64,000 nt of DNA, taken from assembly GCA_964570365.1 (NCBI GenBank), contig CAZMXT010000002.1, positions 57,752 to 121,751 of the forward strand, in the 5' to 3' direction. How positions within the stretch are numbered: the stretch's first letter is position 1; each line of letters starts with the position of its first letter. A model generated the notes under the pieces. That model saw only the letters and a list, made by a program, of their open reading frames with translations, was not told where the DNA came from and searched no databases. The position numbers and the translations under genes were made by a program. Source of the DNA: an uncultured Pseudomonadales bacterium. Its GTDB lineage: Bacteria > Patescibacteriota > Microgenomatia > UBA1400 > PJMF01. This document shows, in pieces, positions 1-64,000 of the stretch.

Positions 1-229
1 TTGACGCGATCATTCGAGAGCTGTTTCTCTCTCAGTCAGCGAAACGAAAAAAATAATGGCCTAGATCAATAATTTTCTCAGTAATCTTGGAAACTTGAAA
101 CAAAAGTTTAATTTTTTTTCAGTGCAACCCAAGCTTTCTTCTTATTGACTAACTTACCAATAATGTAAAAACTATTCGTGAATATTACTGGGGAAGTGTA
201 TGCTTCCAATTATACGTACAATAAATGAT

Positions 230-745
230 TTATCGTTTTGGAGATTGCTTGGCTCGGCGAGCTTTACCACCAGTTCCAATTTTGCGAGTTTCCTTCATAC
301 GGTCATCGCGGGTGAGCAAGTTGCGTGGCTTCAATACTGCTCGAAAATCAGGATTTAATTTGACTAGGGCGCGAGACAGAGCTTGGATCAAGGCATCGAG
401 CTGGGAAGGAATTCCAGAGCCTTCAACTTTGACTGAGACTCCGTACTTACCTTGAGTGTCAGTAACTGTAAAAGGTAAATTGTACATACTTGGAGCATTC
501 TTGACTGAGCTGAAGTAATCACCGGCAACTTTACCGTTAACGACAAAGTTTCCCGCTTCATTATACAATCGAACGCGAGCAGTAGCAGTTTTACGACGAC
601 CAACAGTAGCTACAAACTCACCCTTTGGCATTACTACCGCTGGAACTGAAGTTTTTGCCACTTTTTCAGCTGCAACTTGAGCAGGTGCTTTTTGTTTCTT
701 GACGATTTTTTGAATAGAGATTTTTTTCTTGAGTTTATTGGCCAT
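230..745 (-). CDS. rpsI: 30S ribosomal protein S9, with a ~40-aa K-rich N-terminal extension
   Basis: 171-aa ORF; C-terminal ~130 aa read as S9 (GRRKTATARV...KR at the C-terminus); follows rplM as in the conserved rplM-rpsI pair. Confidence 0.9.
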   Translation of the reverse strand: MANKLKKKISIQKIVKKQKAPAQVAAEKVAKTSVPAVVMPKGEFVATVGRRKTATARVRLYNEAGNFVVNGKVAGDYFSSVKNAPSMYNLPFTVTDTQGKYGVSVKVEGSGIPSQLDALIQALSRALVKLNPDFRAVLKPRNLLTRDDRMKETRKIGTGGKARRAKQSPKR

Positions 746-749
746 AAAA

Positions 750-1184
750 TTATGCTTGTTCTGCTTGCTTAGAGCCTAGTTGGCTTTGGTGAGCGTGCTC
801 GGCAGTTGGATATACTTTTAAGCGAGCCATTCGAGGCTGTCGCAAGCGGTTATCAGGTAACATATTATAAACTGCGCGCTCAATAATTTTTTCTGGGTTC
901 TTGACTTGTAACTCCGCAAAAGAAGCTTGGCGCAGACCACCTGGGAATAGGGAGTGATCATAGTACTTCTTCTTATTGGCTTTGTTACCGGTAATGTGAA
1001 CTAAGCCAGCATTTACTACTACCACAAAGTCACCATTATCGATGTGGGGGGTAAACGTTGGCTTATTTTTACCCATTAACTTGAGCGCAACTTCGGTTGC
1101 AGCTTGACCCAAAACACGATCTTTGACATCAATCAGATGCCATTCGTGCTTCACTTCTGCTGTTTTCTGCATGTAGGTTTTCAT
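750..1184 (-). CDS. rplM: 50S ribosomal protein L13
   Basis: 144-aa ORF with L13-like sequence; immediately upstream of rpsI. Confidence 0.9.
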   Translation of the reverse strand: MKTYMQKTAEVKHEWHLIDVKDRVLGQAATEVALKLMGKNKPTFTPHIDNGDFVVVVNAGLVHITGNKANKKKYYDHSLFPGGLRQASFAELQVKNPEKIIERAVYNMLPDNRLRQPRMARLKVYPTAEHAHQSQLGSKQAEQA

Positions 1185-1189
1185 ATAGG

Positions 1190-1765
1190 TTACTTCGTGG
1201 CAGCCTTTGCTTTTTTGACTGCGCCTTGCTTGACGGGTTTGGCGACTACTTTGCTAGCAGCTTTCTTTGGTTCTGGACTACTCTTAGCTGGTGCGTTTAC
1301 TTCAGCTTTTACTGACTTGGTAGCAGCTCTTCGGCCGTCCGCCACGCCTTGCTTGGCGGCTTTTACTCTCACTGGGTGAGTTTTCCCACTCTTTAAAGTT
1401 CCAGTCACTTCAGCTTGTTTAACAAATGAAATTTTGACCATTGGGGTGTTATCACCACGGCGATTACCAACTGGGGTAATCCGAGTAAAACCTGAGGTTC
1501 GATCACTCATGGCTGGAGCAACTCGGTCTACGAGCGTAGAAACCACGTCTCGCTTTCCAAAAACCCGATGTAACCCTCGGCGAGTTGCCAGAGTATCATC
1601 TTGAGCTTTATGGACAAGCTTATCAGCTAATCGCTTCAATACTTTGGCTTTGGCTTGAGTGGTAGTGATTTCGCCTCGTTCAGTCAAGTTGCGCAGTAAG
1701 CCCATCAACAGTGCTTTGCGTTGGTTTGAATCTCGATTGAATTTCTTATCAGCGACGCGATGTCT
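1190..1765 (-). CDS. rplQ: 50S ribosomal protein L17 with long K/A-rich C-terminal tail
   Basis: ORF 1190..1780; L17 N-terminus MRHRVADKKFNR begins at the internal Met (1765); follows rpoA; tail contains the VADGRR repeat element. Confidence 0.85.
   Translation of the reverse strand, partial: RHRVADKKFNRDSNQRKALLMGLLRNLTERGEITTTQAKAKVLKRLADKLVHKAQDDTLATRRGLHRVFGKRDVVSTLVDRVAPAMSDRTSGFTRITPVGNRRGDNTPMVKISFVKQAEVTGTLKSGKTHPVRVKAAKQGVADGRRAATKSVKAEVNAPAKSSPEPKKAASKVVAKPVKQGAVKKAKAATK
1323..1364 (-). repeat. copy 1 of a ~38-nt in-frame repeat element (GCAGCTCTTCGGCCGTCCGCCACGCCTTGCTTGGCGGC) in the rplQ tail
   Basis: Near-identical to the copies at 9017..9054 and 12486..12523; encodes AAKQGVADGRRAA. 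Confidence 0.7.
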
Positions 1766-1780
1766 CATACAAATCCTCAA

Positions 1781-2722
1781 TTAGCCTAAGCTGACGCCTT
1801 TCTTTAAAAGAGCATCATTGATCAGATCCACACTCTTGCCACCTAAGTTCTTGACTTTAGAGACTACTTCTCTTGGTGCGCCGACCAGGTCTCCCACGGT
1901 CTTGAATCCACCTTTGCGCAGTGCATTGGCAATGCGGGTTGGCAGGTCAAGTTCCTCGACAGTTAGTCGTAAGACTTCTGCCTCTTCGGGACTCAACTGC
2001 ACATCTGCTTCTGGAACAGCTTCTACAGCTGGGCTGAAAATTTGAGTGAACTGGCGGGCTAAGATGCGAGCAGATTGTTGCACTGCTTCCAAAGGAGTCA
2101 TTGCACCATTACTCTGAACTTCTAACAGAACTCGATCATAGTCTGTGCGGCGACCGACACGGGTTGATTCCACATTGTAGGCAACTCGAACCACTGGGGA
2201 GAACAAGGCATCCACTGGAATTTCTCCCAAACTGACTTCTTTGCGCTCATTGGCCACTGAGTAGCCAACACCTGGCTCAACAGTCATCTCTACTTTGAGA
2301 GACTTTCCAGCAGCGAGGGTGGTGATGTATTGGTCTTTGTTGACTACTTCAAAGCCTGAATCTGGATCAATATCAGCAGCTGTGACTTCTTTGGCTCCCT
2401 TGAGCTCTAAGCGTAAGACGCCTGGAGTAGAGCTACTAGATTTAATCCGAATTTCTTTAATGTTCAAGATCATTTCCAAAACATCTTCTTTCAAACCTTC
2501 GAGTGTTGAAAATTGATGATCAACACCAGAAATGCGCACCTTGGTGATTGCCATTCCTGGTAAAGAACTCAACATCACCCGACGAAGAGCATTGCCTAGA
2601 GTATGTCCATACCCTTGCTCTAATGGCTCAATGACGATCGTTGCTTGGGTAGCAGTACTATCGTTATCAACCACGGTAAAGCTAGGGTTCATAGCCTCGT
2701 ATTGGTCAAAGTTTTGATTCAT
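1781..2722 (-). CDS. rpoA: DNA-directed RNA polymerase subunit alpha
   Basis: 313 aa; RpoA N-terminal domain plus C-terminal domain (GxP...VGDL) ; alpha-operon position. Confidence 0.9.
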   Translation of the reverse strand: MNQNFDQYEAMNPSFTVVDNDSTATQATIVIEPLEQGYGHTLGNALRRVMLSSLPGMAITKVRISGVDHQFSTLEGLKEDVLEMILNIKEIRIKSSSSTPGVLRLELKGAKEVTAADIDPDSGFEVVNKDQYITTLAAGKSLKVEMTVEPGVGYSVANERKEVSLGEIPVDALFSPVVRVAYNVESTRVGRRTDYDRVLLEVQSNGAMTPLEAVQQSARILARQFTQIFSPAVEAVPEADVQLSPEEAEVLRLTVEELDLPTRIANALRKGGFKTVGDLVGAPREVVSKVKNLGGKSVDLINDALLKKGVSLG

Positions 2723-2776
2723 ATATCTTTCTCCTTGTTTCGCCGCCCCATGTGGGACTCTGTGTCTGGATTATTA

Positions 2777-3385
2777 TTATCTACTATAAAATTCTACAAT
2801 TAATTGTTCTTCAATCGCTTCTCTAATTTCTGAACGCTCAGCAAAGCGAGTGATCTTCCCAGCCGCACCTTTTCGCTGTAACCAAGCTGGAATCTCAGCA
2901 GACTCTTCTTTGAGACGCTCAGCAATGGCTGGACTGGTCACAAAGGTACTCTTGACTGTAATGACGTCATTTACTCTGACTGTATAGGAGGCGATGTCCA
3001 TTTTCTTGCCATTGACTAAGATGTGGCCATGAGAGACGGTTTGACGAGCAGCACTGCGTGTCCCGGCCCAACCTAATCTGTACACAACATTATCTAAGCG
3101 ACGCTCTAAAAGATCGAGTAATGCCGCACCAGTAGAAGTTGGATTTTTGGTCGCTACTTCATAGAGATGTCGCAACTGTTTCTCAGTCACGCCATAGATG
3201 TACTTCACTTTTTGTTTTTCTTTTAACTGGATACCGTAGTCTGATAACTTACGTCGACCTTTAGCGCCATGTTGACCTGGACGGTTGGCAATCACTCGGG
3301 CCACTTTGACTGAGTTGGTTTTCAGACCAAGGTCTTCACCAATTCGACGTGCTAGCTTGTTTTTAGAACCTGTGTATCTTGACAT
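2777..3385 (-). CDS. rpsD: 30S ribosomal protein S4
   Basis: 202 aa, MSRYTGSKNKLARRIG start typical of S4. Confidence 0.9.
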   Translation of the reverse strand: MSRYTGSKNKLARRIGEDLGLKTNSVKVARVIANRPGQHGAKGRRKLSDYGIQLKEKQKVKYIYGVTEKQLRHLYEVATKNPTSTGAALLDLLERRLDNVVYRLGWAGTRSAARQTVSHGHILVNGKKMDIASYTVRVNDVITVKSTFVTSPAIAERLKEESAEIPAWLQRKGAAGKITRFAERSEIREAIEEQLIVEFYSR

Positions 3386-3390
3386 AAATA

Positions 3391-3792
3391 TTACCGATTA
3401 TGCTTTGCTTTGCGAGGCTTTGTTCCGTTATGTGGAACTGGAGTCATGTCAGCAATCATGCCAACGCGAATCTTTTGTGCTCGCAACACCCGAAGGGCTG
3501 CATCGCGTCCGGGGCCTGGCCCCTTCAAAAATACGTCCATTTCATTCATTCCAAAAGCTTTTGCTTTATTGACGGCGTTCTCCACAGTGACTGTCGCTGC
3601 ATATGGACTAGACTTGCGTGAGCCACTAAATCCGGAAGCTCCCGTAGAAGCCCAGCAGATCACGCTGCCTTTTTCATCTGTCACACTCACTAAGGTGTTA
3701 TTAAAGGTGGCGGTGATGTAAATTCGGCCACGAGGAATCACTTTAATGACTTTTCGTGGTGCGGCTTTTGTAGTTGAGGAAGGAGTTGGCAT
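3391..3792 (-). CDS. rpsK: 30S ribosomal protein S11
   Basis: 133 aa, S11 core (ITATFNNT..., SGFSGSRKSSPYAA). Confidence 0.9.
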   Translation of the reverse strand: MPTPSSTTKAAPRKVIKVIPRGRIYITATFNNTLVSVTDEKGSVICWASTGASGFSGSRKSSPYAATVTVENAVNKAKAFGMNEMDVFLKGPGPGRDAALRVLRAQKIRVGMIADMTPVPHNGTKPRKAKHNR

Positions 3793-3801
3793 ATTAAGTG
3801 A

Positions 3802-4209
3802 TTATTTAGTGGTTTTAGCTGCGTCAAGCTTGGTCGCCATTTCTTTACTGATTGCTCCCACTGCCATGCGTTTCTTGCCCTTGCGAGTACGTGCATTTGA
3901 CTTGGTGCGTTGGCCACGTGTTGGTAAGCCCATTTTGTGGCGAAGACCACGATATGAACCAATTCTCTTTAAACGATCCACATTTTCTCGAATTAAACGA
4001 CGGAGGTTCCCCTCAACGTTATATTTTTCAAGAACGCGTTGAATCTTATTAATTTCATCACCAGTTAAGTCTTTGGCACGTCTATCTGAGTCCACATTGG
4101 CTTCTTTTAAGACCTCCATAGCAGTTTTTGGACCAATTCCATACAAATATCTCAACGAGATGAAGATCTTTTTGTTGTCTGGAATATCAATACCGGAAAT
4201 ACGTGGCAT
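3802..4209 (-). CDS. rpsM: 30S ribosomal protein S13
   Basis: 135 aa, MPRISGIDIP start typical of S13. Confidence 0.9.
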   Translation of the reverse strand: MPRISGIDIPDNKKIFISLRYLYGIGPKTAMEVLKEANVDSDRRAKDLTGDEINKIQRVLEKYNVEGNLRRLIRENVDRLKRIGSYRGLRHKMGLPTRGQRTKSNARTRKGKKRMAVGAISKEMATKLDAAKTTK

Positions 4210-4216
4210 GTCTCAA

Positions 4217-4333
4217 TTATCCTTGGCGCTGCTTGTGTTTGGCACTGACTGAACAGATTACATACAACACGCCTTTACGACGCAGATGTTTGCAGCCTCG
4301 ACACATTTTTTTTACTGATGATCGTACTTTCAT
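4217..4333 (-). CDS. rpmJ: 50S ribosomal protein L36
   Basis: Not in the ORF track (38 aa). Minus-strand translation [38 protein letters not shown] is a canonical L36 zinc ribbon, between infA and rpsM. Confidence 0.8.
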
Positions 4334-4416
4334 AACTTTTTCGCTGTTGTTCACTAGATGTGAGTCGAATGACAACAGAGGTGAAATATACCTTAAAAGC
4401 GTATTTTTGAAAAGTC

Positions 4417-4746
4417 CTAGTTTGAATGCAAGGCTTTTTGGGTTGATCTATACGTTATTTTACACTTTTTGAGGTCATATTTAGAGACATATCCCTTGAC
4501 TAAATCGCCTGGAAGTACGCGAATTCTGAATAATCGCATCTTTCCCGCCAATGTACCCAACAAAACTTGTCCTACCAGCTGAGGTGCAGTGGCATTTGTA
4601 ATCTTGACCCGAAACATGGTGTTTGGCAGGCACTCTTCCACTTCACCCTCCATATCGAAGATGTCATCACGTTTATCAGCATCATTACCAGCATCAACCT
4701 GTCTTCTGGCTTTAGCGGCACGCTTATGTTCTTGGACTTTTCCCAT
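4417..4746 (-). CDS. infA: translation initiation factor IF-1, possibly with a ~30-aa N-terminal extension
   Basis: C-terminal 78 aa match IF-1 (LPNTMFRV...GKMR...PGD). Start could be Met1 (4746) or internal Met32 (4653); TATAAT hexamer lies 7 nt upstream of the Met1 ATG. Confidence 0.85.
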
Positions 4747-4801
4747 AGGGGGTATTATACTCGATAAAGTGAAATAAGACTATTCTTAGGTTGTCTGTTT
4801 T

Positions 4802-5838
4802 ATGCTCTACGCCAGTCGCGATAAACCTGATTTTGTCCGCTACTTTCAAGTACTTACTGACCTGATCGCAATATTTTGGCAATTTCATCTTCAGGAAATT
4901 GAAGAGGGGAGAAGAAGTTTTTCCTCAATGGTTAATACTGAGAAATTTATAAAAGATGATGTGAGAGAATCCCCTTTAATCCAGAAGTACTGGTTCACAG
5001 TAAGCCAAAATTAAACGATGCCAGCACAGGCTTTTACCTTGAAGATGGAGAACATGAAGATATTCTCAGCTTCTATACAGACGGCATCTATCAAGAACTA
5101 AGTAAAAGCTGGAATAATTTTTTTGGTGGCTCCGAAGAAAGTGTTGGCCAGGCCAAAAAAGTAATTTCACGCTTTCTTAGGAGGAAAAAGGGACCTTATG
5201 TAGAAGACCCTTTTGTAAAGTCACTCATCAGTGAGGCAGAACTATTAGGACCACTCATCTCTCGAGTAGGTACAGCTGCAGAAGGCTACTCCTTGAGGGA
5301 TGTACTCCAGCGAGGAAGTCGCACTGGAAGTGAAGCTGCTGGCTCATTAGTGGCTATGAGAAATGTCTTTCAAAAGTATGATTTGGCTAAAGCAGCGCTG
5401 ATTATTTCAAAAGTAACGATTGATCATGTAAGTGATGTCAGATCTGGACTCACTTCTAAAGGAGAGTATCACGCTTTTGACCACAATGCCCAAACGAAAC
5501 ATCATCTAGACTTGGATCAGCTTAAATCCTATGGATTAGGCAAAGCACTCGGTTGTCCCGCGGGCCTATTACCGAGCCAGGAATGTAAAGCATATTTACA
5601 AAAAAAAGGAGTTACTCGAGAAGGTTCAATGCTAGAAGATTTTGCGAAGCAGGTGGGTGAGCGTTTCCATCGCGATGTGGAGATATGGTTTGGTAAACTA
5701 AACGGGGTAGATCAAGAGAAGTTTATCGATCCAGAACTTCTTAAACTCCTCCGCGGTGAAGTTCCTTGGGCCAAACCCGAAGGCAGTGCCCGCCTAGAAG
5801 GCGCAGCTCCTCACCCCCATTCAGAGAAGCTGGGATAA
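4802..5838 (+). pseudogene. hypothetical gene (~345 aa if joined) split by a frameshift, opposite strand to the ribosomal block
   Basis: ORF 4802..5014 (frame 2) overlaps an open frame 4960..5838 (frame 1) that has no ATG before TTG at 5293. One extra A in the AAAA run near 5005 would join them in frame. Confidence 0.4.
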
Positions 5839-5852
5839 CTGCTGCAGTTTTT

Positions 5853-6602
5853 TTAGTACGCAGTCAAGATCTGCGGCCCATTTTTAGTAATTAAAACCGT
5901 GTGTTCGATCATCCCTGACAAAGAACCATCAACGGTTCGTTGGGTCCAGCCATCTGCATCGACATACAGATCTGGTTTTCCCATGGTGTACATGATCTCA
6001 ATAGCGACAGTTTGGCCTTCAAAGAACAGCACCCGTTTATCTCGCCTAATGGCGACACAAGGAATGCTCGGATCTTCATGTAGCTGCTTGCTAATTCCAT
6101 GCCCAGTGAGTTGGTGCACCGCGCCATAGCCATGGCGCTCCACTGTCTTTTGCATGGCAGAGCTGACGTCATATACGGAGTTGCCGATTACAGCTTGAGA
6201 AATTGCCTTATCTAGAGCATTCTGACCAACTTTTAGGAACTCGAGAACTTCAGCTGGAGCTTTCCCGTAAATAGCCGAGGCAGTGGTATCAACGTGAAAG
6301 CCTTGATAGAGCAGACCAACGTCAATCGTAATCAGGTCACCATCCAGAATAACTTTGTCTTTACTAGGAATACCGTGACAGACTTCATCGTTCTTCATGA
6401 TGCAGGTTGCCCAGTGGTAGCCAGGAACTAAAGCAAAGTTGGGCACCGCGCCATGCTGCTGAATTAGTTTCTGCGCCAAAGCCTCGATCTGGGAAAAGTT
6501 TTTACCAACTTCAGCAAACTTGACTAACTCCTCCCTGATCATCCCGAGAATACGGCCGCCTTCAGTCATGGCTTTAATCTTAGTTTGGGTCTGAGCTTCC
6601 AT
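5853..6602 (-). CDS. map: type I methionine aminopeptidase
   Basis: 249 aa, MetAP metal-binding residues and fold-typical sequence; conserved position after adk. Confidence 0.9.
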   Translation of the reverse strand: MEAQTQTKIKAMTEGGRILGMIREELVKFAEVGKNFSQIEALAQKLIQQHGAVPNFALVPGYHWATCIMKNDEVCHGIPSKDKVILDGDLITIDVGLLYQGFHVDTTASAIYGKAPAEVLEFLKVGQNALDKAISQAVIGNSVYDVSSAMQKTVERHGYGAVHQLTGHGISKQLHEDPSIPCVAIRRDKRVLFFEGQTVAIEIMYTMGKPDLYVDADGWTQRTVDGSLSGMIEHTVLITKNGPQILTAY

Positions 6603-6622
6603 AGAACTTTCTAACTCTGGAA

Positions 6623-7156
6623 TTAGGCCAATTGCTGCACGATGACTTCAAAAACCTGCTCCATAGAAAGTTCGCCATTGACCTGGATCAGCTGACCATT
6701 GTTGCGATAGTACTCAATGACCGTCTCTGTAAGCTCGTGGAAAAGCTGAATTCGTTTGCGAATCGCTTGTAAGTTCTCATCTTCGCGGTCTGTTACACGA
6801 CCTGAAATACGCCACAAGGCTTCTTTATCGCTCACATCGATGAAAATAACTTTATCCACGCCACTTTGGAAAGCTTCAGCTTGAACCACTGTGCGAGGAA
6901 AACCATCCAAGATATACCCATGCGCATACTCCGGCTTCTTTAAGTACTCCATGATAATTTCTAAGGTCAATTTATCGGGAACCAGCAGTCCTGCATTTAA
7001 GGTTTCCTTGAGTGTACGGCCGATTGAGCCTTTGTCCTTAGACATTTCTCGGAAGATGTGACCTGAAGACAGGTACGGAATCTTAAACTTTTCCGCTAAC
7101 AAATTTCCTTGAGTGGACTTGCCCGCACCTTGAATACCGATCAACACAAGTTTCAT
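6623..7156 (-). CDS. adk: adenylate kinase (short form, no zinc lid)
   Basis: 177 aa, P-loop GIQGAGKSTQ, after secY. Confidence 0.9.
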   Translation of the reverse strand: MKLVLIGIQGAGKSTQGNLLAEKFKIPYLSSGHIFREMSKDKGSIGRTLKETLNAGLLVPDKLTLEIIMEYLKKPEYAHGYILDGFPRTVVQAEAFQSGVDKVIFIDVSDKEALWRISGRVTDREDENLQAIRKRIQLFHELTETVIEYYRNNGQLIQVNGELSMEQVFEVIVQQLA

Positions 7157-7192
7157 ACTGCTCCTTATAGGTTTTTTGTTTTGGGTAATTTG

Positions 7193-8476
7193 TTAAATAT
7201 ATTTATCGTAGTTTTCACCGACTAGCATACCATCCAGTTGTTTGGCAGTCTCTAAGACTACTGAAACCACGATCAGCATACTGGTTCCCCCGATAGCCAG
7301 CGACTGGAAACCTGAGAGGCCTTGGGCCACTGAAGGTAAAATTGCAATAAAGCCTAGGAAAAGCGCGCCAATAAAAGTAATTCTGACCACCACATACTCA
7401 AGGAACTTTTTGGTTGGTCCACCCGGACGAATACCTGGGACAAAGGCGCCACTTTTCTTCAGCTCTTCAGAAATATCCCCGGCATTGAAGAAGATAAGCG
7501 CTGAGAAGTAGGTAAACAAGAAGACGATCAAAAAATAAGTAATGATGTAGATTGGAGCAGTGGGCGCAAACCAAATCGTCAGGTTTTGACCTAAGCGAGC
7601 CAGCTGCGGCTGCGAAAGACCGAGGAAGAATCGACCTACTAAAGGTGGAGCCAACATAATCGTCACGGCAAAGATGATTGGCATCACCCCAGCGACGTTG
7701 ATCTTAATTGGAAAGTGAGTGGTTTGGCCACCAATTGCTTTGCCAGCTCTGAGTCGTTTCGCATATTGAATCTGGACCTTACGAATCGCTTCATTCATAA
7801 AGACCATCAAAGTAATAACTCCCAGGAATAAGAGTCCAAAAATTCCAACTTTGACAAAGTCTTGAGTGGTTGTAACTGAAAGGACTTGCGCAGTAGCGAT
7901 TGGTAACTGACCGACAATACCAGCAAACAACACCATCGAGATACCATTGCCAATTCCATAAAGGGTCACCAACTCTCCTAACCACATTAGCACCATTGCA
8001 CCTGCGACTAGGGTGAAGAGCATCGCAATAATAGAGAGAGGGTCACTAGCACTTAGTAAGGATTGAGAACGGAGAAAGGCTAGGACCGAAATGCTTTGGA
8101 CCACTGCAATCGGCACGCTCAGCAGTCGAGTGTATTGATTCAGACGTTCTCGACCACTTTCGCCTTCTTTCTGCATTTCCTTGAGTGGTGGGAAGATCAT
8201 CCCTCCCAGCTGAATCACAATTGAAGCCGTAATATATGGGTTAATACCGACCGCCATCACTGAGAAGTTGGCCAATGTACCGCCAGAGAAAATATTGAGC
8301 ACACTCAAGAGTTGATTTGAAGCAAAAAGACTACGAATTTGAGAGACGTCTACGCCTGGAACTGGCACGTGAGCCAGGAGGCGGAAAATAAAAAATACTC
8401 CAGCCGTGAAAAAGATCTTTTTTCGAACGACAGGATTGGAAAAAATGCGTTGAATACCGGCAAGAATTTGCTTCAT
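7193..8476 (-). CDS. secY: preprotein translocase subunit SecY
   Basis: 427 aa polytopic membrane protein; 4-nt overlap with rplO. Confidence 0.9.
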   Translation of the reverse strand: MKQILAGIQRIFSNPVVRKKIFFTAGVFFIFRLLAHVPVPGVDVSQIRSLFASNQLLSVLNIFSGGTLANFSVMAVGINPYITASIVIQLGGMIFPPLKEMQKEGESGRERLNQYTRLLSVPIAVVQSISVLAFLRSQSLLSASDPLSIIAMLFTLVAGAMVLMWLGELVTLYGIGNGISMVLFAGIVGQLPIATAQVLSVTTTQDFVKVGIFGLLFLGVITLMVFMNEAIRKVQIQYAKRLRAGKAIGGQTTHFPIKINVAGVMPIIFAVTIMLAPPLVGRFFLGLSQPQLARLGQNLTIWFAPTAPIYIITYFLIVFLFTYFSALIFFNAGDISEELKKSGAFVPGIRPGGPTKKFLEYVVVRITFIGALFLGFIAILPSVAQGLSGFQSLAIGGTSMLIVVSVVLETAKQLDGMLVGENYDKYI

Positions 8477-8922
8477 GACTGAGCAGCTTCGATAGTACCA
8501 CCTTGCTGCTCAATTATTGTAGCAGCATTTTTGGAAACCGGGATACCACGGACGATCACTTTGCGACTTAAAGTACCATTATTGATAATTTTGGCTTTTC
8601 TAAAACGACCTTCAATGACTTTTTCGAGCTTCAATGTATCGAGGGTGATGATATCAGCTTTCATTTTGTCGATCTCAGATAAAGAAACTGCTGCAGCTGG
8701 ATCCAACACATTAAAACGTTTCTTACCCCTCAACATTGGTAAACGCTTAATTAAAGGTAATTGGCCACCTTCAAACCAGGCTGGAGCCTGACCACTCTTG
8801 CGAGATCGTTGACCCTTGGAACCACGACCCACCGTATGATTTCCCTTGCCAGATCCAGTGCCACGACCAAGTCGTTTGGCTGGTTTATCGACAATTTTGG
8901 TTAAGGTTTTCAGTAAAGACAT
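8473..8922 (-). CDS. rplO: 50S ribosomal protein L15
   Basis: 149 aa, G/R-rich N-terminal region typical of L15; directly follows rpsE with no rpmD between. Confidence 0.9.
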   Translation of the reverse strand: MSLLKTLTKIVDKPAKRLGRGTGSGKGNHTVGRGSKGQRSRKSGQAPAWFEGGQLPLIKRLPMLRGKKRFNVLDPAAAVSLSEIDKMKADIITLDTLKLEKVIEGRFRKAKIINNGTLSRKVIVRGIPVSKNAATIIEQQGGTIEAAQS

Positions 8923-8928
8923 ACAGAG

Positions 8929-9666
8929 CTACTTTTTGACTACTTTTTTAAGAACTTTTTTGACTACAGGCTTTTGAGTAGGAGCAGGAGTAGTCTCAGT
9001 TTTAACACCCTTTTCTGCAGCTCTCTGGCCGTCCGCCACGCTTGGCTTGGCGGCAGGTTTATTGGCTGCAGCTGCTTTTTCACTTAATTCGCGCAACTTC
9101 TTTTGCTCTTCACGCTCAATCTCAGAAATTGACTTTAAGCGAATCCCTTTCAGGGCCACGATTTTTTGAATTCGACGTAAGGCTTCAAAAGTTGCATAGA
9201 CACTCACTGACTGATTACTTGAGCCTAGGATTTTACTTGAGATGTCACGGATCCCAGCGGCTTCGACCACAGCGCGAACTGGTCCACCAGCAATGACTCC
9301 AGAACCCTTTGGGGCTGGCTTTAACATGACTCGGCCAGCACCAAGCTTGGCCACGATCGAGAAAGGGATGGTGGTTCCATCTAAAGGAACGGTAATCATT
9401 TTCTTCTTGGCTTTTTTGACACCTTTGCGAATTGCAGATTGAACATCTTTAGATTTACCAAGTCCGACACCAACGCGACCTTTGCGGTCACCCACTACCA
9501 TTAAAATTGAGAAACCCATCTTGTTGCCACCCTTGGTTTTTTTAGACACACGGGAAACTGAGATGACTTTTTCTTCAAACTCTTTATCGTCACGAGTTGC
9601 GGCAACGTTTTGAGCGACTACTTTGAGTTTTTTATCGTTAGAAATGGTATTGGTTGGATCTATCAT
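8929..9666 (-). CDS. rpsE: 30S ribosomal protein S5 with K/A/P-rich C-terminal tail
   Basis: 245 aa; S5 dsRBD and C-terminal domain; tail contains a copy of the VADGQR repeat element. Confidence 0.9.
   Translation of the reverse strand: MIDPTNTISNDKKLKVVAQNVAATRDDKEFEEKVISVSRVSKKTKGGNKMGFSILMVVGDRKGRVGVGLGKSKDVQSAIRKGVKKAKKKMITVPLDGTTIPFSIVAKLGAGRVMLKPAPKGSGVIAGGPVRAVVEAAGIRDISSKILGSSNQSVSVYATFEALRRIQKIVALKGIRLKSISEIEREEQKKLRELSEKAAAANKPAAKPSVADGQRAAEKGVKTETTPAPTQKPVVKKVLKKVVKK
9017..9054 (-). repeat. copy 2 of the repeat element in the rpsE tail
   Basis: GCAGCTCTCTGGCCGTCCGCCACGCTTGGCTTGGCGGC; encodes AAKPSVADGQRAA. Confidence 0.7.
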
Positions 9667-9672
9667 AAAGAT

Positions 9673-10026
9673 TTATACCTCTAATCCTTGTTCTCGCATG
9701 ACTTCTGCGACGGCGCGAACGCGACCATGGTATTTATAACTGCCGCGATCGAAGACGAGTTTCTTGACTTTGGCTGTTTTTAATTTTTCGGCTAACTGCT
9801 TTGCTGCTGCTTGGGCGCGCTCCACCTTGGTGCCTGTTTTTGCAGAAAGCTGCTTGGTGCTTGAGTAGGCAACTGTTTTTCCCTGTGAGTCATCAATGAC
9901 TTGCAAATAAATTTCTTTATTTGAGCGGAACACAGACAGACGAGGTCTCTCAGTTTTGCCGCGCACTTTAGAACTGACGCGTAACTTACGTTTTTGAATA
10001 GCTGTTTTTTGATGCGAAATCTTCAT
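9673..10026 (-). CDS. rplR: 50S ribosomal protein L18
   Basis: 117 aa, C-terminal YHGRV motif. Confidence 0.9.
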   Translation of the reverse strand: MKISHQKTAIQKRKLRVSSKVRGKTERPRLSVFRSNKEIYLQVIDDSQGKTVAYSSTKQLSAKTGTKVERAQAAAKQLAEKLKTAKVKKLVFDRGSYKYHGRVRAVAEVMREQGLEV

Positions 10027-10029
10027 ATC

Positions 10030-10569
10030 TTACTTTGTAGTTGTTTTCCCGGCTTTGCGTTTTACAACTTCATCAACATATCTGACACCCTTGCCTTTGT
10101 ATGGCTCTGGTGGACGAATCTTACGGATATTCGCTGCGACTTGTCCGACTGCTTGTTTATCAATGCCTTCAATATGAATCGTGTCATTGCCTTCAGTGGT
10201 TAACTTGATTCCTGGTGAAGCAACTACTTCAACTGGGTGAGAAAAACCCAAGGACAGAGAAACGCCCTGACCTTTCATCGCCACACGATATCCAGTGCCA
10301 ACTAACTTTAAAGTCTTTTTGTAGCCTGCGGATACGCCACTAATGGCATTCTGCAGCAAACTGCGAATTAGACCGTGAAAGGCTCGTGTTTGTCGTTCAT
10401 CATCTTTTCGAGTCACAAACATCTCATTCTCTTTTTGAGTGACGACAATGGAAGGGAAAAGATGAATCTTTGATTCCCCTTTTGGCCCTTTGACCACCAC
10501 TTCAGTCGCCGTAACTTGGACGGTGACGCCGGCTGGAACTGTAATTGCTTTTTTACCTATACGTGACAT
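10030..10569 (-). CDS. rplF: 50S ribosomal protein L6
   Basis: ORF to 10626 but the L6 N-terminus MSRIGKKAITVPAGV starts at the internal Met (10569), avoiding overlap with rpsH. Confidence 0.85.
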   Translation of the reverse strand: MSRIGKKAITVPAGVTVQVTATEVVVKGPKGESKIHLFPSIVVTQKENEMFVTRKDDERQTRAFHGLIRSLLQNAISGVSAGYKKTLKLVGTGYRVAMKGQGVSLSLGFSHPVEVVASPGIKLTTEGNDTIHIEGIDKQAVGQVAANIRKIRPPEPYKGKGVRYVDEVVKRKAGKTTTK

Positions 10570-10576
10570 ATCTGCT

Positions 10577-10966
10577 TTACCAAATTTGACAAAGAACTTC
10601 ACCGCCAACATTTTGTTTGCGGGCATCTTTATCAGTCATGATTCCTTTACTCGTAGAAACGATCGTAATTCCATATCCACCTAACGCGCGTGGAATCTTG
10701 TTTGACGGCATATACACACGTCGTCCCGGGGTAGATACCCGGCGAACATCTGTGATAGCAGGCGTCTTGTTAATGTACTTCAATCGGAAGATAATATCTG
10801 GTTGAGGCATTTTTGGCTCAATGTGATATTCCTCAACATATTGATTGTTGAGCAAGATCTTACTGATTTCCTCTTTCATTCGTGAATGAGGTACAGATAC
10901 TTTGTCGTGCTTAGCGAGCAAAGCATTCTTTATTCGGATGATCATGTCTGCGATCGGATCGTTCAT
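10577..10966 (-). CDS. rpsH: 30S ribosomal protein S8
   Basis: 129 aa, S8-like. Confidence 0.9.
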   Translation of the reverse strand: MNDPIADMIIRIKNALLAKHDKVSVPHSRMKEEISKILLNNQYVEEYHIEPKMPQPDIIFRLKYINKTPAITDVRRVSTPGRRVYMPSNKIPRALGGYGITIVSTSKGIMTDKDARKQNVGGEVLCQIW

Positions 10967-10967
10967 A

Positions 10968-11198
10968 TTACTTACTTGCTTTCGTTACTCCCGCTAACTC
11001 ACCACGCATGGCGAGCTCTCGGAAACACAAACGGCATACTCCAAAGAACCTAATGTAGGCCCTTGGGCGTCCGCATATTTTACATCTGTTCATCACTCTT
11101 GTCGAAACGCTATTTATTTTCTTCTCACCTGACGCAACTAACGCATCTCTGCGAGCACGAAGGCGATTGTTTTTAGCGATTTTTGATGTTTTTGCCAT
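10968..11198 (-). CDS. rpsN: 30S ribosomal protein S14, zinc-binding type Z
   Basis: 76 aa with CKICGR...CRLCFRE cysteine pairs. Confidence 0.85.
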
Positions 11199-11211
11199 AA
11201 TATACTTTTAG

Positions 11212-11751
11212 TTACTTTGTGAACGGCATTCCTAATAATTCAAGCATTCTAAATGCCTGGTCTTTATTTTTAGTGTCGGTCACCATAGTTACCTGTAGTC
11301 CCCGAACTGACTGAATCTTGTCATAGTTAATCTCAGGGAAGACGATCTGCTCTTCAATTCCTAAGTTATAGTTACCATTCTGATCAAAAGCAGTCCGTGA
11401 AACACCCTGAAAGTCTTTGACACGAGGCAGAGCTAAGTTTATTAACTTGTCTAAGAACTCCCACATGTACTCACCGCGCAGCGTCACCATGACTCCGAGT
11501 GGATCACCAATGCGAGTCTTAAAGCTGGCAATCGCCTGGCGAGAACGAGTAATGTTTGGCTTCATGCCGGTAATTACTTTGAACTGCTCAACAACACTGT
11601 TAATAGCTGCTTCGCGATTCTGCTCATCTGCAACACCCATATTGACCACAACTTTCTTGATCTTTGGGATAGCAAATGCATTCGTGACCTTAAACTCTTT
11701 TTGAAGAGCTGGAACGACTTCTTGCTGGTACTTTTGTTTCAAACGGTTCAT
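11212..11751 (-). CDS. rplE: 50S ribosomal protein L5
   Basis: ORF to 11826; L5 N-terminus MNRLKQKYQQEVVPAL at the internal Met (11751), just downstream of the rplX stop. Confidence 0.85.
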   Translation of the reverse strand: MNRLKQKYQQEVVPALQKEFKVTNAFAIPKIKKVVVNMGVADEQNREAAINSVVEQFKVITGMKPNITRSRQAIASFKTRIGDPLGVMVTLRGEYMWEFLDKLINLALPRVKDFQGVSRTAFDQNGNYNLGIEEQIVFPEINYDKIQSVRGLQVTMVTDTKNKDQAFRMLELLGMPFTK

Positions 11752-11755
11752 ATAA

Positions 11756-12082
11756 TTATTTCTTTGTTGGTGTTGGAGTTGGAATTTCTTTTCCAGTCTT
11801 CTTAAACACCCGAACTTTACTTCCATCCTTACTTACTTTATAGCCGACTCTGTCTTGCTTACCTTCATTATTAATAATCGCCACATTCCCCACATTGAGG
11901 GGTCTTGGACGCTGTACGCGCTGCCCAGGTTGACCGTTAAATGGCTTAACATGCTTCACATAAAGATTTACGCCTTCTAGAACCACCGCATTACGAGCAC
12001 GAACTACTCGGACTACTTTACTTTTCTTGCCTTTATCTTTGCCACCAGTCACTAAGACTGTATCGCCAACTAATAATTTCAT
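11756..12082 (-). CDS. rplX: 50S ribosomal protein L24
   Basis: 108 aa, KOW motif [14 protein letters not shown]. Confidence 0.9.
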
Positions 12083-12453
12083 AATACCTCAGGTGCCAAA
12101 CTAGCTATTTTATTAAAACCACGTTCTTTTACTTCACGAGCAATTGGTCCAAACACGCGAGTTCCAATTGGGTTCTCGACAGTTCGTGACTCAATAATAA
12201 CTGCAGCGTTATCATCAAAGCGAATGTACTCACCAGATGGGCGACGCTTTTCTTTGTGCGTGCGAACAATCACTGCCTTCACCTTCTCACCTTTTTTAAT
12301 TGTACCCTTGGCATCTGCCGCAATCACCGAAGCAGTGACTACATCACCAACATATCCAAATCGACGGTGTGAACCACCATGAACTTGGATCACGCGCAGC
12401 CGCTTGGCTCCGCTGTTATCTGCTACTTGTAGTACTGTACGTAACTGAATCAT
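12079..12453 (-). CDS. rplN: 50S ribosomal protein L14
   Basis: 124 aa, [17 protein letters not shown]. Confidence 0.9.
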
Positions 12454-12466
12454 ATATTTCTTATTA

Positions 12467-12865
12467 TTACTTTGCTTTCTTCACTGCAGTTCTCCGGCCG
12501 TCCGCCACGCTTTGCTTGGCGGCTTTTGCTTTTGGAGTTGCTTTTTTCTCACTCTTGGTAGCCTCAACAGCAACTTTTACCTCAGCTTCATTTTTCACCA
12601 CTTTCACTGTAGGTAATACACTCTCTCCACCTTTTGGATCAATCTTGGCTGTCACAATAAAACTCTTAGTCTTACTGATTGGCCGACATGATTTGATAGA
12701 GACGGTATCGCCTTCTTTTAACTCTAAGTTCTCTACGTGGCAAGCATAGTTTTTAGTCCGCTTGACGTATTTTTTATAGAGTGGATGCTGCCACTTGCGA
12801 GTTACAGTTACTGTGACAGTATTTGTATTTTTCGCTGAAGTGACGATTCCTTGAATCAATTTCAT
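12467..12865 (-). CDS. rpsQ: 30S ribosomal protein S17 with K/A-rich C-terminal tail
   Basis: 132 aa; S17 OB fold N-terminally; tail contains the VADGRR repeat element. Confidence 0.9.
12486..12523 (-). repeat. copy 3 of the repeat element in the rpsQ tail
   Basis: GCAGTTCTCCGGCCGTCCGCCACGCTTTGCTTGGCGGC; encodes [13 protein letters not shown]. Confidence 0.7.
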
Positions 12866-13071
12866 AAACTTGCTTCCATTTCCTTTTCAGTCAAAATTGT
12901 TTTGACTCGAGCGATGTCGTCACTGAGCGTTGCGGCAAAGCGACGATTTGCTAATTTTCCAACTTTCTTTTCTAACTTTGCTTTTGCAAATGCCTGTGAA
13001 AGCTCAGTTAATTTCTTGCGTAAGTCTTCAACAGTCATTGTGTGCAGTGCGTTAATATCGTTTCGTTTCAT
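12862..13071 (-). CDS. rpmC: 50S ribosomal protein L29
   Basis: 69 aa helical protein, L29-like; 4-nt overlap with rpsQ. Confidence 0.85.
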   Translation of the reverse strand: MKRNDINALHTMTVEDLRKKLTELSQAFAKAKLEKKVGKLANRRFAATLSDDIARVKTILTEKEMEASL

Positions 13072-13078
13072 ATTCGTA

Positions 13079-13483
13079 TTACTTTCCGATTACCGTGGTT
13101 TTAACGGAAAGCTTATGTGAGGCTTTACTGAATGCGCCTTTTGCCACTTCTTCAGTAACTCCACCAATTTCAAAGAGCACCATACCTGGCTTTACCACTG
13201 CCACGTACTCAGAAATATCACCTTTTCCAGATCCCATCTTTACTCCCACTGCTTTCTTTGTCACGGACTTGGCAGGGAAGACTCTCATCCAGTATTTACC
13301 TGCACGCTTAGTTGCATAGGTAATTTTTTTACGTGCAGCTTCAATTTGACTTGCAGACACCCATCCAGAACTCATCGCTTTCAGACCAAAGTCACCAAAC
13401 ACAACCGTGGTACCACGGGTAGATGTCCCACCAAGGGTACCTCTAAATGATTTGCGATATTTTGATTTCTTTGGTTGTAACAT
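13079..13483 (-). CDS. rplP: 50S ribosomal protein L16
   Basis: 134 aa, MLQPKKSKYRK start. Confidence 0.9.
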   Translation of the reverse strand: MLQPKKSKYRKSFRGTLGGTSTRGTTVVFGDFGLKAMSSGWVSASQIEAARKKITYATKRAGKYWMRVFPAKSVTKKAVGVKMGSGKGDISEYVAVVKPGMVLFEIGGVTEEVAKGAFSKASHKLSVKTTVIGK

Positions 13484-13489
13484 ACTTCC

Positions 13490-14143
13490 TTAAAGAACAG
13501 ACTCTCCCTTGTTAATCCAAACCTTGATTCCCACGTAGCCAGAACGAGTCTTGGCTGGAACCTCGTAGTAATCAATCTCAGCCCGTAAGGTCTGAGTTGG
13601 TACTGTACCTTCAAAGTATTTTTCTCTGCGACTAATTTCAGCACCAGCGATGCGGCCTGCGAGCTGGATTTTGACACCCTTGGCTCCGGCGATCATCACC
13701 TTCTCCATTGCTTGCGACACGGCTCGGCGATGTGGATATCGTTTAATTAACTGATCCACGATTCGCTCAGCCACCAACTTCGCACTCAGATCTGGCTTCT
13801 TCACTTCTTGAACTTGTAAATCTACTTTAACACGATTCTTTTTCTGCTTGGCCACGTTTAGAATTCTCTCGACATCTTTTTTGATTACCTCTAAGTTCGC
13901 TCCACCTTTACCAATCACTACGCCAGGTCGAGAAACAAAGATAATTACACTGATCATTGTCAAAGAGCGCTCAATATTAATCTGGACGATACCAGCATTG
14001 GCTAACTTTTTCCCTAAGAACTCACGCAGCTTCCGATCTTCCAACATCGTATCTGAGTAAGTACGTGGCTCGGCGAACCATCTTGATTTCCAGGTAAATA
14101 AATTACCTAAACGAAAGCTAGTCGGATTTACTTTTTGTCCCAT
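13490..14143 (-). CDS. rpsC: 30S ribosomal protein S3
   Basis: 217 aa, KH domain plus S3 C-terminal domain. Confidence 0.9.
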   Translation of the reverse strand: MGQKVNPTSFRLGNLFTWKSRWFAEPRTYSDTMLEDRKLREFLGKKLANAGIVQINIERSLTMISVIIFVSRPGVVIGKGGANLEVIKKDVERILNVAKQKKNRVKVDLQVQEVKKPDLSAKLVAERIVDQLIKRYPHRRAVSQAMEKVMIAGAKGVKIQLAGRIAGAEISRREKYFEGTVPTQTLRAEIDYYEVPAKTRSGYVGIKVWINKGESVL

Positions 14144-14149
14144 TACGAC

Positions 14150-14617
14150 TTACTCCTTACTTTTTACCTTTTCAATTTTACTTTTCTTTACTGCTACTGC
14201 TGTTTTCACAGGGGCAGCCGCTACCTTTTCCTCAATCTTGGCAGCTTCTAGAGCAACTTTTGGTTTCTTGACTGTAGCTGCTTCATCTTTGGTCTTCAAG
14301 ACCACACTGACATGACAGGTTCTTTTAATAATATTGTGAGCACGACCTCTGCTGACGGCGTTAAAACGCTTGTAGCGGGGACCTTCGTTCACAATAATAC
14401 TATCTAAAACCAAGTCGCTCACTTGATAACCATGATTGTTCACGGCATCTGCCACTGCTTGCTTCATCACTTTTGACACAACCTCAGTTGCTTTGCGCTC
14501 AATCACTGACAACTGTCGAAAGGCTTCTTCTAAGGTTAGCTTTCTGACTGCATTCGCGACCAATCTCACCTTGCGGGGAGTTTGACGAGTGTACTTTTGG
14601 GTCGCTCGAATTGTCAT
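14150..14617 (-). CDS. rplV: 50S ribosomal protein L22 with K/A-rich C-terminal tail
   Basis: 155 aa. Confidence 0.9.
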   Translation of the reverse strand: MTIRATQKYTRQTPRKVRLVANAVRKLTLEEAFRQLSVIERKATEVVSKVMKQAVADAVNNHGYQVSDLVLDSIIVNEGPRYKRFNAVSRGRAHNIIKRTCHVSVVLKTKDEAATVKKPKVALEAAKIEEKVAAAPVKTAVAVKKSKIEKVKSKE

Positions 14618-14622
14618 ATAGC

Positions 14623-14907
14623 TTATGTCTTTGCCAATACACGCTTGACCACTTTACCGTGACCACGGAAGACACGGGTTGGTGCAAACTCACCTAATTT
14701 ATGTCCGACCATTGATTCATTTATAAATACTTCCACAAAGTTCTTGCCTTGATGAACTAAAAAAGTATGACCAACAAAATCGGGAGACACCGTACAGTTA
14801 CGGCGCCAGGTTTTGATGGCAGTTTTGTCGCCCGACGCTTTTTGAGCCATGACTTTACTCAGCAGCTTAGCGTCTACGAATGGTCCTTTTTTACTTGATC
14901 TAGACAT
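14623..14907 (-). CDS. rpsS: 30S ribosomal protein S19
   Basis: 94 aa, S19-like. Confidence 0.9.
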
Positions 14908-14918
14908 AGTGTTCCAGT

Positions 14919-15752
14919 TTATTTAACGCGACGGTCTTTCAAAATATATTTATTGGTCGTCTTCTTTTTGTTACGAGTCTTGGTACCATGTGCATGCTTA
15001 CCCCATGGAGTCTTTGGATACTTCATACCTACACCACTACGACCTTCACCACCACCGTGTGGGTGTGAATCTGGGTGTTGAGCTGTACCACGAACTGTAG
15101 GACGAATACCCATGAGGCGCTTGCGACCAGCTTTTCCGAGCTTGCGATTCTTCCAATCCAGGTTTCCAACTTGGCCGATTGTAGCGAAACAGTCGCCATT
15201 TATCAATCGCACTTCTCGAGAAGGCAGAGAAATCGTCACAAATGAGCCTTCTTTGGCTTGCACCATTGCAGCTGTGCCGGCTCCACGAACGAACTGAGCA
15301 CCCTTGCCAACTCGAGTTTCAATGTTATGAATTGGCACACCAACTGGGATGTTTTTCAGAGGTAAAGCGTTTCCAGCTTTGACTTCTACATCATCGCCAG
15401 CAATCACTTCTTGACCAATTTCTAAGTTCTCTGGAGCTAAGATGTAGCGTTTTTCACCATCTTTGTAAAAGAGCAAAGCAATATTGGCAGATCGGTTTGG
15501 ATCATACTCAATTCGTTGGACCACTGCCGCAAAACCACGCTTATCACGTTTCCAATCAATGATGCGAAGTCGTTTTTTAACGCCCCCACCACGATGTCTG
15601 ACTGTGATATGACCAGAAGCACCCCGGCCCTGTCTTTTAAGATGGCCACTTTGGAGTAAGGTTTTTTCAGGACCTTCAGACGACAAATGCGCATGTCCTA
15701 CACGAATATAGTGGCGATTTGAGTTGTTGGTTGCTTTTTGCTTAATTAACAT
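14919..15752 (-). CDS. rplB: 50S ribosomal protein L2
   Basis: 277 aa, L2 signature region. Confidence 0.9.
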
Positions 15753-15760
15753 ACAGTACT

Positions 15761-16066
15761 TTATTTGGCAGCTTCTCCAGAAACATCAAAAAGTGAGATC
15801 GTCTGTCCTTTTTGTAAAGTCAAGATCGCTTTTTTGGTACGAGGCACCAAAGTGGTCACACGTCGGCGGCCAGTTCTGCGTAAAGACCGGCCACGCATTA
15901 CTGTACTCACACCAGTGACTTTGACGTTAAACATTTCCTCCACCGCTTGCGCGATCTGATTCTTGTTCGCAGTGGGTTGGACTTCAAAGGTATAGGCATT
16001 GGTTCTATTCACTAAGAACAATGTCTTTTCGGTAATGATTGGTCGTTTAATGATATGAGGATTCAT
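15761..16066 (-). CDS. rplW: 50S ribosomal protein L23
   Basis: 101 aa. Confidence 0.9.
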   Translation of the reverse strand: MNPHIIKRPIITEKTLFLVNRTNAYTFEVQPTANKNQIAQAVEEMFNVKVTGVSTVMRGRSLRRTGRRRVTTLVPRTKKAILTLQKGQTISLFDVSGEAAK

Positions 16067-16069
16067 AGG

Positions 16070-16774
16070 TTACTTCTCACTGACCTTACTTGCTTTTTTA
16101 ACTGTCTTTGTAGCTGGTTTTGCTGCTGGCTCAACTTGAGTTTCAGCCTTTTCTGCTTGCCCCAAACGCTCTTCTAACATCTTTACGGCTTCTTTAGTTA
16201 AGATTAGGACATCTGCATACGCCACTTCATAGGTATTGAGTCGTCCAGCTTGAGTCACATAGACATTTTCTAAGTTGCGCAAACTACGTAACACCAGGTT
16301 AGTTGGCTTATCTAAGACGACTAAAATGTGCTTGGCATCTGGAACCATTTTGTTCAGCATTTTTTGGGCTGAAGCGGTCTTGCCGTCTAGCTGAGCAATA
16401 TCATTTGAAATGATAATGTTTTCGACTTGAGCACTTAGCGCAGAAACAATTGCACTACGTCGCAGTGCGCTAGACATCTTTAGGTTCCAGTTTTGCAAAC
16501 CAGTGGGTCCATGAGCTATTCCTCCACCCACAAAGATGTTTGGGGTACGAGCACCATGTCGAGCATTACCGGTTCCTTTTTGCTTGAACCACTTGTGTTT
16601 GGTTCTATTGATCTCAGAACGGGTTTTGACTTTACTGGTTCCTTGGCGTTGATTGGAAAGGTAGACACGTACAGCTTGAGAAATGATTGGTGCATTTAAT
16701 TTTACACCAAACACGTCATCCCGCACTTCTAAGCTAGTTTCTTTTCCAATAGTTGAAGCAACTCTTAACTTCAT
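16070..16774 (-). CDS. rplD: 50S ribosomal protein L4 with charged C-terminal tail
   Basis: 234 aa. Confidence 0.9.
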   Translation of the reverse strand: MKLRVASTIGKETSLEVRDDVFGVKLNAPIISQAVRVYLSNQRQGTSKVKTRSEINRTKHKWFKQKGTGNARHGARTPNIFVGGGIAHGPTGLQNWNLKMSSALRRSAIVSALSAQVENIIISNDIAQLDGKTASAQKMLNKMVPDAKHILVVLDKPTNLVLRSLRNLENVYVTQAGRLNTYEVAYADVLILTKEAVKMLEERLGQAEKAETQVEPAAKPATKTVKKASKVSEK

Positions 16775-17544
16775 ACGGTTGCTCCTTCTGCGACTGCTGG
16801 TGTTAGTTCGACTACTTCAGTTGGCTGAGCTTCTGCTTCTGGAGCAGCTTCAACTGGCTGAACTATTGTAGGGAAGTTACTCGCTTTTTCATCGATCTCA
16901 ATCATTTTCTGCTGACCAGTTTTAGAAATCCTAACGGTACTGTTGATGGAACCTGGGATAGGACCACTTAACCAAACCTGCTGAGTACTTGGATCAATGT
17001 GAAGAACTACTAACCCAATCACTGTCTGAGTGTCTACACCATAATGTCCTGGCATTTTCTTACCTTTGAAAACGCGACCTGGAGTAGTTCTTTGTCCAAT
17101 GGCACCAACGGCACGAGCACGGTCAGATTGTCCGTGGGTCTTTGGTCCACCTTTAAAGTTATGTCGTTTCATTGCACCGGCAAATCCACGACCTTTGGTA
17201 GTACCTTGAACTTTGACCACATCACCAACTTGGAGCACATCCTGAACTTTAATCACCTCTCCTGGCTTGAGCGCCTCATCTATACCAGCTTTAACTTGAC
17301 TTAAGTACTTCACACCAAAAGAAAAACCACTCTTTTCTAGTTTAGAACGGAGTGGTTTAGTCATGTTTTTGAGTTTTTTAGTACCGTAACCAATTTCAAA
17401 AGAAGTTGGTTTTTGTTCTGCATCAAGCATTTGAGAGACGACAGCATTATGGTCGGCACTTACACAAGTGACAGCCAAACGCTTCCCGGACTTGGTCCAG
17501 GCTTGCGTCATTTTCTGCTTGGTCGCAAACATTTGCGCAATCAT
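16771..17544 (-). CDS. rplC: 50S ribosomal protein L3 with acidic/Ala-rich C-terminal tail
   Basis: 257 aa; 4-nt overlap with rplD. Confidence 0.9.
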   Translation of the reverse strand: MIAQMFATKQKMTQAWTKSGKRLAVTCVSADHNAVVSQMLDAEQKPTSFEIGYGTKKLKNMTKPLRSKLEKSGFSFGVKYLSQVKAGIDEALKPGEVIKVQDVLQVGDVVKVQGTTKGRGFAGAMKRHNFKGGPKTHGQSDRARAVGAIGQRTTPGRVFKGKKMPGHYGVDTQTVIGLVVLHIDPSTQQVWLSGPIPGSINSTVRISKTGQQKMIEIDEKASNFPTIVQPVEAAPEAEAQPTEVVELTPAVAEGATV

Positions 17545-17620
17545 ACGTTTCCGTTATTCTCTTTATGCACCATCCCTCAATAAGAAAGATAGTCATCCAG
17601 TGCCTCTTTATCATTTATTA

Positions 17621-17959
17621 CTACATCTTGATCTGGATTCCCACACCTGCGGGCAGCTCCAAATGCATCAATGAGTCAATCGTCTTGCTCGTTGGATTCA
17701 CAATATCGATCAGACGTTTGTGGGTCTTGATCTGATAATGTTCTTGAGCGTTTTTGTCAGTGTGCGGTGAAGCGAGAACTGTAAACCACTTCTTACTCGT
17801 CGGTAAGGGAACTGGTCCAACAATACTTGCTCCGGTAGAAACAGCAGTTTCTAAGATTTTGCGTGCAGCTTCGTCAATCACTCGATGATCGTATGACTTC
17901 AAACGAACTCGAATTTTATACTGTGCTGGTTTTTTGTCAGTAGGAGCTGCCATGTGCAA
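17621..17959 (-). CDS. rpsJ: 30S ribosomal protein S10
   Basis: 112 aa, [15 protein letters not shown] core; first gene of the S10 operon. Confidence 0.9.
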
Positions 17960-18017
17960 TTTTCTGATTCTGTGTACAGTCTTTTCCTCGACTAAGTCAA
18001 TTCAAAGACAAAGCGTG

Positions 18018-18046
18018 ATTATACAGATTAGCAGTTCATATGTAAA
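18018..18046 (-). promoter_or_regulatory. candidate sigma70-type promoter of the S10 operon (TTTACA-17 nt-TATAAT on minus strand)
   Basis: Reverse complement of 18011..18050 reads actaTTTACAtatgaactgctaatctgTATAATcacg; sits between the tuf terminator and the rpsJ start, ~50 nt upstream of the ATG. Confidence 0.35.
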
Positions 18047-18121
18047 TAGTGGAGTTGGAATGTAAACATGTCAGACTTCCTAGAGAGAAATCACGAATAC
18101 GCTTCATCTCCCTATCCTACC

Positions 18122-18153
18122 AAAAACCCCGCCTTTCGGCGGGGTTTCTCTTT
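18122..18153 (-). terminator. rho-independent terminator downstream of tuf (hairpin is symmetric, could act in both directions)
   Basis: ccccgcc-tttc-ggcgggg is a 7-bp GC stem with a GNRA-type loop on the minus strand, followed by UUUUUGG; flanked by A5 and T-rich runs on the plus strand. Confidence 0.65.
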
Positions 18154-18170
18154 TCTTAATAAATCTTCAA

Positions 18171-19364
18171 TTACTTTAAGATCTTCGTAATTGCACCAGC
18201 TCCGACTGTGTGACCACCTTCGCGGATAGCGAAGCGTAATCCGTCGGCCATGGCGACTGGAGCGATTAAGGTTACGACCATCTTGGCGTTATCACCTGGC
18301 ATAACCATCTCCACACCTTCTGGAAGCTTGATCTCACCTGTGACGTCAGTAGTACGGATGTAGAACTGAGGTCTGTATCCAGTGAAGAATGGCTTATGTC
18401 GGCCACCTTCCTCTTTACTCAAGATGTATACCTCAGCCTCAAACTCGGTGTGAGGTTTGGCGGTGCCAGTTTTTGCGAGCACTTGGCCTCTCTCAACTTG
18501 CTCTTTTTCAATACCACGGAGCAAAATACCTACGTTGTCACCTGCTTGACCTTGATCAAGGAGCTTGCGGAACATTTCCACACCGGTTACAACTGATTTC
18601 TGAGGAGCCTTCATACCCACAATCTCGATTTCCTCACCAACTTTAACAGTTCCAGTCTCAATACGACCCGTCACGACAGTGCCACGGCCCTTGATTGAGA
18701 AAACGTCCTCAACCGGCATTAAGAATGGCTTTTCGAGTTCGCGAACTGGATCTGGGATAGTTGTGTCGACAGTCTTCATTAACTCCATGATCGCGTCCAT
18801 GTACTTTTCGTCGCCTTCCAAAGCCTTGAGACCAGATACACGGATGATTGGTGTCTTCTCGCCATCAAAGCCATACTTGGTTAAGAGCTCACGAATTTCC
18901 ATCTCGACCAGATCAAGTAGCTCTGCGTCATCAACCATGTCGACTTTATTCAAAGCAACGACTAATTGAGGAACGTTTACTTGCTTGGCCAACAGGATAT
19001 GCTCTCGAGTTTGAGGCATTGGTCCGTCAGTGGCTGCGACTACGAGAATAGCACCATCCATTTGAGCGGCGCCAGTAATCATGTTCTTGATGTAGTCAGC
19101 GTGGCCTGGAGCATCGATGTGCGCATAATGACGCTTCTCAGTCTCGTACTCGATATGAGAAATGTTAATAGTCACACCACGAGCTGCTTCTTCAGGAGCA
19201 TTGTCAATATCTAAGTAAGTCTTCGCCACGTTCAGTGGGGTTGGATAGCGCTTCGAAAGTGTGGTGGCAATCGCTGCGGTTAAAGTAGTCTTGCCGTGGT
19301 CAACGTGGCCAATGGTTCCAATGTTGACGTGAGGCTTATTGCGGACGTATTTGTTGTCTGCCAT
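18171..19364 (-). CDS. tuf: elongation factor Tu
   Basis: 397 aa, [22 protein letters not shown]-domain motifs. Confidence 0.95.
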
Positions 19365-19478
19365 ATATCTCCTAATTGCAGTACTTAATAAAATTACTAT
19401 TTATGTAATGAGTACCGATAAATAACTAGCGCCTGATTATATACGTTTATCTTCTGTTTGACAAAGCGAAATCAATTC

Positions 19479-21626
19479 CTACCGTACGTTAATTCCTTTT
19501 CGCTCTTCGACAATCTTGGCGGCAACGCTCTGTGGCACTTCATCGTAGTGACTTGGTAACAGCACTGAGCTGGCACGACCTTGGGTCATACTTCTCAAAA
19601 TTGTAACATATCCCTGCATCTCAGCCAGAGGTACGAGTGCTTTAATGATGACTGCTTTGCCGCGGTTACTCGTTCCTTGGATCTGGGCCCTGCGAGCACT
19701 TAAGTCACCAATCACGTCTCCCATAAACTCTTCTGGGGTAGTTACTTCTACGGTCATGATTGGCTCAAGAATGACGCCTCCAGCTTGGGAGACAGCGTCG
19801 CGAATACCAAGTGATCCGGCCATCTTAAATGACAGCTCACTCGAGTCAACATCATGGAAAGAACCGTCATATACAGTCACCTTGACGTCGATCATTGGAT
19901 AGCCAGCCACAAAGCCGCGCTCCATGGACTCCTGAATTCCTTTGTCAATTGGATTGATGAACTCACGAGGGATAGAGCCACCGGTGACGGCGTTCACAAA
20001 CTCGTAACCAGTACCACGTGGTAATGGTTCAATCCTGAGTAAACAGTGACCATATTGACCACGTCCGCCAGTTTGCTTGATGTACTTGCCTTCACCCTCA
20101 GCTTTTTGAGTAATGGCTTCACGATATGCAACTTGAGGAGCACCGACATTGGCCTCGACTTTATACTCGCGCTTCATTCGATCAACCAGAATCTCGAGGT
20201 GCAGCTCACCCATTCCAGAAATAATCGTTTGGCCGGTATTTGGATCAGACTTAATTCGGAAGGTTGGATCTTCTTCGGACAGCTTACCTAGTGCCACACC
20301 CATTTTTTCTTGGTCAGACTTGGTTTTTGGCTCAATGGCTAGAGACATGACAGGTTCTGCAAAAGAAATACCTTCCAACATAATTGGGTGGCCTTCATCA
20401 CAGAGCGTATCACCGGTTTTGGTGTCTTTCAAACCGACGATGGCGACGATCTCTCCAGAAAGCGCTTCTGTCACTTCTTCTCGCTGGTTGGCATGCATTA
20501 GTAGTAAGCGACCAACGCGCTCTTTGACTTTGCGAGTTGAGTTAAAGGTATAGGAGCCTGATGTTAACTTCCCAGAGTAAATCCGAACGTAGGTTAAACG
20601 ACCAACGTGTGGGTCAGTCTGGATTTTGAAGGAAAGACCTGCAAATGGCTCTTCTGGAACTAATTTGCGAACAATCTCTTCATTGGTCTTTGGATCCAGT
20701 CCTTTAATCTCGTTAATATCCTGAGGAGACGGCAGATACTCAACGACTGCATCAAGCAGCTGCTGGACACCGGTGTTACGCAGAGAAGATCCACAGAAAA
20801 CTGGCACTAAGGTGTAGCCAATCGTGGCTTTACGCAGTACAGCTTTCAGGTCATTGACCGCAATCTCTTCTGCATTTAAAAATTTTTCCATTAAGGTGTC
20901 ATCTAAGGCGGCAATTTGTTCTACCAACATACTGCGATACTTCTCTACATCTGCGACCATTTCTTCTGGGATCGGAACTTCGTTAAATTCAGCTCCAAGG
21001 TCACCCTTCTCCCAAATCCAGGCCTTTTTCTCGAGTAACTGGACAATTCCTTTGAATGTATTTTCGACACCGATTGGTAACACCATGATCGCTGGGTTGA
21101 CCCCAAATTTATTGCGGATATCATCTACACAACGTAAGAAGTCCGCTCCAATTTTGTCCATTTTGTTGACAAAACAGATACGAGGAACACTGTACTTATC
21201 AGCCTGACGCCATACAGTTTCAGATTGGGACTGGACACCCTCTTCGGCATCCAGAACCGTCACACCACCATCGAGCACGCGTAATGAGCGCTCTACTTCA
21301 GCGGTAAAGTCGACGTGACCGGGGGTATCAATAATATTGAAACGATACTGCTCTTTTTCGAGGTGAGTATCAAAGACTGGCGTCCAAAAGGTGGTAGTAG
21401 CCGCAGAAACGATGGTAATACCACGCTCTTTCTCTTGCTCCATCCAGTCCATTTGGGTTGCCCCATCATGAACCTCACCAATTTTGTAGGATTTACCGGT
21501 GTAGTAAAGAATGCGCTCAGTAGTAGTGGTTTTCCCGGCGTCAATGTGGGCAATGATGCCAATGTTCCGGATACGGTTAAGAGGGAGATTGCGCTCAGTT
21601 GTTTTAACAGTTTGCTGTCCAGCCAT
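19479..21626 (-). CDS. fusA: elongation factor G
   Basis: ORF to 21650; G-domain [17 protein letters not shown]; start probably at the internal Met (MAGQQTVK). Confidence 0.9.
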
Positions 21627-21675
21627 ACATTCCTTTATATTTCTTACCAATTAGTGTAGAGAATTTACCAAAACT

Positions 21676-22152
21676 TTACCATCTGAAGTGAGCAAATGCT
21701 TTATTCGCGTCAGCCATGCGGTGCGCGCCATCGCGTTTGCCAATGGATCCGCCAGTGTTGTTCAAGGCATCGAGCATCTCTGCGGCCAACTTCTCAGCAA
21801 AGCTGTGATACTGCTTATTTGAACGTTTATTTGCTTCCTCAACTAACCAACGGACTGAAAGGGAAAGGCCTCGACGTCCGCGGATTGGCATTGGCACCTG
21901 ATAGGCGGCTCCACCAACTCTTCTGGAACGAACTTCCATTTGAGGAGTAATCATTCTGATCACTTCTTCAACTAACTCCAGAGGCTTTTTGCCTGTTTCC
22001 TTGGCTAGAAGATCCAGTGCCAGATAGACCTGCTTCTCAGCAACTGACTTCTTGCCATCTCGCATCACCCGATTAATAATCTTAGTGATCTTGGGAGAGT
22101 TGAATTTTAAGTCTGGTTGGACTTCGATGATTTTGGCGCGTTTAGCTCGCAT
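21676..22152 (-). CDS. rpsG: 30S ribosomal protein S7
   Basis: 158 aa. Confidence 0.9.
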   Translation of the reverse strand: MRAKRAKIIEVQPDLKFNSPKITKIINRVMRDGKKSVAEKQVYLALDLLAKETGKKPLELVEEVIRMITPQMEVRSRRVGGAAYQVPMPIRGRRGLSLSVRWLVEEANKRSNKQYHSFAEKLAAEMLDALNNTGGSIGKRDGAHRMADANKAFAHFRW

Positions 22153-22172
22153 ATTGGTATTCCTTGATTTGA

Positions 22173-22595
22173 TTAAGCAGCGGCAGCTGGTTTCTTCATT
22201 CCGTATTTACTACGACTTGTTTTACGTTTCTCAACACCAGCAGCGTCGTACTTTCCACGAACGATGTGATACTTCACACCTGGTAAGTCTTTCACACGTC
22301 CACCGCGAACTAAGACGATACTATGTTCAGCAAGATTATGACCTTCTCCCATGATGTACGCAGTCACCTCCACCTTGTTAGAAAGACGGACACGAGCAAC
22401 TTTACGCAAAGCTGAGTTAGGTTTCTTTGGGGTCATGGTTTTGACCACGGTACAAACACCACGTTTTTGAGGATTTATTGTTTTGGTTGGCTTCCCAGTC
22501 ACACTGTTGAAGCTGCGACGAAAAGCACTCGACTTAATTCGCTTTGGATTACTCCGACGAGCTTTATTACGAATTAATTGATTAATTGTTGGCAT
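22173..22595 (-). CDS. rpsL: 30S ribosomal protein S12
   Basis: ORF to 22622; S12 N-terminus MPTINQLIR at the internal Met. Confidence 0.9.
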
Positions 22596-22806
22596 GAACA
22601 AACTCCTTACTAAAACTAACACTTGAGTGAAGGAGGAGGAAGAGAAGGAAAATCTTGAGGGGAAGAGAGACTATTGCGCCTACTCTACTTGCAAAGTTTT
22701 TCCTTGTATTACTCCTTTTTGAGGTGTTGTTCTACTCTGCTGTGTCTATCTCAACTGAGAAAAACCGAACAATCTCTTCACACAAGTTTGGGTATTGTAT
22801 CAGGGG

Positions 22807-22835
22807 GTGGGGAGAAATGCAAAGCGAGGTTAGCC
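22807..22835 (-). promoter_or_regulatory. candidate sigma70-type promoter of the str operon (TTGCAT-17 nt-TACAAT on minus strand)
   Basis: Reverse complement of 22801..22840 reads tcgcTTTGCATttctccccaccccctgaTACAATaccc; lies just downstream of the 221-aa gene and ~190 nt upstream of rpsL. Confidence 0.35.
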
Positions 22836-22859
22836 ACCCTCTTTCTATACAGGTTCACG

Positions 22860-23525
22860 TCAAAGCGAACTATAGGATTCCACATAAGCTTTCTTAGCGG
22901 CTTGATAAGCTCTTTCAAGTAAAGGAGAGTCACCTAAGCCAAACTCTTTTAGCATTTGGTAGTCTCTATCAAGCAGCAGCCAACGAGTGACAGCATCCTG
23001 AGCGACAGGAAAGGATTTATTTACGAATAGCCGGGTATCAACTCCTGAAAAATTCCTGATCATAAAAGATATATCAACCTTGAGTAGATCCTTCATAATT
23101 TTTCGCAACTCAAAAACTACACCCAGCTTATCAGCAAGGGGGGTTTGCTCACTCCCAGATAGATAGCTAAATGCATACTTTTCCATAAATGTGCGCAGTG
23201 TCTCCAACCTCTCTCGTGGACCATACTGGTCAAGATGCTTAATAGTGTTTTGACCCTGGAACTTGCTGAAGATTATGGTTGAAAGATCTCCCACAGCTGA
23301 CTCTGCTGAAAAAATTTTACCCTCATGGGATGTTAAAGTGATACCTATGGAATTTTCAGTCTGTAATTTTAAACTCAAAGCATCTAGCTTTAGACGAACA
23401 GCCGCTATTCTCATTCCATACTGAAGCTGAACTGTCTCCACCCCCTGTTCTTTTGCAGCTCTTACTTGATTGAGCTTATCTGCTTGTTCTTGAGGGTTAG
23501 TTCCCCGCCAATCTTGCTGATCCAT
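22860..23525 (-). CDS. hypothetical protein (221 aa) inserted between rpoC and rpsL
   Basis: Clean ORF with no family recognised by eye; flanked by a terminator upstream and a promoter-like element downstream. Confidence 0.6.
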   Translation of the reverse strand: MDQQDWRGTNPQEQADKLNQVRAAKEQGVETVQLQYGMRIAAVRLKLDALSLKLQTENSIGITLTSHEGKIFSAESAVGDLSTIIFSKFQGQNTIKHLDQYGPRERLETLRTFMEKYAFSYLSGSEQTPLADKLGVVFELRKIMKDLLKVDISFMIRNFSGVDTRLFVNKSFPVAQDAVTRWLLLDRDYQMLKEFGLGDSPLLERAYQAAKKAYVESYSSL

Positions 23526-23670
23526 TACTGGAAATTCACTTCCCTTTTCAAAGGCTCCTGCTTGATTGATTGCATATTGATGATGTCTTTCTGGTGGGGG
23601 GGGACTTCTGAACGTAAAGCAGGACTAATCATTTTTTCCTCTATTTTCTGTAGTATGAGTCTAGCATACC

Positions 23671-23703
23671 AAAAAGCCCCAACTTTGCAGCCAGGGCTTT
23701 TCT
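23671..23703 (-). terminator. rho-independent terminator after rpoC
   Basis: Minus-strand RNA: aagcccuggcu-GCAA-aguuggggcuu hairpin (~11 bp with GU pairs, GNRA loop) followed by UUUUU. Confidence 0.5.
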
Positions 23704-23740
23704 AGATTTCTTTCAAAACTCGCCTACTTTACCTTTTCGC

Positions 23741-26700
23741 TTAGGCCTCAATCATTGCCCGATCTGGTGAAGTCGGAATTAAGCGACCGATGATGACGTT
23801 CTCTTTCAAGCCTTCGAGGTAGTCGATGGCACCTGTCACCGCGGCGTCGGTGAGGACGTTCTTGGTGTGTTGGAAGGATGCCGCTGATAACCATGAACTG
23901 GTAAAGAGAGATGATCTGGTAATACCGAGAATCATCACCTTGGCTGTTGCTGGCTCACCGCCGGCTGCCATGACGGCATCGTTGGCTTGCACAAACTTGG
24001 CTCGTTCACTGACTTCACCAGTTAAGTACTCTGTGTCGCCTGGTGACTCGATCTGAACCTTGTCACTCATCTTGCGCACAATCACTTCAAAGTGCTTGTC
24101 GTGAATTGGAATACCTTGTGACTCGTACACTTTCTGAATCTGTTCAATGGTGTACTCTTGAGCGGCTAACATGCCACGAACTTGTAAAATCTCGCGCACA
24201 TCTAAGCTGCCCTTGGTCAACTGAGTACCTGTATTCACTAACTCGCCTTCAGCGACTTTCAGCGCCAACGCTTTGGGCACAGTGTAGACACGCTCTTCTA
24301 CTGGCTGAGAAGTACTTCTGATGGTGATGACGTTGGCCATCTCAGTCACTTCAACAGAAACTTTACCAGAGATCTCGGCCATTGGGGCTGGTGTCTTTGG
24401 GATACGAGCTTCAAAGAGCTCTTCTACACGTGGCAGACCTTGAGTCACGTCGAGTCCGACGATACCTCCAGAGTGCTTGACACGCATCGTGAGCTGAGTT
24501 CCTGGCTCACCGATTGATTGAGCACCAATGACTCCGACTGGAACACCGATCTCCACCATACCTCTAGTAGAGAAGTCCCAACCGTAGCATTGAGCACAAA
24601 TTCCTCTGGAAGCCTTACAAGTTAAAGGTGAACGGACAAATGCTGATGCAACTTTAGATTTTTCAATCTGGACTGAAATCTCATCAGTGATCATCTCGCC
24701 ACCCTTCACAATAGTCTTCTTGCCATCAACGATATCGTTCAAAGCAATCCGACCAACTAAGCGGTTACCAAAGATTGCTGCGCGTGGCTCACGGTGAATC
24801 TCTAAGCCTTTGTCAGTTTGACAGTCTTGCAACCGGATGATGACATCGTGAGAGACGTCTACTAAACGACGGGTTAAGTACCCGGCGTCAGCAGTCTTCA
24901 GCGCTGAGTCAGTCAAACCTTTTCGAGAACCACGTGAGGATGTCACGTACTCGAAAATGGTTAATCCCTGGCGGAAATTTGACTTGGTTGGCATTTCCAC
25001 AATCTTACCGAGTGGGTCAACGACGAGTCCACGCATAGCAGCCAGCTGTTTCACCTGGTCCTTGGAAGCACGAGTACCTCCAGAGTTGATCATGACTTTG
25101 ACCGCATTATTTTCTGGGTATGAAGCCCAGGTCTTTTCGGCCACAGTCTCTGTCGTATCCATCCAAATTTGGAAAGTTAAACGGCGACGCTCTTCGATAG
25201 TGACTAAACCATCAAGATAACTTTGCTGAACTTCTTCAGCCTTCTTGTTGGCTCCTTCAATAATGACATCTTTTTCAGCGATCATCTTACAGTCACTGAC
25301 CGAGACTGAAAGTCCGGAGGTGGTGGCTGCTTCAAAGCCAAGGTCCTTGATATCGTCAATTAAGGCACTGACTCTGTCTGAAGTTTCAGTGTGAATTGCA
25401 ACCGTAACTAACTCTTTAATTTTCTTGGCGGTAATTGAGTCATTCACAAATCTCAGACTCTCAGGCAAGACGTCATTAAAGAGCAAACGGCCGACAGTTG
25501 TTTTGACAATTGAGGACTTACCAGCAGCATCCTTTAAACGAACACTGATCAGCTGTCGCATCGAGATCACTCCTGTTTGATGAGCATGATATGCCTCATC
25601 TTGAGAAGAGAAGATCGATGGGTGAGCTGGAGCATCAACGTCAATAGATGTCTGATAGTAGGAACCCATAGCCATTTCTTTGTTTGGCACGGTAATTGGA
25701 TCACCATTGGCTGGCTTTAAGAGGTTGCGAGAAGCCAGCATTAAGGTGCGAGCTTCTTCTTGGGCCTCAACAGTCAAAGGGACGTGAACAGCCATCTGGT
25801 CGCCGTCAAAGTCAGCGTTATATCCAGAACAAACACATGGATGTAAGCGGATCGCTTTTCCTTCAATTAACAGAGGGAAAAAAGCCTGCATACCAAGTTT
25901 ATGAAGCGTAGGAGCGCGATTTAGTACCACAGGGTGGTCATAGATGACTTTTTCCAAGATGTCATAGACTTCTGGTTCGCGACGTTCAATCAGATGCTTG
26001 GCACTTTTTACATTTGGTGCAGTGCCTTGCATGATTAATTGATGGAGCACATATGGCTTAAACATTTCGAGTGCCATGTCTTTTGGAAGTCCACACTCAT
26101 TCAACTTGAGCTCTGGACCTACCACGATCACAGATCGACCAGAATAGTCAACACGCTTACCCAGTAAGTTCTGGCGGAAGCGACCTTGCTTGCCGCGCAG
26201 CATCTCTGAGAGGGAACGCAATGGCTTACGGTTCGAACGACGCTTGGCTTGGCGAGCTTGGCTACTGTCAATTAAGGAGTCCACTGCCTCTTGCAGCATA
26301 CGCTTTTCGTTGCGTAAGATGATCTCTGGAGCACCTAACTCGATCAAGTGCTTTAACCGATTATTGCGGTTGATCACGCGTCGATAAAGGTCATTCAAAT
26401 CTGAAGTTGCAAATCTTCCGCCTGACAGCTGCACCATCGGTCGCAGATCTGGGGGAATAACTGGCAAAACAGTTAAGAAGGTCCAGGTAGGGGTGATTTT
26501 GGCTTTTATTAAACCTTCCACTACGCGAAGGCGCTTGGTTGCTTTGATTTTCTTGGCACCTTTGGCCTCAGCCATCTCAGCACGCAACTTCTCAACTAAC
26601 TCTATCAAGTCAACGTCTTGGACTAACTCCATGATGCTCTCGGCACCCATTCCCACCCGAAGGTGATCCACGGCGTTGTACTCGTCTAACTTCAAATACT

Positions 26701-27439
26701 CATCTTCACTCAAGATAGAACCCTTGCGGATTCGCTTCAGCATGGATTTGAGTGTCTTGTAGACTTCTTCTGTTTGCTCTAACTGAGTTTCCAACTGCTC
26801 TTTGAGGTTGGTCAGGGCTTGTTTGGCCTTGAGCGTAATTTCGGTAACGCGCAGCTCCAAAGTTTCTTGACTCTTGACCTTGTTCTGTAGACTGGCTTTG
26901 GCTTCTTCAAGATCTGTCTTGACCTTTTCCATATCTAACTTGGTCTTTTCCTTCAGTTCATCTTGAGCAATCACCAACTCACTGTCGAGCTTCTCGACCA
27001 CTTGATTGCGCTCTTCTTGATCTACACTCAATACTACGTACTGAGAGAAGTAGATGATTGAAGCCAAGTTACGAGGTGAGATGTCGAGCAAGAGTGACAA
27101 CTTAGAAGGAGCTCCCTTGAAAAACCAGATATGAGCGATTGGAGTCGCTAAAGTAATGTGACCCATGCGCTCACGACGTACTCGAGATTGAGTTACTTCG
27201 ACGCCACACTTGTCACAAATAATACCTTTATAGCGGATCCGCTTGTACTTCCCACAGTAGCACTCATAGTCTTTCATCGGGCCAAAGATCTTTTCATCAA
27301 AAAGACCATCTTTTTCAGCACGCAAAGATCGATAATTGATGGTTTCTGGTTTCTTGACTTCGCCATAAGACCAAGACTTGATGATCTCTGGGGAGGCAAT
27401 ACGAATTTCTAGGGATGTAAAGTCTACTATTTGTTTCAT
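23741..27439 (-). CDS. rpoC: DNA-directed RNA polymerase subunit beta-prime
   Basis: 1232 aa; zinc-binding CxxC pairs near the N-terminus, NADFDGD catalytic motif; 4-nt overlap with rpoB. Confidence 0.95.
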   Translation of the reverse strand: MKQIVDFTSLEIRIASPEIIKSWSYGEVKKPETINYRSLRAEKDGLFDEKIFGPMKDYECYCGKYKRIRYKGIICDKCGVEVTQSRVRRERMGHITLATPIAHIWFFKGAPSKLSLLLDISPRNLASIIYFSQYVVLSVDQEERNQVVEKLDSELVIAQDELKEKTKLDMEKVKTDLEEAKASLQNKVKSQETLELRVTEITLKAKQALTNLKEQLETQLEQTEEVYKTLKSMLKRIRKGSILSEDEYLKLDEYNAVDHLRVGMGAESIMELVQDVDLIELVEKLRAEMAEAKGAKKIKATKRLRVVEGLIKAKITPTWTFLTVLPVIPPDLRPMVQLSGGRFATSDLNDLYRRVINRNNRLKHLIELGAPEIILRNEKRMLQEAVDSLIDSSQARQAKRRSNRKPLRSLSEMLRGKQGRFRQNLLGKRVDYSGRSVIVVGPELKLNECGLPKDMALEMFKPYVLHQLIMQGTAPNVKSAKHLIERREPEVYDILEKVIYDHPVVLNRAPTLHKLGMQAFFPLLIEGKAIRLHPCVCSGYNADFDGDQMAVHVPLTVEAQEEARTLMLASRNLLKPANGDPITVPNKEMAMGSYYQTSIDVDAPAHPSIFSSQDEAYHAHQTGVISMRQLISVRLKDAAGKSSIVKTTVGRLLFNDVLPESLRFVNDSITAKKIKELVTVAIHTETSDRVSALIDDIKDLGFEAATTSGLSVSVSDCKMIAEKDVIIEGANKKAEEVQQSYLDGLVTIEERRRLTFQIWMDTTETVAEKTWASYPENNAVKVMINSGGTRASKDQVKQLAAMRGLVVDPLGKIVEMPTKSNFRQGLTIFEYVTSSRGSRKGLTDSALKTADAGYLTRRLVDVSHDVIIRLQDCQTDKGLEIHREPRAAIFGNRLVGRIALNDIVDGKKTIVKGGEMITDEISVQIEKSKVASAFVRSPLTCKASRGICAQCYGWDFSTRGMVEIGVPVGVIGAQSIGEPGTQLTMRVKHSGGIVGLDVTQGLPRVEELFEARIPKTPAPMAEISGKVSVEVTEMANVITIRSTSQPVEERVYTVPKALALKVAEGELVNTGTQLTKGSLDVREILQVRGMLAAQEYTIEQIQKVYESQGIPIHDKHFEVIVRKMSDKVQIESPGDTEYLTGEVSERAKFVQANDAVMAAGGEPATAKVMILGITRSSLFTSSWLSAASFQHTKNVLTDAAVTGAIDYLEGLKENVIIGRLIPTSPDRAMIEA

Positions 27440-30400
27440 AATGCTCCTTCTTCGACTGCTTCGAGGTCTTCAGGCTCGGGTTCTTTTTCTTCTGTCTCGA
27501 CTTCAGTGTCACCAGCAATCACGGCTTCCTCATCAGTGACGGTCAGCTCTTCGCCAGTTGCAGCCTCATCCTGAACTAAAGTCAAATCGATAATGTCATC
27601 AGTCGCATTCAGAGGGAGAACTGCCTTATCGGCTTCATCAGCTGCATCGACAACTTCTTCACCATGAGGGACGATGTTCAGGCCAAGAGACTTGACTTCA
27701 CATAAGAAGACTCGGAAAGACTCCGTGACTGTTGGATCAGGAATTTCAGTTCCCTTGACAATAGCTTCAAAGGTCTTGGCTCTTCCCACGACGTCGTCTG
27801 ACTTAATCGTCAACATTTCTTGCAACATGTGAGCTGCTCGATGTGCTTCCAAGGCCCAGACTTCCATTTCTCCAAGTCGCTGTCCTCCCATTTGAGCTTT
27901 TCCACCCAAAGGCTGTTGTGTAACTAAGGAGTATGGTCCAGTTGAGCGAGCATGAGTCTTATCTTCCACCATGTGGATCAGCTTCAAGATGTACCCGATA
28001 CCGACGGTGGTGTCTTCGCTAAATGGCTCTCCGGTGCGGCCATCAATTAAACGGACTTTTCCACTGGCTGGCAAGCCCGCGCGCTCGAGCTCTTCCCAAA
28101 TCTTAGCTTCATTGACTTTTTCAAAGGCTGGGATGGCTACTTTATAGCCCAGCTTATCTGCAGCCCACCCCAAGTGGGACTCTAACAGCTGACCAAGGTT
28201 CATACGAGCCAAGACAGAAAGTGGCGAAATAATAATATCAATTGGCGTACCATCGGCCAAGTGTGGCATGTCAGCTTCTGGCACAATCTTGGAAATAACA
28301 CCTTTGTTTCCGTGACGTCCTGCAACCTTGTCTCCGACAGTAATCTTACGAACTTGAGCAACTTTAACGGTCACTTCTTTAATAGTTCCTGGATCTAACT
28401 CATCACCGAGATCTCGATCGAGGATCTGAACATCAATCACCACACCACTCTCACCATGAGGCATGCGTAGCGAGGTGTCTCGGACTTCGCGAGACTTCTC
28501 ACCAAAGATAGCTCGGAGTAGTCGCTCTTCAGGAGTCAACTCTGTCTCACCTTTAGGAGCAATCTTTCCCACTAAGATATCACCCGAAGTTACAACTGAA
28601 CCAATCCGGATGATACCGTCTGGAGTTAAGTTGCCTAAGAACGCTTCAGCCACATTTGGAATATCGTTGGTTAATTCCTCAGGTCCAAGCTTGGTATCCA
28701 TGACAGTGGCTCGGTATTCACTAATGTGAATAGAGGTCAACAGATCTTGTTTCACAATTCGGTCTGAGATAACGATGGCGTCTTCGTAGCCGAGTCCTTC
28801 AAATGAAGAATAGGCGATCAATAAGTTTGAACCAAGAGCCAACTCTCCATTATCAGTAGCTGGTCCATCAATAATGACGTCACCACGCTTGATTTTTTGG
28901 CCAACTACGACTGTTGGTTTCTGAGAGTAACAGGTACTTTGTGAGGTTCTAAAGAACTTCTCTACCTGATAGGTTTCGGTTTCATCGTTCAGGACAATGC
29001 GTTCGTTTTCATCAGTCTTTTGGAGTAACTTGGCATGATCTTTTTCTTTTTTATCTAACTCAACAACAACTCTGTTGGCATCAACATACTTAACTACTCC
29101 AGCGTGACGGGCAGAAACAGTGCGTTCCATGGCTACAGCCACGGCATTTTCCATACCAGTACCAACCACTGGAGCTTCTGGTTTCAATAATGGCACTGCT
29201 TGACACTGCATGTGCGTACCCATCAGGGCGCGATTCGCTTCGTCATGAGCAATAAAAGGGATCAGTGAAGCTGAAGTACCAATCACCTGACGTGGAATGA
29301 CGTCAATGTACTCGACATCAGTTGCTGGACCTTCCATAAAGTCATTCATGTGACGGATAGGCACCCACTCCTGAGTAATTTCGTTGTTATCACTGATCTC
29401 GACACCAGCATGAGTAATCTTGACATCTTCCTCGTCATCAGCAGAAAGATAGGTAATCTCATCTTGGATCATCATCTTGCCATTTTTGTTGACTACTTTT
29501 CGATATGGAGCTTCTAAGAAACCAAAGTTGTTCACCTTGGCATAGAGTGCTAAGTAGGTGACTAATCCGATGTTTGGGCCTTCTGGAGAACGAACCGGGT
29601 CGATTCTGGAGTACTGAGAGGCATTAATGTCACGCATTGAGAAAGAAGCGCGCTCTCTGGTCACACCACCACTACCCATTACTGACAAACGGCGTAAGTT
29701 ATCAATCTCAGCCAAAGGATTCGTTTGGTCAAGAATGGTTGATAAACGGTTGCGACGGAAAAATTCAGAAATAGTGGCAATCAATGGTCGAGCATTGACT
29801 AAAGCAGCTGGAGTTAAAACTTCATCTGTTTTGGTTAAGGACATTTTCTCACGAATAGATCGCTCTAAACGAATTAAGCCAATGCGGAAGGCATTTGCTT
29901 GCACCAACTCACCGACTCGGCGCACACGGCGGTTACTCAAGTGATCAATGTCGTCAACCTTCCCTTTACCATGTTGGAGCACGATTAAGTAACGAACTGC
30001 GGCCACGATGTCTCGAGGAGTCAAGACTGTGGAGGTTTCGTTAATATCAATCTTTAAGCGGCGATTTAATTTGTATCTACCCACTTCACCCAGGTCATAG
30101 CGGCGAGAATCAAAGAACATTTGTTGTAAAAGTTGTTTCGCATTTTCCAAGACGGCTGGCTCACCTGGTCTCATTTTTTCGTACAGCTCAATTAAAGCCT
30201 CAGCTTGGCTTTGAGTAGCATCTTTTTGTAATGTATTTTTAATGTAGTCAGTTGCACCTTTGATATCCACATCTGCAAATAACTTCATGATTTCTTCGTT
30301 AGTTCCATAACCCATAGCACGAAGTAACACGCTGACTGGCATCTTACGACGTCGGTCGATCTTGACGGTAATCACATCACGTTTGCCGACATTGATCTCA

Positions 30401-30921
30401 ATCCAAGAGCCACGTAAAGGCCTCAACTCTGCTTGATACAGCATCTTACCGATTGAAGGCTCCATGTCGCCAGAGAAGAAAATACCTGGAGAACGAACTA
30501 ACTGAGTGACCACTGCACGCTCGATACCATTAATAATAAAGGTGCCAGCTGAGGTCATTTTAGGAATATCACCTAAGAACACTTCTTGGGTTTGCTCTTC
30601 ACCAGTGCGTTTATTGAGCAAAGTTGCTTCAACACGAATGGGAATATCAAAGGAGACGGCTTTTTTCTTGGCTTGGAAGCGAGTGTACTTGGCTTTACCA
30701 AAGTGATATGCGCCAAACTTAAGACTCCAGTTCTTACCAGTGAAGTCTTCTATGCCATTTTCACCATTAATTTCATCAAGAGATAGACGAATGCCGATCT
30801 CGAGAAACTGTTCGTAACTCTCGCGCTGGACTTTAGTCAAGTCAAGCTCAGGCAGAGCCACACCGGTTTTCCCCCAGTACTGGCGCTCGCTTTGATGCGG
30901 TGAAGATGAAGTTTGCAACAT
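27436..30921 (-). CDS. rpoB: DNA-directed RNA polymerase subunit beta, with acidic C-terminal tail
   Basis: ORF to 30978; the N-terminal Met is uncertain (MLQTSSS... at 30921 is likely); the C-terminal ~60 aa are Asp/Glu-rich. Confidence 0.9.
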   Translation of the reverse strand: MLQTSSSPHQSERQYWGKTGVALPELDLTKVQRESYEQFLEIGIRLSLDEINGENGIEDFTGKNWSLKFGAYHFGKAKYTRFQAKKKAVSFDIPIRVEATLLNKRTGEEQTQEVFLGDIPKMTSAGTFIINGIERAVVTQLVRSPGIFFSGDMEPSIGKMLYQAELRPLRGSWIEINVGKRDVITVKIDRRRKMPVSVLLRAMGYGTNEEIMKLFADVDIKGATDYIKNTLQKDATQSQAEALIELYEKMRPGEPAVLENAKQLLQQMFFDSRRYDLGEVGRYKLNRRLKIDINETSTVLTPRDIVAAVRYLIVLQHGKGKVDDIDHLSNRRVRRVGELVQANAFRIGLIRLERSIREKMSLTKTDEVLTPAALVNARPLIATISEFFRRNRLSTILDQTNPLAEIDNLRRLSVMGSGGVTRERASFSMRDINASQYSRIDPVRSPEGPNIGLVTYLALYAKVNNFGFLEAPYRKVVNKNGKMMIQDEITYLSADDEEDVKITHAGVEISDNNEITQEWVPIRHMNDFMEGPATDVEYIDVIPRQVIGTSASLIPFIAHDEANRALMGTHMQCQAVPLLKPEAPVVGTGMENAVAVAMERTVSARHAGVVKYVDANRVVVELDKKEKDHAKLLQKTDENERIVLNDETETYQVEKFFRTSQSTCYSQKPTVVVGQKIKRGDVIIDGPATDNGELALGSNLLIAYSSFEGLGYEDAIVISDRIVKQDLLTSIHISEYRATVMDTKLGPEELTNDIPNVAEAFLGNLTPDGIIRIGSVVTSGDILVGKIAPKGETELTPEERLLRAIFGEKSREVRDTSLRMPHGESGVVIDVQILDRDLGDELDPGTIKEVTVKVAQVRKITVGDKVAGRHGNKGVISKIVPEADMPHLADGTPIDIIISPLSVLARMNLGQLLESHLGWAADKLGYKVAIPAFEKVNEAKIWEELERAGLPASGKVRLIDGRTGEPFSEDTTVGIGYILKLIHMVEDKTHARSTGPYSLVTQQPLGGKAQMGGQRLGEMEVWALEAHRAAHMLQEMLTIKSDDVVGRAKTFEAIVKGTEIPDPTVTESFRVFLCEVKSLGLNIVPHGEEVVDAADEADKAVLPLNATDDIIDLTLVQDEAATGEELTVTDEEAVIAGDTEVETEEKEPEPEDLEAVEEGAL

Positions 30922-31146
30922 GAACGCTCCTTTTTCCGTTAAATAAACGGACCTGATCTGTATGCAAATGCGAACCAAAAAAAGGCTGCCCTCCGAGAGG
31001 ACCTCCTTCTGTTAGACGCAGTTTAGTCAAAAAGAAAATGTATTTGGCAAGCCAACTTTCTCGATTTACGACGCGAAATTGCAGTTTTCGCGTAGGTGAT
31101 TTTACCAATCATTTTTAATTAATGCAATGGCGAATTGTATCATCAT

Positions 31147-32127
31147 CTACCGTAAATACTGCTGAACATTTGCATTATGCTCAGGAAGTGTTTCAGCAAA
31201 GTGAATTTGGCCTTTGGTATCATGGATATAGTAGAGGTAGTTGGAAGCACGAGGATTCATACTGGCCTTCAGTGCTTCTAGGCTCGGGTTGGCAATTGGG
31301 TGGGGTGGTAAGCCCATATACTTGTAGGTATTAAACGGGGAAGTGCTCTCTTTATCAGCGATTAAGGGCGGCGTCCACCAGGCTTGCTGGGCGGTGTCAT
31401 AGCCACGAATATACTGCAGTGTTGCATCTACATTCAATCCCATCCCAAGCTTAATCCTATTCCAGAGAATGCCGGCCACGGTTCTCATCTGGTCAGGATC
31501 GCTGGCTTCTCGTTCCACGATAGAAGCAATGGTTACAATGTCTTCCAAAGATCTGCCAGACGCGTCAATCTCAGCTGCTAAATCTTCTTCAACTTTCTCT
31601 GCAAAAGTATTTCTAAATAACTGGAAAAATGTTTTTGCTGTGGCTGACTTCTGAATTAGATAGGTGTCTGGGAATAAGTAGCCTTCTTCTGGTTTAGCTA
31701 AAGCTAAGAACTCTGCTTGATCAAACTCTGAAAATTCTTGCCGCTCAATCATCTCGGCAATCTCTTCTACTCGCCACCCTTCTAAGACAGTAATCCAGAC
31801 ATCATTACTACCTTGGGTGAGTTTGTCGGCAATTTGCGCTGTAGACATGTTAGGGGAAATTTTAAAAGATCCAGCCTGAAGTTTATTAGACAGATTACTT
31901 CGCCAAGTCACAAAACGAAAAGCCAGAGGATGGCGAATCAGACCAGCATCGGTGAGACGTTGACCAATAGCTGTAACTGATTGACCCTTAGGAATTACGA
32001 AAGTGACAGCCTCTATTTTTCCTGGACTGACGGGTTGTAGCTGCTGGTACCCAGCAAAAACGCCTACTCCGGAAACAGCTAAACCCAGAAGGAGAAATAT
32101 GACTAAGAAGAGAATGCCTTTTTTCAC
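31147..32127 (-). CDS. mltG: endolytic murein transglycosylase MltG (YceG family)
   Basis: 326 aa, N-terminal TM, YceG-like sequence including the GLPPxPI motif. Confidence 0.8.
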   Translation of the reverse strand: MKKGILFLVIFLLLGLAVSGVGVFAGYQQLQPVSPGKIEAVTFVIPKGQSVTAIGQRLTDAGLIRHPLAFRFVTWRSNLSNKLQAGSFKISPNMSTAQIADKLTQGSNDVWITVLEGWRVEEIAEMIERQEFSEFDQAEFLALAKPEEGYLFPDTYLIQKSATAKTFFQLFRNTFAEKVEEDLAAEIDASGRSLEDIVTIASIVEREASDPDQMRTVAGILWNRIKLGMGLNVDATLQYIRGYDTAQQAWWTPPLIADKESTSPFNTYKYMGLPPHPIANPSLEALKASMNPRASNYLYYIHDTKGQIHFAETLPEHNANVQQYLR

Positions 32128-32139
32128 TCCCTGAGTATA

Positions 32140-32532
32140 TCATTTGGGATAGGCATCTAAGTACTCTTGCAAAAACTCAGCGGCCGCATATTGATCAATT
32201 GTGCCACGTCGTAAGTGCGTTTTCCCCCCTGCTCGGAGTTTCTGTGTTACTACGACCGAACTGAGTGTCTCATCGACAAACTCAAGTGGTAAAGCTACTT
32301 CTGCCTGGAGCTGTTGAACAAACTGGCGAGTTTGCTCAGCCATCGTATTTTCGGAGAGCCCAACTATGATCTGTTGAATAGACTCACGAGCAATCAAGTC
32401 TTTGAGTTCTGCGATGGTCCGAGCTGAGTTCTCTAGTATCCCCAATGGCTCTGCCAAGATCCCTCGAGAAATTGCCAAACCAATTCGCTTCGTCCCAAAA
32501 TCTATGGAAAGGGTGGTTGGAGGAAATGACAT
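32140..32532 (-). CDS. ruvX: RuvX/YqgF Holliday-junction-resolvase-like pre-16S rRNA nuclease
   Basis: ORF to 32610 but the conserved N-terminus LSIDFGTKRIGLA follows the internal Met at 32532. Confidence 0.75.
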   Translation of the reverse strand: MSFPPTTLSIDFGTKRIGLAISRGILAEPLGILENSARTIAELKDLIARESIQQIIVGLSENTMAEQTRQFVQQLQAEVALPLEFVDETLSSVVVTQKLRAGGKTHLRRGTIDQYAAAEFLQEYLDAYPK

Positions 32533-32542
32533 AGAATGATTA

Positions 32543-33529
32543 CTATAATGGCTGTGTTTCCAACTCAGCCACGATGACTCCTCTACGTAAGTAGGTCCCT
32601 TCTGGGACACAGGTGATCAATTTTAACTGATTTACCTGATAATTTTGCTCCAAAATAAAAGTTTCATCAGGCTTAACTTCTCGTTTTTCCCTCACAATAT
32701 AGGTATATCGAACGTCATCATGGGTGACGTAAATTCTATCTCCAGGTTTTAAGATCATAATTTTACTGAAAATCGAGTTGTAGCGACGAGGATTTTTAAT
32801 GCTGGGGTTATAAAACTGCCGCAAGACAGAGTGACCAAAAATCACCGGCGAGCCTAGTTGACCTGGCATAGCTGTTCCAGGGTACTGAATCAAACTGTGA
32901 TCCAAGTTGGTGCCCCCAACTCGCACCTTGGCATTCTCCACATTTAAGGTGGGAATATCAACTCGATACTCAATTTGGCTAGTACTCGTCTCACTTTCTC
33001 CAAGCTCAGGTATAGAGCTTTCGGGGAACCAGTTTGAAAGATTACTATAGTCAAGTTGGTCGTTCAAAATTGTCGGTTCAATACTAGAAACTTCTCCAGC
33101 TGAAAAAGCTTCAGCCTGATCATTGCTCCCTTGCGCCTGTACCTGAGTGACTCCAGGAATTCTCGCCTCTAGGACTTGCTCTCGTGGAATTGGTGCCAAG
33201 AGATTAGTACTGGAGAGATCAGGAGAAGTAAAAACAAAGTACGATAAGATCGGCCAAGCTGCGTTCCCGACTAAGAAAATACCCAAACTCACAAAAATAA
33301 TAGGTAAAGAGTGTGCAAAAACCCTCGCTAGCAACGGACCTTTTTTTTTAATCTTTTGGAGGTGTTGACGATCATCCTTTTCTTCTAATTTCAGGGTAGT
33401 TTGAGAGCGCAGCAAAAAGGTATCAATTTTTTGTTGCACTGTATCTAAAGGGATGTTCCCTAAAACTGCCTGACGATAAAGACTAATGAGCTTGTCTTTT
33501 GAAATTGCTCTGGTACTTGGGGAAGGCAT
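32543..33529 (-). CDS. sortase family transpeptidase
   Basis: 328 aa; N-terminal TM, C-terminal catalytic region with LITCVP (TLxTC) motif and a conserved His upstream. Confidence 0.75.
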   Translation of the reverse strand: MPSPSTRAISKDKLISLYRQAVLGNIPLDTVQQKIDTFLLRSQTTLKLEEKDDRQHLQKIKKKGPLLARVFAHSLPIIFVSLGIFLVGNAAWPILSYFVFTSPDLSSTNLLAPIPREQVLEARIPGVTQVQAQGSNDQAEAFSAGEVSSIEPTILNDQLDYSNLSNWFPESSIPELGESETSTSQIEYRVDIPTLNVENAKVRVGGTNLDHSLIQYPGTAMPGQLGSPVIFGHSVLRQFYNPSIKNPRRYNSIFSKIMILKPGDRIYVTHDDVRYTYIVREKREVKPDETFILEQNYQVNQLKLITCVPEGTYLRRGVIVAELETQPL

Positions 33530-33547
33530 AAATTAGCACTATTATAA

Positions 33548-35785
33548 TTACTCAGTAATCGTAATGGTAATTTTTTCGAGTTGCTTTGGTACTGATTGGG
33601 TGATTAAGGCAAAGAACTTTGGCCAACGGCTCACCTGAACTGACTCTATCTGAGGCTTTCCTTGCAAAGTCGCGACTGCCACTTTTTCTGCTTGGCCTGC
33701 TACTTCTTTTTTCCAGTCTTCCACTTGAACTACCGGTTGGACAACTGAGGAGAGATTTACATTTAAAGTCACTTGCGCAGAAGTGGTGGAGCTATTTGCT
33801 GGTGCAGATAAAATCTGCGGGTCTTTCTCGATCAACTTATAATTTGCTGGCGCCTGAGCTGACAAGATAGCGACTGCCAACGGCTTCAAATCTTCAGGCG
33901 AGTACGAGAGCGCCTCAGCTTCCATTTTTAGAGAAAGATCAAAGGTATTTGTTTCTTTGCCTACTTCTGCATTGTACTTGGTTTCCAAAACTTTTACTCG
34001 GTTCGTGGGAACAATAAAACGACCTTCAGCTGCTTGAGCATTCAGCTCAGTTGCAGCCTGATCACTGAGCTCTTTTCGCAGCGTAGCGAGTAAACTATCT
34101 CGGTCCTTTTGAGAAACCGCTCGGATTTCTCGACTGGTGCCGCCAGCTAACTGAGCATTCGTTCGAGCAACGTAGGTCTCCAGAGAGAAACTCTCGATTG
34201 TCAGCTCTGTTTGTGCCGGGATATTAGACGTATCACCGATCTCTGCTGCGGTAACCCCTGCTTCGCTAGTGCCTGGCTTGGTTTCGAAGTTTGTCCCAGT
34301 ACTTGCAGAGGCAACAGTGACTGATTCATCGAGGGTAAACTTCAGCGTCTTACTTGCCAATACAGTTCCTGCCGAAAAAGATTTAGCGCTGGAGGTTCGA
34401 TTAAATATCGTAATCTTTCCCTTTGCCTTATCTCCAATGATCTTTTTTCCAGTGGAATCAGCCGTCTTTTGACCTGAAACTTCTTTTTTCACCACATCGG
34501 CTTTTAAGACTCTTTTCTCTACATCACTACTGACCGCCTGAGAGTCTAAAATTAATTGAATTTCTTGACTGACTGGCTGAGTGCGAAGGCGAACTATAAA
34601 GTTGGCAGAGATCATGTTCCTGGCAGCAACGGTAGAAAAAAGAGCCAGTAGAGCGAGCCCAGTGATCACACCGATGATGACGAGCAGGATTGGTCGACGA
34701 TGAAAGAGATGCAACCTTCCATGACTAGGGACAGCGTCTTCGTAGGCATCTACATCTAGTTCTGCAGCAGTGGTAGCGTCGTGGGAATGAATAGAGTCTA
34801 ATGATACAGGAATCCCAAAAGTGGATGCCTGCGTATTGTGTGAGACAACAACATCTGGAACAGCAGTTGCTTCTTTCCTTTCAACTCTCTTGAAGTTATC
34901 TGGCACAGCTGTTCCCAGTCTTCCTGGTTCAGAGACTTCGTCCTCAATTTTGGAGTCATTCGCAACTGACAATTCTGCTTCGCCAAGCTCCCCATCCTCG
35001 GGAGAGGTAGTCTCAGCGATCAAATGATGAGCCTGAGCAACCGCTTTTCCACCAGTCTCCACCATCACCTCCAAAAACTTTTCAGGTGGATAGACCTCTA
35101 CTATGGGTGGGTGCATAAAAGGATGATGCTTCGCCCATTCGTAACCAAGGAGTTGTTGCTGAGTCGCCACTACTTCTTCGGCAGATAGAGTGCTGGAGAA
35201 GAGCAGAAACTTGGTTGGAAATACTTTTTCGGTAAAGTGAGCAAATGCCTCCGTTAAATCTGAGACGCCATCACCAGACCGACCAACTTGCTCAGTTTGC
35301 AAAATCTGCCCACTTTTGACTAAAGAAGCAAAAACTGCATGAGCAGTCAACTCAATTAGGAAAAAATGCTGCTGCGGTTCTGAGTTGTGAGCTAAGTACT
35401 GAACTAAGGCTTCAGAGGTCACCACAAAGCCAATTGCTTCTAACGATAATTCTTTAACGAGTTTTTGGAAAAGTGGTTTACGAATCTGCTGAATTCCTTC
35501 TTTGTCTACCCATTCAGGGTTCAGGGCAAAGAGTGCTTGCTTCACATTTTCTGACTCTTTCCCTAGTTCCTGCAAACTCAGATCAACCGCCTCTACGCAT
35601 TGCTCGTCAGTTTGCCATTGATGGGGTGAGGATTGAGTGACAACTTTTACTGCTCCATTGAGCACCTGCCACAAAACGGCTTGAACCTGACCATCTGCTA
35701 AGTGAATCGCAAAAAATAATGGGGTAGGAGTTTCTTCCTGATTTGATAACAACTGAGGGAGCTTCATGATCATAGGTCCTATCAT
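33548..35785 (-). CDS. membrane-anchored protein: N-terminal FtsA/PilM-like (degenerate) actin-fold domain, one TM helix, ~360-aa extracytoplasmic region
   Basis: N-terminal FFAIHLADGQVQAV resembles phosphate-1, FFLIELTAHAVFASL replaces DxGGGTT, and ETGGKAV resembles the adenosine motif; the TM helix begins LLVIIGVITGLALLALF. Confidence 0.45.
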   Translation of the reverse strand: MIGPMIMKLPQLLSNQEETPTPLFFAIHLADGQVQAVLWQVLNGAVKVVTQSSPHQWQTDEQCVEAVDLSLQELGKESENVKQALFALNPEWVDKEGIQQIRKPLFQKLVKELSLEAIGFVVTSEALVQYLAHNSEPQQHFFLIELTAHAVFASLVKSGQILQTEQVGRSGDGVSDLTEAFAHFTEKVFPTKFLLFSSTLSAEEVVATQQQLLGYEWAKHHPFMHPPIVEVYPPEKFLEVMVETGGKAVAQAHHLIAETTSPEDGELGEAELSVANDSKIEDEVSEPGRLGTAVPDNFKRVERKEATAVPDVVVSHNTQASTFGIPVSLDSIHSHDATTAAELDVDAYEDAVPSHGRLHLFHRRPILLVIIGVITGLALLALFSTVAARNMISANFIVRLRTQPVSQEIQLILDSQAVSSDVEKRVLKADVVKKEVSGQKTADSTGKKIIGDKAKGKITIFNRTSSAKSFSAGTVLASKTLKFTLDESVTVASASTGTNFETKPGTSEAGVTAAEIGDTSNIPAQTELTIESFSLETYVARTNAQLAGGTSREIRAVSQKDRDSLLATLRKELSDQAATELNAQAAEGRFIVPTNRVKVLETKYNAEVGKETNTFDLSLKMEAEALSYSPEDLKPLAVAILSAQAPANYKLIEKDPQILSAPANSSTTSAQVTLNVNLSSVVQPVVQVEDWKKEVAGQAEKVAVATLQGKPQIESVQVSRWPKFFALITQSVPKQLEKITITITE

Positions 35786-35830
35786 TAAAACAAAATTCTG
35801 AGGCTTTGGAAAGGGATACCGACAGATTGC

Positions 35831-37708
35831 TTACTGGAACTGGATGTAAATGCGCCGAATTCCGGCAGAAGCAGATTGCTCTTTGAGGATCCGAACAGGG
35901 CCAATCTGGCCAGTTGAAGACACATGAGGGCCACCGCAGAACTCTTTAGAAATCCAGTCCGACTCAACATCTTTGCCAATGGTATAGACAGTGACTTGAT
36001 CAGGGTATTTTTCAATAAAGAAGGCAATTGCGCCTGATTTCAGCGCGTCAGTTTTCTTCATTTTTTGTAATGTGACCGGCAAATCAGCCTTGATCCACTC
36101 ATTCATCTGGGCAGAAACGTGCTCTATTTCTGTCGGTGTTAAAGCCTGGGGATGAGAAAAGTCAAAGCGTAGCCGCTCAACTGTAATGTTGGAGCCTTTT
36201 TGCTGCACATGAGTACCTAAGATCTTCCTGAGTGCTGCATGGAGTAAGTGAGTGGCAGTATGGAACTTGGTGGTGACTTCTGAGTGTTCCTCTAACCCAC
36301 CTTTAAATTTGCCCGCAGAAGCAGTTCTCGATTTTTCTTTATGAAGATTAAAAGCTTTCGCAAAGGCTTCTGTATCGACGTGTTGACCTCTCTCAACAGC
36401 AATTTCTTTAGTTAGCTCTAACGGAAAGCCGTAGGTTTCATATAACTGAAAAGCAATTTCTCCTGTGAGTTCTGGAAAATGCTCTATCTCTCGCAAGCCT
36501 TTATCTAGAGTTTTGTTAAACTTTTCCTCTTCATCTCCCAAGACTTTCTTAATTTGGTCAGCCTGAATTTGTACTTCTGGATAAGCATCTCCGTATAAAG
36601 TAATCACTTCCTGCGCCATTTGGCTGACAAAAGCTTGCCTAATCCCAATCATCCGACCATAGCGAACAGCCCTCCGAATAAGGCGTCGCGCTACATACCC
36701 TTGCTCTTTATTGGAAGGATAGACGCCATCAGCCGCTAGCATCGTTGCAGCTCGCAAGTGATCACTGATAACTCGAAATGAGCGCTGCGTGTTGAGATCT
36801 TCTGGACTGTATTTTTTGCCGCTGACTGCTTCAATCTTGGCAATCAAAGGTTGAAAAAGGGCGGTAGTAAATATGTCTGGATCGTTATTCAACGCAGCCA
36901 AAATGCGTTCAAACCCACCACCAAAGTCAATATTCTTTTGCTTGAGGAGCTCAAAACCTTTCTCTGTACGAATATAGGTCATGAAGACATTATTGCCGAT
37001 CTCTAAAAAGCGACCACAATCACAGTTCACATGACACTGCTGAGTGCTAAAAACTGAGTTCTCGTGTAGCTGCAGCTCATCACCAAAGTCATAAAATACT
37101 TCACTATCTGGACCACCTAGCTCACCCACTGGCATATTCTTAGGAGCGCCCACACGTGACCACCAGTTTTTATTTTCGTTATAGTAGAAAATTCGGCCTG
37201 CTTGCAGGCCTTCCTGCTCAGAAAAATCGATATCTTTCGCCTCAATTCCCACGGTTTCGAATAAGCGTTTCCAGATCTTCACCGCTTCAGTATCACGAGG
37301 AATATTGAGGTCAGGCTGACCTCGGAATACCGTCACATATAAATTTTCAGGATTCAGACCTACTTCTTTGGTTAAAAACTGAAAAAACCACTCCAGCTGC
37401 TCTTGCTTAAAATAATCACCCAGTGACCAGTTCCCCAACATTTCAAAAAAGGTAGTATGTCGATTATCACCCACTTCTTCGATGTCCTGAGAACGAAAGC
37501 ATTTTTGAGAGTCTACTAAGCGGATACCTTTAGGATGAGCTGCCCCGAGTAAATACGGCATCATCGGCTGCATACCAGAGCCGGTGAAAAGTGTGGTTGG
37601 ATCATTTTCTGGAGTCATGGGCGCTGACGGCAAGATAGCATGACCATGTTCTGCAAAAAAATTCAGGTACTTTTGGCGTAATTGAGCGGGAGAAAACGGT
37701 AAAGACAT
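35831..37708 (-). CDS. alaS: alanine--tRNA ligase, short form (625 aa) lacking the C-terminal C-Ala domain
   Basis: Class II catalytic core plus editing domain with the HxxxH...CGG zinc motif region. Confidence 0.85.
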   Translation of the reverse strand: MSLPFSPAQLRQKYLNFFAEHGHAILPSAPMTPENDPTTLFTGSGMQPMMPYLLGAAHPKGIRLVDSQKCFRSQDIEEVGDNRHTTFFEMLGNWSLGDYFKQEQLEWFFQFLTKEVGLNPENLYVTVFRGQPDLNIPRDTEAVKIWKRLFETVGIEAKDIDFSEQEGLQAGRIFYYNENKNWWSRVGAPKNMPVGELGGPDSEVFYDFGDELQLHENSVFSTQQCHVNCDCGRFLEIGNNVFMTYIRTEKGFELLKQKNIDFGGGFERILAALNNDPDIFTTALFQPLIAKIEAVSGKKYSPEDLNTQRSFRVISDHLRAATMLAADGVYPSNKEQGYVARRLIRRAVRYGRMIGIRQAFVSQMAQEVITLYGDAYPEVQIQADQIKKVLGDEEEKFNKTLDKGLREIEHFPELTGEIAFQLYETYGFPLELTKEIAVERGQHVDTEAFAKAFNLHKEKSRTASAGKFKGGLEEHSEVTTKFHTATHLLHAALRKILGTHVQQKGSNITVERLRFDFSHPQALTPTEIEHVSAQMNEWIKADLPVTLQKMKKTDALKSGAIAFFIEKYPDQVTVYTIGKDVESDWISKEFCGGPHVSSTGQIGPVRILKEQSASAGIRRIYIQFQ

Positions 37709-37732
37709 GAAAGCAATTATACCAGTAAAAGG

Positions 37733-38095
37733 TTAAACACCTTTAAAGCGGTTTCCACCAAACTTCTTCACTTTACTAGATGGGCGAGACAGCTTTTTGC
37801 CTTTTGCGGTAGGATTCATGAGTGAGGTTGGAAGTGATGTGTTGAGGGTGTTAATAAAGAACTCATGTAAAAACTCACGCAACGATATCTTATTATTGAC
37901 GATTACACCTTCCTCTATCATATTAGCTTTTGCTTCTTCCCATTCTTTCGTCAATTTCTTGCGTAACTTTTCACCATTTTCTGTCGCAAATAAATAGTAA
38001 CCAGCTGCTCCAGCAAAAATACCTAAAGTAAAACCCACCATGAACGAACCTTGTTCTGCAGGGTTTTCAAGATTATTCAGATCAGAATTATTCAT
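37733..38095 (-). CDS. YtxH/DUF948-like small membrane protein
   Basis: 120 aa; G-rich TM (GFTLGIFAGAAGYY) then a charged helical region. Confidence 0.45.
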   Translation of the reverse strand: MNNSDLNNLENPAEQGSFMVGFTLGIFAGAAGYYLFATENGEKLRKKLTKEWEEAKANMIEEGVIVNNKISLREFLHEFFINTLNTSLPTSLMNPTAKGKKLSRPSSKVKKFGGNRFKGV

Positions 38096-38372
38096 CTTGT
38101 TGCTTTCCTCGGTTCAACCAGCGAGTAAAAGACTCAAATATCTTAAATCCTGCACTCAGACTCCCAGTCATTCCGACTAGGCTTTGAAGAGGAGAAGCAA
38201 TGGCGTTAATTTTACTCTCAGCCATATCAATAGTCATGTTAACTCGATCTAAAGTTTCGGTCAGCCTGCGGAGGACTTGCACGACGTAGACCCCTACTAC
38301 AACTAACGTGATCGTCAATAAACTGACAGCAATTGTTAATACGATTGGTAATATATTCATGAATACTTCCAT
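38088..38372 (-). CDS. DUF948-like small membrane protein
   Basis: 94 aa; N-terminal TM then coiled-coil region. Confidence 0.4.
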   Translation of the reverse strand: MEVFMNILPIVLTIAVSLLTITLVVVGVYVVQVLRRLTETLDRVNMTIDMAESKINAIASPLQSLVGMTGSLSAGFKIFESFTRWLNRGKQQDE

Positions 38373-38418
38373 ATGAACTCCTCAACAGTAACTATAACAC
38401 ATCAAATCCACGCAATCA

Positions 38419-39063
38419 TCAAAAGCGTACGTGAACTGAACGCTGAGTTTGATTTTTCTTACCCCGACGATCTGCCACTTCAACTGTGATCACATGAATG
38501 CCCTCACGAGGCAAGTAGACGTCAGTTTCAAATGTCCCATTAGGCAGAATGCTGACTGGTTGGGAGTTCACCATGACTTTGCCATCCGAAACTGTTTGAC
38601 CAGCTACTTTAATCTGAGGGGACACAAAAGCATTTTCCAGTGGCGACTCTACGATGAGTATGGGTGGTTTTTGCAGGTTATACCACTGTAAAACCAAGTA
38701 ACTCATCAAGGTAAAAAAAATTGCGCCTAAGGCCAAAACAGTCACTGTAATTGGCGTCCAAACTAGTCGGCGTTTTAAAACTGGCTTAATAAATTCTCGT
38801 GGAACGAGGGTACCGGAAGCGCTTTCTTTGTAATCTCGGCGCAGAATTCCTAGTAATGGAAGAGGGTCTAAGTTGAACAATCCAGCATAGGTCTTGATAA
38901 AACCTTTGACAAAAGTGGAAGCAGGTAACTCGGAAAACTCATTTCTTTCTAAAGCCTCCAGATATTCTGGCCGAATTCTAGTTCGCTGCGCCATCTCTTT
39001 GATTGAAAGATGATGTCGTAACCGCTCGTCTTGCAGAATTTCACCAATTGTTTTTGTTTTCAC
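38419..39063 (-). CDS. rodZ: RodZ-like protein (XRE HTH, one TM helix, C-terminal domain)
   Basis: 214 aa; N-terminal HTH (LSIKEMAQRTRIRPEYLEALE), central TM, C-terminal beta-rich domain. Confidence 0.55.
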   Translation of the reverse strand: MKTKTIGEILQDERLRHHLSIKEMAQRTRIRPEYLEALERNEFSELPASTFVKGFIKTYAGLFNLDPLPLLGILRRDYKESASGTLVPREFIKPVLKRRLVWTPITVTVLALGAIFFTLMSYLVLQWYNLQKPPILIVESPLENAFVSPQIKVAGQTVSDGKVMVNSQPVSILPNGTFETDVYLPREGIHVITVEVADRRGKKNQTQRSVHVRF

Positions 39064-39083
39064 AGTTCACTATACACTCAAAT

Positions 39084-39557
39084 TTAGGTGGTCATCAATT
39101 GCTTCACTGCTGCTGAAACACGACCACCATCAGCTCTGCCAGCTACTTTTGCCATCACAGCCCTCATTACTTCACCAAAGTTGGCACCTTCTGTACCTCG
39201 CTTTGCTTCTACGACCAACTTCATTAACTCTTCCTCACTCAGTTGCTGAGGAAGGTAGGCTTCGAGAATTGCAACTTTACTTGTTTCTTCAGAAACTAAA
39301 TCCTGGCGACCCGCTTTTTCAAAGTCAATCAAAGCGTCCTTCATTTTCTTGACTTCACTAGCAATCAACTTGAGCACACCAGCGTCATCCTGCTCACCAT
39401 TATCAATTTCCCAGTTTTTAATAATCGAGAGTAGGAAACGAATTGTATTCAAGCGCAACGAGTCTCTGGCTCGCATTGCATTTTTCATATCTTCGGTAAG
39501 TTGGTTTTTAAGAGGTGACATGGGACTCCTTACTAGTGATTGTAACATGTCCAGCAT
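39084..39557 (-). CDS. yqeY: GatB/YqeY domain protein
   Basis: 157 aa, YqeY-like helical sequence. Confidence 0.7.
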   Translation of the reverse strand: MLDMLQSLVRSPMSPLKNQLTEDMKNAMRARDSLRLNTIRFLLSIIKNWEIDNGEQDDAGVLKLIASEVKKMKDALIDFEKAGRQDLVSEETSKVAILEAYLPQQLSEEELMKLVVEAKRGTEGANFGEVMRAVMAKVAGRADGGRVSAAVKQLMTT

Positions 39558-39571
39558 GGTATATTTCTCAA

Positions 39572-40159
39572 GCTATGCCCGCACTTCGTCACTATCAGCG
39601 TTTTTGGCACTCTCCGGTGGTGTGGGTATTTGTTTTAGTGGTGATTGGAGGTATTTTCTCCCAGGTTAGACCATCGCTAATCCCGTCTCCCAGCTCAACA
39701 CTGCAAAATGTATCACCTTCAACTACTACTCCAGGTACTCCTAAGCTTCATCCCAGCTGCCAGGATGACAAGGACGTCAGTAAAGTACTGGGTTCTGCCT
39801 TCATGCTGCTCAGAGAAAACTATATCCCTGAGACTAAGCAGCTTGAGTGTTCATATCAGGCTGAAATACCTCTGCGAGGGGTATCACCATCAATTAGATA
39901 TCTTTGGAGGGAAGACTACACACCGGAAGAATGGAACAGTTTGCTCTCAGAACTGCAGCAGCAACTTGGCTTTCAGAGGCTGAGCGATCAAGAGAACTTA
40001 GTGGCGGTCCATAATCTTGTTCCAGAAGTAGCCCAAACTACTCTGTTCCACTATGCTGACCAAAAATTACTTGAAGTAAGATATACGCCAGTGGATGCAA
40101 GTCAAGCGCAGTTAGTAAGTGGTGCCACGCAATTGCTTACACTAATTGAGCAGCCATAA
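39572..40159 (+). CDS. hypothetical secreted/membrane-anchored protein
   Basis: ORF 39515..40159 overlaps the yqeY start; the likely start is MPALRHY at ~39572. N-terminal hydrophobic segment, then a Ser/Thr/Pro linker. Confidence 0.45.
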   Translation, partial: AMPALRHYQRFWHSPVVWVFVLVVIGGIFSQVRPSLIPSPSSTLQNVSPSTTTPGTPKLHPSCQDDKDVSKVLGSAFMLLRENYIPETKQLECSYQAEIPLRGVSPSIRYLWREDYTPEEWNSLLSELQQQLGFQRLSDQENLVAVHNLVPEVAQTTLFHYADQKLLEVRYTPVDASQAQLVSGATQLLTLIEQP

Positions 40160-40340
40160 AAATTCGTTATACTATCAATTAATGAAAACATCACGCACCT
40201 CTGTAAAAGTACTACTCGCCGGGGCACTCATTGCCTTTGTGACTCTATTGGCAGCAACGATTGCCGTCCTTTCTTCTAAACCATTACCTCCTGATGACCC
40301 CTTAATCGAAGGTGCGCAAGTTGTACCTATCACACAATAA
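40146..40340 (+). CDS. small membrane protein (64 aa)
   Basis: Single TM helix ALIAFVTLLAATIAVL. Confidence 0.3.
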   Translation: MSSHKNSLYYQLMKTSRTSVKVLLAGALIAFVTLLAATIAVLSSKPLPPDDPLIEGAQVVPITQ

Positions 40341-40348
40341 AAGGACGT

Positions 40349-40654
40349 ATGGCACCGGTGAAGTACAAAAAATACTTTCAAGATATGTCTGATCAGTACG
40401 AGCTACTCTTCAGTAACTTCCAACCGATTCATGATGGGTACAAACAAGACCGTAAAAAATGGAGTCAACAATTTCATCAAGAAGGTCAAAAAGTAGTAGA
40501 GGTTGTCCAAGACTGGGAGCATCGACTCTGTGCTGGCATGGAGCGTGGTAACAATGCTGTTTTCTCCTCAAAACTTTCAGAAAAATTTTGGGCTGAAGTA
40601 AAAGGCCGCTTCTCACATATTGAATTAGTCGGCGCCAAGTCGAACTTAGACTGA
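40349..40654 (+). CDS. hypothetical protein (101 aa)
   Basis: Clean ORF upstream of zur; no recognised family. Confidence 0.4.
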   Translation: MAPVKYKKYFQDMSDQYELLFSNFQPIHDGYKQDRKKWSQQFHQEGQKVVEVVQDWEHRLCAGMERGNNAVFSSKLSEKFWAEVKGRFSHIELVGAKSNLD

Positions 40655-40662
40655 TTTTTTTA

Positions 40663-40683
40663 TAGTAACTTTCATTAAGTTAT
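40663..40683 (+). promoter_or_regulatory. AT-rich inverted repeat TAACTT-n5-AAGTTA upstream of zur; candidate Zur operator
   Basis: Seen directly ~85 nt upstream of the zur ATG; Fur-family boxes are AT-rich palindromes. Confidence 0.25.
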
Positions 40684-40768
40684 TTTTTCCAAAATTCTAT
40701 CGCAGAAATACGTCTAAATGAAACCCAGTTGCAAAAAGAAACTTTCTCCTTTATGATTCACAAATAAT

Positions 40769-41185
40769 ATGCCCAAGCATCAAAAACTGCTATTTGAGAA
40801 ATTGCTTCAAGAAAGTGATCTAAAAAAAACTGAATTTAGGTTACGCCTACTCAAGCTACTACAGACTTCAGCTAAACCTCTCTCTGCCCAAGAGATTCTC
40901 CTGAGGATGCGCCTCAAGCTCAAAGCTGCTGATAAAGTCACTCTCTACCGCAACTTAGAGGTATTTGAACAAAAAGGGCTAACCTGTCGGATGTACTTTA
41001 TTGGCCAAGAAGCGCTGTATGAGCTACGCTCTGATGAAAATCATCACCACCACTTGATTTGTACTCAGTGTCAAAAAGTCGAAGATGTTCCTTCTTGCGG
41101 AGTAGGGTTGCCACACACCGAGAGTGGATTTGTAACCAAACACCATCATCTAGAATTTTATGGATTATGTAAAGGCTGCCAGTAA
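40769..41185 (+). CDS. zur: Fur-family metalloregulator, probably Zur
   Basis: 138 aa; Fur fold, His-rich ENHHHHLICTQCQ and C-terminal CxxC pair; directly precedes znuACB. Confidence 0.75.
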   Translation: MPKHQKLLFEKLLQESDLKKTEFRLRLLKLLQTSAKPLSAQEILLRMRLKLKAADKVTLYRNLEVFEQKGLTCRMYFIGQEALYELRSDENHHHHLICTQCQKVEDVPSCGVGLPHTESGFVTKHHHLEFYGLCKGCQ

Positions 41186-41187
41186 TT

Positions 41188-42114
41188 ATGAAAAAAAATA
41201 TTCTACTGCTTCTTTTTACTGTGCTGGGAATTACGCTGCTGGCGAATGGCATCTTCTTTGCACGAACTTTAACCCGACTTCTGCAGCCATCTCCACCACC
41301 TCAAAAAGATTTCGTTACGACCAGCATTTATCCCTTAGGAGATTTGGTTAGACAAGTTGCTGGCAATGAACTAGAAGTGATCACGCTCATTAAGCCAGGA
41401 GCTAATCCGCATAGCTTTCAACCTTCCCCACAAGATCTCCAGCACATTGCTGGGTCTCAAGCAGTTTTTATGATTGGTCATGGCTTCGATACCTGGTTGG
41501 AGCCCTTAACAAAAAACTCTAATGCTAAGCAAGTAGTGGTAGATAAAAACGTTCAACTTCAAGCAGCGGAAGAAGATCACGAAGGTGAAGCAGAAAGTGA
41601 TGGGAATGATCCACACTACTGGCTAGATCCCAAGAACGCCGAGGGAATGGTACAGCAAATCTCCGAAGAGCTCAGTCAAGTATTTCCAGCCAAAGCAGAA
41701 GTATTTCGAGAGAACAGTCAGGCATACATTGCCTCGCTTCGGAAAACAGATCAGCAAGTTAAAGATATGCTCAGTGATCTACCTACTCGGAAGATTGCCA
41801 CCTTTCATAATGCTTTTGGGTACTTTGCCGCTGCATATGACTTAGAAGTAGTTTCGACCTTTGAAGAATTTCCCGGCCAGGAGCCAGGCCCACAGTACCT
41901 GGCTAAGTTTGAACAGAAAGTAAAGGCAGGTCAGCTGAAAGCTATTTTCGCCGAGCCGCAATCACCAGCATTAGCCCTGGAACCAATTGCCGAAGACTTG
42001 GGCGTCAAGATCCTGATTTTAGATGACCTCGGAGGAGCAGATGCTAGCCGAGATTCTTACCTCAAGCTTTTACTTTTCAATGCTCAACAAATCAAAACAG
42101 CCGCCTCGCTATGA
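41188..42114 (+). CDS. znuA: zinc ABC transporter substrate-binding protein ZnuA
   Basis: 308 aa, cluster A-I SBP with an acidic/His loop (EEDHEGEAESDGNDPHYW). Confidence 0.8.
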   Translation: MKKNILLLLFTVLGITLLANGIFFARTLTRLLQPSPPPQKDFVTTSIYPLGDLVRQVAGNELEVITLIKPGANPHSFQPSPQDLQHIAGSQAVFMIGHGFDTWLEPLTKNSNAKQVVVDKNVQLQAAEEDHEGEAESDGNDPHYWLDPKNAEGMVQQISEELSQVFPAKAEVFRENSQAYIASLRKTDQQVKDMLSDLPTRKIATFHNAFGYFAAAYDLEVVSTFEEFPGQEPGPQYLAKFEQKVKAGQLKAIFAEPQSPALALEPIAEDLGVKILILDDLGGADASRDSYLKLLLFNAQQIKTAASL

Positions 42115-42857
42115 AGACATCGTCACTGAAGCAAAAATCAGCTGCTGTTTCCTTCTCAGATGTCAGCGTCACCTACGGTGGGGATAAGCTCGCCACCGAG
42201 AATGTTAGCTTTACTGTCCCCGCTGGCTCACTGACGGTTTTAATCGGACCAAATGGCTCTGGTAAGTCCTCACTCTTAAAGTCACTGCTTGGCATTGTTG
42301 ATTACACGGGCCAGATTCAGATCTTTGGCCAAGAACCAAGGAAAAGTTATCCCCAGATTGGGTATGTGCCTCAGCGTTTTAGTTTTGATCCTACAATTCC
42401 AATTACCGTTCAAGAATTTCTCTCTATCTCCTTTCTTCACTGCGACACTCCAGTAGCGCAGCGGCCAGAACTCCTGATGAAGTCCTTGCAAGAATTTGGC
42501 GCTCTAGAGCTAGTCACCAAACAGCTTAGCCAGCTTTCAGGCGGACAACTGCAGCGAGTTTTGCTGGCTCGAGCGTTTCTTCACCAGCCTCGGTTGGTGA
42601 TCTTAGATGAGCCTGAAACTGGAATTGATGTGGAAGGTGGAAAATCTTTTTACGAGCTGCTCTTCCGCCAAGTCAAACAGGCTGGTTTAACTGCCATTAT
42701 TGCTTCACACGAACTGGAAATCGTCTCCAAGTACGCAGACCAAGTTGTGTGTATCAATAAGCAGCTTTTGTGCAGTGGCGCTCCTAAACAAATACTCAGT
42801 TCCAAGAACCTAGCGAGCGTATTTGGCTCCCATGTAGGAATGTATGTCCATCATTGA
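42111..42857 (+). CDS. znuC: zinc ABC transporter ATP-binding protein ZnuC
   Basis: Walker A GPNGSGKS, ABC signature LSGGQLQR, Walker B LILDEP. Confidence 0.85.
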   Translation: MKTSSLKQKSAAVSFSDVSVTYGGDKLATENVSFTVPAGSLTVLIGPNGSGKSSLLKSLLGIVDYTGQIQIFGQEPRKSYPQIGYVPQRFSFDPTIPITVQEFLSISFLHCDTPVAQRPELLMKSLQEFGALELVTKQLSQLSGGQLQRVLLARAFLHQPRLVILDEPETGIDVEGGKSFYELLFRQVKQAGLTAIIASHELEIVSKYADQVVCINKQLLCSGAPKQILSSKNLASVFGSHVGMYVHH

Positions 42858-43647
42858 AGTTTTAGCTCTGCCATTTTTTCAACGAGCGATTATTGGTGGT
42901 ATTGTGGTGGCTATTATTAGCGGCTTAATGGGTGTTTTTATGGTACTCAAAAAAAGCACTTTCTTTGGTGAGACGATAGCTCATGCCTCACTGACTGGTG
43001 TTGCCATTGGGTTATTACTTGGATTTGAACCACTTTTGGGCGCCATTTTATTTGCGGTTTTTCTCTCCCTGTCTCTCCCCTGGTTAGAAAAAAATACAAA
43101 CCTCTCAATGGATAACCTACTTGGTTTTACTTTGTCTATTTCTGTAGGGCTGGCTGTCGTTCTCCTCAGCTTTCTGCCTGGTTATCAACCAGAGCTGATG
43201 AGTTATTTGTTTGGGAGTATTCTGAGCGTGACGTGGTCAGGTATTGGACTGATCAGCGTCTTTGGTGTGGTTATTATTGGGGTGGTGCTTCGCTATCACA
43301 CTCTGCTGAGCGCGGTGGTTTTTGATCAGGAATACGCTCGCTTACGAGGGATCAACACATGGGTCGTGAATGCCTTGCTGAGCACCTTGTTTGCTATCAC
43401 CATCGTACTCTGCAGCCGCTTAGTTGGAGTGATTTTAGTGAATGCCTTGCTGATTCTGCCAACACTCATTGCACGCTCATATGCGCGTTCTCTGCGAGAG
43501 CTGTTCTTGCTGGTGCCACCGATTGCGGTAGGCTGTGTGATGCTGGGGTTAATTACGTCAGTAGTGATCAATATTCCCACCGGACCCACAATTGCTGTGC
43601 TGACAGGCACGATTTTTCTCTTCTCAACACTTATCCGCCGAAGGTAA
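42844..43647 (+). CDS. znuB: zinc ABC transporter permease ZnuB
   Basis: 267 aa polytopic membrane protein of the ABC-3 family; overlaps znuC. Confidence 0.85.
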   Translation: MSIIEVLALPFFQRAIIGGIVVAIISGLMGVFMVLKKSTFFGETIAHASLTGVAIGLLLGFEPLLGAILFAVFLSLSLPWLEKNTNLSMDNLLGFTLSISVGLAVVLLSFLPGYQPELMSYLFGSILSVTWSGIGLISVFGVVIIGVVLRYHTLLSAVVFDQEYARLRGINTWVVNALLSTLFAITIVLCSRLVGVILVNALLILPTLIARSYARSLRELFLLVPPIAVGCVMLGLITSVVINIPTGPTIAVLTGTIFLFSTLIRRR

Positions 43648-45349
43648 AGGCATAGGCTTCGATTCCAGGATCAAAAATTAATTCCAACGTATGACGCTGT
43701 GATGAGCTCTTCAGATCCAAAATATCATACTTACGAGGCTCAGAAACCATAATTTCTCCGCCCTGCAAAGTATCTTGTGTAAATGCAGCTTCTGGGAGTG
43801 GCTGTCCATCAAGCAGCACCCTCACTTTACCTGGACTTCCTGTAGAGCTGGCTAAAACTAGGTGGACTTTTCGTGCCAGAAAACTCAATGTCATGCGTGC
43901 ACCAGCAGCTTCTGCCCGCACATTCTCTCCCTGGACGGTCCAGTTCCCCTCTAACCCAACTGCATCATTAGCAAGTGGATCGCTCAACTGGTACAAAGCG
44001 GTCTTATCTATCTGGATGGAGTTTTGACGGGTGTAGGAGGCGGCACGCTGCCACCCTAGATAGGTTTCTGGCGTTAGCTTGACTCGCGGCGTTGCCTGCC
44101 CTTCCTCGATCTCACTTTTCTCCAACGGAGCTTCATCCAAAAGGGTTCTAATTGCATTTTCCGTTTCTAAATACTTCCCTTCACCAAAATGGCTGTAGCG
44201 AATCTGGCCATTTTTATCAATCAGATAGTGAGCTGGCCAGTACTGATTCTGATAGGCTTTCCAGATCTTAAACTCATTATCTAACACTACCGGGTACTTC
44301 AACTCAAAATCTTTCACCGCTTTCTCAACATTTGCGAGTTTTTTCTCAAACTCAAACTCAGGTGAATGGACCCCCACAATCACGAAGTCTTTGTCCTTAT
44401 ATTTTTCATGCCAAGCTCTCAGGTATGGGAAAGTACGAATACAGTTAATGCATGAGTAAGTCCAGAAATCTACCAGCACTACCTTACCTTTGAGTTCATT
44501 TTCTAGACTAAGTGGTTCAGAGTTTATCCATGCTCCCCCCGCGGTGAAGTCAGCGGCTTTTACGCCCGTAGTCTGCAGCTTTACAGGTCCAGCACTTGAG
44601 TTACCACTCAGCTTACTAAGCTCAGATCGCACAAATCTATTATCCTCAACTGCAGTTAAACCAGCGCCATATTGGGGAAACTTCTCTAGTATATAGGCTT
44701 GGAACTGACGATCTATATTAAAGAAAATTGCCATGCCAGTCAGAATCATGACTACCCCAAATATTTTCTGAATTTTATTGGTATTTCGAAGTAACCAGGG
44801 ATTTTTTTGTAGTAGTTGCCTGCCTCCATACGTGATGGCTAACATCGGAATAGCTGTACCCAGAGAATAGGCCAGTGTAATAAATAAAGTTAAGAAACCA
44901 ACCTGACTAGTCGCGGCTAAAGTAATCACTGAAGCCAGAATGGGACCCACGCAGGGGGCCCAGATCAAACCCAGACTGAGTCCGACCAAGATACCTCCCA
45001 AAAACCCAGAGTTTGAAGAATTTTTAGGAGTTAGCTGAGAGAGGCGGGAAACCAACTTTTCCAACAGAACCTGAGTCTGGGGAACCAACAAAGAGATTCC
45101 AAAAAAAATAATCATTCCCACAGCAAGAGTGCGCAGCACATCCGCGGAAAGCCCGGTTGCTTTTACTAAACTGGACAGAGCCAAAGTAAAGAAGGTAAAG
45201 CTGAGAATAAAGCCAGTTACAATTCCAAAAGGTCGCCGCTTACCTTCCCCCACCGAACCAGACAGAATAATTGGTAAAATCGGCAAAATACAGGGGGAGA
45301 GGATCGTTACCAATCCAGCAATAAAAGCAAATAAAATAAGTAACGTCAT
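43631..45349 (-). CDS. DipZ-like protein: CcdA/DsbD membrane domain + thioredoxin-like (CxxC) domain + C-terminal beta-rich domain
   Basis: CILPILP CcdA motif, WTYSCINC thioredoxin motif, ~150-aa C-terminal extension. Confidence 0.75.
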   Translation of the reverse strand: MTLLILFAFIAGLVTILSPCILPILPIILSGSVGEGKRRPFGIVTGFILSFTFFTLALSSLVKATGLSADVLRTLAVGMIIFFGISLLVPQTQVLLEKLVSRLSQLTPKNSSNSGFLGGILVGLSLGLIWAPCVGPILASVITLAATSQVGFLTLFITLAYSLGTAIPMLAITYGGRQLLQKNPWLLRNTNKIQKIFGVVMILTGMAIFFNIDRQFQAYILEKFPQYGAGLTAVEDNRFVRSELSKLSGNSSAGPVKLQTTGVKAADFTAGGAWINSEPLSLENELKGKVVLVDFWTYSCINCIRTFPYLRAWHEKYKDKDFVIVGVHSPEFEFEKKLANVEKAVKDFELKYPVVLDNEFKIWKAYQNQYWPAHYLIDKNGQIRYSHFGEGKYLETENAIRTLLDEAPLEKSEIEEGQATPRVKLTPETYLGWQRAASYTRQNSIQIDKTALYQLSDPLANDAVGLEGNWTVQGENVRAEAAGARMTLSFLARKVHLVLASSTGSPGKVRVLLDGQPLPEAAFTQDTLQGGEIMVSEPRKYDILDLKSSSQRHTLELIFDPGIEAYAFTFGG

Positions 45350-45401
45350 ACCTCTCCCCCTACTAAAAGTCTGCGCTGCTATGTGAGCGGCAGAGCCAAG
45401 A

Positions 45402-46025
45402 CTACATCTTGCTTGGCATTAAGACTGAGTTAATGACGTGTGTCACACCATTACTCGAGATCACATTAGGTGTGTCCACAGTGGCAGAGTTGCCCTTTGC
45501 ATCTTTAATCATGACTGTGCCATTTTGTACCACCACCATCAGTTGTTCACCTTGAACAGTCTTGAGCTTTTGACCATCTTTAAGGTCAGCCGCAACATAA
45601 CGACCGGGGACGACGTGGTAGCTCAGAAGACTCGCCAACTGCGCCTTGCTTTCTGGCTTTAACAGACCTTGAAGCGTAGCGGCAGGTACTTTATCAAAGG
45701 CTGCATTGGTTGGAGCAAAAACAGTGAAGGGACCTGGTCCACTCAGTGTCTCGACTAAACCGGCAGCTTTTACTGCACTCACTAAGGTCGTCACAGTACT
45801 CGCGTTCATCGCATTTTCCACGATGTTCTTAGAAGGCACCATCATCGCACCCCCAACCAACACGCCGTCTTCTTTCATCATGGGTGGTGTACTGGCCATC
45901 ATCGCTTGATCTGAACTTTCAATCTTACTCGATGGTGAGGCTGCAGGCGCACTCTGAGGCGAGCAAGCTCCCAAAAATAAGGATGTCATTAATAAGCCGC
46001 CAGCAAAAATTGCTACTTTTTTCAT
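45402..46025 (-). CDS. fasciclin (FAS1) domain lipoprotein
   Basis: Lipobox LGAC; FTVFAPTNAAF and NGVTHVINSVL FAS1 motifs. Confidence 0.75.
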   Translation of the reverse strand: MKKVAIFAGGLLMTSLFLGACSPQSAPAASPSSKIESSDQAMMASTPPMMKEDGVLVGGAMMVPSKNIVENAMNASTVTTLVSAVKAAGLVETLSGPGPFTVFAPTNAAFDKVPAATLQGLLKPESKAQLASLLSYHVVPGRYVAADLKDGQKLKTVQGEQLMVVVQNGTVMIKDAKGNSATVDTPNVISSNGVTHVINSVLMPSKM

Positions 46026-46180
46026 ATAAACCTTTCAAAACTGAAATTATAATTGCAATCGTAAATGAAGTCTCATCCCTCCTTCTGCTGTAGTACAGCG
46101 GTTTTTACTTTGCTTGCAGCTATTTCGAGACGAATCTAAAGTCAGGATTCAAGTAAGTCTTCATAGAATAGCACATTCTC

Positions 46181-47194
46181 GTGCTAGAATCTATGAACGT
46201 GAAAAATTCTTTGCCTCTCCAAACTCTCCAGCTCTTCGGCAGGCTTTGGGTGATCGGCACATCTGTTATTGGGACATTAGTAGTGTGGGGTTTTCTCTTT
46301 TTATTCGTGATGCTGCGAAGTTCTTCCGACCAGGGTACGGAGCCTTCTTTAAATCAAAAAACTCTTCGTCAAAATGGACCTGATAAGATTGCCGTGGTGA
46401 ACTTGAATGGACCAATCTTCGACACTGATGCAGGCCCATTTTCTGGTAGTGATGCAGCCATCTCAGCCCAACGAGTCACTCACTTACTAGAAAAGCTGCA
46501 AAATGCAGATGATGTTAAGGCCGTCATTCTCAAAATTAATAGCCCAGGCGGTGCCGTAGTTGCCTCAGATGAAATCTATCAACAGGTTAGATTGCTTCAA
46601 CAACATAAAGTGGTCGTTGCTAGTCTAGGTGACGTTGCGGCCTCCGGTGGCTACTACATTGCTAGTGGGGCAAATAAAATTGTTGCTAATCCGGCCAGTA
46701 TCACTGGCTCAATTGGGGTAATTGCTCAGCTGCCACAATTAAGTGGGCTGTATGAAAAAATCGGAGTTGAGATGCGTACTATTAAGTCTGGCGAGTTCAA
46801 AGACATTGGTTCGGAGTCACGAGACACGACGGCTGAAGAACAAGCAATTTTCGACTCCATTATTAAAGATTCTTATGACCAATTTATTCAAGCGATTGTG
46901 ACCGGTCGAAAAATGGATGAGGCGAGTGTTCGCAAACTGGCTGATGGCAGAATCTATAGTGGCAAGCAGGCAAAAGCGAACGGGCTAGTAGACGAGCTGG
47001 GTGACTTTCAAACCACTATCAAAATAACCGAAGATCTGGCTCGAATTTCCAATGCAACGCTGGTGGAGTACTCAGACCAAAGTTTTTTTGAGAGTCTACT
47101 GAGCTCAAAATTTTCTAATCTTTCTGGCTTAAAAGTTTTTGAAAAAATGATCCCTACCCAACAGTTTGGGATTTACTACCTCTTACAAATTTAA
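46181..47194 (+). CDS. sppA: signal peptide peptidase SppA (36K type)
   Basis: 337 aa, TM then the S49 peptidase core (GDVAASGGYYIA...GSIGV). Confidence 0.8.
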   Translation: MLESMNVKNSLPLQTLQLFGRLWVIGTSVIGTLVVWGFLFLFVMLRSSSDQGTEPSLNQKTLRQNGPDKIAVVNLNGPIFDTDAGPFSGSDAAISAQRVTHLLEKLQNADDVKAVILKINSPGGAVVASDEIYQQVRLLQQHKVVVASLGDVAASGGYYIASGANKIVANPASITGSIGVIAQLPQLSGLYEKIGVEMRTIKSGEFKDIGSESRDTTAEEQAIFDSIIKDSYDQFIQAIVTGRKMDEASVRKLADGRIYSGKQAKANGLVDELGDFQTTIKITEDLARISNATLVEYSDQSFFESLLSSKFSNLSGLKVFEKMIPTQQFGIYYLLQI

Positions 47195-47213
47195 CGAAAT
47201 CATCCGTCGCAGT

Positions 47214-48272
47214 TTATGCCGCTTGGGTGCTAATTTTCTGCATTAAACTCCGAGCTATTTTCTTGCCAAAAAGTCGGAACTGAGCAATAAAACCTTGGTC
47301 ATGCTCTAACTTCCCAATGACTCCGCCTATATATAATCCTGGTTGTTTCTTGGATTGATGATGTGTATCTAAATCTAAACACTCTGCTCTGTCATCTTGA
47401 CCTTCAGCCACAAACTCTTTGATCAGCTCAATGTTGGGCAGAAATCCTGTACACATAATCGGCCGAGTAGCAGAAGCGAGTTGCTGCCCTGATTCACTCT
47501 CTAGAACAAAGTGTTTATCTTGACTATAAATTCGCTTTACCCGGAAATTTTCTATTATCTTGACTAGTCCTTGCAGCTCAAGTTCTTTTACAAACTTCAT
47601 GTGCTCCTTCCATAGGCAATCCACTGGCTCTGGAACTATATAGTCATGCGCAGTCACTAAGATTACGACCCGGCCAGGTTTAGCTAGCTGCATAACTAAG
47701 CCGCTTGCCCCATTGGCACCACCCACAATCGTCACTTCGGTAGCATCTAGTTCATCTAGATAAGCCAAGCGAGCATAGTGAGTATAGGCGCCTTCAGACT
47801 CCAAACTCTCATTCGGATTCGAGTACATTCCTGTGGCCCACACCAAATACTTAGTTCTTACTTCTTCGTCTGCTCGGGTCCAGAGGACAAACTCTTGTTT
47901 TACTTGATCAAAAGCAACCTTCATTATCTGGGTATTCTGACGAGTAGGAATCTTTTTTGTGTCAGCTACATGTGCTAAGTACTTTTGATACATCCTGTGA
48001 CTAGGGTGGGGAATATTGTTAAAGACATCACTGGTTTTAACATCTGCAATCATATTATCATCATGGGATTTAGTACTTTCAGAGATCAGTCTCGTGTCAT
48101 TCGGGTACTCCAACCAGGCTTGACCTATGACTCCACGATCAATGACCAACAGTTCTTTTGGCTCTAAACCTGCATCTATCAAAGCCGCTGCAACAGAGAG
48201 ACCACCAGGGCCAGCTCCAACAATGACTACTTGAAAGAAATTAGACATGTCCCCGAGTATACGCGTAAACAA
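47214..48272 (-). CDS. FAD/NAD(P)-binding disulfide-reductase-like flavoprotein (thioredoxin reductase/YpdA-like)
   Basis: GAGPGG dinucleotide motif at the N-terminus and a second Rossmann motif GGANGASG. Confidence 0.65.
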   Translation of the reverse strand: MFTRILGDMSNFFQVVIVGAGPGGLSVAAALIDAGLEPKELLVIDRGVIGQAWLEYPNDTRLISESTKSHDDNMIADVKTSDVFNNIPHPSHRMYQKYLAHVADTKKIPTRQNTQIMKVAFDQVKQEFVLWTRADEEVRTKYLVWATGMYSNPNESLESEGAYTHYARLAYLDELDATEVTIVGGANGASGLVMQLAKPGRVVILVTAHDYIVPEPVDCLWKEHMKFVKELELQGLVKIIENFRVKRIYSQDKHFVLESESGQQLASATRPIMCTGFLPNIELIKEFVAEGQDDRAECLDLDTHHQSKKQPGLYIGGVIGKLEHDQGFIAQFRLFGKKIARSLMQKISTQAA

Positions 48273-48287
48273 ACTGGAGTAAAACTA

Positions 48288-48869
48288 TTAGAATTCTAAA
48301 AAGTTAATATCAAAAGGCAGTTTCTCGGCCCAAGAACGCAACACTTTTTCTAAGGTTGATTGAGAAGGCTTTTTGTAAAGTAAGTACGTGCCAATAGCAT
48401 TCTTTATTTTTGCCTCCTCTGCATCAGGAATGATGAACTTCCAAACTTGAATACGCGGAAAAATACTTCTAATAAAAAGAACTTGTCCAGTGTTTTTTTC
48501 TTCTATCCAAAATTGAGAAAGATCTGGCCAAAAAAAATAGCGTTCACCATACTTGATCCCAATTGTCGTAACAGAGCATAGTAAATGAGCTGGGGGCACT
48601 GCGGAAAGTATCATATATAAAAACCCTAACACCAGTAGAACCACAGCCAGTAAGATCTCCTGCAACAAAATTAACAATAACAATACTAAAAGCATCAAAA
48701 TAAATAAATGTTTTTTCTCTGAGGAAGCACGTTTTTTGGTCAATTTATTGGGTGCCTGCCACTCTACCAGCATTTTTTCCTGGACCACGTACCGATCCAG
48801 ACCTAGGGGATCCTGATAAAATTTTTCTGGGAAACTTTGATTATTAGGAAATTCTTGTGTAGGAGACAT
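48288..48869 (-). CDS. hypothetical membrane protein
   Basis: 193 aa; Leu-rich double TM hairpin. Confidence 0.45.
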   Translation of the reverse strand: MSPTQEFPNNQSFPEKFYQDPLGLDRYVVQEKMLVEWQAPNKLTKKRASSEKKHLFILMLLVLLLLILLQEILLAVVLLVLGFLYMILSAVPPAHLLCSVTTIGIKYGERYFFWPDLSQFWIEEKNTGQVLFIRSIFPRIQVWKFIIPDAEEAKIKNAIGTYLLYKKPSQSTLEKVLRSWAEKLPFDINFLEF

Positions 48870-49017
48870 CTTTATACATATCTTACGGCTTTCTTTTTAC
48901 TTTGACAATAAAACAACTTCTTACGGAGTTAGAGAGATGTCTTCAGGATTGTAAGAAATACGTAAGGATCAAGAGAAAAACAATTGAGTGCAGAGGCATT
49001 TCTTGGTAAGATACGGT

Positions 49018-49689
49018 ATGGTTTACTCAATCCTTATTGTTGAAGATGATCTTGGTGTACAAAAGTATCTCCGCGAACTTTTGCTGGATAATGGCTACTC
49101 AGTCCAAACAGCTGGAGATGGCATTACCGCATTAGAAGCAGTCAAAAACTCACTTCCCGACTTAATTATTCTTGACCTAAATCTTCCCAATATGCGCGGA
49201 GAAACTGTCTGTGCAGAAATTCGAAAAAATTACCCGGACATGCGAGTAATTATTTTAACTGCGAAAGATAGTGTCAATGATATTGTGCAAGGCTTAAACT
49301 TAGGTGCAGATGACTACATGACCAAACCATTTGTGGCAGATGAATTTTTGGCTCGTATCAAAGCCAGATTACGACGGAGAGAACAAAAATCAGCTGTCTT
49401 AACTGTAGGAGATTTAGTATTAAATACCAAAACCTTAGAAGTCCACCGAGGCGAAGAATTAATTTCTCTTACTCCTCAGGAGTTCAAGCTCCTGCAATAT
49501 TTAATGAATAACAAGGGTCAGATCTTGACTCGGGAAATGATCTTAAATCGAATTTGGATGTACTCTCCTGATATTGAAACCAGGGTCGTAGACGTGTACA
49601 TGGGATACTTGCGCAAGAAAATTGATAAAGTCAATCCGAAAAAATTACTTGTTTCGGTTCGAGGTTTTGGCTACATGATTAAGGGTTAA
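49018..49689 (+). CDS. OmpR/PhoB-family response regulator
   Basis: Receiver (ILIVEDD...D...KPF) plus winged-helix domain; the ORF opens at 48988 but MVYSILIVEDD is the likely start. Confidence 0.8.
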   Translation: MVYSILIVEDDLGVQKYLRELLLDNGYSVQTAGDGITALEAVKNSLPDLIILDLNLPNMRGETVCAEIRKNYPDMRVIILTAKDSVNDIVQGLNLGADDYMTKPFVADEFLARIKARLRRREQKSAVLTVGDLVLNTKTLEVHRGEELISLTPQEFKLLQYLMNNKGQILTREMILNRIWMYSPDIETRVVDVYMGYLRKKIDKVNPKKLLVSVRGFGYMIKG

Positions 49690-50429
49690 GTTACTGGCTG
49701 GACGGGTATAAAAATAGTTACGGAAGTTCCCTTCCCCAGATTTGAGCATAGTGCGATTTCGCCATGGTGTTGCTCTATAATTTTCTTGCTCATATACAGA
49801 CCTACGCCCATTCCTTCTTGCACATTATCAGTACTTCCTTTTTGAAACTCAGTAAATATGCGCGCCAATACTTCTTCTGACATACCTTGACCCTGATCTG
49901 TAATTTCTAAAATTAGTTGTTTCTTAGTACGTCTCAATACGATAAAAACCTCACTCAGGGATTTAGAGAACTTAGAGGCATTCTCTAAAATATTTAAAAT
50001 CACTTGTCCAATTTTATCCTTGTCACCAATAAATTGATCATTTTCTTCTGTAAGCAGATTTTTATACGAGAAAGTGCAGGATGGACAGGCAATAACTACT
50101 TCGTCAACGTTTTTTTGAACAATCAGACCAAGATTGCAATTTTCGAATGTGTATTCTAATTTTCCTGCCTGAATTCTGTTTAGTAGCAAAAGTTCATCCA
50201 CCATTCTGGTTAAGCGCAAACTCTCTTGCCGCAAACTTTTGAGCCAACCTTTTTCTTTTTCTAAGTTACTACTTACAATTCGTTTTTCCAGCAACTGTAT
50301 ATACCCATTGATACTGGTTAAGGGGGTTTTTAGCTCATGAGCGGTCATTGATAAGAACTTATCTCTCACTTGCAGGGCTTCAGTTGATTTACTGTAAAGC
50401 TGAGCCTTTCGAATCGCTAGGGTAGCCAT
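49686..50429 (-). CDS. histidine kinase core (HisKA+HATPase), probably the 3' part of a frameshifted GAF-sensor kinase
   Basis: H-box MTAHELKTPL, G-box GMGVGL; its reading frame stays open upstream to 50549. Confidence 0.7.
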   Translation of the reverse strand: MATLAIRKAQLYSKSTEALQVRDKFLSMTAHELKTPLTSINGYIQLLEKRIVSSNLEKEKGWLKSLRQESLRLTRMVDELLLLNRIQAGKLEYTFENCNLGLIVQKNVDEVVIACPSCTFSYKNLLTEENDQFIGDKDKIGQVILNILENASKFSKSLSEVFIVLRRTKKQLILEITDQGQGMSEEVLARIFTEFQKGSTDNVQEGMGVGLYMSKKIIEQHHGEIALCSNLGKGTSVTIFIPVQPVT

Positions 50430-50497
50430 TGTACCCAGGAGCTTGCATGCCTCTAAGTCTGATTTTTGCCACGCTATTTCTTTATTAGAAGAAACAC

Positions 50498-50860
50498 TCA
50501 GGACACCAATTGATTTTTTTGATAATAGAGCGGGATGAAAACAACAGACTTAATTCCTAGCTTAGCAATGATCGGCTGGGGATCAACAAGTTGTGTTGCT
50601 GAAAGGATGATCGGAGTTTTTCTCAGCGAAGCTCTGTAAATATTCCCTCTCATCCGTGGCTTGAGCTTTGCAAGTTCAGCCGAGCTAGAATACACCTTCT
50701 CTAACCGCCGACTATTCTTGAGAAAGATTGAAGCATATTTAGCATCAAGAATCTTAATTGCTTCGTTAACAATTGTTTTATACGTTTCTGCAAGACTAAG
50801 TGGCAGAAGTAGCTGAACCGCACTCTGATTTATTGTTCGAAAGACATTTTGTTTTAACAT
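50498..50860 (-). CDS. GAF-like domain fragment (5' part of the split sensor kinase)
   Basis: 120 aa ending 68 nt before the kinase ATG; an A7 run (T7 on the plus strand, 50514..50520) lies in the frame-switch zone. Confidence 0.5.
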   Translation of the reverse strand: MLKQNVFRTINQSAVQLLLPLSLAETYKTIVNEAIKILDAKYASIFLKNSRRLEKVYSSSAELAKLKPRMRGNIYRASLRKTPIILSATQLVDPQPIIAKLGIKSVVFIPLYYQKNQLVS

Positions 50861-50866
50861 TTCTTT

Positions 50867-51226
50867 TCAAGAAATAAAAAGCTGAATTTTCTGCAAAAAT
50901 TCTTCCATTTCAAAAGGCTTAGAAATGAAACCATCAGCTCCGCACTTCTTCGCTAGTACTTCTCCGTCATTTTCTGCTGACACTATAATAACCGGTATTG
51001 AGGCAAACACTGGATTATCTTTGATTCTTTTCACTACTTCACAACCATCCTCTCCTGCAATCCACATGTCCATTATTAACAGATCTGGCTTTACTTTCAA
51101 AAGCATGGTTTCTATGCTAGTAGCGTGACTCAGACTAGTGGCAAGATAGCCATTTTCTTCTAAGATAATACTCAGCACTTCGCGTATGCCTTGGTCATCA
51201 TCAACTAAGAGGACGTGCTTACTCAT
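50867..51226 (-). CDS. single-domain response regulator (CheY-like receiver)
   Basis: LLVDDD...DLLIMD...KPF. Confidence 0.75.
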   Translation of the reverse strand: MSKHVLLVDDDQGIREVLSIILEENGYLATSLSHATSIETMLLKVKPDLLIMDMWIAGEDGCEVVKRIKDNPVFASIPVIIVSAENDGEVLAKKCGADGFISKPFEMEEFLQKIQLFIS

Positions 51227-51249
51227 TAGTTGGGTATTATGACAGATCT

Positions 51250-51561
51250 TTACAAATTATTCTTTTTAGATTCTATTTCTCTTTTTATATCATCAGTAGC
51301 TTTCTCTACTTTTTCTCCTGCTTGTGAACGAGCGTTTTGAGCACCTTCTTTTACTTTCGAAACACTTTCTTCTGCATGGCCTTGAATTTCTTCTACCTTT
51401 TTCTTCACATCAGCACTTACCTGCTCCACTTTATCTACAACCTTTTTCCTTCTTTCCTGATCACTTAAAACCACTGCGGCGGCGGCGGCTCCGATTGCAG
51501 CTCCTACCACTAGAGGACCCATCATTGATTTTTTAGGAGTTTTATCTTGAGTATTTTTCAT
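51250..51561 (-). CDS. YtxH-like protein
   Basis: GPLVVGAAIGAAAAAVV TM then a Lys/Glu-rich coiled coil. Confidence 0.55.
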   Translation of the reverse strand: MKNTQDKTPKKSMMGPLVVGAAIGAAAAAVVLSDQERRKKVVDKVEQVSADVKKKVEEIQGHAEESVSKVKEGAQNARSQAGEKVEKATDDIKREIESKKNNL

Positions 51562-51636
51562 TTGGTTCTTTCTTTATTGAAGGGGCAATACAGATTCACT
51601 ATATTGCCCCTTCCGTCTTGTTTAAGGTGGTCTACC

Positions 51637-51891
51637 TTATTGGGCCCTTCGCAGCATTCTGGCAGCCGCTACTACTAACACAGCTCCAATAACGGCAACG
51701 ATGAGGCTGTAGAGGTTGAATCCTGTTACGCCTGATTGGCCAAAGAAGTTCATTGCAAAGCCCCCTACAATCGCCCCTACAATTCCCAGGACAATGTCTC
51801 CGACTGGTCCTTGGCTACCGTTGCTTTTCATTAGAATTGATGCAACCCAGCCAGCAATTGCTCCAAAAATGATCCAGAGAATAATGTTCAT
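51637..51891 (-). CDS. GlsB/YeaQ/YmgE-family stress membrane protein
   Basis: 84 aa, Gly-rich TM helices, typical of the family. Confidence 0.7.
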   Translation of the reverse strand: MNIILWIIFGAIAGWVASILMKSNGSQGPVGDIVLGIVGAIVGGFAMNFFGQSGVTGFNLYSLIVAVIGAVLVVAAARMLRRAQ

Positions 51892-52005
51892 ATGTTGCTC
51901 CTCCTTATAAATTGTTAATTAGGATCTGTGTTCTATTCTCATCATTATCAGTGATAACAGTGTGAAGCTTAGGTAAGAGGAACGTAAGAATATGGATGAG
52001 CTATC

Positions 52006-52374
52006 TTAACTCAGCCATTTTTGGACCTTAACAATAAATTCATCTGGAAGGACATCGCTCTTAATAAGAAAATCTGAAACTCCTAATTGAGCTGCTTTTT
52101 CAAAAATACTTTCCTGATCTAAGTTAGTTAACAGAATTATTATGGGTAATTTTTTTATTTTTCTTTTCCGAAGAGAAGCTAATAGCTCTAAACCATCCTT
52201 CTGGGGCAGCATTACATCCAATAAAACTAGGTCGTAGGTATTTTTAATAATCTTTTTGAGTCCTAGCATGCCATTCCCAACTCCCTCCACCCGAAAACCT
52301 GCTTTTTTGAGCAGAAAAATATATAACTCCAGTAGAGCTGGTTCATCCTCAATAATCAGTATTTTTGAATCCAT
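52006..52374 (-). CDS. single-domain response regulator (CheY-like receiver)
   Basis: ILIIEDE...DLVLLD...K motifs. Confidence 0.75.
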   Translation of the reverse strand: MDSKILIIEDEPALLELYIFLLKKAGFRVEGVGNGMLGLKKIIKNTYDLVLLDVMLPQKDGLELLASLRKRKIKKLPIIILLTNLDQESIFEKAAQLGVSDFLIKSDVLPDEFIVKVQKWLS

Positions 52375-52377
52375 AAT

Positions 52378-54510
52378 TTAATTTACCGGTAATTGAATTG
52401 AAAAAGATGTACCTGATTTTTTTGAAGAAGTCACCTGAATGCTTCCACTATGTAGCTGAATAATTTGCTGGGAAATATACAGCCCCAATCCTGTTCCTGA
52501 GTTGACCATTTTTTGATAAGAATGCTCAATTCTACTGAACTTCTGAAAAAGCTTTTGTTGATCTTTTTTATTAATACCCGGACCACTGTCTATAACTTTA
52601 ATACCTACTATGAGGCTCATATGGCTTACTTCCACACTTACCTTTCCATTTACTGGAGTAAACTTCAGAGCATTCCCGATAATATTTTGCAGAACTTCCC
52701 GTATTTTTTCCTGATCAGCAATAATATTTACTTTTTTGGTTGTTGGGTTGAAAATGAAGCGTATTTTTCTCTCATCTGCCTTTACTTGGAGTTCTTCTTT
52801 TACTTGAGATATAAGATGTATTACATTAAAACTTTTCAATTTCAGTCCGAAATGATTTCCCTCTATTCTAGAAATCATCAACATGTTTTTTACAAGATGA
52901 ATCAGTCTTTCAGATGACGCGTAAGCAATCTCTAAATGCTGTCGAACCTCATTTGAAAGAGTTGAGGATCCTTGAAGAGACAGCCAAAGATAACTCTTAA
53001 TTGCAGTTAAAGGAGTTCGCAGCTCATGGGAAGCGATAGTAACAAACTCGTCCTTCAATCGATCTAATTGTCTTAGGGTAGCGTTGGTCTTTTGCAACTT
53101 TCGAGTCGCTCGAGCCACTTCCTGCTCCAGTTTTTGATTAAAGGTTGAAATTTCGTCGTAAGAAAGAGCATTTTTCACTGCAATCGAGAGTTGAGGACAC
53201 AAAATTTCTAAGACACTTAGGTCTTCTAAAGTGAAGTCATCACCAGACGATTTTTCTCCTAGAAATAAAGTGCCCATTAATTTCTCCCCAACTCTTAGAT
53301 CCAAGGCGGCCATTAGCCCATATTTTCTAGCCATTTCCTTTCCATCTGATTCTGGAACTTCACTAAAAAGCAGTATTTTCCTTACAGAAGAAAAATCCGA
53401 ACTCAACAAATAGAATCTTTTCTCAGCTTCTCTAGTAAGGTTTTTTTTATCGGTGCTGAAAACAGCATTCTGACTACCTGGTATAACCAAAGTTAAGGAG
53501 CTAAACTTCATTTCCTGTTGAAGCTTTTTGAGGAACAAAGAAATAAGTTCCTGAAGGACAATATTGGTGGAAGCAATATGAGCCAGTTCATGCAGTAACT
53601 TTCGAGCATCATACGCGTTCCGGAAAAAAACTTTTTCTGTTAATTTTTCGATGAATCGCCTAAGTGGCTGGAAAGTAAGTGCCGCAAATACGGAAACGAT
53701 CACCCCATAAACTACATCTACTGTATCGCGCTGCTGTTCTGTAAAAAATTCTCCTAAGAGAAAAAGTCCTCCAATATAGAGCAGCGCAACTGTAGACATA
53801 AAGAATAGATACCCGAACGAGCGAACAATAACAAATTTAATATCCAGCAAACGATGTTTGACAATCGCATAAGTCAGAAATATAACCAGAATGAGTGAAA
53901 AGCTTGGACCCAAAGCAACCATGCTTAAGTTATTCCAAACTACTACTGCAAGAAAGTTAGTAGAAAAACCCAATGCTACAGTCAAAATCAAACCCAGCAC
54001 TACAAAGAAAACTTGAGCTTTCTGCCTTCCCATTGAGTTTCTATACTTTGAAACTAAACTTAAAAATGCAGCCAGACTAAGCATGGAAAAGTTCAAGCCA
54101 TAAAGGGCAGCAGCAGGGCCGGGTGTTAAGCTAGGTTTCCCACCTACAAAGCTGTAGCTAGAAAACATTAACGACGTGGGCGTTAATAGCAGAACGCATG
54201 CTGTTACCGCTGTAAGAAAGACTAACAATACTCTGTTTACTTTTTCAGGTTTATTAGGAAAAAAGTAAGCAATCAGAAAAAAAACCAGTGGAATTGGAGT
54301 AGTAACAAACATTACTGCTCGCACCCAAAATAAGCGTTGAGCTGCATCAACAGGCAATAACGAGCAGGTATTTGCAACTGTCCACAAGGTCAGCAGAAGT
54401 ATAAAAATCACTACCAAAATATTTACTGGATGTCTTCTATTTCTGAGAAAAACTAAAGTAGCTAAACAAAGATTAGTAACAATAGTAATGACTGCAATGT
54501 AGATAATCAT
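52378..54510 (-). CDS. sensor histidine kinase with a multi-TM N-terminal sensor
   Basis: ~8 TM helices, HisKA (IASHELRTPLT), HATPase (GTGLGL); ORF to 54555 but the likely start is MIIYIAV. Confidence 0.8.
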   Translation of the reverse strand: MIIYIAVITIVTNLCLATLVFLRNRRHPVNILVVIFILLLTLWTVANTCSLLPVDAAQRLFWVRAVMFVTTPIPLVFFLIAYFFPNKPEKVNRVLLVFLTAVTACVLLLTPTSLMFSSYSFVGGKPSLTPGPAAALYGLNFSMLSLAAFLSLVSKYRNSMGRQKAQVFFVVLGLILTVALGFSTNFLAVVVWNNLSMVALGPSFSLILVIFLTYAIVKHRLLDIKFVIVRSFGYLFFMSTVALLYIGGLFLLGEFFTEQQRDTVDVVYGVIVSVFAALTFQPLRRFIEKLTEKVFFRNAYDARKLLHELAHIASTNIVLQELISLFLKKLQQEMKFSSLTLVIPGSQNAVFSTDKKNLTREAEKRFYLLSSDFSSVRKILLFSEVPESDGKEMARKYGLMAALDLRVGEKLMGTLFLGEKSSGDDFTLEDLSVLEILCPQLSIAVKNALSYDEISTFNQKLEQEVARATRKLQKTNATLRQLDRLKDEFVTIASHELRTPLTAIKSYLWLSLQGSSTLSNEVRQHLEIAYASSERLIHLVKNMLMISRIEGNHFGLKLKSFNVIHLISQVKEELQVKADERKIRFIFNPTTKKVNIIADQEKIREVLQNIIGNALKFTPVNGKVSVEVSHMSLIVGIKVIDSGPGINKKDQQKLFQKFSRIEHSYQKMVNSGTGLGLYISQQIIQLHSGSIQVTSSKKSGTSFSIQLPVN

Positions 54511-55775
54511 TGATTGTTGGATAGTTGTTGAAAGAATTGTTCTGCAACCACACAAGCCGCCGCTACGCTCAAGCTTTGAGGGATGGGTGGTTTCTTTTTA
54601 AAGTACACACCGTGAATAGTTTCTCCCACTACAGTTGTAGGTTGAATACTATTCGGTTCACTAATAATTTTTACTGGCAATCCGTGTTTTCTCAGCACGC
54701 GGTGAAGAGCCGGCTGAGTATTAAATATTTCATGACTTACATCAGGCCAATTTCGAGCAATTCCTTCATGGATAATCATCATTAAACTTGCACTCACAGT
54801 CGCCCTATCAGCTTCAGAAGCAACTTGTTTGAGTAAATCTGCCGACACTACATTAAGCCGTGTAATCTCAGCTAAAGAACTTTCCGGAAGATCAGCAAGC
54901 TCCTCTCCATCTTGGTTGTAAGCAAAACTGAGAGCGGCTTGAGTTGGTAAAGAGCTCAAAAGACTAGGATGAATTTGGGGAGCTCCAGCCTCAATCTTGG
55001 TTTCTCTTAGGGATTTTTCCCCACTTCCACGCATGGCGCCCATTGAACCTACTATGTACTTTTTGCCCTGATGTGAAGCAATAACTAGTGCCACCAAGTA
55101 GTCGTCTCGAAAAGAATGCATCATTGCTAGAAGTAACTCAGCTTCTAGTTGCTGGCGGTAGCGGAGTTGCAGCCGTTCGTAATTTTTTCCAGTGACTTTT
55201 TTCCCTGATGCACTTAGAGTACCTAATGCTATTTTTTCGGCTACTTCAGAGGTTTGGAGGAGTTCTCTAGCATATATATGGGTTGACATATCAACGATTT
55301 GAGCAATAAATCCTAAGTTTAAAAATTGAATTAGTCCGCACCACAAGCTTAAATTTTGGCCATCTATCTCTACTTGAATTGCACTTTCTGAAATACTTTT
55401 ATAGTCGGGATCCTTATTTACATACCAATAAGCTTTATCATAAAAATGATAAGTAGGTAGACTTACAATACTCAGAGGGTGGGAACTCTCGTAATACAAC
55501 TCCTGATGAAGAGCAAAAATATGTGCCATACTTTCTAGCTCCAGTGATTTTAGTCCCGGAGATCTAAACCTTTCTATTTCTCTAATAACACTCCTAACTT
55601 TCTTAGTAATTTTTTGTTTCTCAAGATCTACTACTAACCTCATACTTTCAAGATAATTAACATCTTCTAGACCATACAAAGTTGTTTGTCCTTCAGTTCC
55701 AGATCCATCTATTAATCTTTTTCCTTCTCTTAACATTTTTTCTCCTATGTGGAAGATTATAGCTTGATAGATCAA
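54507..55775 (-). CDS. hypothetical protein (422 aa)
   Basis: Long clean ORF upstream of the kinase; no family recognised. Confidence 0.5.
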   Translation of the reverse strand: MIYQAIIFHIGEKMLREGKRLIDGSGTEGQTTLYGLEDVNYLESMRLVVDLEKQKITKKVRSVIREIERFRSPGLKSLELESMAHIFALHQELYYESSHPLSIVSLPTYHFYDKAYWYVNKDPDYKSISESAIQVEIDGQNLSLWCGLIQFLNLGFIAQIVDMSTHIYARELLQTSEVAEKIALGTLSASGKKVTGKNYERLQLRYRQQLEAELLLAMMHSFRDDYLVALVIASHQGKKYIVGSMGAMRGSGEKSLRETKIEAGAPQIHPSLLSSLPTQAALSFAYNQDGEELADLPESSLAEITRLNVVSADLLKQVASEADRATVSASLMMIIHEGIARNWPDVSHEIFNTQPALHRVLRKHGLPVKIISEPNSIQPTTVVGETIHGVYFKKKPPIPQSLSVAAACVVAEQFFQQLSNNQ

Positions 55776-55985
55776 TACTTCACTGATGTGTAGATTTTAT
55801 CCAGTCCTCAGTATTAAGATTATTCCGCAATTGTTAAATATTTATTAACTCTGAGAATGAGCTCTAGTGCCCTTTTAACTCAAATTGGTGTGAATTGGAA
55901 GGCCGTGAGAGTTGAAAAAAGTAAAGAACTTGAAGGCTCTGCCGGACTTCCCGCATGAGCAGCATAAAAGGTAGGATTAACCTAA

Positions 55986-56369
55986 CTACATACTCAATAA
56001 GAATGCGAGTACTTTGGGTAAAAAGATAATTCCGGCAATAATGGCTGCTGTGACTGCTACTGAGAGAACTGCCCCAGCAGCTATATCGCGAGCACGTCCG
56101 GCTGCAACATATGGAAGACCTAGATCATCCCGCAAACGGTCACAGATCTCTTCAATTGCGGTATTAAAAAGTTCAGCACTGATGACTACACCAAATAGCA
56201 AAATAACAATAATCCATTCGACGGATGAGATTCGGAAAAAAACGCTGAGAATAACGATTATTACCACAGCAGTAATATGAATCTTCATATTCCGCTCTTC
56301 AAAGCCACTGACTAACCCCTTAAAGGCGTAGACAAATCCCATTAAAAAATGACGCAAGAAACTCATCAT
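55986..56369 (-). CDS. dgkA: diacylglycerol kinase (DgkA family)
   Basis: 127 aa, 3 TM helices, AELFNTAIEE conserved segment. Confidence 0.65.
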   Translation of the reverse strand: MMSFLRHFLMGFVYAFKGLVSGFEERNMKIHITAVVIIVILSVFFRISSVEWIIVILLFGVVISAELFNTAIEEICDRLRDDLGLPYVAAGRARDIAAGAVLSVAVTAAIIAGIIFLPKVLAFLLSM

Positions 56370-56412
56370 GATCTCCGTTTATTCTCTAGCTGTGTAACTG
56401 TATCATAAAAAA

Positions 56413-57570
56413 TCACAGGCTTGGAGAAGGACTAGCTGAGGCAGAAGCCGCAGGCTCCGTAATCGGAGCGACCAGTTGGGTGCTAACCCATTCATGAACT
56501 CCCTGCCAATTTCCCACCCCATCTTTGGCAACTAAGATACTTTGCCCATTTGCGCTGCGGGATAACATTAAGGCATTGTCTTCGGTTAATGCGAAACTGT
56601 GGATACTAAAGCCACGTAATTCGTCCTTATAACGCAAAAACATCTGCATGTCAGCTAGAGTTAAATCAGTGGTCAGATCATTCGATAAACTTGAGATAAA
56701 AGGAAGTACTTTAGGGAAAAAATCTAGACTAAAGACCCGCTCTTTGACCGCCAATAAAAGATTCCGCTGACGTGCAGCTCGACCGAAGTCAGTTCCATCT
56801 TGAGCGGAGTGGCGAGACCGAACATACTTCAGCGCTGTTTCTCCACTCATTAATGTTCGACCTCTATCAAAGTGAAGTTGCTCATAGCGACAGGGAAGCT
56901 CTTTCTCGGCTATGCTCGCGGAAACGGTTGCCAGAGCCTTAAGCTCTTCATCTGTCTTGCCGCAGGGGTCAGTTTCTTTTCCTTCAATTGGGTAAAGAAA
57001 ATCGTCAAAGGTTTTCTCTACATTGACGTTAACGCCTCCTAGAACATTAACCGAGCGTTTGAAGCCGTGAAAATTCAAAGCTACAAAGTTATCTATTTCT
57101 AATCCTGTCACCTGATTTACAGCATACTTGGCTAGCTCACCTCCACCAGCTTCTCCGGTATACCGGGCCGGCTTGAACCTGTAACTCCGATCATCTGCCC
57201 CATTTGCGTAGGCAGCATTGATTTTCCAAGAGCTGTTCTGCTCAGGAGTTAATGGTAGAGACACCCATAAATCTCGAGGTAAGGAAATAAGAGTGATACT
57301 TTTTTTCTCTGGCCAGATGTGCACCACCATCATCGAGTCTGTCAGCTTCCCACCTTCATGGGCTCCACCCCCATATCCAAGCAAAATGAAGGCATACGGT
57401 AAGGCATTATTAAAGCTGTCTACTGGAGTATGAGCAGGCGTAAGCGCCGAATCCCTGTCTTGAGTATTTGGCTGCACCGAAATTTTTTGGAAATTTCCAT
57501 ATAAGAAAAATCCAAATCCCATACTGAGAGAAACCAGACCTAGCAGAATGAGGATTAAAACTTTTTTCAC
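56413..57570 (-). CDS. LytR-CpsA-Psr (LCP) family protein
   Basis: TM plus LCP domain; ORF extends to 57687 across the upstream receiver, so a GTG at 57570 is the likely start. Confidence 0.7.
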   Translation of the reverse strand: MKKVLILILLGLVSLSMGFGFFLYGNFQKISVQPNTQDRDSALTPAHTPVDSFNNALPYAFILLGYGGGAHEGGKLTDSMMVVHIWPEKKSITLISLPRDLWVSLPLTPEQNSSWKINAAYANGADDRSYRFKPARYTGEAGGGELAKYAVNQVTGLEIDNFVALNFHGFKRSVNVLGGVNVNVEKTFDDFLYPIEGKETDPCGKTDEELKALATVSASIAEKELPCRYEQLHFDRGRTLMSGETALKYVRSRHSAQDGTDFGRAARQRNLLLAVKERVFSLDFFPKVLPFISSLSNDLTTDLTLADMQMFLRYKDELRGFSIHSFALTEDNALMLSRSANGQSILVAKDGVGNWQGVHEWVSTQLVAPITEPAASASASPSPSL

Positions 57571-57592
57571 TTCGGAGAAGGAGTATAGCAAA

Positions 57593-57970
57593 TTATAGGT
57601 ATGGTGTTCCGACTTTCTCTGCCACTTTGATGAGTAACTCTTCCATCTCGAAAGGCTTAGCAATAAAATCATCTGCCCCAGCATCAAAAGCTGATTGCTT
57701 TACGTCTCGACTAGCTGAGATCAAGATAATAGGTAAATCTTTGGTATGCTGCTGGGAACGAAGCACTCGGCAAATTTCCCTGCCATCTTCTCCTGCCATC
57801 CAAATATCCAGTAAGACCAGATCGGGTAAGATTGATTCTTTCTTAGAAGAAGCAAGCACCTTTTTTCCATTCGTGACCACGTCTACATCATATCCAGCAT
57901 CTTCAAGAACAATCTGAATTACGTCTAATATAGCAGTATCATCATCGGCCACCAGAATCCTTTTCTTCAT
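57593..57970 (-). CDS. single-domain response regulator (CheY-like receiver)
   Basis: ILVADDD...DLVLLD...KPF. Confidence 0.75.
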   Translation of the reverse strand: MKKRILVADDDTAILDVIQIVLEDAGYDVDVVTNGKKVLASSKKESILPDLVLLDIWMAGEDGREICRVLRSQQHTKDLPIILISASRDVKQSAFDAGADDFIAKPFEMEELLIKVAEKVGTPYL

Positions 57971-58275
57971 AGAAGAATATAGCTTAGAAGAGAAAAAACA
58001 ATCTCCCGTGTGGAAAGCGTAAGAAAGACGTGAGAAAATACTCTAATACCAAAAGACAATCCTCAATATCCCAGAAACCTGCCCTTAGTATCAAGGCCGC
58101 GAAAAAGCTTTCGCAACGCGGAATATCAAAGAACAGAAAGACCTATTCCCACCAAGCTATATAAGATTGGTGAATTACTGTTTCTGGCTTAGCGCTCAGT
58201 GGTGACCAAATCGGCCATGACACTTCTCTGGTACATGGCATTCCAAACGTCGCGGTACTCCCCACAGAGATAGAT

Positions 58276-58632
58276 GTGCCTCACCCTCTAGAACACACAG
58301 ATCTATATACCCGTATTATTCAAGCGGGTGAAGGGTACCCAGGCAATGTCATTCTTTCTGAATACGGACCTAAAGAGTTGGTAGCCATGAGTCCTAAGTA
58401 CTATGATCGTAATCGCATAACTACCTGGATGAGTGGAGTTGTGCTGACGCATGGGATTGAACGAGCAAATAGTGGAGCAATCCACTCAGTGATACTGGCC
58501 AGGCATGCACAAATTCCGGTCTTTTTTATTGCAGGAACCGTTTCTCAAGATGCAGCAGCAAAGCTGGCAATGCTAGGAGCGGGAGCAGTGAACTCACCTG
58601 ACCAAATGGTTGAACTGCTTCAGAAAAAGTAA
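58276..58632 (+). CDS. stand-alone PEP-utilising-enzyme mobile (phospho-His) domain protein, possibly a gene remnant
   Basis: SGAIHSVILARHAQIPVFFIAG resembles the PEP-utilisers His motif; GTG start, and the frame is open upstream to 58174 without a start codon. Confidence 0.45.
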   Translation: MPHPLEHTDLYTRIIQAGEGYPGNVILSEYGPKELVAMSPKYYDRNRITTWMSGVVLTHGIERANSGAIHSVILARHAQIPVFFIAGTVSQDAAAKLAMLGAGAVNSPDQMVELLQKK

Positions 58633-58703
58633 TCTGCTATGCAGATTGACATTTAAAAGCTCCTGCCCCATACTACCGACTCTCATAAGTAGTAGATACA
58701 CAT

Positions 58704-58925
58704 ATGGTTGAGCTTTTAGAAAACAAACAAGACGCAAAAGACTCTCTTGACTCACTTTTTAGAAAAGTGAGAGAAATGTTGATTCCTACTGATAACAAAG
58801 AAGAAGTCATTGAGTCCGAAAGTTTTACTCAGTGGATGGACTGTATTACCCTGCAGTATTTTGCCAGTATTGACGATGATAACAGTGAGGGAGAACAATT
58901 ACTTGAGTTCAAACGTGCTATGTAA
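58704..58925 (+). CDS. small acidic hypothetical protein (73 aa)
   Basis: Clean ORF; its stop abuts the next ATG. Confidence 0.35.
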   Translation: MVELLENKQDAKDSLDSLFRKVREMLIPTDNKEEVIESESFTQWMDCITLQYFASIDDDNSEGEQLLEFKRAM

Positions 58926-59126
58926 ATGACAGATTTTCTAGTAACGGGCTTAAAAGATCCTGAAGAAATAGAAAGCTATTTCCGAGAAATCCTCGCTCTC
59001 TTATTCACATTTATGGATTGTAACCCAGTGGTCTCAATCGATCTACTTTACAAAAAATTAGACTGCATTTGGGACAGAATAGTTATTACTGTTGAGAGTA
59101 AATGGGCCAAGGCTTTACCCCAATAA
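58926..59126 (+). CDS. small acidic hypothetical protein (66 aa)
   Basis: Starts 1 nt after the preceding stop (TAAATG). Confidence 0.35.
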   Translation: MTDFLVTGLKDPEEIESYFREILALLFTFMDCNPVVSIDLLYKKLDCIWDRIVITVESKWAKALPQ

Positions 59127-59129
59127 TTA

Positions 59130-59777
59130 TCACTTCCTCAGCATCTTAAAGGCATGATTCCAAGTATTATTCTTGGCTCCATAGTAGACCCAGAGGATAC
59201 ACAACGGCTCAGTAATTCTCGATTGTTCTATTCCACCTAGATCAGTAATATTCTTCCAACCAAAGTCGCGGAGCAGCTGAGTGACTAGTTGCTTGGCACC
59301 TTCATCATTACCACAGAGCAGCATGTCAGGATCCCCTTCTTCAAAACTTGGGCTGACCATCATTGGGTTCCCCACAATATTGAGCGTCTTGACTATCTTC
59401 GCCTCTGGGAGCTGAGCCTGTAGTTGCTCCCCACCTGATGTGGTAAATCCTACCGCAAGTGTAGGGAGTGGGCCGTGAGAGAAATCTAATGGATTAGTCA
59501 CATCAATGACAACTTTATTGGCAAAGTTCTTCGGCTCAGCAAGCGTAATAGCCTGAGAATTTTGAACTCCTTTGGTGGCAACGACTAACAGCTCTCCAAA
59601 GACCGCTGTTTCTGAAAAAGTTCCCGTCGAGGCAAGCTCTCCCTGAGACTTGGTCCAGTGCTTTAATTTTTCACTCTCAGGATCCCGAGACCCAATCTTC
59701 ACCTGATGACCAAGGCCAATAAAACCTTTACCCAACGCTTGTCCAACATCTCCCGAACCAATAATGCCTATTTTCAT
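59130..59777 (-). CDS. NAD(P)-binding oxidoreductase (F420-dependent NADP reductase / ProC-like Rossmann fold)
   Basis: MKIGIIGSGDVGQALG dinucleotide-binding motif at the N-terminus. Confidence 0.6.
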   Translation of the reverse strand: MKIGIIGSGDVGQALGKGFIGLGHQVKIGSRDPESEKLKHWTKSQGELASTGTFSETAVFGELLVVATKGVQNSQAITLAEPKNFANKVVIDVTNPLDFSHGPLPTLAVGFTTSGGEQLQAQLPEAKIVKTLNIVGNPMMVSPSFEEGDPDMLLCGNDEGAKQLVTQLLRDFGWKNITDLGGIEQSRITEPLCILWVYYGAKNNTWNHAFKMLRK

Positions 59778-59795
59778 ATGCTCGATTCTAACAGA

Positions 59796-61055
59796 TTACT
59801 TCCTCACAAGCACAATCCCAAACGGCGTGGCTCGCCCTGGCCCAGCAAGATACTTGCCATTGACCATAAATGCGGTCGAACCACCGCTATCCAGGTTCAG
59901 AGCTGACTGCATGCCCAATGCTTTGAGCACTCTTGCAGTCTCCGCCACAGTCGCACCGCGAACTACACCAATGTACACACTGTTATCTTTGGACGCAATA
60001 AAGCTCCTCGATCCACGACTCCCTTTTTTGGGATCTCCATCCCCACCAAAAGTGACATTTCCTCCTGAGAGCAACATTGGCTGCCCTGCAATCACCGCAT
60101 CCACTCCAGTATCTCGACCCCACTCAGAGCTTTGGCCAACCAGCCTGGCTCCACCGCCACTAAAAATCATGGCCGGCACACTACTGTAGACGTTATTATC
60201 TGAGTTAAAGTACACTTTTTTCTTGTTCATTAAGAGCGTATCAAAAGAGTTGGTTTTACCAGCACAGCTTGGGTACTCGGCTGGACAAAAATACGGTCCG
60301 TTGATACCGGCAAAGCCACCGCTACGTGAGACAAAGTCAGAGAGTGAAGCAACCGGACACCCATCTCGACAGTCCCCCTCAGAGGCTGTTTCTACCTGAA
60401 CGCGAGTTGAGCCTAAGTCTGCACCTAAAATATCGACCATAAAGCTGCCCGCGTCGCTCTCTACAACTTGGCGTGAGTACCCGGCCGCAGGTGCAGTATT
60501 AGAGCTAGGAACGTTACTAGGAATCGGGGCGGCAGCTGTGGCTAACTGCGCTCGCAAAGTAGCAATATCTTGATTGAGCGTTCTGAGCGTCGCGCTACCA
60601 CTAGCATAGTTGCGCTTGCTCAGCTGGGTTAACACCAAACTAAACTGGGATTCCAGCTTCTGCGTCTTAGCAGCATCACCACGCAGCTCCAAAAGATCTT
60701 CGTAGGCGAGAAGTGCCTGGCTAAAAGTGGTTTCGATACTCTTAATATCGGCTTGGAGTTGAGAATTTTTGATTCGTTGGTCTTCGGTTTTGAGGGTCTC
60801 TAACTCGGCAGAAGCGCTACTCAGCTGAGCAGTCACCAGATCTAACTCGCTGGTTAATCTATCTCGGGCTGTCGTCACTCTGCCCTGATCGCCGATCAGC
60901 TGTTGGCGTTCTGCCTGCCACTGCAAAAAGTAGACTCTGGCAGCAATCGCCATACTGGCTACGCCAATCAGCAAAATACCAACTAACGGAAGCAAAGATG
61001 CTGTACGCAGCTTCACTAAAAAAGCTGAGTTAAGCTGGGGCAGGAACTTCTTCAC
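59796..61055 (-). CDS. secreted protein with N-terminal coiled coil and C-terminal phosphodiester-glycosidase-like (DUF2233) domain
   Basis: TM, long Q/L-rich coiled coil, C-terminal NLDSGGSTAF...GRATPFGIVL. Confidence 0.5.
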   Translation of the reverse strand: MKKFLPQLNSAFLVKLRTASLLPLVGILLIGVASMAIAARVYFLQWQAERQQLIGDQGRVTTARDRLTSELDLVTAQLSSASAELETLKTEDQRIKNSQLQADIKSIETTFSQALLAYEDLLELRGDAAKTQKLESQFSLVLTQLSKRNYASGSATLRTLNQDIATLRAQLATAAAPIPSNVPSSNTAPAAGYSRQVVESDAGSFMVDILGADLGSTRVQVETASEGDCRDGCPVASLSDFVSRSGGFAGINGPYFCPAEYPSCAGKTNSFDTLLMNKKKVYFNSDNNVYSSVPAMIFSGGGARLVGQSSEWGRDTGVDAVIAGQPMLLSGGNVTFGGDGDPKKGSRGSRSFIASKDNSVYIGVVRGATVAETARVLKALGMQSALNLDSGGSTAFMVNGKYLAGPGRATPFGIVLVRK

Positions 61056-61077
61056 TCCCTCAGTATAGCCTGATTTT

Positions 61078-62286
61078 TTAGATGAAAGTTAAGGCAATGC
61101 CTTTTTGGTTCGCACGACCAGTTCGACCAATCCGGTGGATATAGTCTTCGTAGGACTCTGGCAAATCATAGTTAATGACGTGAGTCACGTTATGAATGTC
61201 CAAACCTCTAGAAGCGATATCAGTAGCGAGTAACACTTTGACGCGGTTGCCCTTGAATTTCTCAATGGCGCGTTGGCGTTGACTCTGACTCTTGTTCCCG
61301 TGAATGGTTTCGACGTAGATGCCACGTTGGTCTAGCGTCTCAGCCAGTTTCTCAGTCCCACGCTTGGTGCGTAAGAAGATGAGCACTTTCTCAAACTCGA
61401 CTTGAACTAAGAGGTCATGAAGCACATCGATTTTCTCTTTGCCATTCATCCGGACGACGTCCTGATCAATGTTGGTAGAGGAGTCGCGGGTCTTCACAGA
61501 CACCTTGACTGGATCAGTCAAGAACTGACGCATAATCATCTGAGCATTGTCTGGTAAAGTCGCCGAGAAGAACATAGATTGGCGAGGCTGAGGCAAGATA
61601 GAAGTAATGTACTTCACATCTTGGATAAAGCCCATATCAAGCATCTGGTCAACTTCATCGAGCACAATGTTGTTGTAGTCAGAGAAGTAGAGAGAGCGAC
61701 GAGCTTCCAAGTCACGCAGTCTGCCTGGCGTACCAATCACAAAATCTGGACGGCGGCGTAAGGCTTGCTGCTGCTGATACATGCTCATACCACCAATACA
61801 GACGGCTGAGTAAATTCTCATACCTTGACTAAGTTGGCGAAGTTCCTGATCAATTTGGACGGCGAGCTCACGAGTCGGAGCCACGATTAAAACGCGCTCA
61901 TTTTGACTAGTAAAGACTTTTTGGATCAAAGGAATTAAAAAGGCAGCCGTTTTACCGGTACCAGTGTTAGCAATTCCAATCACATCCTTGCCATTTAAGA
62001 CGTGAGGGATGATCTGATCTTGAATCGTGGTGGTCACGGTATAGCCGTGAGAAGTGATGTTTCGTTCTAACTGTTGGTCAAGATTAAAACTCTGGAACGT
62101 ATTTTGCGATACGACAGGAGCTTCTACAGGCTCAATACTGGCCTTTTTGACAAACATGGATGGATCAAATGATTTACGTCGAGGGGCACCACCGCCACCG
62201 CCAAAACCACGACGACCTCCAAAACGACCACGTTGAGGAGAAGAAAAGCGAGAAGAAGAACCTCTCTGAGAGCTTTGTTTATACAT
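61078..62286 (-). CDS. DEAD-box ATP-dependent RNA helicase with N-terminal Arg/Gly-rich region
   Basis: Q motif, TGTGKTAAF, DEVD, SAT, HRIGRTGRA. Confidence 0.85.
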   Translation of the reverse strand: MYKQSSQRGSSSRFSSPQRGRFGGRRGFGGGGGAPRRKSFDPSMFVKKASIEPVEAPVVSQNTFQSFNLDQQLERNITSHGYTVTTTIQDQIIPHVLNGKDVIGIANTGTGKTAAFLIPLIQKVFTSQNERVLIVAPTRELAVQIDQELRQLSQGMRIYSAVCIGGMSMYQQQQALRRRPDFVIGTPGRLRDLEARRSLYFSDYNNIVLDEVDQMLDMGFIQDVKYITSILPQPRQSMFFSATLPDNAQMIMRQFLTDPVKVSVKTRDSSTNIDQDVVRMNGKEKIDVLHDLLVQVEFEKVLIFLRTKRGTEKLAETLDQRGIYVETIHGNKSQSQRQRAIEKFKGNRVKVLLATDIASRGLDIHNVTHVINYDLPESYEDYIHRIGRTGRANQKGIALTFI

Positions 62287-62501
62287 ACTTTTACTACACC
62301 TACTGTTAAGAGAAGGCGCTATCTGAAGAAAAAAAGAAACTGTCTAATTGAGAATTTTGCGAATCTACCCAAAAAAGAAGATATTAACTGAGGAATCTTA
62401 ATTTCAACAACTTGTTATGAAGGGAATTATACACCATTTTTGCCAAAAAGCAATTATTATGGGATTGATAATGTTTGGTGTAGTAGGTATAGGATCTGGA
62501 G

Positions 62502-62882
62502 CTAAAATTCACCATCCATCATCAGCAGCTGAGCAGGATTTTCGCTCTGGGCTGCTTTACTCAAGCCAGGAGTGCTCATAAAGTTGATCAATACAACCAA
62601 ACTTAGAATAATTACTACAATCGTAATTCCAATCATCACTAGCCCCGAGACTTTGGACGAGGAATCAGGCTTTCGCAAGTACTTCAGCCCCCAAAAAAGC
62701 CCTGCGGGAGGCAGCAAGGCGCTGGCTACGTATAACAAGGCTTGGGTTCCTACCGCGCTCTGGCTTGTTGTAGAGGCATGTAACTTGGTCCCACAGTTGT
62801 AGCAGTAAAAGTCGGTAATTCTGACGTCAACATGACAGTTGGGGCAGGTAAGCGAGCTTGGTAAAACTGGCGCAGTTTCCAT
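62502..62882 (-). CDS. zinc-ribbon membrane protein
   Basis: CPNC...CYNCG ribbon, then TM helices. Confidence 0.5.
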   Translation of the reverse strand: METAPVLPSSLTCPNCHVDVRITDFYCYNCGTKLHASTTSQSAVGTQALLYVASALLPPAGLFWGLKYLRKPDSSSKVSGLVMIGITIVVIILSLVVLINFMSTPGLSKAAQSENPAQLLMMDGEF

Positions 62883-62891
62883 CCATCCATT

Positions 62892-63908
62892 CTATAGCTC
62901 AAACTCGTTAAAGTCAGGCTGCACTAAGCGAGAGTGGAGATCCAGCGCTTCTATCAGTGCAATGTCTGCGGGCTGCATTGTCCAGTCTGCTGATCCAAAG
63001 CCATCTTTGATTCGCTCAGGCTTAGTGGAACGAGGGATCACGACAATGTTTTTGCTGATCAGCCAGTTGAGGATAATTTGCGCAGGTGAACGGTCATATT
63101 TTGCTGAGAGCTGCTGAATAATTTCTATAGATAGATCTTTGCCTTGAGCGATCGGCGAGTAGGCTGTAATCAAGATCTTGTGCTGATCACAAAAGGTTTT
63201 TAGCTCCTTTTGGTTCAGACTGGGGTGAAACTCAACTTGGTTGGTAGAAATCTTGACGCCAGTTTGGAGTGCTTGCTCTAGATGTTTGATGGTGAAGTTT
63301 GAGACACCAATTGAGCGAACTGTTCCAGCCTCTTTAAGCTCTTGGAGTGCTTCCAAGGTTTCTTCAACTGGGATCTCTTTATTTGGCCAGTGCATGAGCA
63401 TCAGGTCAAAGTACTCTGTCTGCAGCTCTTCCTGAAAACGCGCCACTGAAGCGAGCACATTGTCATGATGGAACTCAGTTCTCCATACTTTAGTGGTCAA
63501 AAAAAGCTCAGAGCGAGGAATACCGCTGCTTTGAATGGCTTTGCCAACTTCTTGGTGGTTCTGATACACATCTGCTGTATCTAGATGGCGGTAGCCGAGC
63601 TCTAAAGCAGTTTCCACGGATTGGCGCGCCTCTTCAGCTTTCAGTTGCCAGGTGCCAAAACCGATAACGGGGATTTCTACTCGTGGTTCTAGGGTGAATT
63701 TTTTCTTAGTAACTCCTTTTTTAAGTCTACTCCTTCTACAGCTATCTGCCGACGACGAATCACCAGCATACTTACAAACAGAATATTGATGATGACCAGG
63801 TAGACAGGCATCAGAGCGGTAACTATTGAAACGTTTGTGAGCGCAAAGAGGGTAATCACATACTTCACGCCACTCAAAACATAGGTGCTCAACAGCATGG
63901 CTATGCAA
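62892..63908 (-). CDS. aldo/keto reductase; N-terminal boundary unresolved
   Basis: AKR core from IPVIGFGTWQL (~63690) to the C-terminus; the upstream 70 codons have no credible start codon. They overlap a membrane ORF in another frame on the same strand. Confidence 0.7.
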   Translation of the reverse strand: MHSHAVEHLCFEWREVCDYPLCAHKRFNSYRSDACLPGHHQYSVCKYAGDSSSADSCRRSRLKKGVTKKKFTLEPRVEIPVIGFGTWQLKAEEARQSVETALELGYRHLDTADVYQNHQEVGKAIQSSGIPRSELFLTTKVWRTEFHHDNVLASVARFQEELQTEYFDLMLMHWPNKEIPVEETLEALQELKEAGTVRSIGVSNFTIKHLEQALQTGVKISTNQVEFHPSLNQKELKTFCDQHKILITAYSPIAQGKDLSIEIIQQLSAKYDRSPAQIILNWLISKNIVVIPRSTKPERIKDGFGSADWTMQPADIALIEALDLHSRLVQPDFNEFEL

Positions 63909-63991
63909 GCTCCCCCAAAACTAATCCAGTCCAAGAAAACGATATTTACCTTTCCCCTGCTTTTTAGCAAAGACAAAATAAGTATCACCAA
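63689..63991 (-). CDS. small two-TM membrane ORF, possibly the N-terminal anchor of the AKR
   Basis: Hydrophobic 100-aa ORF ending at the A6 run where the AKR frame begins; adding one A fuses the two frames. Confidence 0.3.
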   Translation of the reverse strand: MVILILSLLKSRGKVNIVFLDWISFGGACIAMLLSTYVLSGVKYVITLFALTNVSIVTALMPVYLVIINILFVSMLVIRRRQIAVEGVDLKKELLRKNSP

Positions 63992-64000
63992 ACAAATACC

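Follow-up and report, generated by a model that had tools for sequence, protein, structure and literature searches.

The window analysed here, a 64-kb stretch of DNA, carries a ribosomal protein cluster of the candidate-phyla-radiation (CPR) type on its minus strand. The map of open reading frames shows rpsI, rplM, rplQ and rpoA and, further along, rpsE, rpsQ and rplW, and rpmD is absent from the cluster. Three of these genes, all on the minus strand, concern us in what follows. The gene rplQ (1190-1768) encodes an L17 of 192 aa, with a Lys/Ala-rich tail that starts at about residue 117; rpsE (8929-9666) encodes an S5 of 245 aa; and rpsQ (12467-12865) encodes an S17 of 132 aa, of which some 55 aa are tail. 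In the layout known from E. coli, rpsQ ends the S10 operon and rplQ ends the alpha operon.

The Lys/Ala-rich C-terminal tail of each of the three proteins contains a copy of one and the same 36-nt element, on the coding (minus) strand and in a common reading frame. Copy 1 (1324-1359, minus strand) lies in frame in the rplQ tail and encodes (A)AKQGVADGRRA(A), the stretch as read being AAKQGVADGRRAA. Copy 2 (9018-9053, minus strand) lies in frame in the rpsE tail and encodes (A)AKPSVADGQRA(A), the stretch as read being AAKPSVADGQRAA. Copy 3 (12487-12522, minus strand) lies in frame near the end of the rpsQ tail and encodes 13 residues, 11 of them enclosed by an alanine on either side. A first-pass annotation of this DNA had reported a single segment in the tails of rplQ, rpsE and rpsQ, in the same orientation and frame; this was borne out in every detail, with three copies of a 36-nt unit.

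Could three such stretches be due to chance, or simply reflect the low complexity of coding sequence rich in Lys and Ala? The composition of the tails is indeed biased, but this explanation is vanishingly improbable. The sequence GGCCGTCCGCCACGC occurs exactly three times in the window (1333-1347, 9027-9041 and 12496-12510). In dinucleotide-preserving shuffles the mean is 0.40 matches, although up to three mismatches were allowed there, and none of 100 shuffles contains three. For the 28-nt pattern GCCGCCAAGCNNNGCGTGGCGGACGGCC, three matches were observed in the window against 0.00 expected from shuffles, which disposes of the possibility, raised in the first-pass annotation, of ubiquitous low-complexity sequence. 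The copies are GC-rich (67-74%, against 44% for the window overall and 41% at third positions of the window's genes) and are written in minority codons, which rank between the 2nd and 6th percentile among all 11-codon windows; in both respects they are unlike the AAA/GCA-rich tails that surround them. Moreover, independent assemblies and samples yielded the element again.

Nucleotide similarity between the tails of the L17, S5 and S17 genes is limited to 38-42 nt, at 89-93% identity, and pairwise comparison of the three tails found nothing significant beyond this stretch. Outside the unit, the S17 and L17 copies have five further bases in common on the left (AAAAG) and the S17 and S5 copies have CAG in common on the right. 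At all three sites the insert cuts a GCN alanine codon after the G. A covariance model was built from an alignment of 11 copies, including those of the window and those of other contigs; it gives 59.3 bits to copy 1 (E=3e-14), 60.8 bits to copy 2 and 61.5 bits to copy 3. A scan of the 64-kb window with this model, filters off, found no fourth copy, in agreement with the earlier inspection by eye: the window copies score 59-61 bits and the runner-up site 11 bits. A similarity between the tails of S17 and L22 (36 nt, 83%) is at chance level (E=0.5).

The L17 tail contains one further segment, at 1218-1240 on the minus strand, which is read in the same frame (KPVKQGAV) and may be a decayed partial copy of the element's left half. 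It matches 1341-1363 at 18 of 23 positions in a repeat search and is not called by the covariance model; the likeness is weak and may be due to chance.

The family consensus of 36 nt, taken from the 11-copy alignment (mean column identity 94%), is CCGCCAAGCGAAGCGTGGCGGACGGCCGGAGAGCTG. In each unit, the first 21 nt form an imperfect hairpin, CCGCCA-A-GC-(GAA or GTA)-GC-G-TGGCGG, and the remaining 15 nt are a conserved tail, ACGGCCGGAGAGCTG. The inverted repeat CCGCCA/TGGCGG, from which a hairpin had been predicted in the first reading of the DNA, is present and folds as expected, with its arms at 1354-1359 and 1339-1344 in copy 1, at 9048-9053 and 9033-9038 in copy 2, and at 12517-12522 and 12502-12507 in copy 3. 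The stem of 6+2 bp opens with C-G pairs, carries a loop of 3 nt and is predicted in every copy; its folding energy is ordinary for its composition (z between -0.3 and -2.2). On the reverse strand, CGTC stands directly 5' of the stem, which it overlaps by one base; the corresponding GACG of the forward strand is kept in 9 of 11 copies and is replaced by GATG in two. Copies outside the window have GAA or GTA in the loop and hence read GCGAAGC or GCGTAGC at this point, which we take to be the classic very stable GNA mini-hairpin. The loops of the window copies are AAG, CAA and AAA, and the loop has therefore drifted. An 11-nt identity between the element and a conserved segment of 16S rRNA is presumably a coincidence.

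Read in any of its six frames, the consensus unit is free of stop codons, and this holds for units placed in tandem as well. Freedom from stops is found in 49% of shuffles of the same composition, compared with 1.6% of sequences of genomic composition. Since 36 nt is also a multiple of three, an insertion adds 12 residues and does not break the gene.

How have the copies diverged? Any two of those in the window are distinguished by 3-4 of the 36 positions, and each has 2-3 changes from the inter-genome consensus; their variation leaves the stem untouched and falls in the apical loop and the unit's 3' tail. When all 11 copies are considered, there are five stem substitutions, each of which breaks a pair, and no compensatory change. 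The differences between the window copies comprise four non-synonymous changes (Q/P, S/G, R/Q and T/A) and one synonymous change (CGG/CGA). The first-pass annotation had argued that selection on a peptide cannot explain the identity of synonymous sites; this is correct, and the excess of non-synonymous changes reinforces it. No constraint on the unit is evident at the level of the peptide or of the structure. The star-like divergence of the copies would be expected if each descended independently from a source close to the consensus and then decayed neutrally; it fits neither continuing gene conversion between the tails nor selection on individual copies.

The element is not confined to the window. 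A metagenome contig collection scanned with CAAGCNNNGCGTGGCGGACGGCC returned 17 stretches; eight of these, on contigs of 37-49% GC, contain the whole unit with the same ends as the window copies, and the other nine, on contigs of 57-74% GC, match the query pattern only and are read as chance. The units in these other low-GC CPR contigs are 92-97% identical to the consensus, and the copies found outside the window number eight or more. Covariance-model scores are bimodal, with true copies at 43-64 bits and everything else at 11 bits or less. In the contigs of species-representative genomes a single match was found, on a Lacunisphaera contig of 67% GC, and is read as chance; two scans of viral contigs gave nothing, or matches to half of the hairpin that are read in the same way; and a search of plasmids for the unit gave no match. 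Among proteins, the concatenated motif peptide found nothing at E <= 10, and the 30 residues at the end of the S17 tail had no hits among 1.84 billion representative proteins.

Six of the nine distinct loci of the family lie inside open reading frames. In valS, the unit is in frame near the C-terminus, is read in the same frame (+3) as the window copies and encodes the peptide ESAKRSVADGRRAN, in which there is a V-to-L polymorphism. In idi, it is in frame and encodes 12 residues, with the reading frame (+1) being different from that of the window copies. In the gene of a DUF4012 membrane protein of 1005 aa, it is again in frame, this time in reverse orientation, and encodes RQLSGRPPGFAL. Two copies (loci L016 and L017) lie outside any ORF of at least 70 aa. 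The spacer between lysS and serS holds a head-to-tail array of abutting units with a 36-nt period, and lysS ends within the first unit of this array, from which it takes its final three codons and its TAG stop. In CPR contigs, the unit is therefore found in three reading frames, in both orientations and in coding as well as non-coding DNA. Inside proteins it persists in C-terminal tails, an interdomain linker and a loop, all of them regions that tolerate a change in length. Sites with several copies are direct head-to-tail arrays, and inverted pairs of units occur at no locus. Within the population, the DUF4012 protein exists with either one 12-residue unit or two exact tandem ones, and the length of the lysS-serS array differs between two samples (2.8 against 3.8 units); these variants show that copy number in the family is changing now. 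The similarity of copies across genomes would be best explained by a copying process that is sequence-specific.

Which organisms harbour these copies? The family is one of Microgenomates-type CPR bacteria. The named relatives of the element-bearing ValRS are Gottesmanbacteria, Chisholmbacteria, Pacebacteria and a Parcubacteria-group bacterium, and those of the window's S17 are a Patescibacteria-group bacterium, Pacebacteria and Woesebacteria. The organism of the window was found in JGI samples Ga0163154 and Ga0163144, and this sample series is the source of most other element-bearing contigs. The copies in valS, idi and the DUF4012 gene are from one species, since cluster members of all three are present on one contig of 322,527 nt. 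Copies L016 and L017, on contigs of 37-38% GC, most likely come from other organisms; L017 is from a different sample series. When the window was compared with the other element-bearing contigs by tetranucleotide content, species known to be different correlated no less highly than chunks of the window itself, and the measure does not tell one genome from another here.

Comparison with related proteins points to insertion. The motif is found in none of the 119 other listed homologues of S17. Of the 120 listed, 100 are no longer than 85 aa and those with tails carry unrelated tails rich in Lys, Glu and Ala; the closest orthologues are 77 aa long and are without the tail of the window's S17. None of the 119 other listed ValRS homologues has the motif. 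It is absent from the S5 of three relatives (72-76% identical), in which a Lys/Ala tail is present; these proteins measure 232-236 aa, and the S5 of the window, at 245 aa, comes to 233 aa once the 12 inserted residues are subtracted. The L17 of one relative has 179 aa, compared with 192 aa in the window. No copies were found in 57 kb of the relatives' ribosomal protein operons. The first-pass annotation had envisaged that orthologous tails might carry the same peptide with freely varying codons; the orthologues of S17, S5 and ValRS in the nearest relatives were instead found to be without the motif.

In idi, alignment with solved IDI structures leaves 12 residues unaligned, and their removal restores the canonical FGGR-x7-NPxEV spacing. 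No strict empty site, in the same species and at the same locus, was recovered; identity to the nearest orthologues is only about 70-79%, and the regions that host the copies are hypervariable. The S5 tail DNA is too diverged from that of relatives for the insertion point to be fixed, and in the C-termini of 40 ValRS orthologues the element falls in a linker of varying length, where the alignment is ambiguous as an empty site. No target-site duplication or clear target motif was seen at the copies, and no transposase gene was found in the 64-kb window or next to any copy in the fetched loci.

Chance aside, what could have put one segment into three ribosomal protein tails? Transposition might not be required if the segment originated in just one of the Lys/Ala-rich tails and gene conversion or ectopic recombination between these similar low-complexity tails then carried it to the other two. 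The three copies do share a frame and an orientation, they lie within 12 kb in tails of similar Lys/Ala-rich character, and the AAAAG common to the S17 and L17 copies and the CAG common to the S17 and S5 copies speak for such copying. However, the unit is found with the same ends in valS, idi, the DUF4012 gene and non-coding DNA, where there is no homology to the tails. Nor have the copies been homogenised, given their 3-4 pairwise differences and the fact that each is as near to the inter-genome consensus as its neighbours are, and the similarity of their flanks is at chance level. We regard copying between tails as unlikely. The first-pass annotation had proposed a small in-frame repeat element that spreads by gene conversion. 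Its first half stands, because the unit has the same ends in unrelated genes, three frames, both orientations and non-coding DNA; its second half, gene conversion, is not supported, given the pairwise differences, the ends shared with non-ribosomal copies and the lack of significant flank similarity. A recent duplication of the tail segment, offered there as a further option, is unsupported.

The remaining alternatives ascribe a function to the segment. A short linear motif, AK.SVADGRRA, might allow an assembly factor or a modification enzyme to dock on L17, S5 and S17; the three window copies and the valS copy do share one frame, and VADG, the flanking AK and the R-A residues are kept. Yet four non-synonymous changes against one synonymous change, with synonymous sites frozen, are the reverse of what peptide selection produces; orthologues are without the motif, elsewhere the unit stands in non-coding DNA or is read in one of two further frames, the valS copy is polymorphic, and the peptide searches returned nothing. 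The unit does not behave as a short linear motif, and a functional peptide module is very unlikely. A hairpin signal acting in cis in the ribosomal protein operons, as RNA or DNA, in mRNA processing or stability, as a ribosome pause or as an antisense terminator, is also quite unlikely. All copies have a stable hairpin of 6+2 bp, the variation in the window lies outside its stem, a T-rich run follows the hairpin on the plus strand in two copies (GGCGGCTTTTGCTTTT and GGCGGCTTTTAC), and rpsQ and rplQ would end their operons if the E. coli layout applied. By contrast, none of the stem changes is compensatory and all five break pairs, the folding energy is not exceptional, and there is no Rfam match, findings that tell against a structured cis-regulatory RNA and against the selected RNA structure or protein-binding site suggested in the first-pass annotation. 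The terminator scan misses the hairpin of the element, its one overlapping match (12518-12542) being a different stem; the total count of terminators is not above that in shuffles, and the scan of the window for promoters and terminators showed no excess. In addition, the element lies within translated sequence, the operons of relatives work without it, and the unit is found inside unrelated genes in either orientation.

We consider it likely that the three sites are copies of a dispersed, non-autonomous, selfish repeat of 36 nt (12 codons), similar to REP and RPE elements, which is retained where it is tolerated. A unit of fixed length would give rise to new copies at unrelated sites and in either orientation, and would grow locally into head-to-tail arrays. 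Its movement may depend on an enzyme that acts in trans and recognises the hairpin together with the flanking tag, for example a single-strand-DNA transposase of the HUH/Y1 type, as proposed for REPs; alternatively, it may proceed by template switching. The arrays would grow by slippage. Selection would subsequently keep only those insertions that the protein can accommodate, for instance in a disordered tail, a linker or a loop; in the window, these sites would be the Lys/Ala-rich C-terminal extensions of L17, S5 and S17. The frame retained there (+3) yields a basic, Ala-rich peptide, AK.SVADGRRA, that resembles the tail itself, and the unit would have no function in the ribosome.

The placement of the window copies is far from random: all three lie in ribosomal protein tails, in one frame and on one strand. 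This requires strong filtering after insertion, local copying or some preference for the target. If insertion is random and filtering follows, the frame can be explained, as the +3 peptide is basic, rich in alanine and similar to the tail, and so can the location, as essential genes tolerate inserts only in their disordered parts. A preference for Lys-Ala coding sequence as a target, or strand-specific insertion into highly transcribed DNA, is equally possible. A more specialised reading sees a frame-neutral mobile module of 12 codons, specific to CPR bacteria, that prefers or is kept in the Lys/Ala extensions of ribosomal proteins and helps to build them, or else a tag on L17, S5 and S17 that has been co-opted as a peptide or an mRNA hairpin; this has little probability.

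If the three sites are copies of a selfish repeat, the reduced genomes of CPR bacteria host active miniature repeats that lengthen essential proteins, including ribosomal ones, by exact steps of 12 residues without breaking them. Such a repeat would be a concrete source for some of the lineage-specific length variation of ribosomal protein tails in CPR bacteria, and would add one phylum to the short list of those with in-frame elements of the REP/RPE kind. For annotation, the case is a warning that peptide segments that are identical at the nucleotide level in unrelated proteins need not be motifs and can be selfish DNA. With its sharp ends, defined hairpin and live copy-number polymorphism, the family may offer a small test case for the movement of palindromic repeats that lack a transposase.

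How does the unit compare with known repeats? MITEs are 70-300 bp long, with terminal inverted repeats of 15-30 bp and a target-site duplication, whereas the unit has 36 nt, an internal inverted repeat and no flanking duplication. CRISPR repeats are separated by unique spacers, whereas the units described here either abut with a 36-nt period or are solitary inside genes. The uptake sequences USS and DUS occur about once per kb and in both orientations, compared with three copies in about 80 kb of the window's genome.

Closer parallels are found among small palindromic inserts. Yeast mitochondria have GC clusters, one of which is an optional in-frame insert in VAR1. Like the unit, these are GC-rich palindromic mini-inserts in a genome richer in AT and can be in frame in a ribosomal protein gene; they belong to a eukaryotic organelle and are unrelated in sequence, so that the parallel is an analogy only. 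The small dispersed repeats (SDR) of cyanobacteria, described by Elhai et al. 2008, are reportedly under 40 nt long, apparently mobile and endowed with short inverted repeats. They are said to occur both between and inside genes and to have no known transposase, as is the case here, and to differ in sequence, length and host phylum. The Rickettsia element RPE-1, described by Ogata et al. 2000, reportedly measures about 100-150 bp and encodes 30-50 residues. It too is said to be a selfish palindromic repeat that inserts into protein-coding genes in frame, at surface or loop positions where it is tolerated, and is set apart from the 36-nt unit by its length. The RPE pattern of an in-frame insert that leaves the ORF intact and is absent from orthologues is found in L17, S5, S17, ValRS, IDI and the DUF4012 protein.

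The CGTC-tagged REPs of Di Nocera et al. 2013 form four families, with an unpaired CGTC (or TGTC/CCTC) at one end of the palindrome, and include the intragenic, in-frame RPE-4 and RPE-6 of Rickettsia conorii; they have no known transposase (PMC3733652). They resemble the unit in being G+C-rich imperfect palindromes of 20-40 bp (PMC3733652), and the CGTC beside the stem of the unit, which overlaps it by one base, may correspond to their tag. As with the unit, they are found in frame inside ORFs, where they add residues to apparently functional proteins, and no dedicated transposase is known for them. However, their stems of 8-9 bp start with A/T pairs, their loops have 4-5 nt, they have a CCA tail and they mostly occur as head-to-head dimers (PMC3733652). 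The unit, by contrast, has a stem of 6+2 bp that starts with C-G, a 3-nt loop and a non-palindromic tail of 15 nt, and is found in head-to-tail arrays, with no inverted dimers seen. Furthermore, Patescibacteria/CPR are not among the host phyla reported for these REPs (PMC3733652), and the literature searched contains no report of an in-frame repeat of this kind in CPR/Patescibacteria or in ribosomal protein tails.

REP and REPIN elements are mobilised by RAYT tyrosine (HUH/Y1) transposases (Bertels and Rainey 2011; PMC3116915). They share with the unit the combination of a short hairpin repeat and a conserved unpaired flank, the conservation of which is consistent with recognition by an enzyme acting in trans (PMC3116915). 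By analogy, the 36-nt unit and REP/REPIN elements probably work alike. In size, the unit falls among REPs, being a repeated imperfect palindrome within 20-40 bp. REPs are mostly extragenic, whereas all three window copies are intragenic; the GTAG tag, the inverted pairs (REPINs), the high copy number and the REP-flanked RAYT gene that also characterise them were not found at the loci examined here, and the density of copies is low compared with classical REP families. While departing in several defining features from the families described so far, the unit belongs among the small palindromic selfish repeats that insert in frame.

Where does the 36-nt element lie outside ribosomal protein genes? 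On two other low-GC CPR contigs, head-to-tail arrays of the 36-nt unit, repeated 2.8 or 3.8 times, fill the spacer between lysS and serS (L013, positions 4711-4820; L015, positions 2648-2793). The last three codons of lysS (RQA) and its TAG stop come from the first unit of the array. The lysyl-tRNA synthetase encoded beside the array carries a C-terminal extension, which makes it unusually long (691 aa). Two further loci carry the element inside genes. One copy, in reverse orientation, lies in a gene for a DUF4012 membrane protein (L018, positions 1716-1751), and population variants of this protein (P0250-P0257) carry either a single 12-residue unit or two in exact tandem (RQLSGRPPGFAL). The other lies in the NUDIX domain region of an isopentenyl-diphosphate isomerase (L022, positions 10810-10845), the gene for which belongs to a mevalonate-pathway gene cluster; when the element is taken out, the canonical spacing ahead of the NPxEV motif is regained.

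Within the window, the stretch at positions 1218-1240 weakly resembles the element's left half (18 of 23 positions match, with an exact core of 11 nt). It lies 123 nt from the element copy in the same L17 tail, is in the same frame and encodes KPVKQGAV; it was not detected when the window was scanned with the covariance model built from 11 aligned copies. This match could be a decayed copy of the element, or it could have arisen by chance.

Extensions rich in Lys, Ala and Glu are present on several ribosomal proteins of the window, namely at the N-terminus of S9 (positions 620-745) and in the tails of S17 (12470-12640), L22 (14150-14290) and L4 (16070-16170). The S17 tail is 55 aa long and is itself recent, because the closest S17 orthologues among the matches listed are 77 aa long and lack it.

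In the ribosomal protein cluster of relative L027, map and infA adjoin directly, while in the window they are separated by an ORF of 181 aa without a Pfam match (positions 5293-5838, plus strand, opposite to the cluster), which therefore looks like a lineage-specific gene insertion. In relative L029, a gene encoding SLFN/AlbA_2 and HATPase_c_4 domains (positions 13904-15403) interrupts the cluster, standing between adk and map; it is possibly a defence-related insertion. The rpmD gene (L30), the loss of which is typical of CPR bacteria, is missing from the rpsE-rplO junction of the window (8922-8929) and from that of L027 and of L028; in L029, two unannotated ORFs of 117 and 62 aa occupy this interval.

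Elsewhere in the window, a gene for a sortase-domain protein (positions 32543-33529) adjoins one for a 745-aa protein without a Pfam match (33548-35785), which may be a substrate of its neighbour.

No rRNA gene lies in the window. The 11-base element segment GTGGCGGACGG (minus strand, positions 1339-1349, 9033-9043 and 12502-12512) appears to be identical to a conserved segment of 16S rRNA, around E. coli positions 98-108, and this identity is probably a coincidence.

Follow-up and report, generated by a model that had tools for sequence, protein, structure and literature searches.

Introduction

In Bacillus subtilis and other Firmicutes, the ybxF/rplGB gene of the L7Ae family lies between rpoC and rpsL; its product, YbxF, is a protein of about 82 amino acids (AA) that belongs to the Pfam family Ribosomal_L7Ae and is conserved across a phylum. 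The locus described here, in a 64-kb stretch of DNA (hereafter the window), resembles that arrangement in that a small additional gene lies between rpoC and rpsL and shares their orientation. It differs in that this gene, which we call ORF221, encodes 221 AA, carries neither an L7Ae domain nor any other, and is known from one population only.

Strain-specific ORFan genes in variable slots between conserved core genes, known as genomic hot spots or islets, offer another point of comparison. Like them, ORF221 has no homologues, is flanked by core genes whose signals are intact, occupies a place that holds differing cargo in relatives and appears to be under weak constraint. Unlike them, it lies within a gene string that ranks among the most conserved of bacteria, at a slot where no integrase, tRNA or repeat explains how cargo enters.

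Phase-variable contingency genes with homopolymeric G/C tracts are familiar from Neisseria, Haemophilus and Campylobacter, and we know of no CPR bacterium in which phase variation has been established. At the present locus a G/C run of eight or nine lies near the 5′ end and its length sets the frame of the strong translational start; this tract, located in a small upstream ORF (ORF35), is unique in the 64 kb and may be polymorphic in length, with one C9 among 12 contigs. In contrast to contingency genes, the ‘off’ allele of ORF35–ORF221 may still yield a 221-AA protein by coupling. Finally, CPR genomes are rich in DGRs, and the AA polymorphisms of ORF221 recall DGR variable proteins in being all at adenines; the differences are that ORF221 has no C-type-lectin or Ig-like variable region, that the window holds no template repeat, and that no reverse transcriptase was found among the window ORFs scanned.

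Taken together, we consider it likely that ORF221 is a genuine, lineage-restricted orphan accessory gene of a Microgenomates-type Patescibacteria (CPR) bacterium, placed between the ancestral terminator of rpoC and the ancestral promoter of rpsL.

Results

An additional gene between rpoC and rpsL

All features discussed are on the minus strand and are given in window positions. In the direction of transcription the order is rpoB (27436–30978), rpoC, a gap of 1145 nt, rpsL, rpsG, fusA, tuf and the S10/spc ribosomal-protein string. The upstream core gene, rpoC (23741..27439), encodes the 1232-AA β′ subunit of RNA polymerase with Pfam RNA_pol_Rpb1 domains 1–5, and is also called in contigs of the source population; the downstream core gene, rpsL (22173..22595), encodes ribosomal protein S12 (Pfam Ribosom_S12_S23, 1.7e-35) and starts at an ATG at 22595 with an AAGGAG Shine–Dalgarno (SD) sequence at normal spacing. 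Between these genes, the identities of which were borne out by Pfam, the 666-nt ORF reported in the initial annotation is present exactly as listed there, at 22860..23525 with an ATG start and 221 AA. Its orientation is that of both neighbouring operons.

The rpoC–rpsL spacer in related genomes

A search with the C-terminal 399 AA of RpoC led to 80 species-representative genomes, all of them Patescibacteria (CPR) of the Microgenomates / ‘Pacebacteria’ / Woesebacteria type and the closest with an RpoC 85% identical. ORF221 is absent from all 80, including those whose RpoC is 82–85% identical. Synteny was counted in the 64 related species that have rpsL downstream of rpoC in the fetched locus; in about ten further relatives, L005 among them, rpsL lay outside the downstream sequence covered (0.03–6 kb), several of these contigs ending soon after rpoC. 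The gap between rpoC and rpsL is at most 250 nt in 53 of the 64 species, and only 6–13 nt in some, which agrees with the earlier statement that the rpoBC and str operons are usually adjacent. It measures 250–450 nt in three species and 500 nt or more (0.5–4.4 kb) in the remaining eight, namely L004 (1146 nt), L006 (4425), L010 (920), L026 (502), L034 (2946), L035 (699), L036 (676) and L042 (2248).

The cargo of these longer spacers gave weak Pfam matches, nearly all under the curated cut-offs: hints of a receiver domain in L004, of a Phd/YefM-like antitoxin in L010, of a pilin-like protein, a pre-ATP-grasp protein and a large membrane protein in L006, and of an AAA protein in L005. For several cargo ORFs, among them a family common to L034 and L035, Pfam gave nothing. 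When ORF221 was compared by phmmer and blastp with all ORFs in the relatives’ gaps, nothing fell below E = 1.7. An 82-AA ORF of L004 had been a candidate relative because of a similar start (MIGP... against MISP...) and an ‘MRI’ helix; it was rejected at a protein-level p of about 0.1 against shuffles and a DNA-level score that was about 2.3 sd over the shuffle mean and below the best shuffle.

This survey indicates that rpoBC and str normally adjoin in the clade, that ORF221 is no routine occupant of the junction, and that the junction is a recurrent slot for cargo. The synteny comparison likewise revealed no housekeeping homologue that is routinely found there. The description of ORF221 as an accessory gene lodged in this block thus stands, given its absence from the 80 relatives, but the block being occupied is less unusual than had been proposed, at least for this clade, since eight of 64 species carry other, unrelated cargo.

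At the borders of the insert, inverted and direct repeats are at chance level only (12-mers), with no terminal inverted repeats or target duplication, and Pfam scanning of about 38 ORFs of the window found no integrase, transposase or reverse transcriptase.

The flanking signals belong to rpoC and rpsL

A GNRA-capped intrinsic terminator had been placed at 23671..23703, and a hairpin with a GCAA loop is indeed found at this position. By folding it occupies 23671..23702, begins 38 nt past the rpoC stop and consists of a 14-bp stem with G–U pairs followed by a U5 tail (dG −18.9 kcal/mol, z = −3.9; none of 200 shuffles equalled it). A simple pattern scanner missed it. The architecture AAAAGCCC...GGGGCTTTTTGGTA recurs 3′ of rpoC in L006, L007 and L010, where an orthologous hairpin is accompanied by TTTTTGGTA.

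On the other side of ORF221, the predicted TTGCAT-17-TACAAT promoter exists and has in addition a TG extension (TTGCAT-17-TG-a-TACAAT), but it had been put at 22807–22835, which is 13 nt off: the TTGCAT element is at 22817–22822 and, after 17 nt, the TG-extended TACAAT at 22794–22799, so that the promoter spans 22794..22822. A leader of about 200 nt separates it from rpsL. Promoter-like matches are not enriched in the region (2, against 2.5 expected from shuffles), and the case for a real rpsL promoter rests on conservation in relatives. The block TGaTACAATACC, which contains the extended −10, is kept 5′ of rpsL in L004, L006 and L007 and is slightly changed in L008 and L009; conservation in these five relatives supports the earlier assignment of the promoter to rpsL.

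Both signals are conserved in relatives that lack ORF221, whether or not these carry other cargo, and we therefore assign the terminator to rpoC and the promoter to rpsL. Both are ancestral signals of the neighbouring genes, and the initial view of them as ORF221’s own does not hold. In L007, which has no cargo, the T-tract of the terminator is followed within about 12 nt by the −10 of the promoter, an arrangement showing that ORF35 and ORF221 sit exactly in the spacer between terminator and promoter. Downstream of the ORF221 stop no hairpin was found by folding (z = 0.12), and with no terminator there any ORF221 transcript must run into the str operon. A candidate weak TG-extended −10, TGcTAGACT (23658..23666), was picked out by eye just past the rpoC terminator, and a similar TGCTATACT is present past the terminator of L006; a consensus scan did not detect TGcTAGACT, and no good −35 is present.

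The 5′ leader of rpsL contains a structured element (22703..22786) that is conserved in relatives and comprises a P1 helix (CUUGUGU/AUACAAG) enclosing a variable hairpin, the motif ACACC and a small hairpin. Rfam gave no match over 22000–24000 at E ≤ 1. The element is not part of ORF221 and marks the ancestral right-hand border of the slot; it may represent an undescribed ribosomal-protein leader.

Coding signal and predicted protein

The coding potential of ORF221 was assessed with a 3-periodic Markov model for which 45 of the window's other ORFs served as training set. Its own frame scored −17.8, against −142 to −252 in the five other frames. This places it at the low end of real genes (leave-one-out mean 36.6, sd 36), although several of the window's accessory genes lie below it in the same model. 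GC at the three codon positions is 0.54/0.36/0.36, a pattern as in real genes, and overall GC is 0.417, slightly lower than in the neighbours (about 0.47 in rpoC). We estimate from base composition that a 221-codon open frame would arise by chance in DNA of about 42% GC at roughly 1e-6 per frame. The frame-specific score and the shape of the GC1/GC2/GC3 profile imply that ORF221 is, or very recently was, a translated gene; on this compositional evidence it is a genuine protein-coding gene and not a chance ORF.

The encoded protein (25.1 kDa, pI 7.8) lacks hydrophobic segments (maximum KD19 0.96), and its N-terminus does not resemble a signal peptide. Single-sequence AlphaFold models were all-alpha, with a pLDDT of 45.8 for the full-length protein and 58.3 for the C-terminal 148 AA. 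A Foldseek search of the model against the PDB gave no match at E ≤ 0.001, and fold matches are in any case uninformative because the models are poor (pLDDT 46 and 58). The product is soluble and, going by these low-confidence models, probably all-helical.

Searches recovered only copies from the source population

The protein had been described as belonging to an unknown family, and every search we ran agrees. Pfam returned no family at E ≤ 1, the L7Ae family (PF01248) included; NCBIfam returned only noise (E = 0.033, 13 bits against a cut-off of 600); the best PHROG, a family of unknown function, had E = 0.025, none being significant; and PADLOC gave 0 families. Across Pfam, NCBIfam, PHROGs, PADLOC and PDB sequences nothing was better than E = 0.025, and no defence, toxin or surface domain was found in ORF221. 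In spite of the overlap between ORF35 and ORF221, neither matches any toxin–antitoxin family in Pfam or PADLOC. No match was obtained in IMG/VR, nor by tblastn in GenBank phages (INPHARED).

A word search of 5.8 billion proteins found a single cluster of 11 members, 98% identical to ORF221, and an exhaustive HMMER search of 1.84 billion representatives found one 78-AA fragment only, 100% identical. Scans of JGI metagenome contigs with the protein and with an exact 37-mer were empty, in a collection that apparently does not include the samples concerned. On these searches ORF221 is an orphan of which only same-population copies were found. Elsewhere in the window, Pfam likewise left unmatched at least three ORFs that encode 190 AA or more.

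Variation within the population

Copies of the locus were present on 12 contigs, which match the window at 99.82–99.96% identity over as much as 20.7 kb and have the same synteny; they stem from JGI metagenomes 3300015360, 3300020057, 3300020180, 3300020186, 3300020203 and 3300020219 and from Logan runs SRR64482xx and SRR6831528. As these near-identical contigs come from sibling metagenomes, ORF221 is known from a single species-level population, and its distribution, with none of 80 related genomes carrying it, marks the gene as specific to that population.

Among the 12 contigs ORF221 has six SNPs in 666 nt (9 per kb), against 20 in about 20 kb of flanking sequence (1.0 per kb; Poisson P = 7e-5). 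The ratio of nonsynonymous to synonymous changes is 5:2 in ORF221, counting S51N of protein P0006, and 6:14 in the flanks (Fisher P = 0.08), and pN/pS of ORF221 is about 0.8–1.5. The five AA polymorphisms, I71N, S87N, A131D, V179D and S51N, all oppose A to a non-A base (T/G/C) at codon position 2, and in every case Asn or Asp stands against an apolar or small residue. Seven combinations of the first four are found in the variants, and these may be real recombinants or else assembler mixtures of two co-existing strains. Of 12 full or partial protein variants, 10 keep the frame intact, the exceptions being the truncated or frameshifted P0005 (135 AA) and P0012 (191 AA); P0007 and P0012 are protein variants that were not traced to contigs. 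By these measures ORF221 is a fast-evolving, weakly constrained and dispensable gene, and its variation fits relaxed or diversifying selection.

A small upstream ORF with a poly-C tract

Upstream of ORF221 lies a 35-codon ORF, ORF35 (MISPALRSEVPPHQKDIINMQSIKQEPLKREVNFQ; 23525..23632), which has a GAGG SD 5 nt before its ATG at 23632 and a stop that overlaps the ORF221 start (TAATG). This strong-SD ORF does not appear in the initial annotation. ORF221 itself is preceded by a poor SD-like GGGAAG only, about 13 nt upstream. ORF35 was gene-called in six contigs of the population and left uncalled in three with identical DNA at this place; in L086 the contig breaks off within it. By composition, the Markov model could not tell the frames of ORF35 apart, and it shows no coding signal of this kind.

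ORF35 contains a C8 homopolymer (23596..23603), the only G/C run of seven or more in the window. The frame of ORF221 is open through the whole of this upstream stretch, and in contig L084, where the tract is C9, ORF35 is fused in frame to ORF221 to give a 257-AA protein (P0009). This C9 allele occurs in one of the 12 contigs and could be an assembly error; in the other 11 the strong SD/ATG is out of frame with ORF221. We interpret ORF35 in one of two ways, as a leader or coupling ORF or as the N-terminal part of a 257-AA form.

Discussion

Several explanations other than a lineage-restricted accessory gene have to be considered for ORF221. A serious one, if in our judgement unlikely, is that of a functionless remnant, either a recently acquired or de novo frame that is drifting neutrally or a gene already inactivated by a C9-to-C8 frameshift, which would have cut it off from its proper start codon and SD. 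A pN/pS near unity (five nonsynonymous and two synonymous changes), a SNP density ninefold higher than in the flanks and the truncation of two protein variants would all be expected of such a decaying ORF, as would the want of a good SD, the strong SD/ATG being out of frame in 11 of 12 contigs, the failure to find a homologue in any collection searched, and a coding score well under the mean of real genes. On the other hand, 10 of 12 variants retain an open frame of 221 codons, the sequence is sharply coding-like in a single frame, the TAATG stop/start overlap is a classic coupling arrangement, and neutral decay in a streamlined genome of about 1 Mb should quickly bring stops and indels. Integration of a phage or mobile-element fragment is much less probable, even though the lower GC (0.417 against about 0.47 in rpoC), the patchy strain-level distribution and the varied cargo in the same slot of relatives could all be read in this way: the insert measures no more than about 0.85 kb, neither an integrase nor a transposase turned up among the ORFs scanned, the borders show no terminal inverted repeats or target duplication beyond chance 12-mers, and neither PHROGs (best E = 0.025, not significant) nor IMG/VR and INPHARED connect it to phages.

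The location between rpoC and rpsL and the shared orientation are the only arguments for seeing in ORF221 a housekeeping protein, typical of the lineage and proper to the junction, that partners RNA polymerase or the ribosome, and we regard this as extremely improbable. Absence from 80 of 80 relatives effectively refutes it, and it is further at odds with the lack of any Ribosomal_L7Ae or other Pfam or NCBIfam match, with the relaxed constraint and truncated variants, and with the strong terminator that separates ORF221 from rpoC; ORF221 is not a component of either machinery. Just as improbable is that ORF221 is the target of adenine-directed hypermutation by a DGR or similar system. In its favor, each of the five nonsynonymous sites has A alternating with T/G/C at codon position 2, and seven haplotype combinations exist while the flanks are nearly invariant. 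However, the 64-kb window contains no template-repeat copy of any part of ORF221, and no reverse transcriptase was recognized by Pfam among its roughly 38 ORFs scanned, on which grounds the proposal was rejected within the window. Each site is, moreover, strictly biallelic, no variation affects the first-position adenines of the AAY codons involved or about 110 other adenines in the span, and the sites extend over about 385 nt and do not form a compact C-terminal variable repeat. Since codon position 2 sets the polarity of the residue, selection or drift between apolar residues and polar N/D accounts equally well for the A versus non-A pattern.

We thus favor the reading of ORF221 as an ordinary lineage-specific accessory orphan, possibly a phase-variable one. 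The unrelated genes found in the same spacer of relatives make it look like an ordinary fast-evolving accessory gene and not a new core component. About half of the genes in CPR genomes are unannotated, and together with the other ORFs of the window that lack a Pfam match this makes an orphan in a variable slot something to be expected.

How such a gene would be expressed can be outlined from the signals around it. Transcription of ORF221 would depend on read-through of the rpoC terminator and/or on the weak TG-extended −10 just past it, and the transcript would continue into the str operon. In the simplest reading, translation would enter at the strong-SD ATG of ORF35. With the common C8 allele, ORF221 would be reached by termination–reinitiation at TAATG, and with the C9 allele as part of the in-frame 257-AA fusion. 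Reinitiation on one allele and fusion on the other would make the poly-C tract a possible slipped-strand switch, of either an on/off or a long/short type; switching of this kind is plausible and is supported by a single contig.

As to function, the contingency-locus-like tract, the excess of AA polymorphism and the patchy distribution lead us to suggest, with low confidence, a strain-variable ‘conflict’ or niche protein engaged in phage or host interaction. In its most far-reaching form, which we offer as speculation and think rather doubtful, ORF35–ORF221 would be a phase-variable contingency gene of a CPR bacterium, in which slippage at the poly-C tract toggles between the strong-SD 257-AA form and the weakly coupled 221-AA form, and in which phage or host-cell conflict imposes diversifying selection at a few surface positions (I/N, S/N, A/D and V/D). 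The spacer between the rpoC terminator and the rpsL promoter would, by the same token, be a dedicated landing pad of Microgenomates for fast-turnover genes beside very highly transcribed operons.

On present evidence the significance of ORF221 itself is small, and a gene of this kind is ordinary for a CPR genome. What the locus does illustrate is that the rpoBC–str junction, which is among the most conserved of gene strings, is nevertheless a recurrent insertion slot in Microgenomates, and that cargo is accommodated there with the core terminator and promoter preserved. With its poly-C tract and its clustered N/D polymorphisms, ORF35–ORF221 moreover offers, in an uncultured CPR population, a case in which phase variation or diversifying selection can be tested.

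Results and discussion

At least 8 of the 64 related species in which rpsL lies downstream of rpoC have unrelated cargo in the interval between the ancestral rpoC terminator and the ancestral rpsL promoter. Among the loci found through RpoC, the occupied stretches span 7197-8343 in L004, 7197 to >13197 in L005, 5086-9511 in L006 and 7194-8114 in L010, and L026, L034, L035, L036 and L042 are further loci listed for such cargo. The L005 and L006 copies of a large membrane protein in this region are homologous, and an uncharacterised family of 147-187 aa is common to the L034 and L035 spacers. Pfam matches of the cargo are weak and mostly under curated cut-offs; they hint at receiver-domain, Phd/YefM-like, pilin-like and pre-ATP-grasp ORFs as candidate identities.

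The orphan ORF221 is polymorphic within its own population. Every amino-acid polymorphism (window 22990, 23134, 23266 and 23314, plus codon 51 in the protein variant P0006) falls at codon position 2 and opposes A to non-A, giving the residue pairs N/I, N/S, D/A, D/V and N/S. Seven haplotype combinations occur, and the flanks (20 kb) stand at 1 SNP/kb. This A versus non-A pattern is DGR-like; neither a template repeat nor an RT for a DGR was found within the window. Upstream of ORF221 lies a C8 homopolymer (23596-23603), the only G/C run of 7 or more in the 64 kb, which is C8 in 11 of the 12 population contigs compared and C9 in one, with the C9 counterpart at 10031-10039 of the near-identical contig L084. 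In the C9 allele, the 35-codon ORF and ORF221 become one reading frame encoding 257 aa. Slipped-strand phase variation could account for this length difference, as could a homopolymer assembly error.

A further orphan within the window is the 745-aa ORF at 33548-35785, which has no Pfam match at all, adjoins a sortase gene (32543-33529) and may encode a sortase-anchored surface protein. Elsewhere, genes for two-component signalling cluster in a block at 48288-55775 where the GC content is 0.37-0.39, versus about 0.45 in the remainder. Their products comprise two histidine kinases, of which one carries an N-terminal 7TM domain, along with three receiver-only proteins, an OmpR-type regulator and a GAF protein. 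ORFs 48288-48869 and 54507-55775 of this block are without Pfam matches.

Within or close to ribosomal-protein genes we found a family of ~75-nt direct repeats (1316-1390, 9010-9084 and 12479-12553; 67-75% identical), with the core GGCCGTCCGCCACGC-TTGCTTGGCGGC and, inside it, the inverted repeat GCCGCCAAGC / GCGTGGCGGACGGCC. These could reflect Lys/Ala-rich coding tails in common or a repeated hairpin element.

The rpsL 5' UTR (22596-22790, minus strand) contains a conserved structured element (22703-22786, minus strand), with counterparts at ~8168-8219 in L004, ~9300-9369 in L006 and ~7285-7354 in L007. Its layout is common to the four closest genomes, running from ACUUGUGUGAAg through a variable hairpin, ACACC and a small hairpin to GGAGUAAUaCAAGG. 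The stem of the variable hairpin has its own sequence in every genome, and the 7-bp helix P1 (CUUGUGU/AUACAAG) is retained in all four sequences. In the window, a CU-rich tract (22634-22656, repeat I1) offers an alternative pairing partner for the P1 3' strand, and the same tract could also mask the AAGGAG SD of rpsL. Rfam returned no match for the element, which we propose, from these four sequences, as a candidate for an undescribed S12/S7 ribosomal-protein leader.

Follow-up and report, generated by a model that had tools for sequence, protein, structure and literature searches.

The closest described system is a pair of genes in Southlakia epibionticum, SEML1_0655 and SEML1_0656, which are the split orthologues of the gene described here and occupy the same alaS…ruvX-mltG slot (PMC10633639). 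Both are flagged as 'core' and 'Patescibacteria-enriched' in Table S1 of that paper, and the Tn-seq calls given there are NE/ES/ES for SEML1_0655 and NE/NE/GD for SEML1_0656; by Tn-seq, these orthologues are fitness-critical. Neither gene is discussed in the text of the paper. The FtsA-like partner of the pair carries KO K03590 and matches ECOD e3wt0 (FtsA), and the genome has a bona fide ftsA-ftsZ pair elsewhere (SEML1_0174/0175). The PilM of the Southlakia type IV pilus (T4P) is another gene, SEML1_0104, the top structural matches of the next gene include a PilN, and the listed T4P loci exclude SEML1_0655 and SEML1_0656.

Such split pairs consist of a separate FtsA/PilM-like gene followed by a membrane-protein gene of the 'baseplate J/gp47 family', usually between alaS and ruvX-mltG. 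In this study, we analysed a window of DNA (the whole stretch examined, 64,000 nt) from a Patescibacteria/CPR bacterium of the Microgenomates type, in agreement with an earlier note that had taken the organism to be CPR-like from the sequence alone. The results showed that one gene in this window is the fused form of the two-gene pair found across Patescibacteria. Our literature search found no paper on the protein family, the gene fusion or the sortase linkage described below.

The fused gene and its locus

The gene and its neighbours were located as follows.

33548..35785, minus strand: whole open reading frame (ORF) of 745 codons, encoding an FtsA-like core, a linker, a transmembrane (TM) helix and a baseplate-J-like ectodomain
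35831..37708, minus strand: alaS, upstream neighbour in a conserved position
32543..33529, minus strand: sortase gene, 18 nt downstream, matching PF04203 at E 1.8e-19, with a TM anchor
32140-32610, minus strand: ruvX, downstream neighbour in a conserved position
31147-32127, minus strand: mltG/YceG, downstream neighbour in a conserved position

A 745-codon membrane-protein gene had been claimed at this site, and we found the ORF to be present and strongly conserved. Its full-length homologues (700-800 aa) number at least 127, with identity up to 99% and E values down to 0, indicating that ORF 33548..35785 is a true gene rather than a chance reading frame. The true start is probably Met7, with the ATG at 35767, which would give a protein of 739 aa and make the 745-codon ORF over-extended by 6 codons; this reading rests on an AGGA 9 nt upstream of that ATG, on homologues that begin 'M.LP.LF', and on the 99%-identical relative, which is 739 aa long. 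The GC content of the gene equals that of its flanks. The window protein gave no useful match in Pfam or NCBIfam and none in PHROGs.

The proposed gene order alaS-X-sortase-ruvX-mltG, where X is the window gene, is real: all genes lie on the minus strand, and the order is conserved in related loci. Genome contigs were searched with a profile built from a 15-sequence alignment, and housekeeping neighbours surround the gene in about 50 species-level genomes. The alaS-ruvX-mltG order is an ancient housekeeping arrangement and so is a poor guide to function. The family comprises 9,871 clusters at 50% identity (E <= 1e-10) and is limited to Patescibacteria in every named match, and no relatives of the gene were found in an IMG/VR scan. 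No ftsZ or ftsQ was present among the annotated genes (window 31-64 kb and 18-22 kb) or in related loci. A search of the neighbourhood for gpI/gp48, gp25, hub/spike, tube and sheath genes returned only housekeeping neighbours.

The fused gene and the split pairs have in common the homologous ectodomain, an actin-fold partner that is either upstream or fused, and frequently the alaS…ruvX-mltG slot. By hhalign, the profile of the fused N-domain aligned with the split partner over 235 columns (Prob 98.7, E 2.4e-16), with gaps at subdomains 1C and 2B; a 5-sequence profile was required for this full alignment, and single-sequence hhalign against the WWE3 partner covered 60 residues only. Ectodomain proteins of Saccharibacteria and other CPR bacteria were homologous to the window ectodomain by tblastn (1e-21 to 1e-31) and by profile matches. 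The split partners of Dojkabacteria, Moranbacteria and L065 still keep the motifs LDIGTE, DIGGGTTD and LCGGGA, and matches to PF11104 (PilM_2) were also found in split partners. A VirD4/HerA-like ATPase gene precedes the pair in WWE3, in one Saccharibacteria MAG and in one SAG. The natural fusion of the two genes speaks for the FtsA-like and baseplate-like proteins functioning as a single unit.

An actin-fold core joined to a baseplate-type ectodomain

The following features were assigned within the protein.

35747..35767, minus strand: conserved N-terminal peptide M-x-L-P-x-L-[FL] (MKLPQLL), preceding the first strand
35030..35719, minus strand: minimal actin/ASKHA core, residues ~23-252, with subdomains 1A and 2A only (1C and 2B missing)
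35696..35704, minus strand: phosphate-1 position, H28-L29-A30 in place of D-I-G, by HMM alignment to S. aureus FtsA
35336..35356, minus strand: phosphate-2 position, IELTAHA (144-150) in place of D-I-G-G-G-T-T, by FtsA HMM alignment, split-orthologue alignment and hhalign
35189..35209, minus strand: true adenosine-motif position, FLLFSST (193-199) in place of [FL]LCGGGA, by hhalign against split orthologues
35048..35059, minus strand: ETGG (243-246), in the last helix, aligning with 'D-x-T-G' of split orthologues
34697..35029, minus strand: acidic linker, residues 253-363, variable in length and sequence, with no consensus in the alignment
34622..34696, minus strand: single TM helix, residues 364-388, N-in/C-out, hydropathy 2.8
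33551..34621, minus strand: extracytoplasmic domain, a complete Baseplate_J/gp47/TRI-2-type wedge-protein homologue
34418..34435, minus strand: G-D-K-A-K-G loop, residues 451-456, at the start of the Baseplate_J-type barrel

The N-domain was predicted by AF2 with a pLDDT of 93.4 (65-68 only in the N-terminal peptide MKLPQLL), and its order of secondary structure is that of a bare 1A+2A core. FtsA was its best structural and sequence match; the family profile matched S. aureus FtsA at E 9e-4, the sole significant PDB sequence match. The earlier assignment of this region to the ASKHA/FtsA-PilM pattern held for the fold, which is the actin/ASKHA fold of FtsA and PilM, but not for its extent, which is ~230 aa (1A+2A) and not ~350 aa. 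The FtsA subdomains 1C (the SHS2 insert) and 2B are absent, and hhalign against SHS2-bearing orthologues placed deletions of ~85 aa and ~45 aa at the 1C/2B sites. The M-x-L-P-x-L-[FL] peptide is common to the separate FtsA/PilM-like genes of split loci, as seen in alignments and by hhalign.

The three ATP-binding motifs of FtsA are likewise missing, and the residues at their positions (HLA, IELTAHA and FLLFSST) are not conserved in the family. The phosphate-1 column is unconserved in the alignment of fused-family N-domains, and neither the acidic residue nor the glycines of phosphate-2 are conserved across the family, which agrees with the earlier observation that the catalytic signatures are replaced. 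The same note had named ETGG as the adenosine motif; this was the wrong register, and profile alignment to orthologues that keep LCGGGA put the motif at residues 193-199. These findings indicate a minimal, two-lobed actin/ASKHA core on the cytoplasmic side, descended from an FtsA/PilM-like gene, that lacks subdomains 1C and 2B as well as all three nucleotide-binding signatures. Judged by its sequence, the core is probably ATP-blind, loss of consensus motifs being no proof of lost nucleotide binding.

The TM helix lies at the same place in 46 of 46 aligned homologues and the protein has no N-terminal signal peptide; the product is a bitopic (N-in/C-out) membrane protein. The expectation that one helix joins the N-domain to an ectodomain was borne out; the ectodomain spans ~357 aa. 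The linker before the helix, which we assumed to be disordered, is only ~45 aa long in Gottesmanbacteria forms.

The ectodomain was predicted with a pLDDT of 90.6 (AF2), and Foldseek aligned its whole length collinearly with wedge proteins of ~350 aa (E 6e-6 to 7e-5), the fold of the PF04865 class. Its profile matched TRI-2 at E 0.0017 in an alignment that begins at the GDKAKG loop, where both glycines are invariant and D, A and K are at least 90% conserved. PF04865 was matched by 16 of the 46 homologues at E <= 0.01 (best 1.7e-8) and was not above threshold for the window protein itself in the Pfam search; a match to phrog_6 was found among family members, and relatives carry the NCBI label 'baseplate J/gp47 family protein'. 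The ectodomain, in which the note had recognised no motif and which it had suspected to be PilN/PilO-like, is instead a complete, whole-length structural homologue of the wedge protein, ~350 aa long, that contractile phage tails and tailocins carry (Mu gp47, diffocin TRI-2).

Sortase linkage and proposed role

The sortase gene encodes a protein with a sortase fold, an N-terminal membrane anchor (TM helix ~70-90) and the His, Cys (TLxTC-like) and Arg motifs, read as FGHS 231-234, ITCV 305-308 and LRRG 314-317 by alignment to B. anthracis SrtA (PDB). From these motifs the enzyme is predicted to be catalytically intact, and its score reaches no NCBIfam class cutoff. In 46 of 46 fused loci, and in 2 further fused loci of the Gottesmanbacteria type (48/48), it directly follows the fused gene, a count that does not represent 48 independent observations, since the linkage is probably one ancestral event in one clade. 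In the 46 fused loci, the gaps between the two genes range from -8 to +119 nt, and stop and start codons often overlap; larger apparent overlaps in some rows reflect a crude start-codon call. An adjacent sortase was found in none of the 7 split loci fetched, nor at the published Southlakia locus. We searched for a sortase substrate, defined by an LPXTG-like motif ahead of a hydrophobic segment and a basic tail; neither the window nor 825 kb of related loci yielded a credible candidate.

We propose that the protein is a trans-envelope scaffold in which the fused actin core and the wedge ectodomain work with the sortase, a reading to which we give about even odds (roughly 0.5). The actin-fold core would act without ATP hydrolysis, as its replaced motifs suggest, and may serve as a protein-binding or self-association module, by analogy with PilM, the GspL cytoplasmic domain or FtsA. 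The wedge-like ectodomain would self-associate as wedge proteins do, forming a platform on the external side of the membrane or within the wall. Core and ectodomain together would make a non-enzymatic scaffold spanning the envelope, whose partner in Microgenomates would be the co-expressed sortase; most likely the scaffold would position the sortase or host the assembly of sortase-attached surface material.

The earlier idea of a division or envelope module is plausible. A specific form of it is that the protein is a factor of the divisome or of wall growth, a TM-anchored FtsA paralogue coupling a cytoplasmic partner to peptidoglycan remodelling outside (MltG, a LysM/CHAP hydrolase, FemAB bridge synthesis, septal sortase anchoring). 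The match to FtsA, in the window protein and in the Southlakia partner alike, points this way, as do the neighbours (mltG, a RodZ-like HTH_25 protein, DUF948/YtxH, LysM+CHAP and FemAB) and the Southlakia fitness defect on outgrowth. However, Southlakia has its true ftsA-ftsZ elsewhere, the subdomains missing from the fused form are those with which FtsA binds late divisome proteins and FtsZ, the alaS-ruvX-mltG arrangement is a general housekeeping one, and mltG was non-essential in the same Tn-seq. We consider this explanation unlikely. In contractile tails, baseplate wedge proteins naturally serve as the platform on which receptor-binding fibres sit, and the ectodomain could accordingly be an extracellular platform for host attachment or exchange at an epibiotic interface. 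The confinement of the family to Patescibacteria in named matches, its 'Patescibacteria-enriched' flag, the behaviour of SEML1_0655, which is essential solely when the cells are passaged on the host (class II), and the VirD4/HerA-like gene before some pairs all fit such a role; class II essentiality, however, is common to many housekeeping genes, genes for a fibre, spike, tube or sheath are absent nearby, and a host-contact function appears doubtful, less likely than a role in the divisome.

The strict and often translationally coupled adjacency of the sortase, together with an exposed and strongly conserved lysine loop (K455 at least 90% conserved), raises the question of whether the protein is itself the acceptor, a base to which an LPXTG protein or polymer is ligated, for example via the lysines of the GDKAKG loop. 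This is very unlikely: split forms without an adjacent sortase conserve the loop just as strongly, the substrate search was empty, and the protein has no C-terminal sorting signal, its conserved C-terminal '[LV]P....[KR]I' recurring in sortase-less forms with no hydrophobic tail after it. For the latter reasons we rejected the protein as a canonical sortase substrate. We place marginally lower the suggestion of an assembly platform like that of type IV pili or type II secretion, a fusion of the PilM-PilN/PilO or GspL type, for which the PilM_2 matches of split partners and the GspL-resembling layout (actin-like domain, TM helix, outer domain) speak. The suspected pilus link was not upheld, since none of ~60 loci contained pilB, pilC, pilN, pilO or pilin genes, the true T4P PilM and true FtsA of Saccharibacteria are separate genes elsewhere, and the ectodomain matches wedge proteins and not the ferredoxin-like folds of PilN, PilO, GspL or GspM. 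The Baseplate_J fold, its sequence signals and the NCBI names could also mark what is left of a prophage or contractile injection system, with the baseplate gene sitting here by chance. We rejected a prophage origin as extremely improbable: other tail genes are lacking, the gene keeps a fixed slot between housekeeping genes in about 50 species, and does so in different classes of the phylum, it is fused to a TM anchor and an actin fold, and it is absent from IMG/VR with the GC content of its flanks.

If the scaffold reading is extended to the whole family, a tentative picture emerges, and one we hold to be less likely than the scaffold itself, of a phylum-specific envelope-spanning apparatus with a domesticated baseplate wedge outside and an FtsA-derived module inside, assembling into a wedge-like platform or ring in the wall, without which the cells would not grow on the host. 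In Microgenomates, its halves would be fused, the actin fold would be a nucleotide-independent stub and the coupling to sortase would be obligate. Such an apparatus, if real, would organise the cell surface in a new way, without parallel in studied bacteria, and would clearly exemplify the recruitment of a phage structural protein for cellular use. Much of bacterial diversity lies within Patescibacteria, and for most core genes specific to their lineages no role is known. The family described here, with about 10,000 clusters, is phylum-restricted in named matches and proved fitness-critical in the one member that is amenable to genetics. A cytoskeletal-type scaffold and a phage baseplate protein are an unexpected pairing, and here both serve in a chromosomal membrane protein; the invariant sortase linkage in Microgenomates provides a concrete, testable partner. 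Knowing what the protein does could show how the surface of these wall-bearing, ultrasmall cells, or their contact with hosts, is organised.

Comparison with known systems

The window protein resembles FtsA in being a membrane-attached actin-fold protein (S. aureus FtsA, 3wqt/3wt0), but lacks 1C (SHS2), 2B and the ATP motifs; where FtsA has a C-terminal amphipathic helix, it has a TM helix and a large ectodomain, and its neighbourhood is not the ftsQ/ftsZ neighbourhood of FtsA. With GspL it shares the layout of a cytoplasmic actin-like domain, one TM helix and then an outer domain, and by analogy with PilM and with PilM-PilN/GspL a non-catalytic scaffold role is likely. In contrast to PilM, it is not encoded with pilN/pilO and pilB/pilC, and it has neither the periplasmic ferredoxin-like (alpha-beta-beta x2) domain of GspL/PilM-PilN nor a T2SS operon around it. 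A β-barrel of GlxA, the membrane-anchored copper oxidase of Streptomyces lividans (PF21110), was matched in 6 of 46 homologues, and GlxA is also an N-terminally TM-anchored extracytoplasmic protein; the match spans only ~140 residues, and the window protein has no propeller or copper site.

Among Baseplate_J proteins, the ectodomain resembles Mu gp47, the P2 gpJ class, diffocin TRI-2 and the wedge proteins of phi812 and A-1(L), and more distantly T4 gp6 and Afp11/Pvc11. Those proteins belong to contractile tail or injection clusters with gpI/gp48, gp25-like, hub, tube and sheath partners, none of which accompany the window gene, whereas the window form is membrane-anchored, fused to an actin fold and set in a chromosomal housekeeping context.

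Compared with the Southlakia pair, the window locus encodes a single polypeptide in place of two proteins, its actin-fold part is without 1C and 2B, it has no equivalent of the split membrane partner's small SpoIIAA/STAS-like cytoplasmic domain, and a downstream sortase gene that the Southlakia locus does not have is added. The two loci share the gene order alaS, pair, ruvX, mltG, and the Southlakia partner gene is homologous to the N-domain of the window protein.

The fused gene and its neighbourhood

The open reading frame at 33548-35785 (minus strand, 745 codons) was confirmed, and more than 120 full-length relatives (700-800 aa, 99% to 24% identity, E down to 0) among 5.8 billion searched proteins indicate that it is a genuine conserved gene. 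Neither Pfam nor NCBIfam recognised the protein itself. The true start is probably Met7 at 35767, judging from the AGGA 9 nt upstream of this codon, the 'M.LP.LF' with which the homologues open and the 739-aa length of a 99%-identical database relative. A single hydrophobic helix (residues 364-388) occupied the same position in 46/46 aligned homologues. The same-strand flanking genes were alaS, a sortase (PF04203, E 1.8e-19), ruvX and mltG/YceG, and no convincing terminator was found before the end of mltG. The following features were also recorded in the window:

37733-39557, minus strand: block upstream of alaS, kept in closer relatives; YqeY, RodZ-like (HTH_25, TM helix, Glucodextran_B-like domain), DUF948 and YtxH-like small membrane proteins
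33541-33570, minus strand: sigma-70-like match (TTACCA, 18 nt spacer, TATAAT, 10/12) inside the last codons of the fused gene, shortly before the sortase start; a possible internal promoter, or a match by chance
32140-32610, minus strand: longest ruvX frame, GTG start, overlapping the sortase gene end by 68 nt; the Pfam match begins at residue 33 and translation probably starts from Met27 (MSFPP…)
45402-46025, minus strand: envelope-related, Fasciclin-domain protein
56413-57687, minus strand: envelope-related, LytR-CpsA-Psr ligase
59796-61055, minus strand: envelope-related, NAGPA-domain (phosphodiester glycosidase) protein
54507-55775: 422-aa frame, no Pfam match
48288-48869: 193-aa frame, no Pfam match

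The core order alaS, fused gene, sortase, ruvX, mltG, already read from the window in the earlier note, was kept in about 50 species-level Patescibacteria genomes, and closer relatives repeated the longer order yqeY, rodZ-like, DUF948, ytxH, alaS, fused gene, sortase, ruvX, mltG, rpoB. Record titles included Woese-, Shapiro- and Pacebacteria and 'Microgenomates group', named protein matches included Levy- and Gottesmanbacteria, and among named matches the family was restricted to Patescibacteria. This CPR-specific locus also appeared under 'uncultured Pseudomonadales', 'Gammaproteobacteria', 'Vitreimonas sp.' and 'Methylococcaceae' (loci L006, L009, L010, L021 and others); on these many MAG records the labels are evidently taxonomic mislabels.

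An actin-fold domain joined to a wedge-like ectodomain

A model of residues 1-262, built on a 28-sequence alignment, had a mean pLDDT of 93.4. The predicted order of elements was that of a bare ASKHA core (beta3-alpha-beta-alpha-beta-alpha x2) without inserted subdomains, and FtsA and PilM structures were its best matches; the actin fold proposed earlier stood. At sequence level, too, the domain profile found S. aureus FtsA (E 9e-4, two collinear segments). In the S. aureus FtsA alignment, phosphate-1 D-I-G was replaced by H28-L29-A30 and phosphate-2 D-I-G-x-x-x-T by I-E-L-T-A-H-A, and both sets of columns were unconserved across the family, in agreement with the degeneracy noted before. A conserved 'M.LP.[LI]F' peptide (35747-35767, minus strand) preceded the first actin-fold strand in this protein and in FtsA-like proteins encoded by a separate gene (the split form); confidence in its model is low (pLDDT 65-68). 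It loosely recalls the PilN 'INLLP' peptide, which binds PilM.

For the ectodomain, a 25-sequence model of residues 396-745 had pLDDT 90.6 and pTM 0.60, indicating several domains in a flexible arrangement. In Foldseek, wedge proteins of ~350 aa from phi812, diffocin, A-1(L) and Mu aligned over nearly the whole 350-residue ectodomain (311-348 columns, E 6e-6 to 7e-5, probability 1.0). Three sequence signals agreed: PF04865 in 16/46 homologues (best E 1.7e-8), phrog_6 'baseplate wedge subunit' at ~1e-8 in three family members, and the ectodomain profile against TRI-2 (E 0.0017). On these structure predictions and sequence profiles, the ectodomain is a complete Baseplate_J/gp47-type wedge-protein homologue.

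Structural matches of the two modelled domains (match: score)
Actin-fold domain
S. aureus FtsA, 211 residues aligned: 15.3
Three PilM structures: 13.9-14.5
E. coli FtsA, T. maritima FtsA: 13.3, 13.0
Hsp70s, Arps, ParM, MreB: 11-12.8
Ectodomain
GlxA beta-barrel: 14.2
Diffocin TRI-2: 13.6
Cyanophage A-1(L) wedge gp31: 13.3
Mu gp47, 21% identity: 12.8
P1 BplA: 12.5
phiCD508 Baseplate J: 12.5
Pvc11, Afp11, gp6-type proteins: 7-10

The earlier note's observation and its degenerate actin fold and neighbours held, but two of its readings did not: the ectodomain, where it saw no motif and suggested perhaps a PilM-PilN/PilO-like fusion but which is not a PilN/PilO-like domain, and the adenosine motif. 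The latter had been assigned to ETGG (residues 243-246), which lies in the last helix and aligned instead with a C-terminal 'D.TG' of the split FtsA-like proteins; profile-profile alignment to these proteins placed the motif at FLLFSST (residues 193-199).

Split relatives and sortase linkage

Searching with the ectodomain profile returned 500-630-aa relatives in WWE3, Saccharibacteria, Dojka-, Moran- and other CPR groups. A separate gene for a 400-445-aa protein lay directly upstream in 7/7 split loci; five of these partners matched PF14450 (FtsA) and/or PF11104 (PilM_2), and the other two shared 42-45% identity with such a partner. Profile-profile alignment joined the fused N-domain to five split partners (probability 98.7%, E 2.4e-16, 235 columns), with gaps in the fused form of ~85 residues after residue 99, the 1C/SHS2 insert site, and ~45 residues around 171-176, the 2B site. 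Orthology was reinforced by two elements common to both forms, the N-terminal 'M.LP.[LI]F' peptide and a 'W....PF...P' motif. Split partners of Dojkabacteria, Moranbacteria and locus L065 kept canonical LDIGTE, DIGGGTTD and LCGGGA; in WWE3 and Saccharibacteria the nucleotide motifs were already degenerate, and the fused form was degenerate and trimmed. Good evidence that the FtsA-like protein and its wedge-like partner work as a single physical unit comes from their natural fusion.

Split membrane partners carried a small cytoplasmic N-terminal domain (L048:5701-~6000, L061:5584-~5900, SEML1_0655 residues 6-105), which in SEML1_0655 fell in a SpoIIAA/STAS-like ECOD group; the fused form lacked it and had the actin core in its place. 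An ATPase of ~806-810 aa matching DUF87/HerA, TraG-D_C and TrwB (VirD4/T4CP-like) preceded the split pair (L061:1926-4358, L048:2047-4467, L059 ~2025-4445) in WWE3, a Saccharibacteria MAG and a Patescibacteria SAG; this is an ATPase whose homologues turned up neither in the window nor in the fused loci. Thousands of orphan VirD4-like genes far from virB4 have been described in CPR (preprint, 10.1101/2025.01.22.634366).

Among non-redundant fused loci whose downstream sequence extends for 700 bp or more, the sortase was the very next gene in 46/46 (gaps -8 to +119 nt, many 4- or 8-nt overlaps), compared with 0/7 split loci. Two Gottesmanbacteria-type proteins of 616-619 aa were also fusions (hhalign E 4e-38) followed by a sortase, with FemAB rather than alaS upstream. 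The linkage survived while other neighbours changed, and probably reflects one ancestral event. In these Gottesmanbacteria-type loci, FemAB-family genes transcribed divergently from the fused gene (L066:1-380 and L068:756-2365) adjoined it and the sortase; this family builds peptidoglycan cross-bridges, the usual sortase nucleophile. The sortase had its His, Cys and Arg and scored below all NCBIfam class cutoffs; a search for LPXTG-type sorting signals, as the earlier note had advised, gave no sortase substrate across the window and 825 kb of related loci. The sortase's N-terminal cytoplasmic extension is unusually long (~65 aa, residues 1-65, 33334-33529, minus strand; conserved motif 'L..LYRQA...G.PL..V..KI', LYRQA at 33467-33481, minus strand) and was confined to the window's close clade; in Woesebacteria-type sortases beside the same fused gene, only ~10 residues precede the TM helix. 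The extension may serve for docking in the cytoplasm.

The corresponding stretch of Southlakia epibionticum ML1 runs alaS (SEML1_0657), 0656 ('pilus assembly protein PilM', K03590), 0655 ('baseplate J/gp47 family protein'), RuvX (0654), MltG (0653) (PMC10633639). Both 0655 and 0656 belong to core, Patescibacteria-enriched families; Tn-seq calls were NE/ES/ES for 0655, with normalised reads falling 373 -> 34 -> 24, making it class II essential, and NE/NE/GD for 0656 (PMC10633639, Tables S1 and S2). Distinct genes account for the genuine T4P PilM (0104) and for the ftsA-ftsZ pair (0174/0175); 0655/0656 are not among the T4P loci named in the text, and the paper discusses neither of the two (PMC10633639).

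Proposed role of the fused protein

At E <= 1e-10, exhaustive HMMER searching gave 9,871 family cluster representatives, with mostly 700-800-aa fused forms leading the list, and no relative turned up in IMG/VR viral contigs. The architecture, homologies, fusion relationship, confinement to Patescibacteria among named matches and strict sortase adjacency are established. The protein is a fused, sortase-linked variant of an uncharacterised Patescibacteria-wide FtsA-like/baseplate-J-like pair. Our literature search found no paper on the family, fusion or sortase linkage, and no earlier description of this variant; the folds are known and relatives already carry generic database names.

We propose that the trimmed, motif-less actin core would be a binding or self-association module and not an ATPase, like the PilM, GspL and FtsA scaffolds, that the wedge-like ectodomain would self-associate on the membrane's outer face, and that the unit may work with the co-expressed sortase. 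A service in wall growth or division is suggested by the FtsA ancestry of the N-domain and by the neighbours mltG, LysM-CHAP, FemAB and rodZ-like; these neighbours, however, are weak evidence because alaS-ruvX-mltG is an old housekeeping arrangement, and a host-interface role is just as possible. Fold combination, family size, fitness phenotype and natural fusion make the protein a well-defined entry point to the CPR cell envelope.

Strict membership of FtsA, PilM, GspL or phage Baseplate_J was rejected, since some defining features of each were tested and found lacking.

Follow-up and report, generated by a model that had tools for sequence, protein, structure and literature searches.

The closest described relatives of the gene considered here are the GAF sensor histidine kinases of the Patescibacteria, in which a GAF domain (PF01590 or PF13185) is followed by HisKA (PF00512) and HATPase_c (PF02518) domains within 384-396 residues. 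Named examples include P0013, a 'GAF domain-containing sensor histidine kinase' from a Candidatus Levybacteria bacterium, and P0083, from Candidatus Daviesbacteria. Frameshifts at runs of A within otherwise intact genes are on record from the poly(A) genes of Buchnera and Blochmannia and from the 9A cases of E. coli, where an additional A in the mRNA restores the frame; these tracts measure at least 9 nt (in a few IS elements, 8 nt), and related organisms have several of them in common (PMC1088944). Selection against slippage-prone runs is evident from about 9 nt in many bacteria, 8 nt being productive in a few cases (PMC1088944). In dnaX and in IS3/IS911, a slippery heptamer, A_AAA_AAG, is accompanied by a downstream hairpin or pseudoknot.

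The locus compared here with these systems lies in a stretch of 64,000 nucleotides of DNA (the window) from an uncultured bacterium, probably a member of the Patescibacteria/Microgenomates. The gene is encoded on the minus strand which, around the frame change, reads ...CTC TAT TAT CAA AAA AAT CAA TTG GTG TCC TGA... The features of the locus and its immediate neighbours are as follows.

50498..50860, minus strand: ORF1, 120 aa, with its TGA stop at 50500-50498 (open reading frame list; GAF profile)
50514..50520, minus strand: run of seven A (A7) where the frame changes, seen as T7 on the plus strand (sequence and edited tracts)
50430..50513, minus strand: segment from the A run to the ATG of ORF2, encoding in the kinase frame the final, conserved strand of the GAF domain and the beginning of the linker helix, SIGVLSVSSNKEIAWQKSDLEACKLLGT
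49686..50429, minus strand: ORF2, 247 aa, the end of the GAF/linker helix followed by intact HisKA (DHp) and HATPase_c domains (Pfam, alignment)
50867..51226, minus strand: stand-alone receiver (REC), 119 aa, PF00072 (open reading frame, Pfam)
49018..49689, plus strand: convergent OmpR-type response regulator, 223 aa, intact and SNP-free in all contigs

The positions of the homopolymer and of the two open reading frames, and the 68-nt gap between the latter, are exactly those of the original prediction, made from the sequence before the present analysis. The first ~114 residues of ORF1 form the N-terminal part of a GAF domain; six out-of-frame residues and the TGA follow, seven codons past the frame change in the A7 sequence, and the domain lacks its last β-strand and its C-terminal helix. 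The frame of the kinase (frame 2), on the other side of the break, reads VCCFHPALLSKKSIGVLSVSSNKEIAWQ upstream of ORF2 and, as had been predicted and as its translation confirms, stays open as far as 50549, where it is bounded by a TAA at 50552-50550. The ATG of ORF2 corresponds in the family alignment to a conserved internal Met, part of the motif GSMASLAIRKAQLY, and its H-box is MTAHELKTPL. No gene caller assigned the segment 50430..50513 to a gene. Editing the tract in silico showed which changes of length would join the two frames: lengthening to A8 (+1) yields a single 391-aa ORF and shortening to A5 (-2) a single 390-aa ORF, while with A6 (-1) stops are met after 10 codons and no fusion results. 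The earlier statement that a 1-nt indel fuses the frames consequently holds for an insertion and fails for a deletion. An insertion of one nucleotide at any point of 50511-50521 restores the frame with the length typical of the family, and in the strict sense the lesion can be placed no more narrowly than in this interval of 11 nt. Translation of UGA as Gly (genetic code 25) was also considered and rejected: ORF1 would then stop at a TAG eight codons later, and in the neighbouring genes TGA serves as a stop codon.

After the A8 edit, the Pfam GAF profile (PF01590) is matched from position 2 to its last position, 133, by residues 23-150 with a score of 43.1 bits; for ORF1 alone the match covers positions 2-99 only and scores 23.9 bits. 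HisKA (PF00512) scores 58.9-59.1 bits (cutoff 26.9) and HATPase_c (PF02518) 91.7-93 bits over profile positions 1-110 of 111. In an alignment of 18 family sequences, the residues found to be invariant include H175, the phospho-acceptor His of the H-box, with E176, T179, P180 and L181, and, in the N and G boxes, N294, D322, G324, G326, G350, G352 and G354. Read in the kinase frame, even the 68-nt 'spacer' encodes the family-invariant G119 and L141, together with V120, conserved at 90% or more. At the break, the repaired protein has IPLYYQKKSIGVLSV where the family consensus has IPLSYKxKSIGVLTV, and as many residues separate the invariant P110 and G119 in the one as in the other; the A8 repair thus reproduces the length of the family and its motif KSIGVL. 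An AlphaFold2 model built on the family alignment has a mean pLDDT of 82, with most of the GAF fold at 80-90. In this predicted structure, the break sits in the turn between GAF strands 105-113 and 116-125, and Met145, the first residue of ORF2, falls within a long helix, 133-197, that runs from the GAF into the DHp domain. Since the Pfam match, the alignment and the model coincide in this respect, the split is placed within a folded, modelled GAF domain rather than in a linker. ORF1 and ORF2 are one gene, their juxtaposition being more than chance, and the prediction of a single GAF-HisKA-HATPase gene split at a homopolymer is borne out by the Pfam match across the break and by the homologues described below. 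The complete N-terminal sensor domain exists only after repair in silico, and the three domains do not share one continuous frame, the change of frame at A7 and the ensuing TGA being present likewise in 11 other contigs; for this reason the locus is classed among the pseudogenes, and not the functional members, of the GAF-HisKA-HATPase (class I histidine kinase) family.

When 5.8 billion protein clusters were searched, 2172 homologues were obtained, of which 120 were listed. All but one of those listed are undivided ORFs of 383-566 aa, and 111 of these 119 have precomputed matches to a GAF family, HisKA and HATPase_c; the exception, P0001, is truncated and derives from the very locus described here. 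Orthologues that are also split, which would have pointed to a genuine two-gene arrangement, were thus not encountered: all 119 other listed homologues are undivided. Those with a named organism come mostly from Patescibacteria/Microgenomates (Levybacteria, Daviesbacteria, Blackburnbacteria). An intact 391-aa copy of ~100% identity was not found among the 5.8 billion clusters, nor was any orthologue of more than 45% identity found outside this population. An alignment-based scan of genome contigs gave, among the matches listed, generic histidine kinases and one family member (L016, 40% identity); none of these matches was a close orthologue. The loci of intact homologues are not syntenic with the window, save for a convergent OmpR-type regulator downstream of the kinase at the P0023 and P0104 loci.

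Two other features of the homologues may be recorded. The best-scoring proteins, P0002-P0009 (555-566 aa), carry two tandem GAF copies before the kinase core, so that duplication of the GAF domain has occurred in this family. In all four intact homologue loci examined, an unannotated gene of 326-409 aa directly follows, or overlaps, the kinase stop (L096, 2972-4090; L097, 4155-5135; L099, 2165-3196; and the P0104 locus), and a Walker-A-like GxxGxxK[ST] motif can be discerned by eye in each. By BLAST, no similar counterpart exists in the window, and the three readable proteins show no similarity to one another.

The split gene lies between putative partners. The REC gene stops 6 nt upstream of the ATG of ORF1, and because of this short distance the two probably belong to the same operon. 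On the other side, the 3' ends of the kinase and of the OmpR-type regulator, likely its cognate partner, overlap by 4 nt (49686-49689), which leaves no room for terminators between them. SNPs occur in the REC gene at 51079 and 51107 and three variants of its protein are on record, so at least one of these SNPs must be non-synonymous; the OmpR-type regulator, for its part, is invariant. Further upstream, a gene for a 103-aa, Lys/Glu-rich protein without a Pfam match (51250..51561, minus strand) has an in-frame 3-nt deletion at 51476-51478 in two contigs (L007 and L013; 102 instead of 103 aa). Just upstream, at 52006-54555 on the minus strand, are a 7TM-HisKA kinase (a 725-aa ORF, 710 aa as called) and a second stand-alone REC (122 aa). 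This second two-component pair, with a small Transgly_assoc gene and the 103-aa gene, makes the region a dense signalling cluster.

The state of the tract in other assemblies was assessed by looking up the exact sequences of ORF2 and of the OmpR-type regulator beside it, this latter included because ORF2 alone would favour the split state. The look-ups gave 15 loci, representing 13 distinct contigs, of which 11 cover the tract: five from JGI metagenomes (3300020180, 3300020219, 3300020596, 3300020203 and 3300021515), one from an ENA assembly (ERZ505514, metaSPAdes-style) and five from Logan run assemblies. The other two, L014 (JGI 3300020213) and L015 (Logan SRR6831528), end short of it at 50441 and 50314, respectively, and in none of the 13 is there a contig break at the tract itself. 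At consensus level, all 11 contigs and the window have A7, and no A8 consensus is on record from any sample, whether in these contigs or among the protein clusters. The contigs are 99.84-100% identical to the window and their SNPs are combined in shuffled ways, which indicates that several haplotypes share A7 and that a single consensus has not simply been copied. Over the aligned stretch of 5.7-10.7 kb per contig, the only gaps are the in-frame 3-nt deletion mentioned above and one 1-nt insertion. Eleven other runs of at least 7 nt in 44686-55429, four of them 8-mers, are length-invariant among the contigs. A gapped pattern allowing for tract length matched nothing in the genome or metagenome contig collections, nor did a plain downstream pattern in the metagenome collection; the samples concerned are evidently absent from these collections, and the scans are silent on A8.

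The window as a whole was also scanned for homopolymers situated between two long open frames, and six other sites were flagged. Five were inspected as ORFs and discarded as ordinary gene junctions or off-frame noise (rplQ/rplM, a helicase and its neighbour, the inside of EF-G, and the 5' region of an aldo-keto reductase among them); the sixth, at 46356-46361 on the plus strand, falls within a called gene, 46193..47194. With no other homopolymer-split gene in the 64 kb among the five sites inspected, the assembly does not appear to be error-prone.

The 1-nt insertion is confined to a single contig, L011 (JGI 3300020203 Ga0163148_10000087, 108 kb).

About 50395, minus strand: second 1-nt insertion, an extra A changing CTTTACAG to CTTTAACAG; in contig L011 only and not in the window

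It constitutes a second frameshift, 120 nt downstream of A7, which brings a TAA into frame 11 codons into ORF2; the gene caller accordingly gives a 220-aa product (P0001) that starts at MTAHELK. The two lesions do not compensate for one another, since four outer-frame stops lie between them. No other polymorphism of the aligned stretch breaks a reading frame, and this one lies in a gene that was already broken. A second lesion in a broken gene is what relaxed constraint predicts, here from a single contig; a Logan contig of the same SNP haplotype, L008, does not have it, and the insertion may represent either a variant of low frequency or a mistake of assembly.

Taken together, these observations make it probable that the gene for a cytoplasmic GAF-HisKA-HATPase sensor histidine kinase became a pseudogene recently, through a frameshift found throughout the sampled population. 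Of the three explanations offered with the original prediction, a real pseudogene is the best supported. The lesion itself, its place within the domain, its presence in every available assembly and the intact state of the listed homologues are directly shown; that the split products are non-functional and that the inactivation is recent are conclusions drawn more indirectly. The base lost was most likely an A of the run, which would have passed from A8 to A7 by replication slippage: the homopolymer is the most mutable element of 50511-50521, and A8 (CAA AAA AAA TCA) would give Q-K-K-S, matching the K-S of the consensus. At this site P0023 has YKKKSIGVL and P0104 has YQKKSLGVI. In the DNA of four homologues, the corresponding codons form interrupted runs that are in frame (AAA AAG AAA, CAG GAT AAA, AAA AAT AAA and AAA AAT CAG), which is consistent with an unusual mutability of an uninterrupted A8.

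The course of events may be envisaged as follows. An ancestral gene of ~391 codons would have carried the A8 tract in the turn of the last GAF β-hairpin. Replication slippage would then have removed one A, so that translation would now end seven codons on, at the TGA of 50500-50498, giving a 120-aa GAF fragment devoid of the final strand and helix, and the downstream kinase core would be left without translation signals of its own. The deletion would have gone to fixation, or close to it, in a single natural population. The split products are presumably non-functional. A recent date is suggested by there being one fixed lesion, by the otherwise intact domains and by a population diversity of ~0.1%. 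Both halves of the gene are otherwise intact, its only SNP, at 50322, is synonymous (CCC to CCT, Pro), and the likely partner regulators, REC and OmpR-type, are intact too, all of which speaks against a fully dead gene. With these last observations purifying selection on ORF2 remains compatible; they fit a very recent inactivation equally well.

Other explanations have to be weighed against a recent pseudogene, beginning with those that turn on the length of the tract. Homopolymers are classic error sites and one added base repairs this gene perfectly, so that an organism truly possessing A8 and an intact gene might have been misread by sequencing or assembly. That A7 recurs in 11 distinct contigs differing in their SNPs, with JGI (at least six samples counted), ENA and Logan all represented, effectively excludes such an indel, one of the three options in the original prediction, and the constant length of the other long runs in the same contigs, the absence of a further homopolymer-split gene among the inspected sites of the window and that of an intact 391-aa version from the protein collection all argue to the same effect; we regard an artefact as hardly credible. 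The same census bears on a phase-variable ON/OFF switch, toggling frequently between A7 and A8 through replication slippage in a population that happened to be sampled in the OFF state. A mononucleotide tract inside a signalling gene, with a single-step change that restores the frame, is the configuration such a switch would have; yet neither an A8 consensus nor an ON (391-aa) allele is on record, the tract being A7 in 11 of 11 distinct contigs at consensus level, no contig breaks there and four nearby 8-nt runs show no length polymorphism. In classic contingency loci, moreover, the tracts are longer and mostly lie in genes for surface or restriction functions. The switch, or slippage, put forward as the third option has found no positive support, with no A8 consensus, no stimulatory structure and too short a run, and phase variation seems exceedingly improbable.

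Two readings in which the gene would still be expressed merit closer comparison with a pseudogene. In one, a little full-length kinase is made by leaky rescue, RNA polymerase now and then adding an A on the A7 template or the ribosome slipping by -1 on A_AAA_AAU, and suffices to keep the gene under selection; the junction would then read QKKS or QKNS. The run does form an X_XXZ_ZZN heptamer in the ORF1 frame (cA AAA AAT), relative to which the kinase frame is -1, the halves are intact with their single SNP synonymous, and the needed +1 A is of the predominant type among transcription errors, which concentrate in A/T runs and rise exponentially with run length (PMC5574713). Against this, a run of 7 nt is below the length at which transcriptional slippage is productive, typically at least 9 nt and 8 nt in some taxa (PMC1088944), and heptamers that lack a stimulator do not exceed, in E. 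coli, ~10 times a background of 0.055% (PMC4066793). RNA folded over the 54, 74 and 114 nt that follow the run gave z values of -1.73, -0.25 and -0.86 and was indistinguishable from shuffles, the sequence upstream of A7 contains no SD-like GGAGG, the two-frame layout with its slippery site is conserved in none of the other 119 listed homologues, and the second frameshift of L011 would defeat any rescue. We consider rescue unlikely. In the other reading, two functional genes are present, the 247-aa HisKA-HATPase protein being translated from the ATG at 50429 and acting on the adjacent regulators, alone or together with the GAF fragment, as a constitutive kinase or phosphatase that lacks a sensor. 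Its DHp and catalytic domains are complete, partner regulators on both sides are intact, and lack of an SD is not disqualifying where about half of the window's genes have none; the value for this ATG, -2.2 kcal/mol, equals the window mean. The break nevertheless falls inside a domain and not at a linker, the 'intergenic' 68 nt still code for conserved GAF residues, the start codon is an inherited internal Met before which no new SD has arisen, no promoter-like or terminator-like site was found between ORF1 and ORF2, none of the 120 best matches of 2172 is a split homologue from elsewhere, and the L011 haplotype cuts ORF2 off after 11 codons. A two-gene arrangement is, on this showing, quite unlikely. 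More speculative, and very improbable in our estimation, is that A7 serves as a low-efficiency recoding element or phase switch in a CPR/Patescibacteria two-component system, rare A8 mRNAs or cells supplying a trickle of full-length kinase against a majority of truncated GAF product, which would tune signalling through the adjacent REC and OmpR-type regulators.

In practical terms, the proper annotation for the 120-aa and 247-aa ORFs (the latter 220 aa in one assembly) is a single GAF kinase pseudogene with a frameshift, in place of two hypothetical genes. The locus offers a clean case of a homopolymer split that is real and not a sequencing artefact, as shown by agreement across assemblies. 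It suggests a small-genome bacterium in the course of losing one two-component sensor whose partner regulators are still intact. An event of this kind is well known, as is the gene family, and matters little beyond annotation; were slippage rescue or a switch to prove true, the locus would count among the rare instances in which a signalling gene of the CPR is recoded.

Compared with dnaX and IS3/IS911, the window likewise presents an X_XXZ_ZZN heptamer with the downstream frame at -1, but the heptamer ends in U and not in the G of efficient bacterial motifs (PMC4066793), no significant structure starts 5-8 nt downstream, the zero-frame stop is only seven codons away and homologues show no conservation of the arrangement. 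With the slippage genes of Buchnera, Blochmannia and E. coli it shares an A-run frameshift in an otherwise intact gene that a +1 A would restore; its tract, however, is of 7 nt and has no conserved counterpart. As to the GAF sensor histidine kinases of the Patescibacteria, the repaired protein, at 391 aa, falls within their range of lengths, has their three-domain order and is 38-45% identical to them over 96-100% of the query, with all invariant residues kept, and the window's kinase differs from them in that its frame is broken inside the GAF domain.
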